A stretch of DNA of 64,000 bases from an uncultured delta proteobacterium (GCA_963745025.1 CAVUWD010000016.1:480001-544000), one strand, 5' to 3'. Positions 1 through 64,000 are shown, numbered from the stretch's first letter. Program-made: numbers and translations. The notes: generated by a model not told the origin, from the letters alone.

Positions 1-263
1 CTCCAGGGGCGCCCACGATGCATGCTGGCATAGATTCCGCGCGTGGTGGGGGCTTGGCCGGGAACTCCCAGATCTTCCATATAGCGCGCGGAATCCCAAT
101 CCTCGGGTCCGTAGAGCGGTTTGATCGGCAAACCCGAGCGGTTGACGCGCTCCGCACCCGCGCCCAAATGGGTCCCTAGCTCTTGCTCCCATTCGGCCTT
201 CGCCTCTTCATAGGGGCGAGACACAATGGCCTTCGGCTGTGGACTCCTCGCTCGATTTTTCAT
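1..263 (-). CDS. Methylmalonyl-CoA mutase family, substrate-binding (large) subunit, N-terminus; runs off the window edge
   Basis: Manual translation MKNRARS...SGLPIKPLYGPEDW...LGVPGQAPTTRGIYASMHRGRPW matches the acyl-CoA mutase N-terminal motifs; lies just downstream of the B12-binding subunit. Confidence 0.85.
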   Translation of the reverse strand, partial: MKNRARSPQPKAIVSRPYEEAKAEWEQELGTHLGAGAERVNRSGLPIKPLYGPEDWDSARYMEDLGVPGQAPTTRGIYASMHRGRPW

Positions 264-267
264 CGGA

Positions 268-708
268 CTAATCCCATTTTCTTGCATTAGTACGCGCGGC
301 AACGGCCAATTCGGTTACCTTGTTGACGATCTCACTTCGTGTCGCGCCCGGGTGAAAGACATGGGCGACGCCTGCCGCTATCAGCTGGTCCACCTCGCCG
401 TCCGGAATGATCCCCCCGACGACAACCGCAATATGCCCCAGCCCGGCGCTCTTCAGGGCGTCCATGAGCTTGGGCAAGATGAGATGGTCGGCGGCGAGAC
501 TCGACACCCCGATCACATCGACGTCTTCCTGCATGGCAAGATTCACCACGTTCGGCGCCTTCTGCCATGGGCCAGTATAGACGACCTCCATTCCGGCATC
601 GCGCAGAAACGCCGCAACGATCCGGCTCCCGCGGTCATGCGCATCAAAGCCTATTTTGGTGATCAGCACCTTGGGCGGGCGCCCTTTTGCGATCGCGTCA
701 ACGTTCAT
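268..708 (-). CDS. Cobalamin (B12)-binding subunit of an acyl-CoA mutase
   Basis: KIGFDAHDRG (DxHxxG), VIGVSSL and VVVGGIIP motifs; start taken at MNVDAIAK. Confidence 0.9.
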   Translation of the reverse strand: MNVDAIAKGRPPKVLITKIGFDAHDRGSRIVAAFLRDAGMEVVYTGPWQKAPNVVNLAMQEDVDVIGVSSLAADHLILPKLMDALKSAGLGHIAVVVGGIIPDGEVDQLIAAGVAHVFHPGATRSEIVNKVTELAVAARTNARKWD

Positions 709-1330
709 CGATTCGCCCTGTTCATATGGTCGCAAGCCCGGTTTGTCGCAACGACGGCCGTCTTCTGCTGCCGTGCATGCGAGCATGTCCGGCGGCGTGA
801 AATTGCTCTCGGCGATCTGACCTCGGCGCGCCGGCAGGATCCGGCTGAAATCACCACCACCGCTTTTCCTTTCATCGACTGAGTGGGTCAAGAAACTCGG
901 TTGCGCAGTCTCAACCGAATGGGTCACGTGGCAACTATGGGGAAAGTTCCGGAGGGGTGCTTCCCTATTTCACCTATCCAGGCCCCGCGTTCCCTCGGGC
1001 CCGGTTTCTACAACCACGCCGGATGCCGTCAGTCAAACCTCGCGTCGGTGACGCCTCGGGACGTGAGGCCGAGACACCCGCCAGGTGGACGTTGGCCGAG
1101 GGTAACCGCGTCCGTGCAAAGATGTGCGCGGGACCTACGCTAGGGATACCGCGCCGTGCTCGACTTCGAGAAGGACTACGACTTGCGCTGGCTCGCGGAG
1201 CTGCTGGCGAGGATGGGAACCACCTGGAGTCAGGTTTCGAGACCGTCCTGCCGCGGGCGTGCCGATTCCGGTCTCCCGGACGTCGCCTCCCGCCGTTGCG
1301 CGTCCACGTCGAACGGCGCTAAACGACGCC

Positions 1331-2569
1331 ATGGCCATCGACTTCAGCTTCCCCCCCGAGATCGAGCGCGCTCCGCCTGCAAGGTGCGCGACTTCATCGA
1401 CGCAGGTCGTGCGCCCCGCCGAGGAGAAGATCGCCGCCCGCGAGGGCGACCGCGCGCTTCCTCGTCCAGTCGATCATCGAGATGCGCGACGCCGCGCAGC
1501 GAGTGGGGCCTCTGGCTGCCGCACATGCCGAAGGAGTACGGCGGCATGGGGCTCGGCCACGTCGCGATGGCGGCCGTCTCGGCCGAGGCCGCGAAGTCCG
1601 CGCTTCGGCCCGTTCGCGCTGAACGCCCAGGCGCCCGACGAGGGCAACATGCACACGCTGCTCCACTGGGCGACCGCCGAGCAGAAGGAGAAGTACCTGC
1701 GGCCGCTCTGCGACGGGCGTCGTGCGCTCGTGCTTCGCGATGACCGAGCCCGAGGTCGCCGGCTCCGACCCGACGCTGATCCAGACGCGCGCCGTGCGCG
1801 ACGGCGACGACTGGGTCGTCAACGGCCACAAGTGGTTCATCTCGGGCGCGCGCGGCGCGCAAGTTCGCGATCCTGATCGCGCGCACCGAGGACGACCCCG
1901 AGATCCCGCAGGCCGGCGAACACGCGCGTTCATCGTCGACCTCCCGTCGCAGGGCTGGAAGGTCGTGCGCGACGTCGACACCATGGCCGGCAGCCACAAC
2001 CACTGCGAGATCCGCATCGCGAACCTGCGCGTGCCGAACGAGAACATGCTCGGCGGGCGCGGCCAGGGCCACCTGCTCGGCCAGGCGCGGCTCGGCCCGG
2101 CGCGCCTCGCGCACTGCATGCGCTGGATCGGCCAGGCCGAGATGGCGCTCGACATGATGGTCGACCGCGCGCTCAAGCGCTTCGCCCACGGCTCGCTGCT
2201 CGCCGAGAAGCAGGGCATCCAGTGGATGATCGCCGACTCGACGATGGAGCTCTACCAGTGCAAGCTGATGGTGCTGCACGCCGCCTACAAGATCGACCGC
2301 GGCGAGGACTTCCGGAGCGAGGTGTCGATGGCGAAGCACTTCGTCGCGAACGCGCTCGAACCGCATCATCGACCGCGCGATCCAGGTGCACGGCGCGCTC
2401 GGCTACTCGACGCGACACGCCGCTCGCGCACATGGCGCAGCAGGCGCGCTGGGCGCGCTTCGCCGACGGCGCCGACGAGGTGCACCAGTGGCGCATCGCG
2501 CAGCGCACGATCGAGGCCTACAAGCGCGACCGCTCGACGCGCACGGCGACGGGGAACCTGCCTCTCTAG
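1331..2569 (+). CDS. Acyl-CoA dehydrogenase with several frameshifts (probably sequencing indels)
   Basis: Pieces across frames: MAIDFSFPPE, EYGGMGL, APDEGNMHTL, CFAMTEPEVAGSDP, NGHKWFISGA, RLGPARLAHCMRWIG, RFADGADEVH. Confidence 0.85.
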
Positions 2570-2958
2570 GTTACCGCGGCGTCCGGTGATCTGCTCTCGC
2601 CCCGCGCTCCTTCGTCGTCGAGCTCTCCGAGCTACGCGACGGTCTCCTGCACCACCTTGTCGCCGCGGCGCACCGAACGCACCAGACGCCGCCACTAAAG
2701 CCGCCAGGCAAAGGCATCGGCCCGATCTGAGCGCTGAGGTCTCCTCCTTCCTTCCTCCTGCCCCCGCCATCACTCAAGCCAGCGGGCCCTGAGCGCGTCT
2801 ACACGCTTCTCGGCGCGTCGGGAAGCGCGGCTTCGATCCGAGCGGCCGTTCCCCTCCTGGGCCGCACGAAGGCAGGGTACGCGCGGATCGCGCCTCTCGC
2901 GTCACGCCATAACTTCCGCAACTTCCGCCGTCATTCGCCCGTGCTATACGACGGGCAC

Positions 2959-3669
2959 ATGACTCTTGCGGTGAAGCCTCTCGTCCTCTTCGACGTCGAC
3001 GGCACGCTGTTGCTCACGAAAGGCGCGGGGATGCGGGCGATGAAGGCGGCCGCTGCGGAGCTCTTCGGCGCCGACTTTCGCTGGGATGGCATCGTCGTGT
3101 CCGGCCATCTCGATCCCTTGATCTTCGCCGAAGCCGCCGCTCTCAACAGCCTCGACGGCGCTCCGGCACATCACGAGTCGTTTCGGCGGCGCTATCTCGA
3201 GGTGCTGGTGCTGGAACTCGCACGGAATCCGGAGCGCGTGCAGATCATGCCCGGCATCCGCGAGAGCTTGAGCCAGCTGCGTGAAGGCGGGGCCGCGACC
3301 CTCGGCTTGCTCACGGGGAACTACGCGGAAGCGATTCCGCTCAAGCTCTCGGCGATCGGTCTCGACCCCGCATGGTTCGAGATCACCGCCTTCGGCGACG
3401 AGGCGGCGACGCGACGCGACCTCGCGGCGCTGGCGCTCGCGAAATACGCGCAACGCCTCGGCGCGCCGGTCGACCCGCGACGCGTGGTGATCGTCGGCGA
3501 CACGCCGCGCGACATCGACTGTGCCCACGCGCATGGCTGCTTCGCCTTTGCGGTCGCCACCGGCGGGTACGACGCTCTGGCGCTCGCGGAGGCAGGAGCC
3601 GATCTGGTGGTCTCCGACCTCGGCGACCCGACGCCGCTGCTCGACGTCGTCGAGCGCCTCGGCCGCTAG
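2959..3669 (+). CDS. HAD-family hydrolase (phosphoglycolate phosphatase-like)
   Basis: LFDVDGTLL motif I, LLTGN motif II, IVGDTPRDI motif IV. Confidence 0.9.
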   Translation: MTLAVKPLVLFDVDGTLLLTKGAGMRAMKAAAAELFGADFRWDGIVVSGHLDPLIFAEAAALNSLDGAPAHHESFRRRYLEVLVLELARNPERVQIMPGIRESLSQLREGGAATLGLLTGNYAEAIPLKLSAIGLDPAWFEITAFGDEAATRRDLAALALAKYAQRLGAPVDPRRVVIVGDTPRDIDCAHAHGCFAFAVATGGYDALALAEAGADLVVSDLGDPTPLLDVVERLGR

Positions 3670-3765
3670 TGTAGTGTCTCACAAAGAGCCTTGCATTTAA
3701 AACTGACTGCAACAGAAGCAGAACAGCAGATCAACTGTACAGTTGATTCGGAGACACTACGCTAG
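3666..3765. mobile_element. MITE-like miniature element or IS scar
   Basis: Terminal inverted repeats CTAGTGTAGTGTCTC / GAGACACTACGCTAG (14 of 15 match), CTAG at both ends, AT-rich non-coding interior. Confidence 0.65.
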
Positions 3766-3826
3766 CACCGTCGTCGGCTGGTTACTTGCCGGCTGCCGGG
3801 AGAGGCCGGTATAGTCCCGCGCGGCC

Positions 3827-6608
3827 ATGATTTCCTTCGCGCGCTGGATGGTTCGCCACCCGATTCTCTGCTTGGCGGCGAACCTCGCGATCACCGTGGT
3901 GCTCGGATACTTCGCCCTCGGAATCCGCATCGAGAGCTCGCTCTCGAGCGTGCTTCCCGCTGGCGATCCGCAGATCGCGTACTACGCCAAGGTCCGCGAG
4001 ACCTTCGGCAGCGACGACGTCGCCATGGTCGGCGTGCGCGCCGACAACATCTTCGCGCCTTCGACGATCGCCATGATCGCCAGGGTCACCGATAAAATTG
4101 CCAAGGTGAAGGGCGTTCAGAGCGTCATCAGCATCACCAACGCGCCGGATCTCGCCGAGGACGTCATCAACAAGCCGCGCTTGCTGCCGCACATCCCGCC
4201 CTCGGCGGCGGAAGTCGAAACGCTCAGGAAGAAGCTCAAGGCCATCCCGCTCTACGGCAAGAACCTCGTCGCGGAAGATTTCAAGGGGGTGGCGATCAAC
4301 GTCTTTCTGCAAAACCTCACCGACGTTCAGTACTACGATTTCGGCGTCGACCGCGAAATCCAGAAGATCCTCGATGCGGAGCACGGGTCCGCGACATTCT
4401 ACTTCACCGGCGCAGCCCACCTCACGCAATCGGCGCTCGAGCTCATGCAACGCGACCTCGCGCTGTTCACCCCGATCGCGCTCGCCCTCGTCCTGATCGC
4501 GTTCGGGCTCTCGTTCTGGAGCGTCCGCGGCGTCGTGCTTCCCGCGGTCTCCGTGCTGATGGCGCTGTCGTGGACGCTCGGCGTGATGGTGCTGGTGCAC
4601 AAGCCGATCACGCTCGGCACGTTCGTCCTGCCGCCGCTCTTGCTGGTGATCGGCAGCTCCTACGCGATCCACGTGATGGCGCGGTACTACGAACAGGTCG
4701 ACGCCGGCGCGCCGCGCGAAGACCTCGTGGTGCGGGCCTTCGAGCGGGTATGGCTCCCGCTCACGATCTCGGCGTTCACCAACATCATCGGCTTCGGCTC
4801 GTTGATGGTGAATCGGATCACCGCGATCTGGGACCTCGGCGTCTTCGCCGTGGTGGGCATCGTTTTCCTAGTGATCACGTCGCTCACCTTCATTCCCGCG
4901 GGCCTGGAGCTGCTCCCGGTGGAGCGCCGAACGCAACGCTCCGGCAAGATCTCGCCCGTGCTGTCAGACGCGCTGACGCGTCTCGGCAAGCGCGACTACG
5001 TGTTCCGCACCCCGATCCTGTGGGTATCGGCAGCCATAGCGGTGGTCGCGATCGTCGGCAGCTTCTTCATTCGCGTCGATTCGAACTTCCTCTACTACTT
5101 CAAGCCGACGTCGCCGATCCGCTACGACAACGAGATGATCAACCAGACCATCGCCGGCAGCAATCCATTCTACCTCGTGATCGAAGGGGACGAGGACGGC
5201 GTGTTGAAGCGCTGGGAAGTTTTGAAAGATGTCAAGGACCTGCAGAACTTCCTGCTCACTCTCCCGGGTATCACGTCATCGCTGTCTTTGGTCGACTATC
5301 TGGAGCTCTTCGAGGCGGGTCTCGCTCCGAAAGGGCAAGAGGAAGTCTCGCGTGGACGAGCAGGGCAACCCTCTCCCGGCGGAGGAGAAGGGGAAGTCGT
5401 TCTGGCAGGAGCCGAAGAATCTTCCGGGGCTACTGCAGTTCATCGAGAACAACGCCAAAGGGGTCGTCAAGAGCGTAGTGACACCCGACTACCGATCGGG
5501 CTCTGTCTTGGTGCGCACCAAGCTCTCCGGTTCGCGCGAAATCGAGGCGACCCTCGCTAGTATTCGCAGATACGTGAGCCAGCAGTTTCCGCCCAAGCTC
5601 AAAGTGACGGCGACCGGCAACCTCGTGTTGCTGACCGGCACCGCCTCGGACATCGTCGCCGGTCAGATCAAGAGCCTGTCGATCGCCCTCGGCGTCATCT
5701 TCATCGTGATGTCGATGATGTTCCTCTCGCTGAAGGTGGGCCTGCTCGCCATCCTACCGAACGTGCTGCCGATCCTGATCTTCTTCGGCGTGATGGGGTG
5801 GTTGGGCATCCTCTTGAATCTCGGCACCAGCCTGATCGCGGCGATCGCGCTCGGCATCGCCGTCGATTCGACGATCCACTACATGTCCCGCCTGAACCTC
5901 GAGCTGAAGGGTGCCGTCGATCAGGTGTCGGCGCTGGTCGGGACGCTGCGCATCGTCGGCGCGCCGATCATCTACGCGACCGTCGCGCTGTTTCTCGGCT
6001 TCCTGACCTTCGCCTTCTCGAGCTTCGTCCCGATCCAGCAGTTCGGCGTACTCACGGGCATCACCATGGCGACCGCGCTCGTCGCCAACCTCGTCCTTCT
6101 GCCCGGGGTGTTGGCCACCACCAAGATCATCACGGTCTGGGATCTCCTCGCGGTGAAGATCGGCAAGGATCCGTCCCGCACGATTCCGCTGTTTGCCGGG
6201 CTGCGCCCCGCGCAAGCTCGGATCGTCGTGCTGATGGGCGAGATCAAGCGCTTCGCGCCCGGCGAGGCGATCATCCGGCGAGGCGAGGCCGGCGAAGAGA
6301 TGTACGTGATCATGCAGGGAACGGTCGACGTCTTGGCCGGTACCGGCGCCGAGCGGCGGAAAATCGCCGAGCACAAGCGCGGCGACGTATTCGGCGAGAT
6401 GGCCTTCGTGCGCAGGCACGTGCGAAGCGCGGACGTCGTGGCGGTCGAGCCCGTCGAAGTCTTGGCCGTGAACGAGCGGTTCCTGCAGCGGATTCAATTG
6501 CGCTACCCGCGCATCGCCTCGAAGGTGTTCTTGAACCTGACGCGCATCGTCAGCGACCGGCTGCACCGCATGACCGATCAATTCGTCGCAGTACGGACCG
6601 CCGGCTGA
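3827..6608 (+). CDS. MMPL/RND-family exporter with C-terminal cyclic-nucleotide-binding domain; one frameshift near 5340
   Basis: Two MMPL-like TM repeats (GIAVDSTIHY), then GEAIIRRGEAGEEMYVIMQG...GDVFGEMAF...RSADVVA cNMP motif; ORFs 3827-5560 and 5229-6608 join. Confidence 0.85.
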
Positions 6609-6614
6609 CGCGTC

Positions 6615-7100
6615 GTGCCTGGGGGTGTCGATCTGTCCGCTGACGACCGGTTGCGCGACAGGACTCGGGCGATGCTCGAGCTTGGACCGGATGCGGTCAT
6701 CTCCGCCGCTTTCGGCGACCGGGTGCGGCTGATCGTCGGCGGGCTTCCGTGCCTTCCGTTCGGCCACCGTCAATTCGACGCGTGCATCTCGAACGGTCTC
6801 CTCCACCACCTGCGACGCCCCGAGGCGCTGTGGAGCGAGACCCGCCGCATCGGCCGGCACGGAGCTTCGCCGTTCGTCATGGACCTCCACCGGCCGGCCA
6901 GCAGGCGAGAGGCGCGCGAGCTCGTCGAGCGAGCGGCGGGCGACGAGAGCCCGACCCTGAAGCAGGGCTTCTGCAACTCGCTTCTCGCAGCATTCACGGT
7001 GGAGGAAGTCCGCGGCCAGCTCGACGCGGCGGGGCTCGACAGCTGTTCTTGTGCCAACGTCAGCGAACGGCACTGGCTGGCCGCCGCCCGCATGCGGTAG
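6615..7100 (+). pseudogene. Class I SAM-dependent methyltransferase, apparently N-terminally truncated
   Basis: LPFGHRQFDACISNGLLHHL and MDLHRP...NSLLAAFTVEEV present; no glycine-rich motif I visible. Confidence 0.6.
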
Positions 7101-7109
7101 AAGAAGGCG

Positions 7110-7520
7110 ATGCTCTTCGAGATCGACACGACTCGCAAGCGCGAGACGATCGACATCACCGACCGGGTGCGCGAGATCGTTCGTCGATCGAAGCTCGAGC
7201 GTGGGCTCTGTCACGTAATGGTTCTGCACGCCACGGCGGCGATCGTCGTCAACGAGAACGACGATCCCAACATCGGCACCGACCTGCTCACGGCGCTCGA
7301 CGGCGCCGTTCCCGAGCACGCCGGCTGGCTTCACGACCGGATCGACAACAACGCCCAAGCGCACATTCTCGCCTCGATCCTCGGCCCTTCGGAGATCGTC
7401 CCCGTCGAGAACGGGGACCTCCGGCTCGGTCGCTGGCAGGGTCTGATCCTCGTCGAGCTCGACGGGCCGCGGCGCTCGCGGCGGGTGGTGGTCACGCTTA
7501 CGCCGGCGGCGACGATCTAG
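7110..7520 (+). CDS. yjbQ: YjbQ/UPF0047 family protein
   Basis: HATAAIVVNEN, HDRIDNNAQAHI, LGRWQG...ELDGPR motifs. Confidence 0.9.
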   Translation: MLFEIDTTRKRETIDITDRVREIVRRSKLERGLCHVMVLHATAAIVVNENDDPNIGTDLLTALDGAVPEHAGWLHDRIDNNAQAHILASILGPSEIVPVENGDLRLGRWQGLILVELDGPRRSRRVVVTLTPAATI

Positions 7521-7646
7521 TGGTAGAACGAGCGTAGACGACGGGACGTGAGCCTGCTTCCGGGGCGGGTGGTGCTGGAGCGTCCCGATGCGCTCTGTTG
7601 CCGCGAGCCCGCCGACTCGCTCGACAGCGGCACCGCGCGATGCCGA

Positions 7647-8354
7647 TCAGAATCTCTCTTTGAACGGGCGGACCTCGAGTTCCATCGTCCACGCGCTCGG
7701 ATCCTGATGTGCGAGATGCCAATACGTCTCGGCGATCGCATCCGGATTCAGCATATCTTCCGGCTCGAGCCCCGGGATGCGCCGGCCCGGGATGTCGATC
7801 GAGCCATCGACGTTGATCCACGCGACGTGAATTCCCCTGGGACCAAGATCGCGTGCGAGCGATTGCGCCAATCCGCGCATCGCAAACTTCGCTGGCCCGA
7901 ACGCCACCGACCTCGCCCCCGCCTTCACACCTGCCGTCGCGCCCGTGAAGAGTATCGTCCCGCGGCCGCGCGCGATCATGTCCGGCACCACTTGCTTCGC
8001 GCTCACGAACGCGCCGAACGCGTTGACTCGCCATGAGCTTTCGTACTGCTCGGGCGTGATGTCCGCGATAGTGCCGAACGCGCCGCTACCCGCATTGTAG
8101 ATCAGCACGCCAATCGGCCCGAGCCGCTCGCGAATCGACTGGAATGCCGACTCGACCTGCGCGCGGTCGCCGACATCGGCCGGCACCTCGACCGCGTCGC
8201 CGCCTGCCGCTTTGATTTCAGCGCCTAGCGTTCGCAGATAGTCAGCGCTGCGTGCGCTGATCGCGACGGAGTATTCCTTTGCGAATCGACGCGCGAGCGC
8301 CGCCCCCAATCCTGGACCGACTCCGACCACCGCTGCGACTTTGGGCTGCTTCAT
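7647..8354 (-). CDS. Short-chain dehydrogenase/reductase
   Basis: VVGVGPGLG Rossmann motif, YNAG, FTGATAG, AKFAMRGLAQSLARDLGPRGIHVA. Confidence 0.9.
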   Translation of the reverse strand: MKQPKVAAVVGVGPGLGAALARRFAKEYSVAISARSADYLRTLGAEIKAAGGDAVEVPADVGDRAQVESAFQSIRERLGPIGVLIYNAGSGAFGTIADITPEQYESSWRVNAFGAFVSAKQVVPDMIARGRGTILFTGATAGVKAGARSVAFGPAKFAMRGLAQSLARDLGPRGIHVAWINVDGSIDIPGRRIPGLEPEDMLNPDAIAETYWHLAHQDPSAWTMELEVRPFKERF

Positions 8355-8497
8355 TGTTGCCGTGGCGATTCGCTCCCTTGGTTATGACGGCGCGGCCGGA
8401 TGCGCAAGCGGCTCGGACTCGGCACGAAGCATAGATTCTTTTCCGTGGCGTCTTTGCGTTCTGACGAAGATGTTGTGTTTCCCGCGCGCATGGCGCG

Positions 8498-8527
8498 TTG
8501 ACACTGGTAGCTACACGGGGCTACTTT
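8498..8527 (+). promoter_or_regulatory. Sigma70-type promoter of the phd-vapC operon with a GTAGCTAC palindrome (candidate operator)
   Basis: TTGACA-18 nt-TACTTT, ending 8 nt before ATG 8536, no Shine-Dalgarno; probably leaderless. Confidence 0.55.
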
Positions 8528-8535
8528 CAGACGCC

Positions 8536-8826
8536 ATGAAGGCAGTGGCAGTCAAGGAGCTCAAGAATCGCCTCAGCAGCTACCTGCGCGAGGTCAAGAA
8601 CGGGGAGGTCGTGCTGGTGACGGATCGCGGTCGGGTCGTTGCCGAGCTGCGCCGGCCGAGCACGGGAGCAGCGCTCAGCGCGCACGACCAGGTCCTGGAG
8701 CGGCTCTGCGCCGAAGGCGTCCTGGTTGCGGGGCTGCCGCAGGATCCCCGCGCCTACCGACCGTCGCCGCTCCGTCGCGCCGTCGCGAGTGGCGACCTGC
8801 TCGCCGCGGAGCGTGGGGAGCGGTGA
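8536..8826 (+). CDS. Phd/YefM-family antitoxin
   Basis: MKAVAVKELKNRLSSYLREVKNGEVVLVTDRGRVVAEL; stop overlaps the PIN gene start. Confidence 0.9.
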   Translation: MKAVAVKELKNRLSSYLREVKNGEVVLVTDRGRVVAELRRPSTGAALSAHDQVLERLCAEGVLVAGLPQDPRAYRPSPLRRAVASGDLLAAERGER

Positions 8827-9254
8827 CGGTCTACGCCGAGACGAGCGCGGTACTGCGCTGGCTCTTTGCCGAGGAGGGAGGCGAGGCGCTGCGGGCGGCG
8901 CTGGCGGCGGCGGGGAAGGTCACCTCGTCGCGCTTGACGCTGATCGAAACCCGCCGGGTCGTGCGCCGCGCCGAGCGCGATGGACGCATCACGGCGGCGC
9001 AGAGCGCCGACGTGTTGGCCGTCTTTGCCCAGGCGGTCTCCACCTGGGCGATTCTCGAGATCACCGAGGAGATCGCACGGCGGGCTGAAGACGGCTTCCC
9101 GAATGAGCCCGTGCGTACGCTCGATGCCATCCACCTGGCGAGCGCGCTCTTCCTCCGCCAGTCGTTCCCCGACCTCGTCGTCGTCACCGCCGACGAGCGC
9201 GTACGCGCCAACGCGGCGCTCTTGGGCTTCCAAGCGGAGGCCCACCAGCCATGA
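8823..9254 (+). CDS. vapC: VapC/PIN-domain toxin
   Basis: VYAETSAVL, LTLIE, RTLDAIHLASAL, VTADER. Confidence 0.88.
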   Translation: MTVYAETSAVLRWLFAEEGGEALRAALAAAGKVTSSRLTLIETRRVVRRAERDGRITAAQSADVLAVFAQAVSTWAILEITEEIARRAEDGFPNEPVRTLDAIHLASALFLRQSFPDLVVVTADERVRANAALLGFQAEAHQP

Positions 9255-9446
9255 AGAGTCCCCGCGCGCGGTGGATCTCCGTCAGGGGCGCCGGCCGCAC
9301 GGTTCGGACAAGTCGCCTCGTAACGCTGTGGAAGGCACGGTAGTCGGACGCGCTACGCCGTCGCCGTGAAGCCGACGACTCCTCCCAACGATCACCTCGC
9401 GCCTACACGCCCGACACCTCGCCGACAAGATCCTGACTCGCGTCGA

Positions 9447-9776
9447 TCAACCGCCGAGGCCGAGAAACATCAGGATCGCACGGTTGAGGCGTACCATGTC
9501 TGCGTAGGCCAGACTCCCCACGCGGTTGCCGAGCTTCTCCTTGGCGACCGTCGCGATCTTGTCGACCATCAGCCGGGACGTGGTCCGCAGACCATTCAGT
9601 TCGCTCGGTGCCACGATCAGACGAAGCAACGGCGCATCCGTCGTATCGCTCGTGAACGGACAGGTCGTGATGGATGCGGTTGCGGCGAAGCGATCGTCCT
9701 GGACGATCACCACGGGGCGCGGTTTGCCCGCGTAGTCTTTGCCGCCGGCCGCCGTCCAGACTTCGCCGCGCTTCAC
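9447..9776 (-). CDS. MazF/PemK-family toxin
   Basis: (V)KRGEVWTAAGGKDYAGKPRPVVIVQDD...NGLRTTSRLMVDKIATV. Confidence 0.9.
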   Translation of the reverse strand: MKRGEVWTAAGGKDYAGKPRPVVIVQDDRFAATASITTCPFTSDTTDAPLLRLIVAPSELNGLRTTSRLMVDKIATVAKEKLGNRVGSLAYADMVRLNRAILMFLGLGG

Positions 9777-9840
9777 TCGTCGAGTCCGATCGCGATCGCG
9801 TCGACGAACGCCTGGTCCTTGGCCGCGTGGCGACTGCACG
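9773..9840 (-). pseudogene. 3' remnant of the MazF-cognate antitoxin (DUF3018-like)
   Basis: Manual translation ...SRHAAKDQAFVDAIAIGLDE*, with the stop overlapping the mazF GTG; the 5' part is replaced by an opposite-strand TPR fragment. Confidence 0.55.
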
Positions 9841-10496
9841 CGTCGGCGCGTCGCGAGCTGGAAATGGCGCTCACGATGCAGCCCGACTTGGCTACCGCTC
9901 ATGAATGGAACGGCATCTATTTGGTCATCGCCGGCCAGGCCGATGAGGGACTCGCCGAGTCGCGGCGCGCGGTCGAGCTGGATCCGCTGTCGCCCGAGAC
10001 GAACACCTTCTTGGGCCTCAACCTCTACTTCGTCCGCCGCTACGATGAAGCAATCAAACAGCTGCGCACCGCGATCGCCACTGACCCGGGCTATTGGTAT
10101 GCGCATCTGTGGATCGGGCGTGCGTACGCCCGCGCGGGCAGGTCTTCCGAGGCGATCGCCGAGCTGAGGAGCGCGCAGCGCTTGGAGGGATCAGGGAGCC
10201 CGGAAATCGAGTCGGCCCTCGGGCGTGCGTATGCGGACGGAGGGGACAGGGCCGAAGCGACCAAGGTGCTCGACCATTTGCGCAACCGGATGCGCGACGA
10301 GTTCATCGCCGCTACCTTCATGGCGACGATGCATGCCGGGCTGGGCGAGGTGGACGAGGCCTTCGCGGCGCTGGGGCAGGCCGAGGCGCAGCACTCGTAC
10401 TACGTGCCATGGTGGAAGGTCGATCCCGAGCTCGACCCGTTGCGCTCCGACCCGCGGTTCACCGTGCTGCTGAAGAAGGTGGGGTTGGACAACTGA
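9840..10496 (+). pseudogene. C-terminal TPR fragment of a TolB-like/TPR adenylate cyclase or Ser/Thr kinase
   Basis: ARRELEMAL...AVELDPLSP...KVDPELDPLRSDPRFTVLLKKVGL* is the typical terminus of this family; no N-terminal part. Confidence 0.75.
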
Positions 10497-10681
10497 ACGC
10501 CCGGATGACACGTGCTGCACAACGCGGTCAATCTGCTCGGTGCGCCCGTTGGGCTGGTTGTCGTCAGCCCCTGACCCCCGATGCGAAATTACCCGCCGCG
10601 TTCAGGTCACGGAAGAAATTTGGGATCGCGGCGAATCGTGGCTATCCTATGTCCAAACGGCACGCGTCGAGGAGGAAGGAA

Positions 10682-11124
10682 ATGAAGATCAAATCATTGG
10701 GTCATGTGGTGCTGCGGGTGACCGACTGCGAACGGGCGAACGGCCTTCTACAACGGCGTGCTCGGGCTGCCGGTCTGTGCCCGTTTAGACCAGGACGGCA
10801 TGAAGATGGCGTTCTTCTCGCTCGGCAATCATCACGACTTTGCGGTGATGGAGGTGAAGCGGCGAGGGCAGCAGCCGGGCCGAATCCGCAGTGGGGTTGC
10901 ATCATGTCGCCTTCAACATCGGCACCACCTTGGACGAACTGCGCGAAGCCAAGGCGAAGCTGGACGCCGCGGGCATCGCGACCGATCCCGTCGACCACGA
11001 GGTGACGAAGTCGCTGTACTTCAAGGATCCCGACGGCAACGGCGTCGAGCTGTACGTCGATGCGTCCGATGTCTGGCGCCAACACCCGCAGCGGGTCGCA
11101 CAGTTGAGGCCGCTCAAGTTGTAG
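10682..11124 (+). CDS. VOC/glyoxalase family protein (frameshifted)
   Basis: MKIKSLGHVVLRV, FFSLGNHHDFAV, GLHHVAF, SLYFKDPDGNGVELY in successive frames. Confidence 0.8.
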
Positions 11125-11198
11125 CGCTAATTCCGAGCCAGTTCGGTAGCGATCTTCGCCGCGATCATCGATGCCGTGAGGTACGCGAGCTCTCGCAG

Positions 11199-11689
11199 CT
11201 ATTTCTTGTGCTCCCCCTTGTGCTCGTGCTTCTTCGCTGCCCCGGGAGGAGGCAGGCCGATCGAGGCATGATCGAGCACGTAGCGCCAGCCGGAGCCGGT
11301 CTTCGCAATGACTTCCGTAGCGCGGATCTGCGAGGTCGTTGTCTTACCGTCGGGGTCGGTCTGTGTCACTTCCCAGTGACCAACGATCAAGATGTGAGAA
11401 TCGCCGAGCGGCATCCCCTCGAGCGACTTGATGACGGCCTTGGTATTGCTCTTTGCGTCGCAGAGACCGGGGATGAGCTTCTCGATCGCAGCCTTCCCCT
11501 TGGCCTCTTCCCCTGCTCCCGGCCACACGACGACCGCGTCATCCGCATATAGGGCGAGGACAGCGTTCACGTCGCCCGCCTCGCCGCTTTGGAAAAGGCT
11601 TCGTCATGCGCTCTGGCATCCGCCGTGGGGTCCGCGAAGGCCGGGGCTGCAAGCGCAAGTACCAGTGCTACCGCACTCCAGTTCCGCAT
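11199..11689 (-). CDS. Exported NTF2/SnoaL-like (DUF4440) protein, frameshift near 11585
   Basis: Signal peptide [19 protein letters not shown], then [14 protein letters not shown]...[10 protein letters not shown]. Confidence 0.75.
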
Positions 11690-11774
11690 GTTCGTCTCCT
11701 CCTCGGAGGTTTCTCCCACGACCGCGCCGACACGGTCAAGCAACGACCGAGAGCTGCGGAGCGAAGGCACGGGA

Positions 11775-12311
11775 TGTCTTGGATCCACGGCAGCACCACG
11801 CGGTAGACGTCGATCGGCACGCGAATGTTCTTCAGCTCCGGCTGCCCGAGTCGAACGAGTGGCTCCTCGATCTTGTTGCGAATCTGATCGAACACAGGAC
11901 CGGAGATGCAGATTCCCCCGGCTCCGCCAGGGGTTCGGGGCGGGCGGCGATGTTCACGCCGTCGCCGAAGACGTCGCCGTCGCGCACCTCCACGTCACCG
12001 AGATGGAGGCCGATGCGCACCTGGATGCGCCGCTCGGCTGCCTCGGATGAATTGCGCTGGACGAGCGCCTTCTGAATCCCGATGGCGCAGCGCGCCGCCT
12101 GCAAGGCGCTGGCGAACACCACCAGGAACCCGTCGCCGGTCTCCTTGACTTCGCGACCTCCGTACTGCGCAAAGATCGGCCGCAGCAGTTGGCGTTGCTC
12201 GCGGAGGAGAGCCAGCGCCAGCGCTTCGTCGCGCTGGGTCAGCGCGCTGTAGCCGACCATGTCGGTGAACATGATTGCGGCCAGCTTCCGGTGTTCCTCT
12301 TCGTCGGACAT
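11775..12311 (-). pseudogene. Class III adenylate/guanylate cyclase domain, truncated after the cyclase domain and frameshifted
   Basis: [41 protein letters not shown], then [13 protein letters not shown] in another frame. Confidence 0.85.
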
Positions 12312-12439
12312 GCGGTGGCTCGTGTTCCTACCACTTGCCCGTGCCCGGTGTCGAAACCGGTGCGTAGGCGCGGGGCGCAGTCGGAGTGTCGACGAGTCGA
12401 AAACCGGGTTGGGGACTTCGACTTTCGACTAGACTGTGG

Positions 12440-12514
12440 TCAAAACGCCTTCTGCACCTCGGGTGGTGCAGCGTCGTAGTCGCGTTGAAAGTGGCTCGTC
12501 AGGCGGTAGCGCAC
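12440..12514 (-). pseudogene. Truncated RelE/ParE-like toxin N-terminus
   Basis: Manual translation VRYRLTSHFQRDYDAAPPEVQKAF*, directly downstream of an RHH antitoxin. Confidence 0.5.
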
Positions 12515-12523
12515 GGCGGCGCA

Positions 12524-12811
12524 TTATGAGCGCGAGCGGCGCGCCTTGCGGCGCTGCCCGGCCATCCAGCGCTGCCCTTCCTCGACGGTCTCGAAAGTAG
12601 GGGACAGGCCCTTGCCGGCTTTGGCGTCGAGGTACGCTTGCCGGCCGGCTTCCTCGATGTCGGGTTGTGCCTGGAGGTAGAAGCGCAGGGCGTCGCGCAC
12701 CAGCTCACTCCGGCTGCGGTGGGCGGCTTTGCTGCGGCGATCGACCTGCTTCATCATCGGCACGGGCAGCGAGACGGTGACAACGGCGGTGGTTTGAGGA
12801 TTGCGTGGCAT
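12524..12811 (-). CDS. Ribbon-helix-helix (CopG-like) protein, putative antitoxin
   Basis: VVTVSLP...SRSELVRDALRFY and RelB-like tail GLSPTFETVEE; upstream TTGACG-17 nt-TAAGCT promoter. Confidence 0.75.
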   Translation of the reverse strand: MPRNPQTTAVVTVSLPVPMMKQVDRRSKAAHRSRSELVRDALRFYLQAQPDIEEAGRQAYLDAKAGKGLSPTFETVEEGQRWMAGQRRKARRSRS

Positions 12812-13081
12812 AGGGTTATGAACCTTTATTAAGTGAGCTTACCACGGTCGGCTGGGGGCGTCAACTTTGAGAGATGGGGCGACAGACGCGTACACCGATT
12901 TTGAATTGACACGCGTTGCGCGAGCTGCGCAACCTCATCGGGCGGCTGGTGATGATGACGCGCAGCGAGACGATCGGCGTCGCTTCGAAGCGAGTGATGA
13001 TCGACGAGGAGTCGTTGGCGCCGAACGGCGCGGTCCGCATGGTCCTCTGACCCGACGCGGCCGCCGCCTTTGAGGGAGCCC

Positions 13082-13879
13082 ATGTACGAAACTCTCGACG
13101 TTCACGGCGAAGACCGCGTGCTCTGGGTCGCGCTCAACCGCCCGGAGCGGCTGAACGCGCTGAATGCGCGGATGATCGAGGAGCTCGGGTCGTTGTTCGA
13201 CGCCTTGCCGGACGACCGCGAGACGCGCGTGGTGATCCTGCGCGGCGCCGGCAGGGCGTTCTGCTCCGGCTGGGACCTGCGGGACGAGTCGGCCGGGGGC
13301 GGCCTCACCGGTCCGGTCGACGCGGCGCTGGGCCTCCAGCGCCGCTTCAGCAGCGTGATCGTGCGCATGCGGCGAGTGCCGCAGCCGATCCTCGCGTGCG
13401 TGCACGGCGCGGCGACAGGCGGCGGGCTTTCGGTCGCGCTCGGCGCGGACGTGCGCATCGCGGGCGAGTCCGCGCGCATGAACTGCGCGTACATCCGCGT
13501 CGGCTTGGGCGGCTGCGACGCGGGATCGAGCTACTTCCTGCCGCGCATCGTCGGCGCCTCCGTGGCGGCCGAGCTCATTCTCACCGGCAACTTCATCGAC
13601 GCGGCGCGCGCGGAGCGGGTCGGGTTGGTGTCCCGGGTCGTTCCCGACGCGGAGCTCGAACCGGCGGCTCGAGCGCTCGCCCAAGACATCGTGCGGAACT
13701 CCCCGCTCGGCGTTCGACTCACCAAGGAATGCCTGAACGTCTCGATCGACGCGCCGAGCCTCGAAGCCGTGGTGGCGATGGAAGACCGCAATCAGATCCT
13801 CGCCGCCCAGTCGGGAGACTTTCGCGAGGGCCTGGCGGCATTCATGGAGAAGCGCCCGCCTCGCTACCGCGACGGCTGA
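13082..13879 (+). CDS. Enoyl-CoA hydratase/isomerase
   Basis: LNRPERLNAL, GAGRAFCSGWDL, VHGAATGGG, DFREGLAAFMEKRPP. Confidence 0.92.
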   Translation: MYETLDVHGEDRVLWVALNRPERLNALNARMIEELGSLFDALPDDRETRVVILRGAGRAFCSGWDLRDESAGGGLTGPVDAALGLQRRFSSVIVRMRRVPQPILACVHGAATGGGLSVALGADVRIAGESARMNCAYIRVGLGGCDAGSSYFLPRIVGASVAAELILTGNFIDAARAERVGLVSRVVPDAELEPAARALAQDIVRNSPLGVRLTKECLNVSIDAPSLEAVVAMEDRNQILAAQSGDFREGLAAFMEKRPPRYRDG

Positions 13880-13969
13880 ACGCGGAGCTGAGCCCGAGGA
13901 GGCAGTTCGCATCCTCGAGGAGCTCGCCAGGGCGAGGAATCAGGAGTAGACGAGGGGCAAGGCGGAGTG

Positions 13970-14377
13970 ATGACCGAGGCGGAGATTGCGACCTTCCACG
14001 ACAGTTTTCAACGGTGCATGGCGACGGGCCGGCGCTTCTTCGACGTTTTCTACGATCATTTCCTGAAATCATCGCCAGAGATTGCTGCGAAGTTTCAAAG
14101 AACCGATCTCAAGCGGCAGAAGCAGAAGCTAAAACTCTCACTCCACATGATGGTGGGCGCGTTGGTGCTCCACTCTGCGGATTACTCGATGTTAGCGTAC
14201 GTCGCGGAGCGCCACGCCCACACCAACTGGGATATCCCGCCAAATCTCTATCAGTTCTGGCTCGATTCGTTGATCTTCGCCGCGAAGATCTGCGATCCGT
14301 CCTTCGATGCCGAGACGGAGAAGAACTGGAGAACGGCGATGCAGCCGGGAATCGACTACATCGTATCGCTCTACTAA
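13970..14377 (+). CDS. Single-domain globin
   Basis: FFDVFYDHFLKSSPEIAAKF, RQKQKL, AERH...IPPNLYQFWLDSLI; typical bacterial globin pattern. Confidence 0.8.
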   Translation: MTEAEIATFHDSFQRCMATGRRFFDVFYDHFLKSSPEIAAKFQRTDLKRQKQKLKLSLHMMVGALVLHSADYSMLAYVAERHAHTNWDIPPNLYQFWLDSLIFAAKICDPSFDAETEKNWRTAMQPGIDYIVSLY

Positions 14378-14489
14378 CGGCGTCTCTTTTCAAAGAGACC
14401 CAATACCTGCCGCGACTTCGGCCTTGCAATCGGGTGCCATGCATTGATGCGGGAAAACTCTTTGGACACTGGGCGAAAGGAGGCCACAG

Positions 14490-14858
14490 ATGGCACTAGG
14501 TAAAGAGATCGGCGATTTTACGTTCAAACAGACATCCGCGACCTACGCGGAAGACGGTGGTAGCGTAAGCGTCAACTTCGATGGCACCGCCACGCGTTTC
14601 GGAACCGTCTTGGGCACACTGATCGCCCGTGGCGAGCCCGGGGCAAAGCAGGGCACATGCAGCTGGCGGGGACAGGGTTTTCTGGAGAACGGCGACAACG
14701 TGGTCGGCTTGGGCGAAGGGACGTGGCAGGAGACCGGAAAGCACCAATGGCGGATTCGGATGATCAACCAAACTTCGGACGGCCAGATTTTCGCCGCAGA
14801 TAGGCGGCTGGACCTCGCGACGCGCTCGTTCTCCGGCAAGCTCATTGAGTGGAGTTAG
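14490..14858 (+). CDS. Hypothetical protein, beta-rich
   Basis: Clean ORF with an AGGAGG-like SD (gaaaggaggccacagATG). Confidence 0.7.
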   Translation: MALGKEIGDFTFKQTSATYAEDGGSVSVNFDGTATRFGTVLGTLIARGEPGAKQGTCSWRGQGFLENGDNVVGLGEGTWQETGKHQWRIRMINQTSDGQIFAADRRLDLATRSFSGKLIEWS

Positions 14859-14870
14859 ACCCGGGTTTTT

Positions 14871-15045
14871 GACTCTCGCGGGCCGCGCACTGTCGCCGCA
14901 GATTCTGGAGCTGCGCGGACGTCTGGCCGCCGCGCTCGGTGACGCGCCGGCTTCCGACCTGACGCTGCGACGGGCGCTGGATCTCCACCGCGCCATCGGC
15001 GCCATGGGGCACGCCGAGCGGCTGGCGCGGGAGATCGGCGCATGA
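14871..15045 (+). repeat. Cyclase/ATPase/TPR gene 3'-end remnant, copy 1
   Basis: GRALSPQILELRGRLAAALGDAPASD...GHAERLAREIGA*; near-identical DNA at 16598-16798, 19088-19287 and 20365-20635. Confidence 0.85.
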
Positions 15046-15145
15046 AGTGCGCGAGGAGCGGTAGCCAGAGCCCCGAGCGCGCGAAGTTCTGCCTCGAATG
15101 CGGCGCCTCCTTCGCCTCGCGCTGCGCCAGCTGCGGGAGGGCCAC
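15042..15145 (+). pseudogene. Zinc-ribbon N-terminal remnant of a cyclase gene
   Basis: MKCARSGSQSPERAKFCLECGASFASRCASCG; ATG overlaps the preceding TGA. Confidence 0.75.
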
Positions 15146-15208
15146 TGACCGCAACTTGTGGTACCATACTTCCTCGCTGTTTTACCGACTGGGCCGAAGG
15201 AGCAGTGA

Positions 15209-15448
15209 ATGAGAACGTACAACATGACGGCCGTGATCTGGAAGGAAGCGAGCGCCTACGTCTCGAAATGCCCGGAGACCGGTGTCGCAAGCTGCGGCGA
15301 GACGCCTGAAGAGGCCCTGCGAAATCTCAAGGAGGCCGTCGAGCTGTACCTGGAAAACGCGAAACGCCTAGGGATGCTGCGAGACATCCACGATACCCTC
15401 GCCGCTCCTGGAAAATTCACCACCTCCTTTGCGGCTTCCGTGCGATGA
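15209..15448 (+). CDS. hicB: HicB-family antitoxin (short form)
   Basis: AVIWKE...YVSKCPETGVASCGETPEEALRNLKEAVELYLE. Confidence 0.9.
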   Translation: MRTYNMTAVIWKEASAYVSKCPETGVASCGETPEEALRNLKEAVELYLENAKRLGMLRDIHDTLAAPGKFTTSFAASVR

Positions 15449-15609
15449 GCAAGCTCCCGGGCCTCTCGTCCGACGAGGTCCTCAGGGCGCTGCGGAAGAT
15501 CGGATTCGTCTACGCTCCCAAGCGAGGGAAAGGCAGCCATGCGGCGTTGTATCGAACTGACGCAAGCGGCAAGACGTGGCTGGTGATCGTGCCGAAGCGA
15601 CAGAGCTGA
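15445..15609 (+). pseudogene. hicA: HicA-family toxin, C-terminally truncated
   Basis: Manual translation MSKLPGLSSDEVLRALRKIGF...RGKGSHAALY...VIVPKRQS*; GSH motif present, terminal helices missing. Confidence 0.75.
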
Positions 15610-15649
15610 AGCCTGGGAGCGTCGGGACGCCAAGCCCCGCTGGGCCAAG

Positions 15650-16530
15650 ATCCTCAGCTCCCGACCCGCGCGCCTACACTCCCAAGCACCTCGCCGAAAA
15701 GATCCTGCAGTCGAAGTCCGCTCTCGAAGGCGAGCGGAAGCAGGTGACGGTGCTGTTCGCCGACGTGAAGGGCTCGATGGATCTGGCCGAGCAGCTCGAC
15801 CCGGAAGATTGGCACGAGATCCTCGACCGCTTCTTCCAGATCCTCACCGACGGGGTGCATCGCTTCGAGGGCACGGTCAACCAGTACACCGGCGACGGCA
15901 TCATGGCGCTGTTCGGCGCGCCGATCGCCCACGAGGATCATGCGCAGCGGGCCTGCTATGCGGCGCTGCATTTGCGGGACGCCGTGCGCGAATACGCCAA
16001 CGAGGTGCGCGCGCGCCACGGCATCCCGTTCGGCGTGCGCATCGGCCTGAACTCGGGCGAGGTGGTGGTCGGCCGGATCGGCGACGATCTGCGCATGGAC
16101 TACACGGCGCAGGGGCATCGGCCTGGCGCAGCGGATGGAGGCGCTCGCCGAATCGGGGCACATCTGTCTCTCGGAGCACACGGCGCGGCTGGTCGAGGGC
16201 TACTTCCAGGTGAAGGACCTGGGACGCACCAGGGTCAAGGGCGTGGACGAGCCGGTCGGGCTCTACGACGGAGTGCCTCGCGAGCGGCGGCGGGCCGCGC
16301 GTCGTTGCCCCGATCCAACCTCCTCCAGGACCCGCGCCGACCACTCCAGCGTCGCCCGGCCGTCGCCTGCGTGGAGGTGTCCAAAGCCTGGGGACGTCCC
16401 AAGCGCCGCGCGCGGTGCCGTGAGAGTGCCGCGATCTCTCGTGATCGCCGCACGGGCCTCGTGATCCTTCCCCAGGTGCTGGCCTTACTTGCGGAGGCAC
16501 ACCTGGCACTCGGGGAGGAGGCCGCACGCA
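15650..16530 (+). pseudogene. Internal remnants of a zinc-ribbon/cyclase/ATPase/TPR gene
   Basis: YTPKHLAEKI, GERKQVTVLFADVKGS, YTGDGIMALFGAPIAHEDHAQRAC, RIGLNSGEVVVG, then a jump to TPR text ILPQVLALLAEAHLALGE. Confidence 0.85.
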
Positions 16531-16597
16531 TCGCGGCGGAGTGCGACGATCCGAGGGCACAGTACGCCATCACTCGGGACGACTCGTTGTCGAGCTT

Positions 16598-16798
16598 TTC
16601 GAACGTGCCGAGCACCTGGTCGAGTCGATCGAGGGCCGCTCGCTGTCGCCGCGGATCCTGGAGATGCGCGGGCGCCTGGCCGCCGCGCTCGGCGACGCGC
16701 CGGCTTCCGGCCGGGCGCTGCTACAAGCGCTCGAGCTCTACCGAGCCATCGGTGCAACGGGGCACGCCGAGCGGCTGGCGCGGGAGCTCGGGAGTTAG
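16598..16798 (+). repeat. Cyclase/TPR gene 3'-end remnant, copy 2
   Basis: FERAEHLVESIEGRSLSPRILEMRGRLAAALGDAPAS...AERLARELGS*. Confidence 0.85.
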
Positions 16799-16890
16799 GC
16801 GGTCGGGTTCAGAGGCCTCGAGGCGACGCGGCGACCCGCCGGTTACAGGCGCGTATCTACATAACGTATGTACGGAGAGAAGGGGAGGCG

Positions 16891-17076
16891 ATGAGCGGAC
16901 GGGCCAAGCAGCGCCGATGGAGCCGGGCCTTCATCGAGCTGGCTGGCGCAACGCCCGACTTCCAACGCGGTACGATCATCAGCCCCAACGACCTCAAGAT
17001 CGCGGCGCATGTGCTGTCCTTGGACCTCGTGCTGGTACTGGCACCACACCCCAGCGTCGCTTCGCTCCGATCATGA
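16891..17076 (+). pseudogene. Internally deleted in-frame vapB-vapC fusion copy
   Basis: DNA matches three separate pieces of 19382-19953; the upstream region 16799-16890 matches 19288-19381. Confidence 0.8.
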
Positions 17077-17174
17077 TCACTCGGCATGACTGATCACGAT
17101 CCCCGGAACAGATGATCACGATGGGCGGAATGCGCACGTCGTGCACCCGACGCTTCCCAAGTCGATCGACGGCC

Positions 17175-17489
17175 TCAGGCCGCCTTCGTCTTCGCTAGCG
17201 GCCGGATCTCTTGCTCGATGCGATCGAGGAGCGCGTCTTCGGCGCTCTCGAGATCGTAGGCCGCCTGCGCGTTCATCCAAAACTCCGGGGTCGTGCCGAA
17301 ATAGCGCGCGAGCCGAAGCGCCGTGTCGGACGTGATGCCGCGCCGGCCGTGCACGATATCGCCGATCCGCGTAACCGGCACGTGCAGATCCATCGCGAGC
17401 CTGTTCATCGTGATCCCCAGAGGCTTCAAAAACTCCTCCAGCAGGATCTCGCCGGGATGGATCGGGGCAAGCTTCCTTCTCTTGGCCAT
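17175..17489 (-). CDS. higA: HigA antitoxin (HTH XRE)
   Basis: PIHPGEILLEEFLKPLGI...ITSDTALRLARYFGTTPEFWMNAQ. Confidence 0.95.
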   Translation of the reverse strand: MAKRRKLAPIHPGEILLEEFLKPLGITMNRLAMDLHVPVTRIGDIVHGRRGITSDTALRLARYFGTTPEFWMNAQAAYDLESAEDALLDRIEQEIRPLAKTKAA

Positions 17490-17504
17490 GCGCTGTTCCT
17501 CCTT

Positions 17505-17783
17505 CTAGTGATAGTCGACGATCTCGACGTCGTAGGCGTCTCCATCGCGCCACACGAAGCAGAGTCTCCATTGGTCGTTCACCCGGATGCTATGCTGCCC
17601 TCGTCGATCGCCCTTTAACGCTTCGAGTCGATTAGCGGGCGGTGCCGCCAGGTCCTTCAATTCCTTCGCGATATGAAGCAGCCGAAGCTTTCGCAGAGCA
17701 ACCCGCTCGATCGCAGCGAATTGTCGGCTCCGCTCGCGGTGGAAGAAACTCTCGGTTTTTCCATCGCCGAAGCTCTTGATCAC
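17505..17783 (-). CDS. higB: HigB toxin (RelE family)
   Basis: MIKSF...PPANRLEALKGDRRGQHSIRVNDQWRLCFVW...VEIVDYH. Confidence 0.95.
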   Translation of the reverse strand: MIKSFGDGKTESFFHRERSRQFAAIERVALRKLRLLHIAKELKDLAAPPANRLEALKGDRRGQHSIRVNDQWRLCFVWRDGDAYDVEIVDYH

Positions 17784-17789
17784 TACTGA

Positions 17790-17820
17790 GGTTCATATAC
17801 TGTAATCCAGTATACGTCAA
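17790..17820 (-). promoter_or_regulatory. higBA promoter with an inverted-repeat operator
   Basis: -35 TTGACG at 17820-17815; TATACTG-N5-CAGTATA palindrome at 17796-17814. Confidence 0.6.
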
Positions 17821-17915
17821 CCAGGGGATCCGCGCAGGAGGTCCGCGGCCGGGACGGCCGGCGGTTCCCAACCTCAGAGCGGAAGAGATAGGTTCGTAGG
17901 CTCGGAGGCAGGACG

Positions 17916-18152
17916 GTGCGGTGTGCGGCGTGCGGGTCTGAGAACCCAGCGGAAGCGAACTTCTGCAACGGCTGCGGCGCGGCCCTATCCGCTCACTGCG
18001 TCGCGCGCGGAGCGGACAACCCGGCCGGATCGCGCTTCTGCAACCACTGCGGGGGTTCGCTGGTCGGCGGAGGCAGCGATGCGGTCCTCGAGGTCCTGGT
18101 CGACACGGCAGATTTGAAGGACGCGAACGCCCTGCTCAAAGGGCTTTCGTGA
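17916..18152 (+). pseudogene. Double zinc-ribbon N-terminus fused directly to a cyclase/ATPase C-terminus
   Basis: CAACGSENPAEANFCNGCG...NPAGSRFCNHCG followed by DTADLKDANALLKGLS*, which resembles the family's terminal FDTADLKEAKALL motif. Confidence 0.7.
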
Positions 18153-18176
18153 CAACGTTCGACAACGATGTTCGGG

Positions 18177-18560
18177 TCATCTTGCTTCCCCGGCAAAGAG
18201 AACGAGATCCGGGATGTCACGATAGTGGCGCCAGTTTCGCGTAACCAAGGGAAGGCGCTTGACCAGCGCCGCGGCCGCAATCAGGGCATCTTCTTTGGGT
18301 AGGTTGCGATGCGCGCTCCGCAGCGACGAATAGCGCTCCGCGATTCGCCCGTCGAGCCGCACCAGCCGATGCCGTCTGAGCACCTCAAGGATGGCCTCTC
18401 GCTCTCGAGATCGGAGTCCCCGTTTGGCGAGCAACTCCCTACGAGTCACCGCCGTATAGTAGATGACGAAGCGGCTGGCCTCCATGATCGAAGCGAAGCG
18501 TCCGCTATTGAGATAGTCGATGAGGACATCGGTATCTACGAGGAGCCCGATTTTTGCCAC
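18177..18560 (-). CDS. vapC: VapC/PIN-domain toxin
   Basis: LLVDTDVLIDYL, EDALIAAAAL, LVTRNWRHY. Confidence 0.9.
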   Translation of the reverse strand: MAKIGLLVDTDVLIDYLNSGRFASIMEASRFVIYYTAVTRRELLAKRGLRSREREAILEVLRRHRLVRLDGRIAERYSSLRSAHRNLPKEDALIAAAALVKRLPLVTRNWRHYRDIPDLVLFAGEAR

Positions 18561-18805
18561 CGCCGGATCTCCTCGAGAAAAGCTTCGTCGGTTTTCTTGT
18601 CGGAGCTCCGCCGGAGCGCTCGAACGTAAGCCACGCTATCGAGGACATCCGTGTGGCCATAAGGATTGAACTTCTCGCGCACCATCTCTTCGAGGATCGC
18701 CACGGGATACACCCCGCGCCTTCTCGCGGCGCGGATCACGAGTCGCTTGAGGTTCGAGTCGAACGACAGCGTCCACTTGTCCTTCGTGAGAGACGTCTTA
18801 GGCAT
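18536..18805 (-). CDS. Putative RHH-type antitoxin
   Basis: Small ORF (KWTLSFDSNLKRLVIRAARRRG) overlapping the start of the PIN gene. Confidence 0.65.
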   Translation of the reverse strand: MPKTSLTKDKWTLSFDSNLKRLVIRAARRRGVYPVAILEEMVREKFNPYGHTDVLDSVAYVRALRRSSDKKTDEAFLEEIRRWQKSGSS

Positions 18806-18864
18806 CGCGTGGCTCCGTACGTGTGAAATACGTATCATGAGAGCGGCGGAACTTCTACGATGAA

Positions 18865-19287
18865 GTGCTCACGGGGCGCGCATACCTTCCCCAGGTGCTG
18901 GCCGTACTCGCGGAGGCGTATCTGGCATTTGGCGAACGGACCGAGGCCTTGGCGACGGCGCGCGAGGCCGTCGATCTGGGACGCGGCGGCGGTTGCCGCT
19001 ACTTCGAAGCGCACGCGCAGCTCGCGCTGGCCGGGGCCCTGCTGGCAACGGACGGCGTCGTGCCACGAACGGAAATCGAGGCCGCCCTCGAACGCGCCGA
19101 GTACCTGGTCGAGTCGATCGAAGACCGCTCGCTGTCGCCGCGGATCCTGGAGATGCGCGGGCGCCTAGCTTCCGCGCTCGGTGACGCGCCGGCTTCCGAC
19201 CGGGCGCTGCGGCAAGCGCTGGATCTCTACCGCACCATCGGCGCCACCGGGCACGCCGAGCGGCTGGCGCGGGAGATCGAGTGTTAG
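18865..19287 (+). pseudogene. Cyclase/TPR gene 3'-end remnant, copy 3 (longest)
   Basis: YLPQVLAVLAEAYLAFGERTEALATAREAV...LSPRILEMRGRL...AERLAREIEC*. Confidence 0.85.
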
Positions 19288-19330
19288 GCTGCCGGGTTCA
19301 GAGGATCGAGGCGACCCTGCGACCCGCCGG

Positions 19331-19361
19331 TTGCAGGCACGTATCTACATAACGTATATAC
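19331..19361 (+). promoter_or_regulatory. vapBC promoter/operator
   Basis: TTGCAG...TATATA with paired GTATCTAC / GTATATAC boxes; near-identical copy at about 16843-16873. Confidence 0.55.
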
Positions 19362-19381
19362 GGAGCAGAAGGAGGAGGGAG

Positions 19382-19618
19382 ATGAGCGAACGGGCCAAGC
19401 TTTTCATGAGCGGCGGGAGTCAGGCGGTTCGCCTCCCGAGAGCCTACCGCTTCGAGAACCAGAAAGAAGTGTTGATCTCACGAAAGGGTCAGCAAGTGAT
19501 CTTGGAACCAAAGCGGCGCCGATGGAGCCCGGCCTTCATCGAGTTGGCTGGCGCAACGCCCGACTTCCCGTATCCGGACGAACCACCCCCAAGCGACCAC
19601 GGCCCTGACTTTGAATGA
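19382..19618 (+). CDS. vapB: VapB antitoxin (AbrB/SpoVT type)
   Basis: AKLFMSGGSQAVRLPRAYRF...EVLISRKGQQVILEP. Confidence 0.92.
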   Translation: MSERAKLFMSGGSQAVRLPRAYRFENQKEVLISRKGQQVILEPKRRRWSPAFIELAGATPDFPYPDEPPPSDHGPDFE

Positions 19619-20022
19619 AGTACCTCCTCGATACGAATGCGTGCGTCGACTATCTGAACGGCCGCTTTCCGAGATTGACGGAGCGAATTCAGCAATCGGC
19701 GCCGAGCGATCTGGCTGTCAGCTCCGTCGCCGTTGCCGAGTTGAGATACGGTGCCGAGAAGAGCAGTCAGCGACAGCGGAATCACGAGCGACTCGACGTG
19801 TTTTTTGGCGACGTTCCCTGCGTCGACTTCGACAGCGGCGCCGCGTTGGTCTACGGCCGCGTCCGCGCGGTCTTGGAACGACGCGGTGTGGTCATCGGCC
19901 CCTACGACCTCCAGATCGCGGCGCATGCGCTGTCCTTGGACCTCGTGCTGGTCAGCGACAACGTCCGCGAGTTCCGGCGGGTTGAAGGCCTGAAGGTCGA
20001 GAACTGGCGGCGCCGGCGGTGA
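19615..20022 (+). CDS. vapC: VapC toxin (PIN)
   Basis: MKYLLDTNAC, AELRYGAEKS, IGPYDLQIAAHAL, LVSDNVREFRRV. Confidence 0.95.
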   Translation: MKYLLDTNACVDYLNGRFPRLTERIQQSAPSDLAVSSVAVAELRYGAEKSSQRQRNHERLDVFFGDVPCVDFDSGAALVYGRVRAVLERRGVVIGPYDLQIAAHALSLDLVLVSDNVREFRRVEGLKVENWRRRR

Positions 20023-20051
20023 GCGAAGCCTCGCTCGCAAACCGAGCGCGA

Positions 20052-20635
20052 ATGGATTGCGGTAGTTGTGGAGTAGAGATCCTACCGGATTCGCTTTTCT
20101 GCACGGCATGCGGTGCGAAGATCGAGATCCAGTGCAGCGCTTGCTCGGCCCGTAACCCGCCTGGCGCGAGGTTCTGCCGAAAATGCGGCAGCACCCTGGG
20201 CGCCGACGTTCAGGTCGCAGATAGGCACCCCGAGCCGCGACCCCCGAGCCGCGGAGCTACACCCCCAAGCACCTCGCCGAGAAGCGGCGGTGATCGGCAA
20301 GGACTTCACCGAGCCGATTCTGCAGCGTGTCGTCAGTGAGGTCGGCCGGTCGCCCCTCCCGAGCGCAGCTCGCACTGGAAGCGGCCCTGCTGGCGACGGA
20401 CGGCGTCGTGCCCCGCGCGAAGATCGAGTCCGCCCTCGAGCGCGCCGAGTACCTGGTCGAGTCGGTCGCGGGCCGCTCGCTGTCGCCGCGGATTCTGGAG
20501 ATGCGCGGGCGCCTGGCAGCCGCGCTCGGCGACGTGCCGGCTTCCGACCGGGCGCTGCGGCAGGCGCTGGAGCTCTACTGCGCCATCGGCGCCACCGGAA
20601 ACGCCGAGCGGCTGGCGCGGGAGCTCGGCGCATGA
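20052..20635 (+). pseudogene. Collapsed cyclase gene: double zinc ribbon, short internal snippets, and 3'-end copy 4
   Basis: MDCGSCG...FCTACG...CSACS...FCRKCG; SYTPKHLA; AAVIGKDFTEPIL; then AQLAL...AERLARELGA*. Confidence 0.8.
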
Positions 20636-20700
20636 AGTGCGCGAACAGCGGTAGCCGGAGCCCCGAACCGCGCGAAAGATTCTGCCGCCGGCAAACGCCT
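20632..20700 (+). repeat. Degenerate zinc-ribbon start, same junction as at 15042
   Basis: ggcgcATGAagtgcgcgaacagcggtagccggagccccga versus ggcgcATGAagtgcgcgaggagcggtagccagagccccga. Confidence 0.75.
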
Positions 20701-20879
20701 GAACGGGTAGAGTGCGGAGAAGCATTCGCCGTGCGCTCGCCCTCGCTGCAGCCCGGAGCCCCGGCAGGCGCGAGTTTGCCTTCCCTGACGTCTTTCGTTC
20801 CGCTGCGCGGGCCGGTGCAAGCGAACCTGTGCGAACCTGTGCGAGATTGACATGCAGAGCCATGAGCCCTTAGGAGATC

Positions 20880-20895
20880 TGGTCAAGGTTGACCA
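20880..20895 (+). promoter_or_regulatory. Candidate Phd operator
   Basis: TGGTCAA-GG-TTGACCA inverted repeat between a TTGACA box and the SD of the antitoxin gene. Confidence 0.5.
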
Positions 20896-20908
20896 ACTGG
20901 AGGCTGCG

Positions 20909-21154
20909 ATGCCGGAAACAATTCTGAATCTTTATGAGGCAAAGTCGTCTCTGTCGCGGCTCGTCGATCGTGCCGCCGCGGGAGAAGAGATCATCATCGC
21001 CAAGGCGGGGAAGCCGATGGCAAAGTTGGTCGCCGTTTCGCGGCGGGCACGCCGCCGCAAGCCGGGCGGTTGGAAGGGACGGGTCGTCATCGCCAAGAAC
21101 TTCGACGCGCCGCTGCCCGCGGCGATCCGCGCGGCGTTCGCAGGCCGACGGTGA
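20909..21154 (+). CDS. Phd/YefM-family antitoxin
   Basis: NLYEAKSSLSRLVDRAAAGEEIIIAKAGKPMAKLV...FDAPLP. Confidence 0.93.
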   Translation: MPETILNLYEAKSSLSRLVDRAAAGEEIIIAKAGKPMAKLVAVSRRARRRKPGGWKGRVVIAKNFDAPLPAAIRAAFAGRR

Positions 21155-21162
21155 GCGTGGCG

Positions 21163-21537
21163 ATGCGGTTGTTGCTGGACACCCATGTGTTCCTCTGGTG
21201 GCGGGATGACAGCCGCAGGCTGAAAACAAGCGCGCGGCGTGCCATCGCCGAAGCGCAGATCGTGTTCGTCAGCGCCGCCACCGCATGGGAAGCCGCCATC
21301 AAGGCCGCCCTCGGACGGCTGCAAATTCCGGATACCGTCGAGGCGGGCGTGATCGACAGTGGCTTTGAGAAGCTGCCGATCGGCTTCTCCCACGCCGAGT
21401 CGGCGGCCCGCTTGCTACCGCACCACGCGGATCCGTTCGATCGGATGCTGGTCGCGCAGGCGAAGGCGGAAGGGTTGACGCTGGTGACCCACGATCGGCG
21501 GCTCGCACCATACGAGATCGAGATCTTGTGGACCTGA
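21163..21537 (+). CDS. vapC: VapC/PIN-domain toxin
   Basis: MRLLLDTHVFLWW, VSAATAWE, HHADPFDRMLVAQA, LVTHD. Confidence 0.95.
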   Translation: MRLLLDTHVFLWWRDDSRRLKTSARRAIAEAQIVFVSAATAWEAAIKAALGRLQIPDTVEAGVIDSGFEKLPIGFSHAESAARLLPHHADPFDRMLVAQAKAEGLTLVTHDRRLAPYEIEILWT

Positions 21538-21591
21538 CACGCACGGAGTTCCTCAACCTGCTCTAAGGGTAGGCGCCGGATCGACCGCGAT

Positions 21592-22449
21592 ATGCGCGGC
21601 TCTGCATGTGGCCGAGAAAATCGCAGTGACTCCAGGTTCTGCCTGGGCTGTGGAGTTACACTGGCTCCCACGTGCCCGCATTGCAGCCGCGAGGTCCCGA
21701 GCGATGCTGCGTTCTGCGATGGCTGCGGGCTACCCGGAGAGGGCCGGCCTCCCGGCAATCGGTGGATAGGGCCGAAGACGGTTTGGCTGGAACTGCCCTT
21801 TCCCCAATGATCACCCCGCAACTACACACCCAAGCACGGCGCGCCGATCGCGCATGAGGATCATGCGCAGCGGGCTTGCTACGCGGCGCTCTCGCTGCGC
21901 GATCGCCTGCGCGTATGGGCCGAGACCTACGATCGCGAGATCACGGACGTGTTTGCCCTCCAGGACGAGATCAGCGCGACCATAGCGGCGTCGCTGGTGG
22001 GCGACCTCACGCGGGCGGAGGGGGAGCGCGCGCGACAGAAGGGCACCGAGAACCTCGAGGCGTGGAGCCTCTACCAGCTCGGCTTGCAGCGTGCCGACCG
22101 CATGACGCCTGCCGACATGGCCGAGGCACGTCGGCTCTTCGAACGAGCGGTCGCGCTCGACCCGCGCTTCGCGACCGCGCTGGCACAGCTGGCTTTTGCA
22201 GATCTCTGGGAAGTGGTGTTCGGCTCGGGCGATGCCCCCGAAAAGAAAGTGGCCGATGCGCTCGGGAACGCCCGGCGAGCGGTCGAGCTCGACTGGCGAG
22301 ATCCCATCGCCCAGGCCGCGCTCAGCTGGGCCCAGCTCTCCGGAGGCGATCTCCGGAACGGGTTCGACTCGGCGCGGCGCGCCGTGGAGTTGAACCCGAG
22401 CATCGGTTGGCTCACTGCTGACAATCTGCCGTCAGGGCTTGGCTCCTAA
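21592..22449 (+). pseudogene. Mosaic cyclase remnant: zinc ribbon, cyclase snippet, TolB-like/TPR region
   Basis: CGRENRSDSRFCLGCG..CPHC..FCDGCG; YTPKH; GAPIAHEDHAQRACYAAL; VWAETYDREITDVFALQDEI...FERAVALDPRFA. Confidence 0.8.
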
Positions 22450-22562
22450 TGATCTAGCGCTCAGACGCTCGTGCACATCGCCTCCAGCCGGCTTCGTCGA
22501 CGACGCGAACGATTCTCGCACGGAGCGGTGGGTGAGAGTATGATCGGGAAGGCGCGAGGACA

Positions 22563-22958
22563 ATGGCTCAGTACGAGATCGAGGTGATCTTGCTCCGGCA
22601 GCTCGCGAGCTACCTCGCGATGCCCATCTTCATCGTCGATCCGCGCGGTACCCTCGTTTTCTACAACGAGCCGGCGGAGATCATTCTCGGCAAGCGGTTC
22701 GAAGAGACGGGCGAGATGAGCCCCGAGGAATGGTCGACGGCCTTCCGGCCTACAGACGAACAGGGCCGCCCGTTGGAGCCGGAGGCGATGCCGCTGATGA
22801 TCGCTTTCAACGACCGCCGTCCCACGCACGGGAGCCTCTGGATCCAGGGCTTCGACGGCGTTCGCCGCCACATCGAAGCGACGGCGTTTCCGCTCGTCGG
22901 CCAGTCGGATCGATTCCTCGGGGCGGTCGTCCTCTTCTGGCTGAAGGCGGCTCCATGA
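22563..22958 (+). CDS. Stand-alone PAS-domain protein
   Basis: MPIFIVDPRGTLVFYNEPAEIILG...PLVGQSDRFLGAVVLF. Confidence 0.85.
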   Translation: MAQYEIEVILLRQLASYLAMPIFIVDPRGTLVFYNEPAEIILGKRFEETGEMSPEEWSTAFRPTDEQGRPLEPEAMPLMIAFNDRRPTHGSLWIQGFDGVRRHIEATAFPLVGQSDRFLGAVVLFWLKAAP

Positions 22959-23794
22959 ACGTTCGCTTTTGGGGAACGCGCGGATCGCTGGCGTCGCCGG
23001 GTGCGGAAACAGCGAGATACGGCGGCAACACCGCGTGTGTGGAAGTGCGCGGTCGCGATGGCACGCTCCTCGTCCTCGACGCCGGAACCGGCATTCGCCG
23101 CCTCGGAGCTACGCTGCCGAAGACACTCGTTCGCGTGAACGTCCTTCTCACCCATCTGCACATGGACCACATTCAAGGCCTCGGCTTCTTCGCGCCGCTT
23201 CACGATCCAAAGATGGAGATCCACATTTGGGGGCCGGCGAGCACTACGCTCACGCTTGCGGAGCGGCTCAAGCGATACCTATCGCCGCCGCTTTTTCCCG
23301 TGCGCTTGAGGGACCTTGCCTGCCGGTTGCGACTTCACGAAGTGCCTTGCAGCGAAGTCGAGATCGGAGAATTTCGCATTGCCTCCATGCTCGTTTGCCA
23401 TCCCGGGCCAACGGTCGGATATCGAATCGCGAGTCGCGACGGAGTGGTCGCATATCTACCGGACCACGAGCCGGCGCTCGGCGCGCCGAACTTTCCGATC
23501 GCCGCCGAGTGGACGTCGGGTTACGAGCTCGCGGCGGGAGCCGATCTCCTCATCCACGACGCTCAGTACAGCGCCGAGGAGTACGGCGATCACGTCGGCT
23601 GGGGGCACAGCGCCTTCGAGGACGTCGTCCGCTTCGCAGAACTCGCCGGAGCGAGGCGCCTCGTCCCATTTCACCACGACCCGGCGCACACCGACGCCGA
23701 TCTTGACCGTATGCTCTCGAGCCGTGGGGGCGCGACGTCGTCGCTCGAGATCACGCCGGCAACGGAGGGGGCGTCGCTCGAGCTCGAGTCGTGA
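22955..23794 (+). CDS. MBL-fold metallo-hydrolase (RNase Z/cyclic-nucleotide phosphodiesterase-like)
   Basis: FWGTRGS, YGGNTACVE, LDAGTG, THLHMDHIQG, HDAQY, GWGHS, FHHDP. Confidence 0.9.
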   Translation: MNVRFWGTRGSLASPGAETARYGGNTACVEVRGRDGTLLVLDAGTGIRRLGATLPKTLVRVNVLLTHLHMDHIQGLGFFAPLHDPKMEIHIWGPASTTLTLAERLKRYLSPPLFPVRLRDLACRLRLHEVPCSEVEIGEFRIASMLVCHPGPTVGYRIASRDGVVAYLPDHEPALGAPNFPIAAEWTSGYELAAGADLLIHDAQYSAEEYGDHVGWGHSAFEDVVRFAELAGARRLVPFHHDPAHTDADLDRMLSSRGGATSSLEITPATEGASLELES

Positions 23795-24077
23795 CCGGCC
23801 TCGAATTACCTTCCGGCGCTCATGCGGTCACGGATGAAGCGCTGTGCGTCGGGCGAGAGGTTTCGACACGAGTCGATTGTCTGCCGCCGATCCGCGAAAT
23901 CAGCATTGACGAGCTGGCTGCTTGACGTCGACCTGCCGAACGGCCTTCTGCCGCCCCTACGCAAGCGGGCGATCGTTGGCGAGACCGTGATCGATGCCCC
24001 AGGCCTCGGAAGCTAGTCCACACAACCCTGTCGAGACTCGCTTTCCTGCTAGCCGACGCTGATATAGCAGAAATGCC

Positions 24078-25157
24078 ATGACGCGAGCCATCGAGGATCG
24101 CAACAAGGCCGTCGCGCTCGCGCAGCAGGTCGGGGTCGACTTCGGCGCCGCAATGACCGTGGCGCTCGCCTACATCGGCGATCGACTGGGAATCTTCAAG
24201 GCGATGGCCGGGGGCGCGTCGATGACCAGCTTGGAGATCGCGCAGCGCACGCGCCTCGATGAACGATACGTGCGCGAGTGGGCATCGACGATGGCCGCTG
24301 CCGGATATCTCGACTACAGCTCCACCGACGCCACCTTTCGGGTGAACGCCGAGCAGGCGATGGTGCTCGCCGATGAGGACAACACCTTCTTCACGGGCGG
24401 CGCCTTCCAATACGCTGTCACCTGCTACCGGCAGATTCCGAAATTGATGGAAGCGTTCCGCCACGGCGGCGGTGTTCCATTTGCAGACTTCGGTCCCGAG
24501 ATCGTGGAAGCGATCGCGCGGCTCTTTCGGGTGGGCTACGAGACCTGGGTAGCGGGGCAATGGATTCCGGCGGTTCCTGACGTTCACGAACGGCTTACGA
24601 GGGGAGGGGAGGTCGCCGAGATCGGCTGCGGAACGGGTCAATGCATCATTCCCGTCGCCTCGGCGTACGCAAATTCCCGGTTCTTCGGTTGTGACCTCGA
24701 CCTCCACTCGATCGAGCAGGCCCGGGACAAGGCCGTTCGAGCTGGAATCGCGGACCGGATCTCATTCGAGCAGATTGCGGCGGAAGATCTTCCGTTCGTC
24801 GATCGTTTCGACCTCGTGATGGCCTTCAACTGCATCCACGACATGGCGCGCCCACGAGCCGCGCTGGCCGCCATACGCCGCGTACTCAAGCCGGGTGGTG
24901 CCCTGCTGTGGTCCGAAGCGGACGCGTCGGACCACCTCGAAGAGAACCTGAACCCCGTGGGACGTATGCTCTACGGCGCGAGCACGATGCATTGCATGAC
25001 CGTGTCGCTGGCCGACGACGGCGAGGGCCTCGGCGTGGTGGTCGGGGAGAACAAGGCTCGGAGCATGGCCCTGGAGGCCGGATTCGCCAGTTTCGAGAGG
25101 CTCGAGATCAAGAATCCGTATCACCAGATCTTCCTCGCTCGCCGATCGCTTCTCTAA
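24078..25157 (+). CDS. SAM-dependent methyltransferase with N-terminal winged helix (Rv2258c-like)
   Basis: IGDRLGIF, ERYVREW, EIGCGTG, CIHDMARP, STMHCMTVSLA. Confidence 0.88.
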   Translation: MTRAIEDRNKAVALAQQVGVDFGAAMTVALAYIGDRLGIFKAMAGGASMTSLEIAQRTRLDERYVREWASTMAAAGYLDYSSTDATFRVNAEQAMVLADEDNTFFTGGAFQYAVTCYRQIPKLMEAFRHGGGVPFADFGPEIVEAIARLFRVGYETWVAGQWIPAVPDVHERLTRGGEVAEIGCGTGQCIIPVASAYANSRFFGCDLDLHSIEQARDKAVRAGIADRISFEQIAAEDLPFVDRFDLVMAFNCIHDMARPRAALAAIRRVLKPGGALLWSEADASDHLEENLNPVGRMLYGASTMHCMTVSLADDGEGLGVVVGENKARSMALEAGFASFERLEIKNPYHQIFLARRSLL

Positions 25158-25273
25158 CGACCCGCGGGAACGGTGCACGCGTCGTCCCGACCGGCCCACG
25201 AGCCATGTAGCAACCGCCCATGAAAGGCGACTGTCACAAGCGTTGCGTGGTCAAGCGGGTGCAGCCGAACGAG

Positions 25274-25573
25274 CTAGCGACGAGAGCCGCCGGCGACCAG
25301 CTTTCGTCGCGCTTGGCCAGAGTGCCGTCGCTGGAGCCACTGTAGGATGTCGGTGCGAGGCAGGAACGGACCGCGGCAACGAATCGCTTCGCGGTAGACG
25401 ATGTCGGCCTCGATGAGCTCTTCGATATAACGCTGCAGCGGGTAGGTGCCGCCGTTCGTTTCCATGTTGTGCAGCACCAACTTCAGACGATCGAGCCAGG
25501 CGCCTTCGAGAGTGACCTCAACCCGCAGCGGTCGGCCCACGGTGGTCACGCGCGCCTGAATCTCCTTCGCCAT
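25274..25573 (-). CDS. Hypothetical protein
   Basis: ORF MAKEIQARV... with protein-like composition, filling the intergenic space. Confidence 0.55.
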   Translation of the reverse strand: MAKEIQARVTTVGRPLRVEVTLEGAWLDRLKLVLHNMETNGGTYPLQRYIEELIEADIVYREAIRCRGPFLPRTDILQWLQRRHSGQARRKLVAGGSRR

Positions 25574-25680
25574 CAGCCTCGACTCATATCCCAACGAGCG
25601 GGGTCCCCACAAGAGAAGTTCTGGTGAAGGCCGCGCGCGGACGGAATTTTGGGTCCGCTTCTGGTATACGGAGCAGTGGT

Positions 25681-26835
25681 ATGCTGACGCGCGAGGAGTT
25701 CGCAGCGCTCGAGGACCAGCGGCTCGCTGGCTATGCGATGCGCAACCGGCACACGCGCGGACGCGTGCATGCCGAGCCGGAGCATCCGTTTCGTCTGCCG
25801 TTCCAGCGGGATCGAGATCGCATCATCCATTGCTCGGCGTTTCGCCGCCTCGAGTACAAGACGCAGGTCTTCGTGAACCACGAAGGCGACTACTACCGCA
25901 CGCGCCTCACCCACACGATGGAGGCGGCGCAGATCACGCGCACGATCGCCCGCGCCCTTCGCTTGAACGAAGACCTCGCCGAGGCGATCGCCCTGGCGCA
26001 CGATCTCGGGCACACGCCCTTCGGCCATGCCGGCGAGCGGATTCTCGACCGGCTGATGCAGCCGCACGGCGGCTTCGAGCACAACGCCCAGAGCCTGCGT
26101 ATCGTCGACGTGCTCGAGGAGCGCTACCCTCGGTTTGCCGGCCTGAATCTCTCGTGGGAGGTGAGGGAAGGGATCGTCAAGCACTCCACGCGCTACGACC
26201 GCCCTCAGGTCGTCGAGTTCGACGCCAACAAGGCGCCGACGCTCGAAGCGCAGATCGTCGATTACGCCGACGAGATCGCCTACAACGCGCACGACATCGA
26301 CGACGGGTTGAAGTCCGAGATGTTGACGCTCGACGATCTGGAAGGCGCGGCGATCTGGCGCGAGCATCATCGGGACGTGTGCAACGCCTATCCATCCGCC
26401 GATCGATCGATCGTGCGTTACCAGACCACGCGGCGGATCATCGACGCCTTCGTCGCGGATCTCATCGAGACCACCGAGCGGCGTCTCCACGAGCGCGGCG
26501 TGGAGCGCACCGAGGAGGTCTGGGCGATCAAGCCGAAGCTCGTCGACTTCAGCGCCGCGATGGCCGAGAAGGTGAGCGAGCTGAAGGGGCTGCTCTTCGA
26601 GAGGCTCTACAGTCACTATCGCGTCAAGCGAATGGCGGTGAAGGCCGACCGCATCATGAGCGATCTCTTCCAGACGTACATGAGCGAGCCTCGGCAGATG
26701 CCGCCGCACGTCCACGGGAAGATCGTCGGCGGCGAGCCGACTGCTCGCGTGGTCGCGGACTACATCGCCGGCATGACCGATCGCTTCGCTCTCGACGAGT
26801 TCAAGAAGCTCTTCGACCCGTACGAGAAGGTATAG
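25681..26835 (+). CDS. dgt: Deoxyguanosinetriphosphate triphosphohydrolase (HD domain)
   Basis: FQRDRDRIIH, FRRLEYKTQV, RTRLTHT, HDLGHTPFGHAGE, DYIAGMTDRFA. Confidence 0.95.
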   Translation: MLTREEFAALEDQRLAGYAMRNRHTRGRVHAEPEHPFRLPFQRDRDRIIHCSAFRRLEYKTQVFVNHEGDYYRTRLTHTMEAAQITRTIARALRLNEDLAEAIALAHDLGHTPFGHAGERILDRLMQPHGGFEHNAQSLRIVDVLEERYPRFAGLNLSWEVREGIVKHSTRYDRPQVVEFDANKAPTLEAQIVDYADEIAYNAHDIDDGLKSEMLTLDDLEGAAIWREHHRDVCNAYPSADRSIVRYQTTRRIIDAFVADLIETTERRLHERGVERTEEVWAIKPKLVDFSAAMAEKVSELKGLLFERLYSHYRVKRMAVKADRIMSDLFQTYMSEPRQMPPHVHGKIVGGEPTARVVADYIAGMTDRFALDEFKKLFDPYEKV

Positions 26836-26864
26836 CGCCGGTCTTCCGGCTCCCGGGAACGTCG

Positions 26865-27473
26865 ATGCCACGCCCGCAACACGTTCTGATCCTCCGCCGC
26901 GGCGATCACAAGCGCGACGCGCTCGGCGCCGTGTTTCTCGGCGCCGTCGCCGACGAGCGAGAGATCCGGCTCTACGTCGAGCGCTACCTCGGGCCGCCGT
27001 TCCTGGTGCGTTCGGTCGAGATGGAAGGCCCGGCACTGCGGGTCGTGGTCGAATGCTCTCGCTTTCAGATGGAGAGCCACAACCTCACGCGCCTCGCCAA
27101 GTCGCTCGCCGATCGCGGCCGACAGCGAGCCGCCGCGGACAGCTTCGCCGAGGCCCTGAAGCTCGATCCCTTGAACGCCGAAGCCCTGAAGGGCCGGGCG
27201 GCGCTCCACGCGCTCGCCGGCGAGCTGACCGACGCCGAGGACAAGTGGATCCGCTCCGGGGAGATCCGCGGCTACGACGGCGAGATCCTGCGCGGTCTGG
27301 CCGACATCGCGCTGCGCGAAGACCGCCGCCCGACGGCAATGCAGTACCTGGAAGAGGCGCTCATCGTGCATCCCGACGACGCCGAGGCGCGCGCCATGCT
27401 CGACGAGCTCAACCGTCAGGCCGAACTACGGTTCAACGCCGAAGCCCCTCGGGATCCCGCCCGGAAAGATTGA
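26865..27473 (+). CDS. TPR-repeat protein
   Basis: FAEALKLDPLNAEAL, YLEEALIVHPDDAEA. Confidence 0.75.
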   Translation: MPRPQHVLILRRGDHKRDALGAVFLGAVADEREIRLYVERYLGPPFLVRSVEMEGPALRVVVECSRFQMESHNLTRLAKSLADRGRQRAAADSFAEALKLDPLNAEALKGRAALHALAGELTDAEDKWIRSGEIRGYDGEILRGLADIALREDRRPTAMQYLEEALIVHPDDAEARAMLDELNRQAELRFNAEAPRDPARKD

Positions 27474-27607
27474 ATCTCCCCGGACAGCCTACTCGAGTAG
27501 GCGCTTGCCATCGCGTGTTGAGCCTCGCGCGCGAGTCGCCCGCACCGACGACCAATCATGTGATGTCAAGTAAGCCCGGGCCCAGCCGGGAGCGAGGGCT
27601 CCCGTTT

Positions 27608-27635
27608 AGTTTACATAATATATCTTATCGGACGT
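27608..27635 (-). other. dif: Chromosomal dif site (XerC/XerD recombination site)
   Basis: Minus strand ACGTCCGATAA-GATATA-TTATGTAAACT has the 11-6-11 layout; the XerD arm matches known dif arms; AT-rich spot between convergent genes. Confidence 0.88.
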
Positions 27636-27670
27636 ACGATCCCAGGGGTGATTTCGAGCCGACGAACGCG

Positions 27671-28333
27671 CTACTGCTTGGCCGGCGCCTTCGCCCGAGT
27701 CGCGATCATCGCTTCGACGTAGTCACGGGTCTCGGGGCTGAGCTCGCCGATCGCCTGCATCCCCGCGTCCACGGCCTCGACGAACTGCTGCTCGGTGCTG
27801 AGGCGCGCGAACCACGCGACGCCCCGTAGCGGACCGTCCGCTGTGGCGGCGGCACCGAGCTCGGTGGCGGCGCCCGTCTTGTCGCCCGCCTTGATCTTGA
27901 GAAGGCCCAAATTGTAATGCGCGATCTGACGCAGGAGATCGTCGGAACCCTGCTGCAGCACCCGCTGAAAGGCATCCTCGGCTTCCCTCGTCTTGCCGAG
28001 CTCTGCGTACGTGTTGCCGAGATAGACGAGCGCGAGCCGACCATGGGACGTCCGAGGCCAGTCGCTGGTGACGCGACGGAATCCCTGAGCGGCCGCATCG
28101 AGCTTCTGCGCCGTGAAGTCGCGTCGTGCCGCTCCGAACGCGGCCTCCGCGTGGCTTTCCTCCCACGAGCGGTACTCGCGCACCCCCAGCGCGAGGGCAA
28201 CCACGGCAACGAGGCCGAGGGCGGCTAGCGTCACTTGCCGCTCGTGCTGCCGCGCGTACGCGAGAAACCGCCGGCTGAGCGTGAGGAACTCGTCAGGCTC
28301 CTTGAGCTGCCGGCGCTGGATACCCTTGGCCAT
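27671..28333 (-). CDS. YfgM-like membrane-anchored TPR protein
   Basis: RRQLKEPDEF, single TM helix, TPR repeats. Confidence 0.75.
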   Translation of the reverse strand: MAKGIQRRQLKEPDEFLTLSRRFLAYARQHERQVTLAALGLVAVVALALGVREYRSWEESHAEAAFGAARRDFTAQKLDAAAQGFRRVTSDWPRTSHGRLALVYLGNTYAELGKTREAEDAFQRVLQQGSDDLLRQIAHYNLGLLKIKAGDKTGAATELGAAATADGPLRGVAWFARLSTEQQFVEAVDAGMQAIGELSPETRDYVEAMIATRAKAPAKQ

Positions 28334-28374
28334 GAATTGGGCGGCGGCGGATGAGGAGCCGCCGGTGCGCGACT

Positions 28375-28890
28375 TCACATCTTGTACTTGAAATCGTCGG
28401 GAGCCATCTTCTCGAGGATCTCGGCCCATTTGTCCCGCGACACGTTCGAGAGGTTCTGGTCCTTGTCGTCCTCCATCTGCTGGAGCACGCTGGAGCTCTC
28501 GAGCACCTTCTTCGCGACGTAGATCGGGCTCTTGGTGCGAAGCGCGAGGGAGATCGCGTCACTCGGCCGACAATCGATCGCCAGCCGTCGCCCGTTGACC
28601 TCGAGGTGAACGAGCGCGAAGTAGGTGTTGTCGCGGAGATCGGTCACCTCGATGGCCTCGACCGCGGCGCCGAGCTCGCCGAGGACGTTGCGCAGAAGAT
28701 CGTGTGTCATCGGTCGCGCCATCTTGATGCCCTCGAGCTCGGTCGCCATCGCAGTCGCTTCGAGAAGACCGATCCAGATCGGCAGGTTCAGCTTGTTCTC
28801 GGAGTCCTTGAGGATCACGATCGGGGTCTTCGTCACGGGGTCGAGCGTGAGTCCGCCGACCGTCATGAGAATGAACTGTTCGCGCCCCAT
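28375..28890 (-). CDS. Bifunctional nuclease (DUF151) family protein
   Basis: LPIWIGLLEA, RPMTHDL, DCRPSDAISLALR. Confidence 0.92.
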   Translation of the reverse strand: MGREQFILMTVGGLTLDPVTKTPIVILKDSENKLNLPIWIGLLEATAMATELEGIKMARPMTHDLLRNVLGELGAAVEAIEVTDLRDNTYFALVHLEVNGRRLAIDCRPSDAISLALRTKSPIYVAKKVLESSSVLQQMEDDKDQNLSNVSRDKWAEILEKMAPDDFKYKM

Positions 28891-28973
28891 GAAAGGACTC
28901 CCTCCTCGATTCGCTTCATTCTACGGAAGGTCGCTGCATTTGCAATCGCGATCTCGGATCCGACGTTCGCGCG

Positions 28974-42608: not shown

Positions 42609-44420
42609 TCACGCACCGAGACTCAGCATTTTCAGTCGCTCTGCGGTCGGACGTCCGTCCTTGCCCCATCCGCGCTCGCGATAGTACTCCTCAAGCATCA
42701 CCTCGAGCGGCACGACGTGGCCCTTGCTCGGGCCCTCGCCGAGCGGCTCCTTCAACATTCGCGGCGGAAGCGAATCGTCCTTCCGGGTAAAGCCGGCCGC
42801 GTTGTTGAACAAGCGCTCGAGATTCCAGATGCGCTCGCCGACCAGCAGCATGCTCGGTACGTCGAACTCGGTCCCGAGCACGCTGTTCAGCATGTCGGCG
42901 ATCATGTCCGGCGGCATCGCCATGCTCGAAAAGAGACAGATGCCGGCGGCGTCGACCACGGCGGTGTTGTCCTGCAGCATCTTCATCCAGAATGCTTTCT
43001 GATCCGTGACGAACGGATCCAGCTTCACCGGGTTGCCGAAGTGCTCAACCGAGATCGAGTAGCCACGCAGATGACATGCACCGCGATTCGAAGTTGCGTA
43101 GCCGAGGCCCATGCCGACCGCTCCACGCGGATCGTAGGCCGCAAACGCCTGTTTCTTGGATCCGATGAAGAGCTCCGGATGCCCGTATTTCTCGGCGATC
43201 CGATAACCACCCTCCTGGAGCATCTTGCCGAAGCCTTCGCCGCTGCCCATGAGGTGCACCATGTCGATGACCGCATCGGCATCTCCGAAGCGGAGCGGTT
43301 GTCCGATGTCCTTCTCAGGCAGATAACCCTTCTCGAATAGCTCCATCGCGGTCGCGATCGTGCAGCCCGCTTCGATCGTATCGACGCCGATCTCGTTGCA
43401 GAGATAGTTCGCTTTGATGATGGCGGCGAGATTGTCGACGCCACACGATGTACCGAGGCCGAAGATCGTCTCGTACTCGGGGCCTTCCCCTCTGCCGTCG
43501 AATCTGCCGTGGCCCGTGATCTTGGTGACACGCCCGCAGTTGATCACGCAGGAATGACATCCGCGGTTGCGGGTCATGAAATCCTTTTTCACGCGCTCGC
43601 CGCTCACCTTCGATGCGCCGGCGAAGGTACCCGCCTGGAAATTGTTCGTCGGCAGGCACCCCGCCATGTTCATGTACTCGACCGTCCCCGCCGTACCGAG
43701 CATGGTGAGGCCGCCCGCTACCGGCGATCCTCCGACGGCGCGGACCGCGTTGCCGGCAGCCTGGATGAAGCTCTTCACGTCTGGCACGCGGACGCCTTTC
43801 GTTCCCCAGCAGGCGATGGCCTTCAGGTTCTTCGCACCCATCACCCCGCCCACGCCGGAGCGGCCAGCCGCGCGGCCCTTGTCGTTCATCACGCAGGCGA
43901 TGCGCGACCTTTGCTCGCCCGCGGGTCCGATCGAAGCGACCTTCACGTCGGGATGCGTCTCCTCACGGATCATGTTCTCGACGTCGTCGACGATCTTCCC
44001 CCAGAGATGCTTGGCGGGACGGATCTCGATGTGATCGTCGAGGATATAGAGATAGACCGGCTCCTTTGCTCGGCCTTCCACCAGCAGGTATTCGTAGCCC
44101 GCGAAGCGGAGCGCGGGCCCCCAGAATCCTCCCGAGTTCGAGCAAGCGATCGCCCCAGTCAGCGGCGATTTCGTGATCACCATGTAGCGGCCGCCGGTAG
44201 GCGCATACGTTCCGGTGAGCGGCCCGGTCGCGAAGATCAACGGATTCGCCGGATCGTACGCATCGATTTTCGGATCCTTGATGGCATCAAAGAGGAGCTT
44301 GCTCCCGAGGCCTCTGCCGCCGACGAAAAGCTCCCGCATGGAGCTCGGGATCGGCTCCTTGCTGATCTTTCCGGTCGATAGATTTACCCGGAGAAGCGTT
44401 GCATCAGTGTTTCCAGCCAT
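42609..44420 (-). CDS. aor: Aldehyde:ferredoxin oxidoreductase (W/Mo-pterin AOR family)
   Basis: GGRGLG, KSPLTG, SIGPAGE, GRAAGRSGVGGVMGAKNLKAI, CHSCVINC, EGPEYET, SNRGACH. Confidence 0.93.
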   Translation of the reverse strand: MAGNTDATLLRVNLSTGKISKEPIPSSMRELFVGGRGLGSKLLFDAIKDPKIDAYDPANPLIFATGPLTGTYAPTGGRYMVITKSPLTGAIACSNSGGFWGPALRFAGYEYLLVEGRAKEPVYLYILDDHIEIRPAKHLWGKIVDDVENMIREETHPDVKVASIGPAGEQRSRIACVMNDKGRAAGRSGVGGVMGAKNLKAIACWGTKGVRVPDVKSFIQAAGNAVRAVGGSPVAGGLTMLGTAGTVEYMNMAGCLPTNNFQAGTFAGASKVSGERVKKDFMTRNRGCHSCVINCGRVTKITGHGRFDGRGEGPEYETIFGLGTSCGVDNLAAIIKANYLCNEIGVDTIEAGCTIATAMELFEKGYLPEKDIGQPLRFGDADAVIDMVHLMGSGEGFGKMLQEGGYRIAEKYGHPELFIGSKKQAFAAYDPRGAVGMGLGYATSNRGACHLRGYSISVEHFGNPVKLDPFVTDQKAFWMKMLQDNTAVVDAAGICLFSSMAMPPDMIADMLNSVLGTEFDVPSMLLVGERIWNLERLFNNAAGFTRKDDSLPPRMLKEPLGEGPSKGHVVPLEVMLEEYYRERGWGKDGRPTAERLKMLSLGA

Positions 44421-44521
44421 CGTGGGTTCCTCCGTGCGAAGCCTCGTGATACCCGGCTACCAGCGAGCTCATCTACCACCAAAGCCCCGCATCGACAAGA
44501 AAACGAAAGGCGTAGGACAGA

Positions 44522-44992
44522 TCACCCACCCTGCACCTGCTCTCGGATGATGGCCGCGACCGCGGGGAATGCACGCGTCAACATGGTGAGCCGCGCGGCA
44601 CCATCGCCCACGTGGGTACGGAGGGCCGCTCGATACTCGGCGAGCGCCGCGCGCAGGTCGGGCTCCTTGGCGGGATCGATCACGTTACCTGCGGCGAGGC
44701 AGCCGTTGATCGCTTCGGCGATCTCCTCGAGCTGCTTGGCGGCCTCCTCGGAGAGCTTCGCTCGTAGCAGCTCCTCCCAGAGCGCAATCACGACCTGACT
44801 GGCGAGCCCCTCACGATCGAGCCCGAGAGTCAGCTGGTAGAGTTGCCGCGAGAGCGCCTCGGTGCTACCGAGCCGCCGGCGCGAGACCAGCACGCGCGAT
44901 CGTAGCAGCTTCTCCTGGAGCTTGGCGATCCCCTCCATCCGGACTAGCTCCTCGATCAGCTCCCGAAACTCCGATGCGGACAGTCGTGCCAC
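44522..44992 (-). CDS. Hypothetical helical protein
   Basis: ORF with a GGAGG-like upstream sequence and protein-like composition. Confidence 0.65.
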   Translation of the reverse strand: MARLSASEFRELIEELVRMEGIAKLQEKLLRSRVLVSRRRLGSTEALSRQLYQLTLGLDREGLASQVVIALWEELLRAKLSEEAAKQLEEIAEAINGCLAAGNVIDPAKEPDLRAALAEYRAALRTHVGDGAARLTMLTRAFPAVAAIIREQVQGG

Positions 44993-45165
44993 GGACCCCC
45001 CTCGCGATCGGCCCGTTCTGCCACCGAGCCGCCGACAAAAAAAGGGGGTCGAGTTGACCGGGGCACGTAGTTTTTACGACGTCCGTTTTGGAGGATTCGT
45101 CCTATCGGAAGAGCGATATGGAAGATGCCAGGATTCTCGGTCAAGGATGGGATTGATGGGGGCGA

Positions 45166-46167
45166 TCAGGCAACGAGCGGCTTCGGATTCGAGGTGTCGA
45201 CACCCAAGGATTTCAGCAGTCGGTCCTTGATCCGTACCGCCGTCTTCTCCATCGCCACACCCCCTTCGTCAACGCGGATTCGGCCTCCCGCAATCATGTC
45301 GTGCCCACCTGCGGATTTTGCCCCGAGTACCTTCTGCAACAGGTCCCCCGCATTCATCTCGCGATTGGTCGTGCGCAGGGAGACGTGCAACCACTTGTTG
45401 TTGTAGAAGCCCATCGCTGCCGCCCACTCGATACCGTCGAGCCGAAGCAGAAAGTCCGCAACCTCCGCAACCATGTCGGGGTACTGCACGTCGTGGAGCA
45501 CTGAGATGACGATCTTGTCGTAGACCTTGGCCTCCTCGATGGCGTCTCGAAAGCCCTTGAAATACTCCATGGGAACGCGGGCATTCTCGATCTTCGCCAA
45601 CCGCCGCTTGTTCGTGTGCGGGTACAGGAATTGGCAGGCGGCCACGTCTGCGGCCGTCGCTTCGCGCCCTAGGTCCTGTGTCTCGGCGGTGATGCCGTAG
45701 AAGAGCGCGGTGGCGATCTTCCCCTCGATCGGGGCGCGCGATTCGCGGAGATACTCGGCGAGGATCGTCGACGTCGCCCCGTAGTCGGTTCGTAGGTCGG
45801 AAAACGACACGCCGCGATAGTCAGAATACGCTGGGTGATGATCGATGACGATCGTCGGTATCATGCCTTCGGGTAACGAATTGTTCGCGCGGCCCGGTTG
45901 GGTATCGACTAGCGCGACGATCGTTTCCGGCCCGAACGCGATCGACGAGACGCCGACGAGATTGATGTTGAGATAGGTCAACATCGCGCGGTTCTCGGCT
46001 CTGCCGACGATTCCGCCGAGAGCGATCGACGCCTCGCGCTTGGCGAGCTGTCGGAAGAGATACGCGAGCGTCGCCGCGCTTGCCAGAGCATCCGGGTCGG
46101 GATTGTCGTGTGGCAAGATTACGATCGGTGCCGGTCGTGCGATTGCCTGCAGCAGCGCCGGCAGCAT
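45166..46167 (-). CDS. DHH/DHHA1 phosphoesterase (NrnA-like)
   Basis: HDNPDPDA, LVDTQP, IDHH, GATST, AGGH. Confidence 0.92.
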   Translation of the reverse strand: MLPALLQAIARPAPIVILPHDNPDPDALASAATLAYLFRQLAKREASIALGGIVGRAENRAMLTYLNINLVGVSSIAFGPETIVALVDTQPGRANNSLPEGMIPTIVIDHHPAYSDYRGVSFSDLRTDYGATSTILAEYLRESRAPIEGKIATALFYGITAETQDLGREATAADVAACQFLYPHTNKRRLAKIENARVPMEYFKGFRDAIEEAKVYDKIVISVLHDVQYPDMVAEVADFLLRLDGIEWAAAMGFYNNKWLHVSLRTTNREMNAGDLLQKVLGAKSAGGHDMIAGGRIRVDEGGVAMEKTAVRIKDRLLKSLGVDTSNPKPLVA

Positions 46168-46312
46168 CGCTCGATTGTTTCCCGCTTGCCCCATGTGAGG
46201 AGAGTTCGGACCGCGGATTATCGCAGCGGCTGAAGAGCTTGTCTACGCTACACGGAAGGCTCGGCTCGGGATCGTTGTACCGGTGAGCCGATCTGCTACC
46301 CTCCCTGCCCAC

Positions 46313-47773
46313 ATGCCTGGAACCCCCGAGCCACGCCGCTTTTTCCTCGAGCGCTACGGCTTAACCGAAGGGGAACTCGAGCACGTGCTCGGACATGCCA
46401 TCGGCCGTCGCGCCGATCACGCCGACCTCTACTTCGAGTTCACCACGAGCGAAAGCCTGCAAATGGAGGAATCGCTGGTGAAGAAGGCGACTCGCAGCGT
46501 GTCGCAAGGAGTCGGTGTCCGGGTGGTCGCCGAGGATCGAACCGGCTATGCCTATTCCGACGAGCTGACGCTCGAGCGGCTGCGCATCGCGGCGACGACG
46601 GCCCGAGCGATCGCCGCCGACAGCGGCGTCCATACACCCGCCGCGGTCGCGACGGCGTGTCCCCGCCACGAGCTCTACCGACTCGAACATCCGCCGATCG
46701 AGACGGATCTTCGCGAGAGGATCGAGTTGCTGAACGCGATCGACGTCGAAGCGCGACGCTTCGACGCACGCATTCGCAACGTTCTCGCCACGCTATCGTG
46801 CGAGCAAAAGCTGGTGTTCCTCATGACGGCTGACGGTATCATTACGAGTGACGTGCAGCCGCTCGTGCGCCTGCAGGTCACCGCGATCGCGGACGACGGA
46901 TCCACGCGCCAGCAGGGAAGCTTCGGCGGCGGGGGCCGGACCGGCTTCGAGTTTCTCACCCAGCTCGATCCGCGATGGAGCCTGCCGCGATTCGTTCGGT
47001 TCACTCGCGAGGCGGCTCGGCAAGCGATCGTCAACCTCGACGCCATCGATGCCCCCGCCGGCAGCCTGATCGTAGTGTTGGCCCCGGGCTGGCCCGGCAT
47101 CCTGCTTCACGAGGCGGTGGGACACGGCCTCGAGGCGGACTTCAACCGCAAGGGCGTGTCGGCGTTCAGCGGCCGTCTGAACGAGCGTGTCGCATCCGAG
47201 CTCTGCACGGTCGTGGATGACGGGACGATCCCGAATCGTCGCGGCTCCCTCAACTTCGACGACGAGGGCACACCGACCTCGCGGACGGTCTTGATCGAGA
47301 ACGGCATCCTGCGAGGCTACTTGCAGGACCGGATGAACGCTCGCCTTCTCGGCATGCCGCTCACCGGCAATGGCCGTCGCGAGAGCTTCGCCCACATTCC
47401 GATGCCCCGTATGACGAACACGTTTCTCCTGGCCGGAGACGATGCTCCCGAGGACATCGTTCGCTCGGTCGATCGAGGTCTTTACGCCGCGTACTTCGGC
47501 GGCGGGCAGGTGGACATCACGAGCGGCAAGTTCGTCTTCTCCGCTGCGGAGGCATATCTCATCGAAGGCGGACGAGTGACGCGACCCGTGAAGGGAGCGA
47601 CATTGATCGGTAGCGGGCCCGAGGTGCTCAAGCGAGTCACGCGGGTCGGCAGCGATCTGCGGCTCGATGAAGGCATCGGCACGTGTGGAAAGGACGGCCA
47701 GCAGGTTCCCGTCGGCGTCGGCTTGCCTACCCTTCGCATCGACGGCCTGACCGTCGGAGGGACCCGCGCCTGA
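46313..47773 (+). CDS. tldD: TldD metalloprotease subunit
   Basis: GWPGILLHEAVGHGLEADFNRKG, TGNGRRES, PRMTNT, GTCGKDGQ. Confidence 0.96.
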   Translation: MPGTPEPRRFFLERYGLTEGELEHVLGHAIGRRADHADLYFEFTTSESLQMEESLVKKATRSVSQGVGVRVVAEDRTGYAYSDELTLERLRIAATTARAIAADSGVHTPAAVATACPRHELYRLEHPPIETDLRERIELLNAIDVEARRFDARIRNVLATLSCEQKLVFLMTADGIITSDVQPLVRLQVTAIADDGSTRQQGSFGGGGRTGFEFLTQLDPRWSLPRFVRFTREAARQAIVNLDAIDAPAGSLIVVLAPGWPGILLHEAVGHGLEADFNRKGVSAFSGRLNERVASELCTVVDDGTIPNRRGSLNFDDEGTPTSRTVLIENGILRGYLQDRMNARLLGMPLTGNGRRESFAHIPMPRMTNTFLLAGDDAPEDIVRSVDRGLYAAYFGGGQVDITSGKFVFSAAEAYLIEGGRVTRPVKGATLIGSGPEVLKRVTRVGSDLRLDEGIGTCGKDGQQVPVGVGLPTLRIDGLTVGGTRA

Positions 47774-47774
47774 T

Positions 47775-49121
47775 ATGGATCTCGACGAGGCGGTCGACCT
47801 GACCTTACGGCGGGCGCGTAACCTCGACGGGCTCGAGGCCGAGGTAGTGGCGGTCGAGGGTGACCGTCTCGACGTCGGCGTACGCCTCGGCAAAACCGAG
47901 AAGCTGAAGCGATCGCGCGAGCGGCGGCTCGCGCTGCGTCTCTTCGCCGGCCAATCGAGCGCGGTAACGTCGACAGCGGATCTCAGCGCGGCATCCCTCG
48001 CAGCGCTCGTCGACGATTGCGTCGGCCTCGCGCGGGCGACGACCCCGGACCCCTTCAGCGGTCTTCCCGACTTGGACGGAGAGCCTCCCCTGCCCCTCGA
48101 CCTCGATCTGCTCGATCTCACCGCCGAGAGCTTCACCGCCGAGCAAGCCATCGCGATTGCGCGAGATGCAGAGGAAGCCGCGCTCGCCTTCGACCCTCGT
48201 CTCAGCAACTCCGAGGGTGCCGAGTTCTCCGCGGGGGCGCGGCGGCTGGTCTACGCAACGTCTCGCGGCTTCCAGGGCGAGCAACGCTCCTCATCCTTCT
48301 CGCTCACGGTCGTGCCCGTCGCCGTGGCCGGCGCCGCGATGCAGCGCGACTACTGGTATACCGCTGGCCGCAAGCGTGCCCACCTGGACGATCCTCGCGA
48401 GGTAGGCCGCAAGGCCGCCGGTCGGACGCTCCGACGACTAGGTGCGAGGTCGGTTGCGACTTGCGCGGTGCCGGTCGTCTTCGATCCGGAGACGGCAGCG
48501 TCACTCGTCGGCCATCTCGCATCGGCGGTCTCCGGTTCGGCCGTCTACCGCGGCATGTCCTTTCTCCGCGACCGGCTCGGAACGGTCATCGGTTCCGAAA
48601 TGCTGCGCATCGTCGACGATCCGCTGCGTGTGGGAGGACTCGCCTCGCGGCGGTTCGACGCCGAAGGGCTCACCAGTCGGAGAAACGTCGTCGTGGACGG
48701 CGGCGTCTTGAAGACGTTTCTCCTCGACACGTACTCCTCGCGGAAGCTCGGGCAGCGCTCGACCGCCAGCGCCGTGCGTTCGCTCGGCGAGCCGCCTATG
48801 GCGGGTTCGACCAATCTCTACCTCGAGCCCGGCTCCCATCCGCCTGAAGAGGTCATCGGCTCGGTCGCAAACGGGTTCTACGTGACCGAGCTCATCGGCC
48901 CGGGCGTCAACTCCGTCACCGGCGACTACTCGCGAGGGGCCGCCGGTTTGTGGATCGAAAACGGCAGGCTCACCTTCCCCGTCGAGGAGGTAACGATCGC
49001 CGGGAACCTCCTCGAGATGTTCGCCGGAATCGAAGCCATCGGCAGCGACCTCGCCTTCCGTTCGAGTGTTTCGGCGCCAACCGTCAAGATCGCCAAGATG
49101 ACGGTGGCAGGACAGGGCTGA
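47775..49121 (+). CDS. pmbA: TldE/PmbA subunit
   Basis: MQRDYWY, FDAEG, GVNSVTGDYSRGAAG, EVTIAGNL; follows tldD. Confidence 0.94.
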   Translation: MDLDEAVDLTLRRARNLDGLEAEVVAVEGDRLDVGVRLGKTEKLKRSRERRLALRLFAGQSSAVTSTADLSAASLAALVDDCVGLARATTPDPFSGLPDLDGEPPLPLDLDLLDLTAESFTAEQAIAIARDAEEAALAFDPRLSNSEGAEFSAGARRLVYATSRGFQGEQRSSSFSLTVVPVAVAGAAMQRDYWYTAGRKRAHLDDPREVGRKAAGRTLRRLGARSVATCAVPVVFDPETAASLVGHLASAVSGSAVYRGMSFLRDRLGTVIGSEMLRIVDDPLRVGGLASRRFDAEGLTSRRNVVVDGGVLKTFLLDTYSSRKLGQRSTASAVRSLGEPPMAGSTNLYLEPGSHPPEEVIGSVANGFYVTELIGPGVNSVTGDYSRGAAGLWIENGRLTFPVEEVTIAGNLLEMFAGIEAIGSDLAFRSSVSAPTVKIAKMTVAGQG

Positions 49122-49127
49122 AAGAGG

Positions 49128-50168
49128 CTACGGGCTGCGGGCTACGGATCCCGCCCCCTGCCCTACCTCGACGCCGGCTTCCACTTCGAAACCCATCTCT
49201 TCGATCATGCGGCGGGCTTCGTCGGGATTCTGGCCCGGCGTGGTCAGATAGCCCTGCACGAAGATTGAGTTCGCCGGGTAGAGTGCGAGCGCCTGCCACT
49301 CCCGGAGGTTCCGCTCGCGCCCGCCGGCGGCACGGATCTCGGCCTTCGGATTCGTGAAGCGAAATAGGCAGAGCGCCTTCAGCGCGCGTATCGGATCGAG
49401 AAAGCTCACCCCCTCGAGCGGCGTGCCGTCGATCGGATGGAGAAAGTTGACGGGCAGCGAGTCGACTTCGAGCTCGCGAAGCGAAAGCGCCAGATCGACG
49501 ACGTCCTCGTCGCCCTCGCCCATGCCGACGATGCCGCCGCAGCAGGTCGAAAGTCCCGCGGCCTTGACGTTCTTCACCGTACGCACGCGGTCCGCGAACG
49601 TGTGCGTCGTGCAGATCTCCGAATGGAAGCGCTCGCTGGTATTCAAGTTGTGGTTGACCCAGCCGACGCCCGACGCTTTCAGCTCGCGCGCCTGCTCCTC
49701 GCTCATCAAGCCGAGGCTCACGCAGATCTCGATGTCGGGAAACTCCTGCTTGATGCGACGCGCCGCACCGGCGAGGCGACCGATGTCGGGCTCACTCGGG
49801 CCGCGGCCACTCGTCACCATGCAGTAGCGTCGCGCGCCGCTCGCTGCGGCGTGGCGCGCGCCTTCGACCAACGCTTGCTCCGAGAGCAGACGGTAGCGCG
49901 GAATCTCGGCGGTGGAGACCGAGGACTGCGAGCAATAGTGGCAGTCTTCCGGACAAAGACCGCTTCGCGCGTTCTGGAGGATGCAAACCTTCACGCGCCG
50001 CCCGAAGCTCGCCTCGCGAATCCGGAATGCCTGCCAGAGCAGCGTCCGCAAATCCTCGTCCGGCGTCCGCAGCAGCGACAGCGCGGTCTCCCGCGACAAC
50101 TGCTCGCCGCAAAGCGAGGCGTCGGCCACGCTCGAGAGCGACGATTCCCGCTGCCCAACCTCGTTCAT
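49128..50168 (-). CDS. bioB: Biotin synthase
   Basis: SGLCPEDCHYCSQS radical-SAM motif, NHNLNTS, CCGGIVGMGE, YLTTPG. Confidence 0.95.
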   Translation of the reverse strand: MNEVGQRESSLSSVADASLCGEQLSRETALSLLRTPDEDLRTLLWQAFRIREASFGRRVKVCILQNARSGLCPEDCHYCSQSSVSTAEIPRYRLLSEQALVEGARHAAASGARRYCMVTSGRGPSEPDIGRLAGAARRIKQEFPDIEICVSLGLMSEEQARELKASGVGWVNHNLNTSERFHSEICTTHTFADRVRTVKNVKAAGLSTCCGGIVGMGEGDEDVVDLALSLRELEVDSLPVNFLHPIDGTPLEGVSFLDPIRALKALCLFRFTNPKAEIRAAGGRERNLREWQALALYPANSIFVQGYLTTPGQNPDEARRMIEEMGFEVEAGVEVGQGAGSVARSP

Positions 50169-50236
50169 CCGTGCATGCTCCGCCTTCGATGTCGCGCGGT
50201 AAGCTATCAGACAGGCGTTACCGATCAAGCGCCGCC

Positions 50237-50282
50237 TTGACTGACCTCTCGACGTGGCTAGTATGTGTACGATGGACACAAC
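50237..50282 (+). promoter_or_regulatory. nadA promoter with candidate NrtR operator
   Basis: TTGACT-16 nt-TAGTAT, then 7 nt to ATG 50272; TGTGT-N7-ACACA palindrome at 50264-50280. Confidence 0.6.
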
Positions 50283-51279
50283 CGCTGCGGAACCGACGGT
50301 GGCAAGCGACCTTTGGACCCAGCTCCAACGGCTCGGCGACGAAGGATACGACCGCGCTCGGTGCGCCGAGATCGCCGCTCTAGCCGCCGAGATCCGCGAG
50401 CTCAAGGGGATGCGAAACGCCGTCGTGCTGGCTCACAACTACCAGCGCCCCGAGATCTTCGAGGTCGCCGACTTCATCGGTGATAGCCTCGAGCTCGCGC
50501 GCAAGGCCGCGACGGTGGATGCCGATGTGATCGTCTTTTGCGGCGTCCATTTCATGGCGGAGACGGCCAAGATCCTGAACCCGCAAAAGACGGTGTTGCT
50601 TCCAAACCTCGCCGCGGGCTGCAGCCTCGCCGACTCGATCACGGGCGACGCTCTCGCGGAGCGCCGCGAGGAGCTCCGCAGGCTCTATCCCGATCTCGCC
50701 GTCGTCTCCTACGTCAACACCACGGCCGAGGTGAAAGCGGAGTCCGACGTTTGCTGCACGTCGTCGAACGCGGTGAGGATCGTCGAGGCGCTGCCGAATC
50801 AGAACATTCTGTTCACGCCCGACGAGAATCTGGCTGCGTACGTACAATCGCAGACCAAGAAGAACATCGTCGCCTGGAACGGCAACTGTTACGTCCACCA
50901 CCAGATCCGGCCCGAGCACATTCAGCGAGTCCGCGAAGCGATGCCGCACGTGCAGGTGATCGCGCACCCGGAGTGCCGAGCAGACGTCCTGGCGCTCGCG
51001 GATGCCGTGCTCTCCACCAGCGGGATGATCGACTATGCGAAGAAGAGCGAGGCCCACGAGTTCCTGATCGTCACCGAGTGTGGCCTCTCCGATCGGCTGC
51101 TCCTCGAGCTGCCCGAGAAGAAGTTCTACAAGGCCTGCAAGCTCTGCCAGTACATGAAGATGATCACCCTCGAGGAGACCGCCGAGGCGCTGCGAAGCCT
51201 GCGCCACCCGATTCTCATCGAGGAAGACGTCCGCGCGCGCGCCGAACGAGCCATCCGTCGCATGCTCGAGCTCGGATGA
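50272..51279 (+). CDS. nadA: Quinolinate synthase
   Basis: LAHNYQ, GDSLEL, FCGVHFMAETAKILNP, AGCSLAD, CYVH, AHPEC, CQYMK. Confidence 0.96.
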   Translation: MDTTAAEPTVASDLWTQLQRLGDEGYDRARCAEIAALAAEIRELKGMRNAVVLAHNYQRPEIFEVADFIGDSLELARKAATVDADVIVFCGVHFMAETAKILNPQKTVLLPNLAAGCSLADSITGDALAERREELRRLYPDLAVVSYVNTTAEVKAESDVCCTSSNAVRIVEALPNQNILFTPDENLAAYVQSQTKKNIVAWNGNCYVHHQIRPEHIQRVREAMPHVQVIAHPECRADVLALADAVLSTSGMIDYAKKSEAHEFLIVTECGLSDRLLLELPEKKFYKACKLCQYMKMITLEETAEALRSLRHPILIEEDVRARAERAIRRMLELG

Positions 51280-51968
51280 GCCGAGCGAGGATGCGGCAGC
51301 GCCACCCCTGGGCAGCCGTTGACGTCGTGATCTTCCGCGTCGAAGGGCGGGCCCTCGAGGCGTTGCTCGTGAAGATCAAACACGGACCATTTCGCGGTCG
51401 ATGGGCCTTCCCCGGCGGGCTCGTGGTGCTCGGCGAGACCCTCGACGAGGCGGCGCGGCGGGAGCTTTTCGAAAAGACACCCATCCGCGACGTTTACCTC
51501 GAGCAGCTCTTCACGTTCGGCGATCCCGATCGCAATCCCGCCAGGCATGTCGTCTCGACGGCCTACTTCGCTCTTCTGCCCGCGTCGGCCGCCGCGCCGC
51601 GCGCAGGTACGAAATACGCCGAAGCCGGCTGGTTCGACGTCAAGCGTCTGCCCGTGCTCGCATACGACCACAACCGGGTCGCGGCAGTGGCCCTGGAGCG
51701 CTTACGAGCGAAGATTGCCTACACGAACGTCGCGTACGGGCTGCTTTCTCGCGCATTCACGCTCGGTGAGCTGCAGCGTGTCTACGAGGTGATTCGCGGG
51801 CGACCGCTCGACCGACGGAACTTTCGAAGGAAGATCCTGGAGACCGGGTTGGTCAAGCCGCTCCACCGCTATCGCCGCGGGGCGCATCGCCCCGCCGCCT
51901 TGTACGCGTTTCGTGAGCGGCGGCTTGCAGCCGCTCGGCGGACCTTCCGATGGTCCGATCTCGGTTAG
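51276..51968 (+). CDS. nrtR: NrtR Nudix/winged-HTH regulator
   Basis: WAFPGG, ETLDEAARREL, LEQLFTFGDPDR, LAYDH, FTLGEL, DRRNFRRKI, RPAALY. Confidence 0.88.
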   Translation: MSRARMRQRHPWAAVDVVIFRVEGRALEALLVKIKHGPFRGRWAFPGGLVVLGETLDEAARRELFEKTPIRDVYLEQLFTFGDPDRNPARHVVSTAYFALLPASAAAPRAGTKYAEAGWFDVKRLPVLAYDHNRVAAVALERLRAKIAYTNVAYGLLSRAFTLGELQRVYEVIRGRPLDRRNFRRKILETGLVKPLHRYRRGAHRPAALYAFRERRLAAARRTFRWSDLG

Positions 51969-52078
51969 CCACTGACAGACCGCTGCGAAACCTGCCACCT
52001 TCGCTACCCCGTAATCACACCTCTGGGAGAAATCCGGGAATCCCATGCGCGGTGTGCGCGGCGAACGCGCTCTCATTC

Positions 52079-54832
52079 TCAGAAGATGTTGCCGATAGTG
52101 AAGTCAACCTCACCGATGGATTCGCCGCGACCCCGGTCGATCTTGAAGCCATAGTCGAGGCCGATCGAGCCGATCGGCGTCTGGTAGCGGAGCCCGGGGC
52201 CGACGCCGACGCGGAAGTGGTCGTTCGAAGCCGCATCACCGTGAAGGAGGTAGAGCCCGCCGCCGTCGACGAACACGGCTCCGCCTAGGCCCAGGAAGAG
52301 CGGGAAGCGGAGCTCGGTGTTGGCGTTCACGAGCAGGTCGCCGCCGGTAGGATTCCCGTCACTGCCACGAGGCCCGATGCTGTTCTCTTTGTAGCCACGC
52401 ACGCTGGTTCGCCCGCCGAGGAAGAAGCGCTCGCCGAGATTGATCGTGTGGGTGAACCCGATCGGTTCCGCGAATCCGAATCGCCCGCCGTAGATCCACA
52501 AAAACTTCTCCCCCAGCGGAACGTACTGCGAATGCTGGCCGATGACCTTGAAGAAGTGGACCTGCGAGCCGAATGCAGGCGAGCCGTAGCGGAGTCGTAG
52601 CGACTCGAAGACGCCCCGCTTCGGGGCGAAGGCGTCGTCGCGGCCGTCGTAGAGGAGGATCGGGTCGAGGGTCACCGTCCGCAGTCGTCCGACGTCCTGG
52701 CCGGTGAGCACCGCATCGGGAGCCACGTCGTAGATGTCGCTGTCCTCGAATTCGTGCATGAGACTACCCCGAAGGCCGGGAAGGAACTCGCGCTCGAAAC
52801 CGGCGGCGACGCTGAACTTGCGGATCGAGAACTCGTCGATCGAGCGCTCGCTCTGCAGGCCGGCGACGTTCGCCTTGAGATCGTAGGGGCTGCCGCGAAA
52901 GTGCGGCTGCTTCCCTTCCAGCGATACGATGTACTCGTCCGGCACGAAATTGCTCGAGTCGAGATTGACGTCGCCACGGAGCGAAACCTGGTCCCCCGTT
53001 CCCCACAGGTTCTTGTGGCTGACCTGCATGAAGTTGCGGAGACCGGCTTGGGAGTCGTAGCCGAAGCCGTACAGAAACTCACCGCCCGGCCGCTCTCCGA
53101 CCTCCACCGCCACGTCGCGGACCGTGCCGCTCTGCCCGAGCGGACGAACGACGACGCTGCGAAACAGGCCGAGGCGGTAGATGTCGGTCTGGGCGGCCGC
53201 CAACTTCGCGGGATCGAGTGGGTCACCCGGTGCGAAGGGCAGCGTACGACGGACCACCGAATCATGGGTGTAGTAGTTTCCCTGGACGAGAATGCGGCCG
53301 ATGCGAACCTGCTCTCCCGGCTCGATCCGGTACTGCACCTCGACGACGTCTTCATCGCCTCGCACGCCGGCGGGAGTGACGTTGGACGTTACCTTGGCGT
53401 CTACGAATCCGCTTACGGCGAGGCGGGTCCGAAGCGCTCGCCGATCGGTTTCGAGCGCGTCGGGCCGAAATGGCTTTCCGGCTTCGAGCGTCAGATCCAC
53501 GTGCCGCTTGCCGAGTGCCGCCTCGCCGCCGGCCACATCGACCGAACCGACCCGCGTTTGCCGGCCCTCGGAGATCGTAATCGTCACCGTGACCCAGCGA
53601 TGGTCCGCCGAGAACTCGGTCTGGACGTCCGTCGCCTCCGTCTGCAGGTATCCGAGGTTCCGATAGCGCTTGCGGATTTGCTCGACGTCGTCGGCGAGAA
53701 CGTCGCGACGAAAAACGCCGCCGACCGCACCGGGAAAGCGCAGCCACGATTTTCTTTGCGTATGCATCTCCCGCAGGAGCTCGTGATCGGAAAGCGCATG
53801 ATTCCCGCGAAAGAGGATCTCTCGCACGTAGACGCGCTCCCCCTCGCGGACTTCGAACTGGACGCGCCGAGGATCATCCCCGAACGTTTCGACCCGAATC
53901 TCGGCAAAGTCGAATCCATTCTCCCGGTAGTACTCCTGCATGCGCAGCGCCATGAGTTGCCACGTCCCGCTGGTGACGATCGGACGGTTGGCGAGATCGG
54001 TCAGCGCCAGAAGCTCCGCCGTCGAGATCGAGTGGTTGCCGGTGACCTCGATCACAAACTGCGGGCCGAGGTGGATCTGATAGTGGAGCGAGCAGAGCGA
54101 TTCGCTGGTCGATTCGGAGGCCGCCACCTCGGCCTCGTAGAAGCCCCGGCCGCGCAGAAAGCGGAGGAGCGCCTTGCGGCTGGTGGACACGATGTCGGTG
54201 GCGGCGACGTCTCCCGGTTGCAGCGAGAGCGCAAGACGCGCTTCCCCGTCGAGATCGGAGGGGAGCCCGTCGAGCACGATCTCGCCCACTCTCACGGCCG
54301 TGCCTTCTTCCACTCGCACGGTCACACCAATCTGTCCGGGACGCACGACCCGCTGATCGATCTCGACCTTCGTCTGCCGGTAGCCACGTTCCGCGTAGAG
54401 GTCGGCGACGCGCCTCTTGGCCGCCTCGATCTTGTCCGAGGAGAGTGGCTCGTCTTCGCGGATGCGCGCGCTCCGCAGCAGCGTCTCTTCGTCCACGGCG
54501 TTCTCGCCCGAGGCTCCGACGGCGACCACGAACGGCAGCGGCTCGAGGTGGAACGTTACGTCTGCCCTGCCGTCATGGGCAGTGGCATCGACCTCCACGG
54601 ACGCGAATATCTTCTTCGCTCGGAGCCACCGAACGCTCTCGTCGAGGGCCTCGCGGGAGAGCGGCTGCCCCGCCTGCAGCGGCAGCTCTCGCAGATAGTC
54701 GCTGCGATCGATGTTGCCGGGTGCTACGAAGTCGATGGCGCCGACGATCGACCCGAGCGCTTCCGGCGCCACTTCGGCCTTGGCCAGACTCGCCACCAGC
54801 AGGGCTACGACCCAGCATTTCGTGAGCCTCAC
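52079..54832 (-). CDS. Omp85 family outer-membrane protein (BamA/TamA-like, multiple POTRA domains)
   Basis: POTRA repeats, ERFFLGGRTSVRGY, GLRYQTPIGSIGLDYG, terminal F. Confidence 0.92.
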   Translation of the reverse strand: MRLTKCWVVALLVASLAKAEVAPEALGSIVGAIDFVAPGNIDRSDYLRELPLQAGQPLSREALDESVRWLRAKKIFASVEVDATAHDGRADVTFHLEPLPFVVAVGASGENAVDEETLLRSARIREDEPLSSDKIEAAKRRVADLYAERGYRQTKVEIDQRVVRPGQIGVTVRVEEGTAVRVGEIVLDGLPSDLDGEARLALSLQPGDVAATDIVSTSRKALLRFLRGRGFYEAEVAASESTSESLCSLHYQIHLGPQFVIEVTGNHSISTAELLALTDLANRPIVTSGTWQLMALRMQEYYRENGFDFAEIRVETFGDDPRRVQFEVREGERVYVREILFRGNHALSDHELLREMHTQRKSWLRFPGAVGGVFRRDVLADDVEQIRKRYRNLGYLQTEATDVQTEFSADHRWVTVTITISEGRQTRVGSVDVAGGEAALGKRHVDLTLEAGKPFRPDALETDRRALRTRLAVSGFVDAKVTSNVTPAGVRGDEDVVEVQYRIEPGEQVRIGRILVQGNYYTHDSVVRRTLPFAPGDPLDPAKLAAAQTDIYRLGLFRSVVVRPLGQSGTVRDVAVEVGERPGGEFLYGFGYDSQAGLRNFMQVSHKNLWGTGDQVSLRGDVNLDSSNFVPDEYIVSLEGKQPHFRGSPYDLKANVAGLQSERSIDEFSIRKFSVAAGFEREFLPGLRGSLMHEFEDSDIYDVAPDAVLTGQDVGRLRTVTLDPILLYDGRDDAFAPKRGVFESLRLRYGSPAFGSQVHFFKVIGQHSQYVPLGEKFLWIYGGRFGFAEPIGFTHTINLGERFFLGGRTSVRGYKENSIGPRGSDGNPTGGDLLVNANTELRFPLFLGLGGAVFVDGGGLYLLHGDAASNDHFRVGVGPGLRYQTPIGSIGLDYGFKIDRGRGESIGEVDFTIGNIF

Positions 54833-57800
54833 GGCTCTCCCGGATGGGATAGAGAGTACGGCGGCAACAGCGAAAACCTCGGCAGCGTGCGGAAGGGCAC
54901 ACGAAACTTCAGGTTTCCGCCGAACGCCCCTGCTCGGTCTTGCGTCTGCGACTCCCAGACCCCCTGGAGAGAGAAGCGACGCGTCACCTGGTACTCGAGG
55001 CCGACGTCTTGAGCACGCTCGCTGCCGAGACCGGTTCCCACGACCGCGCTCAGACGCTCGGTCAGGTCCTTGGCGACCCTCAACCTCGGCTCGTTGCCGC
55101 CGACCCGCGAAGAGTTGCCGCCGCCCCGCGAAGAGGAGGGCTCGACCTCGATCCGATCGACCGGGAAGAACGTACGGATGCGCTCTTCGACCTTCCCCGC
55201 TTGCGGCCCGGTCGTCAATGCCAACACGTCGCTCAGGTCGATTCCCGCCCCCTGACTTTGCAGCTGCGAGACTGTGCGTCCGAACGTAACGAGCGCGAGC
55301 ACGTCGTTTTCGGTGAGCGTCGGATCGTCGGCGGTGAATTGGATTCGCGGTTCATCGGCCGTGCCGCTGACGCGAACCTGGATCGCGTATTCTGCGTCGC
55401 GCGTGTCGACACGGGTCTCGCCGCTGAACTCGAGATCCGGGTTCGTCGGCCGCTCATCCTCGAACCGCACGTTTCCGGACGTGATCGTGAAGCGGCGGCG
55501 GCGGAACACGAACTCGCCGCTCAGCACCTCGATGGAGCCGTCCCAGGTCAAAGGCGTCTCACGGCCACCGTGTACTCGCACATCCGAGCGCATCTCCGCC
55601 TTGGCGAGATTATTGTCGACGAAGAGTCCCCCATCGGCGACCAGGTGAAGGTCCAAACCGACGGGCAGGGCGGTACCGGCGCGGGCTGGGCTCGCCTGCT
55701 TGCGAAACCACGGGAGGAATTCCGTCCACTCGATCCGCCGATCGTAGATCGCCTGCACGATCTCGATCTCGCCGCCGAGCTCCGGTGCGGTAATCGACCC
55801 GAGGAGGCGTCCGTTACCGCTCGCGCGATAATCGAGCCAACTCGGCACGCCGAGGCTGGCGTCGTGAATTGCCCAGCCGAGATCCCAGCCGCTGTCGAGG
55901 CCGAGGGTCCCGGCGACGAGGAACTCGCCGCCGCCGAGCTTACCGGTGAGCTCGCGGAGCTCGAGCTTCCGCTCCTCGAAATCGAGAGCACCGGCGAGAT
56001 CGGTCACACCGACGAGGAAGGCGAGATCGAGAGCTCCGCCGTCTAGCTTCGCTCGCCCCCGATATCGCCAAGGCTCCTCACCGCGGCGAGACGCACGGAC
56101 CTCGGCCTCGATCCGGCCGCGTGCGGATGCCACGGTCGCGCTCAGCGATTCGAGGAGCTCGAGATCGCCGTTCGCCGAGGCATGAACGTCGGCTTCCTCA
56201 GGCGCCCATCGGCCACTGGCGACGACGCGCTGACCGGCTCCAACGAGCTCCGCATCCGAAACATCCACCCTGCCGTTGGCGACGCGGATCACGATCGGCG
56301 CGGGGTTCTCGAGCTTGAGGGCGCCACGCTCGATCGTGATCGCGGCGATGCGCGCGCTTCCCTGCTCGAGGGGTTGCCGAACGTCACCGCCGAGCTCCGC
56401 ATCGCCGTCCATGCGGATCGCCACACCGGGCGCCGTCGGGACGAGTCGCGCCACATCGAAACCACGGCACTTCGCCCGCGCATGGAACTTGTACGGAAGA
56501 CCGACCTCCGCCTCGCCCGACACATGGAGCGTTTCCGCCAGCGTGGCTTCGATCGCCGCCCGATCTCTGTCGGTGTGCAGTCGCAGCGTGCCGTTGCCGA
56601 GCGCCTGACCCGAGAGCCGGAGATCCGAGAGCGCGAGCGAGACATCACCAAGGGGCCGCGACGCCGAGCCCGTCAAAGAGGCCTCGAGCGCAATTCCGCC
56701 GGCCAGATTCGGCACCCGACCATGGAGCGCTTCCAGATCCTCCAGTCGCCAACCGCTCGCCGCGGCATCAACCGAGAGCTTTCCATCCGGCTCGAGCGCC
56801 ATACGGAGCATGCTCACCGCGCCGTCCGGCCGTCGAAGAGTACCGCGGCCGGCCCATCGACCCCCGCTCAGCGTGACTTCGACCGTGCCCTCCCCGACTC
56901 GCTCGCCGACAACCGCTGCCTCGGTGAGTTGGGCGCGGCCGGCGAGCCGCAGGCTCGCCCACGGACCCGACGCCTGAACCGTGCCATCGACTCTACCGTC
57001 GAGATCCGGGAACGTCGGCCAGCGCAGCTTCAAGGCCGGCGCCGCTTGGGCGAGCGAGGCCCGGTGAATGGCCGCCGACCACTCGTTCTGCTGCGCCGCG
57101 TTCAACGCGATTCGCCCAGACATCTGGATTTGGCCATTCGCGAGATCGACCTTGGATGACTGGAAGCCGTCGCGGGAGAATTCGAACGGTCCGCGGACCG
57201 CACCGAAGGAAACACCCTGAACGGCGAGACTGACGAATTCCCCCTCGCCTCTGAAGACCGGGCGCTCCACCGTACCGAGGAACTCCGCGCGCGCTTGTCC
57301 AGCGCCCTCGAGCCGCAGGCCGACGAACGCGCCAAAGACCCCGAGTTGCCGGCTCTTGCCGTTGACCTCTCCGCTGATCTTGCTGTGGTCGACGACCTGA
57401 TATCGCGCACGTAACCGATCATCCGGTCCCGCCTCTGCGCTGCCCTCGACTTCGGTACTGTTCTTGCCGACCGAAAACGCGGCAGCGCCGTCGAGCTTGC
57501 GGCGGCCTTGCTCGAGCGTGAAGCGGCCGCTGCCGTGATAATCGTCCGCTCCGAACAGACTTCCGCCGATCTGCGCTTCGCCGCTCCAGGCGCCGCGGAG
57601 CGGGGTTCGCGTACCGAAGAGCGCTATGAACTCCGCCGGATCCCATCGGGTGAAGCGTGCTCGTCCCTCGAACGGGACTCGAATCGCGAGCTTCCCGTGG
57701 GCGCTCCCCTGGGCTTCTCCTCCGAAAATCTCCGCGCGCACCGGGTCGAGAGTCCATTCATCGCCCTTGCTGTTCAACCGCCCGCCGCCCGAGAACTCGA

Positions 57801-58683
57801 CCTTACCGATGCGAACCGCGCGCGCTTCGAGATCGGCGCTGATCTCCGGGCGGGCCGTCGTGCCTCCGACGGTCGCGCGAATCCGCGCAGCCCCGCGCAC
57901 CATTCCCGCTTCCGGCAGCAGGGCGAAAACAGGGTCGAGCGCGGCGTCCCAGTCGATTCGCCCGCGCAGCCGGTCCCCGTCGCGCTCGCCGCTCCAACGA
58001 ATGGACCCCGATTGTCCGTCGATCACTCCGGAATCGACGACGACGCTGCTTGCCGAGGTCCGGCCGCGCGCGGCGACCCGAGTGAGCTCCAGCCGCTTGC
58101 CATCGCGCTCGACCGTGACGCGGCCCGTGCCGTCGAATACGACGCGGTGGCGAAGCAGCCCGCTCAACGTGACCTCGAGAAAAATATCGGCAATCTCGGT
58201 GCGCAGGCGAGCCCGCGAGAGGTGAAGCTCGATCCGACCCGAGCGCACCGTCAGCCTGCGCGGCAAAAAAACCGGCTTCGCCAATGGCGTCCCCGTCGGC
58301 GAATGAACGGACGATTCGAGCGCGCGCCAAATCTCGCTCTGGTCACCCGTGACGACCTCAGGCTCGTCGACGGAAACGTCTGCGATCCAGGTCCCGTCCC
58401 AGAGAGAGCGCCATACCGAGAGATCGAGTTCCACCGTGCGCGCGGCCAGTAACCGTTCCCCGCCCTTCGACACCGTGACCTCGCGCGCCGCGACGCGCGG
58501 TGGCACTAGCGAGAGCTCGATCGCCCCGATCCTGAGGTCCACGCCCGCCGCTCGCGCGACTTCCCGTACCAACAGATCGCGGAGGAAGTCGGCACCGGCC
58601 CGGTGGCCGAAAACGATTCCCAACGTGACGACCAGGAGAAGCGCCGCGAGGCCGATGCGCCAGGCTGCTCTCCCGATCCCCAT
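54829..58683 (-). CDS. tamB: TamB/AsmA-like translocation and assembly module protein
   Basis: N-terminal TM anchor, long beta-rich body, DUF490-like C-terminus (NPDLEF...VSGTADEP...VLALVTFG); overlaps the Omp85 gene. Confidence 0.85.
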   Translation of the reverse strand: MGIGRAAWRIGLAALLLVVTLGIVFGHRAGADFLRDLLVREVARAAGVDLRIGAIELSLVPPRVAAREVTVSKGGERLLAARTVELDLSVWRSLWDGTWIADVSVDEPEVVTGDQSEIWRALESSVHSPTGTPLAKPVFLPRRLTVRSGRIELHLSRARLRTEIADIFLEVTLSGLLRHRVVFDGTGRVTVERDGKRLELTRVAARGRTSASSVVVDSGVIDGQSGSIRWSGERDGDRLRGRIDWDAALDPVFALLPEAGMVRGAARIRATVGGTTARPEISADLEARAVRIGKVEFSGGGRLNSKGDEWTLDPVRAEIFGGEAQGSAHGKLAIRVPFEGRARFTRWDPAEFIALFGTRTPLRGAWSGEAQIGGSLFGADDYHGSGRFTLEQGRRKLDGAAAFSVGKNSTEVEGSAEAGPDDRLRARYQVVDHSKISGEVNGKSRQLGVFGAFVGLRLEGAGQARAEFLGTVERPVFRGEGEFVSLAVQGVSFGAVRGPFEFSRDGFQSSKVDLANGQIQMSGRIALNAAQQNEWSAAIHRASLAQAAPALKLRWPTFPDLDGRVDGTVQASGPWASLRLAGRAQLTEAAVVGERVGEGTVEVTLSGGRWAGRGTLRRPDGAVSMLRMALEPDGKLSVDAAASGWRLEDLEALHGRVPNLAGGIALEASLTGSASRPLGDVSLALSDLRLSGQALGNGTLRLHTDRDRAAIEATLAETLHVSGEAEVGLPYKFHARAKCRGFDVARLVPTAPGVAIRMDGDAELGGDVRQPLEQGSARIAAITIERGALKLENPAPIVIRVANGRVDVSDAELVGAGQRVVASGRWAPEEADVHASANGDLELLESLSATVASARGRIEAEVRASRRGEEPWRYRGRAKLDGGALDLAFLVGVTDLAGALDFEERKLELRELTGKLGGGEFLVAGTLGLDSGWDLGWAIHDASLGVPSWLDYRASGNGRLLGSITAPELGGEIEIVQAIYDRRIEWTEFLPWFRKQASPARAGTALPVGLDLHLVADGGLFVDNNLAKAEMRSDVRVHGGRETPLTWDGSIEVLSGEFVFRRRRFTITSGNVRFEDERPTNPDLEFSGETRVDTRDAEYAIQVRVSGTADEPRIQFTADDPTLTENDVLALVTFGRTVSQLQSQGAGIDLSDVLALTTGPQAGKVEERIRTFFPVDRIEVEPSSSRGGGNSSRVGGNEPRLRVAKDLTERLSAVVGTGLGSERAQDVGLEYQVTRRFSLQGVWESQTQDRAGAFGGNLKFRVPFRTLPRFSLLPPYSLSHPGEP

Positions 58684-58832
58684 TCCCGTCTCACGCGTCC
58701 AAAGACGGAATAAACAAAAAGCCGAGCGCTTCCAAGCGAGCCTCGGGTCTCCGCTCATGCGGCTCGGTGAATTGTCACCTCCGAACTCGCGTGTTAGGGT
58801 CCGCCCTCAGCGCTGCTCGTCCGGCGCGAACC

Positions 58833-59927
58833 ATGACCGAGCCGCGAGTATCCCCTGAAGCTCTGTCCCGCCGCGGCTCGCGCCGGTGGCTGCTGTTCGG
58901 TCTGGTGCTCGCCGTCGCGGCGATCGCCACGATCGTCATCGCCATCGACGCACGAGCGCTGGTGCGAGTAGCGGGAAGCATTCGACCGACCATGCTTCTG
59001 CTTCCGGTCCTCTGTACGGCGGGAAGCTACGCGGCCATGACGGCTTCCTATCAACGCATCGCGGACGCCGCCGGTTTGCGTCTGTCGTTTGGCGAGATGC
59101 TGAAGGTCACTCTCGCGTCCACCGCGGCGAACTACGTGTTTTCGACGGGCGGTCTTTCCGGGCTCGCGCTGCGCAGCTATTTTTTTTCTCAAACGCACGG
59201 CATGAGCTCGGGAAACGCCGTCAGTATCTCGCTGGCACAGACGTTTCTCACCAACTTCGTGCTGCTCGGGTTCCTCTTTTGGGGTCTCCTCAACCTGCTG
59301 TTCGAGGGGCAGCTCCGCGGGTCGTCCCAATTCATCGTTGCGTTCCTGTTTCTACTGTCGCTGCTGCTCTGCTCCGGGGCGGTGGCCATCGTTGCCTCGC
59401 GGACCGCTCGCCTGAAGTTGTTCGCTCTGCTCCTCCGCATCCCCGACCTGCTCTCACGCGCGCTACACCACCGCGGCGGCGCGATTCGCGCGCGCTTGAC
59501 GTTGTTCGAGGCCGAGGTTCACGAGGGCGTCGACTTTCTGATGGCACGCGGAATGCTGATGATCGCGCCGCTCGCCTACATCGGCATCGATTGGTTTCTC
59601 ATGCTCGTGACCTTGTACACCGCCTTCTATTGCGTCGAGCACCCCGTGCCGATGCATCTCGTCGTCATCGGCTTCTCCACGGGCGTCTTTCTTTCCATCA
59701 TCAATCTGGTTCCAGGCGGGCTTGGGATCATGGAGGGATCCATGGCGGCGGTATTCGCCGCCTTCGGTGTGCCGCTCGAGACCGCGGTCGTCGCGACGGT
59801 GATCTTCCGTGCGAGCTACTACGTGCTGCCGCTTGCGCTCACGCTGCTGTTCCTGCGCCCCATGCTCGCCCTGGGTCGTTCGCAAGCGAGCAGGCCTGCG
59901 GCGCCGGTCGAGCGTCCAGCGCAATGA
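58833..59927 (+). CDS. Lysylphosphatidylglycerol synthase TM / flippase-like (UPF0104) protein
   Basis: Multi-TM protein with VPGGLGIMEGSM...IFRASYY. Confidence 0.88.
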   Translation: MTEPRVSPEALSRRGSRRWLLFGLVLAVAAIATIVIAIDARALVRVAGSIRPTMLLLPVLCTAGSYAAMTASYQRIADAAGLRLSFGEMLKVTLASTAANYVFSTGGLSGLALRSYFFSQTHGMSSGNAVSISLAQTFLTNFVLLGFLFWGLLNLLFEGQLRGSSQFIVAFLFLLSLLLCSGAVAIVASRTARLKLFALLLRIPDLLSRALHHRGGAIRARLTLFEAEVHEGVDFLMARGMLMIAPLAYIGIDWFLMLVTLYTAFYCVEHPVPMHLVVIGFSTGVFLSIINLVPGGLGIMEGSMAAVFAAFGVPLETAVVATVIFRASYYVLPLALTLLFLRPMLALGRSQASRPAAPVERPAQ

Positions 59928-60949
59928 CGGCGGGGCGCCGCGACCGAAGCGCGCTCCGCCGGTCGAGTGCATTCGCGTTGCTTCTGTTCACGATCGCCGT
60001 TCCACGCGCGGCTCCCGGCGATTTGGCTCCGGCGCGATTCGCAGACCAGGGGCTGGAGGTCGGCGAACGGCTTCATCTGCTCGTCATCGCCCCTCACCCT
60101 GACGACGAGACGCTCGGCGCGGGCGGGCTCATGCAACGCGTTCAGAAGCAGCGCGGCCGAGTGACCGTGGCGTACTTGACGAGCGGAGATGGGTACCTCG
60201 ACGGTGTCGAGCTCGAAACCGGCAAGCTGAAGCCAAAGGCCAAAGACTTCGTCAATTACGGAGAAGAGCGGCTACATGAAGCGCTGCGCGCCCTGCAGGC
60301 GATCTCGATCAGTCAGAAGAGCCTCTTCGTGTTCGGATTTCCCGACGGCGGTCTTCTCGATCTCCTGACCACGTACTGGAGCTCTAAGGACGGCTTCATG
60401 TCTCCCTATACGCGCGACAGCCGGCCGCCCTACCCCGGCAGCCTCGACCCGGCCACGGCCTATTCCGGCGTCGCTCTCGAGCGCGAGCTAGCGCGCCTGA
60501 TCACACACATCAATCCGCAATGGATCGCGGTGACGGGGCCGTGGGACATTCATCCGGACCACTGCGCCGCTTTTCATTTCGTGGTGCGGGCACTCCGGCG
60601 CTTGAACGCTTCGAATCCAAAGTTCGCCGCGCCGCAAGTGCTCGCCTACACCGTGCACCGTCCGGACTGGCCGGACTTCAGCGAGGGAACGGCTCTCGGG
60701 CCGCCTCCGAACGTCTCGTGCGGCAGCGCGACCTGGCGGTCTCTCGATCTGAGCGCCGCCGAGTTGGAAGGCAAGGGCCGTGCCCTCGACCAGTATACCT
60801 CGCAGATGGACATCATGGCCGTGCTCTTCCGAGCCTTCGTGCGTCCGAACGAGGTGTTTGCCGTCTATTCGTCTCTGCCGATGGAGCCACCCGATGCGTG
60901 CGGCCGCCCTCTGCCTGTGCCGGTCGAACCGGCTCCGCAGTCTCGTTGA
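59924..60949 (+). CDS. Exported PIG-L/LmbE family deacetylase
   Basis: IAPHPDDETLG, LTSGDG, GFPDG, DIHPDH, YTSQ; signal-like N-terminus. Confidence 0.9.
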   Translation: MTAGRRDRSALRRSSAFALLLFTIAVPRAAPGDLAPARFADQGLEVGERLHLLVIAPHPDDETLGAGGLMQRVQKQRGRVTVAYLTSGDGYLDGVELETGKLKPKAKDFVNYGEERLHEALRALQAISISQKSLFVFGFPDGGLLDLLTTYWSSKDGFMSPYTRDSRPPYPGSLDPATAYSGVALERELARLITHINPQWIAVTGPWDIHPDHCAAFHFVVRALRRLNASNPKFAAPQVLAYTVHRPDWPDFSEGTALGPPPNVSCGSATWRSLDLSAAELEGKGRALDQYTSQMDIMAVLFRAFVRPNEVFAVYSSLPMEPPDACGRPLPVPVEPAPQSR

Positions 60950-60989
60950 CAGCAGAACTTTCGTCGGATAGCGCCCGGGTGAACACTCG

Positions 60990-61973
60990 ATGGGAACGAG
61001 GAAGCAGATCCCCGCTCGGCCGAAGCGACCGGGAGCCGTAGTCTCGCCAACGCGATGGGCTCAGTCGCCCCCGATCTTCCGCGCCATGATGCTCGAGGCG
61101 CTCGGGAGCTGGGTGGTTCCCACGCTCTCGCTCACGGCCGCCGCGCTATTCTGGTTGCTCTCGGCGATCGACGTCTGGTCAGAGCCCGTCGCCGTCGTAG
61201 GCGTGGCCGGGTCCCTGCTAGTGCTTGCGCTCTTCGCCTCGTTTCGTCAGCACGTGCTCGCCGAGGATACGTTCCGGCGGTATTCCTCGCTCGGCTTCGC
61301 CTGCGGCTGGGGCCTGCTACTCTTCCTCACGTTCTACCTTTGCAACTTCCCTGGCCCTCCGACCGTGGACGGCGTTTTACGCTCCGGAGGCGAGGCGATC
61401 TCTCTACCGGCGGGCACGCACGCGCTGGTTGTCGATGGCCGCTTCGTCGCAACCCAGGGCCAGGGCAACCGCCTCGGGCACTACCGACTGGAAATCGCGC
61501 CCGCTGGCGGCGCTCCACTGGCGATCGACGGCAACTTCGAGGACAGCTTCGCGCGCCAGCGCCTCGGACGTCGCGGCACGACGGTCGTAGAGATCCAGCA
61601 CACTTCGCAACGCCATTTCAGAACCCTGCCCGCCGCCGCGAGCGTGCGCCTCGTCGAGGTCGATCCCTCCCTCGAGCCCGAGCTGCGCATCGCGGTCTAC
61701 CCGGCGATGAACCCTTGGCTTTTTCCGGTGCTCGGGGTCGCCGGAATGATCGGTGCTCTGGCGTTGGAGAAATGGCTCGACGGCGACGGTTCGGTGACGA
61801 TGGCCGCGTGCGTGACGTTCTTCGTCGTCTACGAATATCTGTGGTGGGCGTCGCCGCACCCCCAGCTCCGGGCGCTGATCGGCGCCATACTCGTCGGCGG
61901 ATTCATCGGCGCGCCGCTCGCGGCAATCGTCTGGCGAGTGGTTCCACGCCGCTGGATCGTTCGTCGCCGCTGA
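60990..61973 (+). CDS. Hypothetical membrane protein (start may be 61086)
   Basis: Three N-terminal and about three C-terminal hydrophobic segments around a soluble beta-rich domain. Confidence 0.7.
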   Translation: MGTRKQIPARPKRPGAVVSPTRWAQSPPIFRAMMLEALGSWVVPTLSLTAAALFWLLSAIDVWSEPVAVVGVAGSLLVLALFASFRQHVLAEDTFRRYSSLGFACGWGLLLFLTFYLCNFPGPPTVDGVLRSGGEAISLPAGTHALVVDGRFVATQGQGNRLGHYRLEIAPAGGAPLAIDGNFEDSFARQRLGRRGTTVVEIQHTSQRHFRTLPAAASVRLVEVDPSLEPELRIAVYPAMNPWLFPVLGVAGMIGALALEKWLDGDGSVTMAACVTFFVVYEYLWWASPHPQLRALIGAILVGGFIGAPLAAIVWRVVPRRWIVRRR

Positions 61974-62120
61974 AGGCGCGCGCAGGTTTTCAACGGCGGA
62001 GCTTTCCGGCAACTACCCGCAACATGGCCAACGGATCCAGGGACGACGCGGGCGCGATGGCTTCGTCGGCATCATCGCTTGCAAGCCACCCCCCCATTCT
62101 GCATTTTTGAAGCTGTAGCG

Positions 62121-62705
62121 ATGAGCGAACGCCTGCTGCGAACCACGCCCAAGGATTTTTTCCGCGGTCTCCTGCGCCAAGCGTGTGACGAGCAGAAGGT
62201 GTTGCCGAGCGAGAGCGCGGAGTTTTATCTCGTTCAGCTCCTCGAGCGGTTCGTACGACACGAGCAGGGCCTGCTCGATCGCCCGCTGGCGCTCGATTAT
62301 CTCGAATCTCTCGAAGGCGATCCCCCGGAACGCTACCAGAGGCTCAAGCATGTCGGCGACACCGCGCTCTTCGTATCCGGTGTGTTCACGGAAAGCCTCG
62401 AAGGCAAGGCGGTCGGCGCGGACTACTACACCTCGATCGGCGGTCTGGCATACGGGCACCTGGCTAGCCTGCACGGCACCGCGCTCGGGCGGGGGGTGAT
62501 CGCGCTCTTCACCGAGATGTCAACGCGTTTCTTGGATTTCGTCCGCGTGCTCTCACAGATGAGTCTCGACGAGCTCTACGCGAGCGATCGCGATACGCTA
62601 CGCATCTACCGGCGCTGGCTGCTCACTCGGGGCGCGCGCGACGCCGACACACTCGTCCGCCGCGGCATCATCCCCTTCGCGCCGAAGAAGCCGCTCGTGC
62701 AGTAG
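62121..62705 (+). CDS. Conserved hypothetical protein
   Basis: YLVQLL...LKHVGDTALFVSGVF...DYYTSIGGLAY resembles a proteobacterial hypothetical family. Confidence 0.75.
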   Translation: MSERLLRTTPKDFFRGLLRQACDEQKVLPSESAEFYLVQLLERFVRHEQGLLDRPLALDYLESLEGDPPERYQRLKHVGDTALFVSGVFTESLEGKAVGADYYTSIGGLAYGHLASLHGTALGRGVIALFTEMSTRFLDFVRVLSQMSLDELYASDRDTLRIYRRWLLTRGARDADTLVRRGIIPFAPKKPLVQ

Positions 62706-62898
62706 CGCTCGCGAAAACAATTTCGGCCAAGAAGCGTGCCAGCCCGCACCCGACTGGGCCGCCACGAGCTTCTTACTAGTCGCCTCTCGCGCTTCCAAGG
62801 ACGGTTCCGCGACTCATCGGGCATTGGACGGTCGCGCCGCGTCCCGATCGGATGCGGGCTCGGTGCGCTCTACGCGTCCAAGTATTTTCGCTTCAACA

Positions 62899-63561
62899 CT
62901 AGGGCGCGGCGGTCACACAACAGGCAGCGCTATCGATCGGCTTTTTGGCGATGAGCACCGTGAAGAGCGAGCTTTGCGAGGTCTTGAATCGCCGTTCGAT
63001 GCGCAGCGGCACATGCGCAAACAACTCGGGCCACTGTAGCGTCGTCCGCCAGCCGAGCTTGCGAGTGATCGGATCGAGCTTGTCCACGACTTTGGCCAGC
63101 CAACGCCGGTCGCTGCGGAAGTGGTTGATCACCACCAGGGTACCGCCCGGCTTGCACACCCGCACCATCTCCCTCATCAGACCGCCGTGGTCGGGAACGA
63201 CGCTGACGACGTGGAATGCGGTCACGTAGTCGAATTCGCCGTCGGAGAACTTCAGGTCGAGCGCGTCCATCTGACAGAGACGGACGTGTCGCCAGCCTTC
63301 GCGACTCACCTTTCCCTGCGCTTGCTCGAGCATCTCGGGGGCCAAGTCGATGCCGGTGACCTCAGCGTGGCGCGGATACGCCGAGAGCGAGAGGCCCGTA
63401 CCGACGCCCACCTCGAGGACCGTCGCACCCGGCGGAATGTTTAGGCTACGCAGAGTGGAGACGATGCGCGGGAAGAAGAAGCGAGTGAAGATCCGATCGT
63501 AGAGATGCGAAAACTCGTAGTAGATCTTGCTCTCGTGCGGCTCGGCTCCGGCTAGCGCCAT
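62899..63561 (-). CDS. Phospholipid N-methyltransferase (PmtA-like) SAM methyltransferase
   Basis: VLEVGVGTGLSL, GIDLAPEML, VVSVVPD, RVCKPGG..INHF. Confidence 0.8.
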   Translation of the reverse strand: MALAGAEPHESKIYYEFSHLYDRIFTRFFFPRIVSTLRSLNIPPGATVLEVGVGTGLSLSAYPRHAEVTGIDLAPEMLEQAQGKVSREGWRHVRLCQMDALDLKFSDGEFDYVTAFHVVSVVPDHGGLMREMVRVCKPGGTLVVINHFRSDRRWLAKVVDKLDPITRKLGWRTTLQWPELFAHVPLRIERRFKTSQSSLFTVLIAKKPIDSAACCVTAAP

Positions 63562-63672
63562 CTTCGACCCTCGGTTGCTTCCTGGCACAAACCGTCTCGC
63601 AAAGGAACCGCCAACAAGGCCCCGCTCGTCACTGGCTCTCGAAATCAAAGAGACACTGGAGCCGCTCGCTAT

Positions 63673-63864
63673 TTAAGCTGCCGTTGCTCCGTGCAACTGG
63701 CGCTTGAACGAGGCGACGTCCCGTCTGCGGAAGCGCCACTGCCTGCCCTTCTTGAACGCCGGAAGAACGCTCTTGCGCGCGAATTCGTTGACGGTGTCCG
63801 GACTCAGATCCAGCAGTCGCGCGACCTCTTTGCTGTTCAAAAGAACATCGTCTTTTTCGATCAT
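63673..63864 (-). CDS. Excisionase-like/MerR-type HTH_17 DNA-binding protein
   Basis: LLNSKEVARLLDLSPDTV...LPAFKKGRQWRF. Confidence 0.85.
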   Translation of the reverse strand: MIEKDDVLLNSKEVARLLDLSPDTVNEFARKSVLPAFKKGRQWRFRRRDVASFKRQLHGATAA

Positions 63865-64000
63865 CCGTCTATCCCCGCGGCGAATCTGGTCTACAAGCCG
63901 GGCTCCGGATGCAAGTCGACCGTCAAGCGAATTTTCTAACACTGCGTGTTACGACCGTCAAGAAACTCTCGACTCGGTTGGAAATTATTCTCAACCATTT

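Follow-up and report, generated by a model that had tools for sequence, protein, structure and literature searches.

Toxin-antitoxin modules among zinc-ribbon/class III cyclase gene remnants: probable wreck of a tandem paralogue array in an uncultured bacterium

The window analysed here is a 64,000-nucleotide stretch of DNA (C16:480001-544000) from an uncultured soil or wetland bacterium. Between its 14.9 and 22.5 kb positions, four copies of a 3' gene end and five zinc-ribbon starts are interleaved with six type II toxin-antitoxin (TA) modules (Table 1), an arrangement already pointed out in a preliminary description and borne out here by repeat search, blastn, Pfam and tblastn. The modules are predicted TA pairs, recognized by small adjoining or overlapping genes for antitoxin and toxin whose family matches exceed curated cut-offs. 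For one of them, previously labelled RHH/PIN, the PIN toxin was confirmed and the RHH label was not, since the 100-aa ORF beside it matched no family in Pfam or NCBIfam. Two others are damaged, as had been described: hicA, which scored 25.6 bits and thus below the cut-off in a genome-wide scan, has lost its 3' end, and one vapBC copy retains its promoter/operator region but shows, when compared with 19306-20022, internal deletions of 110 and 312 bp and lacks the last 70 bp (blastn segments 16599-16909, 16906-16963 and 16965-17036 correspond to 19088-19400, 19511-19568 and 19881-19952). The apparently live copy of this vapBC lies 2.5 kb away, is 89-95% identical, and belongs to a segmental duplication that unites a 3' end with vapBC (16599-17036 vs 19088-19952; blastn). 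The same island continues upstream, and 6 of the 34 TA loci of the genome lie in the ~14 kb between 8.3 and 22.5 kb of the window.

Table 1. Features of the island, in window coordinates
Feature	Position	Strand	Evidence and remarks
Upstream part of same island	8341..12811	.	Pfam matches, all over cut-off
phd/PIN, upstream part	8341-9254	+	Pfam, over cut-off
TPR remnant, upstream part	within 9366-10496	+	Pfam, over cut-off
PemK toxin, upstream part	within 9447-10106	-	Pfam, over cut-off
Second-cyclase-family remnant, upstream part	11832-12311	-	Pfam, over cut-off
Orphan RHH gene, upstream part	12524-12811	-	Pfam, over cut-off
Unrelated 122-aa ORF	14490-14858		Stop adjoins 3'-end remnant 1
3'-end remnant 1, last ~49 codons	14876..15045	+	tblastn reference aa 1137-1185; 92.6% to G000:C7:123662-123918
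Zinc-ribbon start a	15042..15137	+	Pfam DZR 28.7 bits; 90.6% to C17:66920-67058; one cysteine missing; breakpoint directly after 'RCASCG'
hicB-like antitoxin gene	15209..15448	+	DUF7387 33.4 bits (over cut-off); HicB_lk_antitox 23.2 bits (under cut-off)
hicA toxin gene, 3'-truncated	15445..15609	+	HicA_toxin 27.1 bits, profile positions 2-38 of 58
Linker and cyclase-domain piece, reference aa ~52-328	15651..16269	+	Guanylate_cyc 53.2 bits; tblastn in two frames, frameshift near 16118; 90% to G006:C11 gene
Inverted 104-bp scrap, same gene type	16310..16413	-	95.2% to C7:123022-122919, opposite strand
3'-end remnant 2	16422..16798 (16422-16516 and 16599-16798)	+	86.3% and 94.3% to C7; tblastn aa 1124-1185
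Dead vapBC copy	16818..17036	+	Direct repeats and blastn vs 19306-20022
100-bp element, three TGATCACGAT-like repeats	17037..17137	.	Second copy C15:53128-53215, 85%
higA antitoxin gene (HTH)	17175..17489	-	Pfam HTH_3 35.6 bits
higB toxin gene	17505..17783	-	Pfam HigB-like_toxin 65 bits
Mini-gene, 78 aa, open (zinc-ribbon start b)	17916..18152	+	Pfam DZR 39.5 bits
PIN toxin gene	18177..18560	-	Pfam PIN 45.5 bits
Candidate antitoxin, 100 aa	18536..18838	-	Position only; overlaps PIN start by 25 bp
3'-end remnant 3, longest, ~128 codons	18870..19287	+	90.7% to C7:123409-123818; tblastn aa 1056-1183
vapB antitoxin gene	19385..19618	+	NCBIfam TA_anti_VapB 65.4 bits (cut-off 60); Pfam MazE_antitoxin 21.7 bits
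vapC (PIN) toxin gene	19615..20022	+	Pfam PIN 58.8 bits
Zinc-ribbon start c and linker to 'YTPKHLAEK', then deletion	20019..20290	+	DZR 44.1 bits; direct repeat; tblastn aa 70-141
3'-end remnant 4	20363..20635	+	89.1% to copy 3; tblastn aa 1108-1185; frame differs from that of start c (translation)
Degenerate zinc-ribbon start d	20632..20686	+	ATGA overlap with remnant 4; 86.9% to 14876-15093; no Pfam match
phd-family antitoxin gene	20852..21154	+	PhdYeFM_antitox 35.9 bits (Pfam); phd_fam 27.5 bits (NCBIfam)
PIN toxin gene	21151..21537	+	Pfam PIN 69.3 bits; listed ORF begins 21070
Chimeric remnant, one frame	21592..22449	+	DZR 45.5 bits, weak TPR matches, tblastn; 70.9% to C11:556985-557156

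All the array pieces derive from one family of proteins of ~1120-1185 aa, whose domain order DZR - Guanylate_cyc - AAA_16 - TPR is found in two intact paralogues of 1119 and 1185 aa. The one family returned by the repeat search comprises four direct 265-nt copies, located at 14773, 16526, 19015 and 20363, and tblastn with the full-length 1185-aa paralogue identified these 3' copies as its last 49-128 residues. Four such ends had been reported as near-identical and ~170-200 bp long; the number stands, but by blastn they are 85.9-89.6% identical in local alignments of 155-314 nt (86-91% over 155-410 bp), and their usable length is 155-410 bp. Chance likeness is excluded by E-values of 1e-47 to 1e-108. 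Pfam DZR confirmed four zinc-ribbon starts (15042-15212, 17916-18152, 20019-20339 and 21592-21810), while the fifth (20632-20686), with its cysteines lost and no Pfam family matched, was detected only through its DNA likeness to 14998-15093; as previously stated, all five, like all remnants of the four-copy 3' end, lie on the + strand. Because the pieces cover only aa ~10-330 and ~1056-1185 of the family proteins (tblastn), they are remnants and not members in working order. The earlier statement that the window has no full-length cyclase gene was upheld by tblastn with the 1185-aa paralogue; two intact family genes lie 12-19 kb upstream of the window start.

Two of the remnants are composite. 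In the mini-gene, start b runs into ~17 terminal codons of another type of 3' end (DTADLKDA..LL..LS), and its tail weakly resembles (E 0.015-0.02) C17:6157-6207 and C20:5003-5050, both just 5' of a zinc-ribbon start. The chimera at the right-hand end runs from zinc-ribbon start e through an in-frame stop (21808-21810) and a 28-codon cyclase scrap to the post-cyclase/TPR part of a second cyclase family.

One conceivable explanation is an artefact, a chimeric assembly path through the many similar paralogues of a metagenome-assembled genome. The genome is indeed a bin (92.65% complete, 7.6% contamination), four contigs terminate within family copies, and the largest share of the stretch's words in any public run was 0.19. 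Nevertheless, eight junctions (16269, 16516, 16798, 17036, 18177, 18870, 21537 and 21810-21837) are bridged by short contigs (151-274 nt) from four public runs belonging to four studies, with no substitutions, a single inserted base in one contig and two single-base deletions in another, which makes misassembly unlikely. Three junction-bearing blocks were also found again in independently assembled genomes, and the array sits 495 kb inside a 1.14-Mb contig, so that we consider an artefact hardly credible.

The family is both expanded and decaying. In this genome 15 long and 52 short family loci were counted, and decay is therefore genome-wide; zinc-ribbon matches number 58 in the sister genome G001 and 59 here, many of those in G001 lying in short open frames. 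Where family genes are intact they follow one another in tandem, the stop codon of one overlapping the start of the next (ATGA), and the same junction is kept at 15042, where the ATG of start a overlaps the stop of remnant 1, and at 20632. Each of the 3' remnants is 90-96% identical to the long C7 gene and to the counterpart of that gene in G006 vs 86-91% to the other remnants, and their dN/dS is 0.28-0.77 vs 0.08 between the two long genes. Being closer to long genes than mutually, with raised dN/dS, they fit independent, relaxed decay. Within the array, the breakpoints all differ and fall also inside TA genes (the hicA 3' end and the two internal vapBC deletions), and the array also contains an inverted 104-bp scrap and a remnant that is chimeric with a second cyclase family.

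Relatives display graded states, from near-intact genes down to scraps flanking TA modules. TA modules stand beside family termini at eight further loci across four genomes: at G001:C10 a PIN module lies between two nearly full-length family genes, at G001:C2 two TA modules lie 5' of an internally deleted family gene, G006:C24 has a full-length family gene within a TA island, and at G006:C6, G001:C3, G001:C17, G003:C51 and G000:C6 the modules are flanked by scraps alone. Cassette content differs among the relatives, as the preliminary description had anticipated. The enrichment of TA genes next to remnants that it had also proposed is seen in this recurrence but not in this genome outside the array, where 1 of 46 remnants has a TA locus within 1 kb vs 1.4% of random places. 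Counted from the toxin side, 4 of 21 PIN matches in G000 lie within 1 kb of family DNA vs 3.5% expected, and among the matches listed the figures are about 4/22 in G001 and about 5/18 in G006, several of the matches sharing one island.

The TA modules are discrete units, extending from the promoter to ~70 bp beyond the stop and occurring in different contexts in different genomes. Across genera the units are 95.4%, 97.3% and 97.8% identical vs 78-92% for adjacent DNA, and one of them is 97.8% identical to its copy in another genus vs 89.5% in the same genus; on these comparisons they look horizontally exchanged. It had been proposed that the gene ends serve as homology arms through which TA cassettes are captured, duplicated and shuffled. 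Such an integrase-free cassette system, in which the starts and ends of a ~60-copy family act as dispersed arms through which RecA-type recombination takes up TA modules, copies them and carries them to new places in the same or another genome, would be favoured by this exchange, by the recurrence at family junctions and by the duplication of a 3' end together with vapBC. It would also account for the higBA block 17082-18070, which starts within the 100-bp repeat element, is 97.3% identical to G003:C51 and includes 155 bp of zinc-ribbon start, and for a phd in G003 whose start codon replaces that of the next gene precisely at the ATGA overlap.

Other observations argue against it. The left breakpoints of the four 3' copies are all different in the alignment, modules lie both inside and between gene remnants with inconstant arm order, and TA genes themselves are cut. 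Likeness of 86-91% over 155-410 bp, as seen among the copies (a divergence of 10-14%), is a poor substrate for homologous recombination. In two of the three blocks shared with other genera, namely 18148-18881 (PIN/candidate antitoxin; 95.4% to G006:C24) and the C6 block, the stretch of high identity ends with the TA unit, no more than ~70 bp from its ORFs, and not within the proposed arms, the flanks being unrelated. At G001:C10 a 67-bp zinc-ribbon scrap separates the TA module from an intact gene, where a clean double crossover would leave none, and the scarcity of TA loci beside remnants outside the array is likewise unfavourable. Discreteness, differing contexts, cassette content that varies among relatives, one duplication and the recurrence beside family termini in four genomes support the cassette proposal; a role of the termini as homology arms is not supported, and we regard such a system as unlikely. 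The alternative offered alongside it, a collapsed tandem array with surviving TA modules, fits better.

The sedentary chromosomal integron of Vibrio cholerae, the superintegron, carries TA cassettes in its array (Richard et al. 2024; PMC13108822); as in such sedentary arrays, self-promoted TA modules are interspersed here with units of other kinds, they are thought to penalise DNA loss, and content varies between relatives. Unlike an integron, the window has no integron integrase: profiles of PF00589 (tyrosine recombinase) and PF00665 (rve), the two families searched, found no match in it, in keeping with the earlier report of no integrase or transposase, and the nearest of the 22 PF00589 matches in the genome are at C16:634354 and C16:317898. 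A crude regular-expression scan with an attC-like R''/R' motif (RYYYAAC...GTTRRRY, 45-150 nt spacing) found no pair in 8000-26000 (shuffle mean 0.12), and none of the 33 inverted-repeat pairs found bounds a module (longest 36 nt, at 72%). The repeats here consist of ragged-ended termini of coding genes instead of recombination sites; higBA and PIN/candidate antitoxin, two of the six modules, are on the - strand, opposite to the other four; co-oriented, mostly promoterless, similarly built cassettes are not seen; and the non-TA units are gene wrecks of varying extent. The term "integron-like array built from gene termini" therefore sits poorly with a locus that has no integrase, rve or attC-like site nearby.

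A further possibility is a defence island, in which the cyclase/AAA_16/TPR proteins would be STAND-like sensors that have a nucleotide cyclase as output and evolve by birth and death, the TA modules co-located defence cargo and the remnants debris of arms-race turnover instead of neutral decay. The large family with its tandem arrays, mosaics and many pseudogene pieces is consistent with this, as are the clustering of TA loci and the 7 of 52 short loci within 2 kb of integrase or rve genes vs 2% of random places. Among PADLOC models, those for PycC hit the cyclase domain (best E 2.5e-24), but the match spans the generic class III cyclase domain alone, PADLOC returned otherwise one weak TPR match, and no phage genes lie nearby. 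Similar mycobacterial cyclase-ATPase proteins are described as signalling enzymes; the Rv0386 group combines a class III cyclase with AAA_16 (STAND-like) and TPR/HTH domains, and the intact paralogues here share the order Guanylate_cyc, AAA_16 and TPR but differ in their N-terminal double zinc ribbon, the absence of HTH and about 59 copies per genome, scraps alone being present in the array. We consider the defence reading rather unlikely, although it overlaps with decay of a tandem array, from which it differs mainly in the selective cause.

We favour, with a probability of roughly 0.6, the view that zinc-ribbon/class III cyclase/AAA_16/TPR paralogues once formed a tandem array here, of which the region is the wreck, in a variable, TA-collecting part of the chromosome. 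In such a history, TA modules would come in as compact, self-sufficient units that bring their own promoters, and settle at or near the junctions of tandem family genes. Many deletions arising independently, a small inversion, frameshifts and a single segmental duplication would then erode the dispensable family genes, while deletions taking out an active antitoxin would be purged through post-segregational killing. Beside each TA module would be left the end or start of the adjoining family gene, and a gene trapped between two modules would become a mini-gene in which a start is fused to an end. This order of events, and a protective role of TA addiction, are suggested by the anatomy, in which termini are kept by modules and decay appears to be toxin-first. 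Toxin-first loss would be compatible with addiction logic in the truncated hicA beside an intact hicB, in the orphan RHH gene and in the dead vapBC with its live copy. Several observations run against this account: at G006:C24 an N-terminally truncated phd precedes an apparently intact PIN, which is unexpected under simple addiction logic; erosion alone leaves the above-chance proximity of TA modules and family termini unaccounted for; remnants differing by 10-14% have persisted for long, which is unusual for neutral bacterial DNA; and the zinc-ribbon start within the higBA block shared with G003 is arm-like.

Clusters of plant NLR genes are birth-and-death clusters of tandem paralogues, and offer an analogy in their unequal recombination, mosaics and many truncated copies; unlike them, the present locus lies in a bacterial chromosome and has selfish TA modules at gene junctions. 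TA-rich variable islands occur in free-living and slow-growing bacteria, and the region is a variant of such an island: it shares the mixed type II families (HicAB, HigBA, VapBC, Phd/PIN and PemK in ~14 kb), the signs of horizontal exchange and the partial decay, but differs in that its modules interleave with the termini of one expanded family, a pattern that recurs at further loci and in three additional genomes. It looks like a wrecked tandem array rather than a new gene-capture device. Should selfish TA modules instead use family starts and ends as landing pads, with terminus-carrying units recombining into any tandem junction within a genome or across genera, which we think improbable, the locus would represent an integrase-free counterpart of integron cassette traffic, and its scraps would be the footprints of past moves.

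The array at 14.9-22.5 kb of the window, in which six toxin-antitoxin (TA) modules lie among 3'-end copies and zinc-ribbon starts of genes for zinc-ribbon/class III cyclase/AAA_16/TPR proteins, is best explained as a wrecked tandem array of such family genes that the TA modules outlasted. The window belongs to a 1.14-Mb contig in a 5.65-Mb metagenome bin (G000, the focal genome; completeness 92.65%, contamination 7.6%). Repeat searches, blastn, Pfam and NCBIfam reproduced both the list of elements and their order given in the preliminary description. In the window, the repeat search returned one family of a 265-nt direct repeat in four copies, starting at 14773, 16526, 19015 and 20363. The 3' ends had been called near-identical, which is too strong: the copies are 86-91% identical, and local blastn aligned them with one another at 85.9-89.6% across 155-314 nt (E 1e-47 to 1e-108). 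The gene pieces were mapped by tblastn with one intact 1185-aa paralogue as query.

Features of the array and TA units shared with other genera (window positions unless a contig is named; residues are those of the 1185-aa paralogue)
Feature	Position	Strand	Residues	Source	Copy, identity, length
Family piece	14896-15042		1137-1185	tblastn
Double zinc ribbon	15042-15212			Pfam
Family piece, two frames	15582-16269		99-328	tblastn
Family piece	16610-16795		1124-1185	tblastn
Family piece	17916-18062		68-116	tblastn
Double zinc ribbon	17916-18152			Pfam
PIN toxin	18177-18560	-		Pfam
Family piece	18898-19278		1056-1183	tblastn
VapB	19385-19618			NCBIfam
PIN toxin	19615-20022			Pfam
Double zinc ribbon	20019-20339			Pfam
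Family piece	20058-20276		70-141	tblastn
Family piece	20399-20632		1108-1185	tblastn
PIN toxin	21070-21537			Pfam
Double zinc ribbon	21592-21810			Pfam
Family piece	21595-21837		69-133	tblastn
Family piece	21838-21921		209-236	tblastn
HicB-like gene, truncated HicA	array			Pfam
HigA, HigB	array	-		Pfam
Phd antitoxin	array			Pfam
Shared higBA and zinc-ribbon start b	17082-18070				G003:C51, 97.3%, 990 bp
Shared PIN and antitoxin	18148-18881				G006:C24, 95.4%, 736 bp
Shared RHH/PIN	G000:C6:4668-5455				G006:C24, 97.8%, 788 bp

A fifth zinc-ribbon start (20632-20686) has lost its cysteines and was recognised by DNA likeness only. Two array remnants keep the ATGA stop/start overlap that is seen in intact tandem genes at positions C7:123826 and C17:66967, and the interval 16269-16599 holds an inverted 104-bp scrap with more bits of this type of gene. 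The mini-gene at 17916-18152 is open over 78 codons, in which a zinc ribbon runs into the final ~17 codons of a second 3'-end kind; the matches to its tail have weak E-values, each lying directly 5' of a zinc-ribbon start. The segment 20019-20635 is a gene start fused out of frame to a gene end, and 21592-22449, which contains an in-frame stop, is chimeric with a second cyclase family. Also, a 100-bp element (17037-17137) carries three TGATCACGAT-like repeats and has a second genome copy at C15:53128-53215 (85%); the 97% block common to G003, a genome of another genus, begins within it. Abutting the first 3' remnant is a 122-aa ORF (14490-14858, + strand), which matches no family in Pfam or NCBIfam and is conserved at 91% in the same-genus sister G001 and at 86% in G006, of another genus, where its counterpart sits on the opposite side of the cyclase genes. 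Farther along the window, tRNA-Ala(TGC) and tRNA-Ile(GAT) are adjacent at 40417-40573 (- strand), arranged as in a 16S-23S spacer, and probably mark an rRNA operon.

Several TA genes are themselves damaged. The 3' end of hicA is missing where it meets the cyclase piece, and the segment 16599-17036, comprising the second 3' end and a dead vapBC, is an old duplicate of the third 3' end with its vapBC (19088-19952), at 89-95% identity with two internal deletions. The ORF ahead of the - strand PIN gene (18536-18838), labelled RHH in the preliminary description and a candidate antitoxin, had zero matches in Pfam and NCBIfam. The island extends upstream (8.3-12.8 kb), where phd/PIN and PemK are accompanied by one TPR remnant, one remnant of a second-family cyclase and an orphan RHH gene.

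The joining of several loci by misassembly had been named as an outcome that would refute the array. Public runs hold at most 0.19 of the sampled window words, and no contig piece among the matches listed spans the whole stretch; the uncovered parts are uninformative. Array junctions are bridged, free of substitutions, by contigs of 151-274 nt from four runs of four studies (wetland and soil metagenomes); one of the runs could be that of the source sample. The contigs extend at least 31 nt to either side of the points that they bridge, which are 16269, 16516, 16798, 17036 (two runs), 18177 (one inserted base), 18870 and 21537; 21810-21837 is also bridged, by a piece with two single-base deletions. 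Because of these contigs, and since shared blocks recur in independent assemblies, misassembly of the array is highly improbable. A 274-nt contig (run X3) is one base short at both 21693 and 21736, within zinc-ribbon remnant e, reflecting either a strain difference or an assembly error. Other joints (17983>20257, 15928>16668, 16094>16787, 16297>16575, 20181>21116 and others) were not counted as deletion variants, since single contigs are all that supports each of them, the shorter side measuring 20-50 nt at 90% likeness, and they may derive from paralogues or other organisms.

Decay of the family is a trait of the genome and not of the array locus, as judged from locus and zinc-ribbon counts. 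With ten long paralogues as tblastn queries, G000 holds 67 family loci, 15 of at least 2.5 kb and 52 shorter; PF12773 matches number 59 in G000, 58 in G001, 27 in G006 and 6-11 in each of five relatives with less complete genomes. Both the size of this family and its decay are unusual in themselves. Intact paralogues elsewhere in G000 are 1119-1185 aa long with the domain order DZR, Guanylate_cyc, AAA_16, TPR, and family loci are often tandem with ATGA overlaps (for example C16:460834-467630, C17:1126-5849, C17:63410-70471 and C6:515191-519166). Integrase or rve genes occur within 2 kb of 7 of the 52 short loci, versus 2% of random places, and four G000 contigs terminate within family copies. 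Four of the eight genomes carry the array's type of 3' end: G000 has six copies (four of them in the array, one each on C7 and C19), G006 has two, and G001 and G003 have one each; none was found in G002, G004, G005 or G007. The long genes nearest to the array remnants (C7:120396-123826, C17:66987-68744) are read in two or three frames, through either frameshifts or assembly errors in repeats. A second cluster, at C11:245600-257700, consists of five short remnants on the - strand with IS3-type (rve) transposase genes at its flanks and has no TA genes.

A scan of G000 with six Pfam families (PIN, Phd, HigB, ParE, PemK, HicA) gave 34 TA loci. All six array remnants lie within 1 kb of one, as do none of the 15 long family loci. 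Of the non-array remnants, 1/46, 2/46 and 3/46 lie within 1, 2 and 5 kb, versus 1.4%, 2.3% and 4.9% of random places. A general association of remnants with TA loci within G000 is thus rejected from the remnant side (1/46 vs 1.4%, within 1 kb), and the TA enrichment beside remnants that the preliminary description proposed to look for is absent there without the array. From the TA side, 4 of 21 PIN matches in G000 have family DNA, which makes up 3.5% of the genome, no more than 1 kb away (p = 0.006), falling to 1 of 18 (p = 0.48) with the array excluded. Reading loci around PIN or zinc-ribbon matches, we found TA modules beside family termini on contigs C3, C2, C17 and C10 of G001, on C6 and C24 of G006, on C51 of G003 and on C6 of G000. 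Among the matches listed, about 4 of 22 PIN matches in G001 and about 5 of 18 in G006 are so placed, four of the latter belonging to one island; the relatives compared are eight genomes in the taxonomic family, 65-84% complete and not independent, with related records labelled Deltaproteobacteria or Candidatus Binatota. The association between TA modules and the gene family is real but loose, visible from the TA side and not from the remnant side. The 28-kb island of G006 (C24:148000-176000) resembles the focal array on a larger scale: its PIN matches number at least six, and it also holds PemK-like and HigA-like genes, a single full-length family gene and numerous scraps of the family.

Three TA blocks are nearly identical across genera (see table), and neighbouring DNA on the contigs that carry them is at 68-92% identity. 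The RHH/PIN block on C6 of G000 is 89.5% identical to the same-genus copy (G001:C2) versus 97.8% to G006:C24, and its ends coincide within ~20 bp in three genomes, from an operator palindrome to ~70 bp beyond the PIN stop. These identities and coinciding ends speak for horizontal exchange of TA modules as discrete units. The C6 block and 18148-18881 showed no terminal motif in common. Among the matches listed from 41 genomes, the hicBA, vapBC and phd/PIN units have no close copy (best listed phd/PIN ~70-71%). At C6:4462-5738 of G000, the RHH/PIN module has as neighbours a mini-gene running from zinc ribbon to C-terminus and a scrap of an N-terminal domain. Cassette content at comparable positions varies between relatives, as had been anticipated: the same higBA neighbours phd/PIN in G003 and the dead vapBC in G000.

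The preliminary description had family termini acting as homology arms through which TA cassettes are captured and moved, in the manner of an integron. The duplicated 3' end with vapBC and the 155 bp of zinc-ribbon start carried at 97% by the higBA block fit this part of the proposal, as does a phd start in G003 that takes the exact place of a gene start at an ATGA overlap. Against it, no two of the four 3' copies share a left end; modules follow a 3' end, lie within a gene or sit between two starts in no constant order; TA genes themselves are cut; and in two of three shared blocks the flanks outside the TA unit are unrelated. On G001:C10, moreover, a 67-bp start scrap between a TA module and an intact gene would have been removed by a clean double crossover in the arms. 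We therefore regard capture through termini as unlikely. An integron is rejected, as the array lacks an integrase, an rve transposase, attC-like pairs and bounding inverted repeats, in agreement with the preliminary description as to integrase and transposase; a tRNA-linked island is likewise rejected, with no tRNA within 18 kb. The closest known system is the chromosomal integron array, where TA cassettes with their own promoters penalise cassette loss (PMC13108822). The array resembles it only in a putative anti-deletion role and fails all tested defining features of an integron; it is best classed as a variable island, rich in TA modules, that has grown into a decaying array of paralogues.

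Under the preferred decay model, TA modules would have been located at junctions of tandem family genes, so that the DNA abutting them would always be the start or the end of a gene. Deletions would then erode the dispensable family genes, with those removing an active antitoxin being purged, and the outcome would be what is observed: termini of uneven length, mini-genes that fuse a start to an end between two modules, and toxin-first decay. Such mini-genes occur at 17916-18152, 20019-20635 and G000:C6:5316-5738, and toxin-first decay at the truncated hicA, the orphaned RHH gene and the dead vapBC alongside a live copy. Relatives show graded states, from near-intact neighbours (G001:C10) through an internally deleted gene (G001:C2) to scraps only (G006:C6, G001:C17, G001:C3). 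Furthermore, the 3' remnants are 90-96% identical to the long genes on C7 and G006:C11 versus 86-91% to one another, and their dN/dS is 0.28-0.77 versus 0.08 between those two long genes, from small counts. The model does not explain the persistence of remnants 10-14% apart, a truncated phd ahead of an intact PIN gene in G006:C24 or the preference of TA modules for these junctions, which could stem from recombination, from a permissive target or from a defence role in common. PADLOC PycC models match the family's cyclase domain, which offers a lead to a defence role rather than a test of one.

In the literature searched, no paper was found that places TA modules among remnants of cyclase/TPR genes, nor one that connects Binatota with adenylate cyclase. 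The recurrence of TA modules at the junctions of one gene family in four genomes, and the near-identity of TA units across genera, call for a systematic survey of this uncultured group. If the decay model is true, the locus would be a clear natural picture of addictive TA modules shaping genome decay, in which the modules outlive the surrounding genes and end up bordered by gene termini and by mini-genes that join a start to an end, a signature that could be sought elsewhere as indirect evidence of TA activity.
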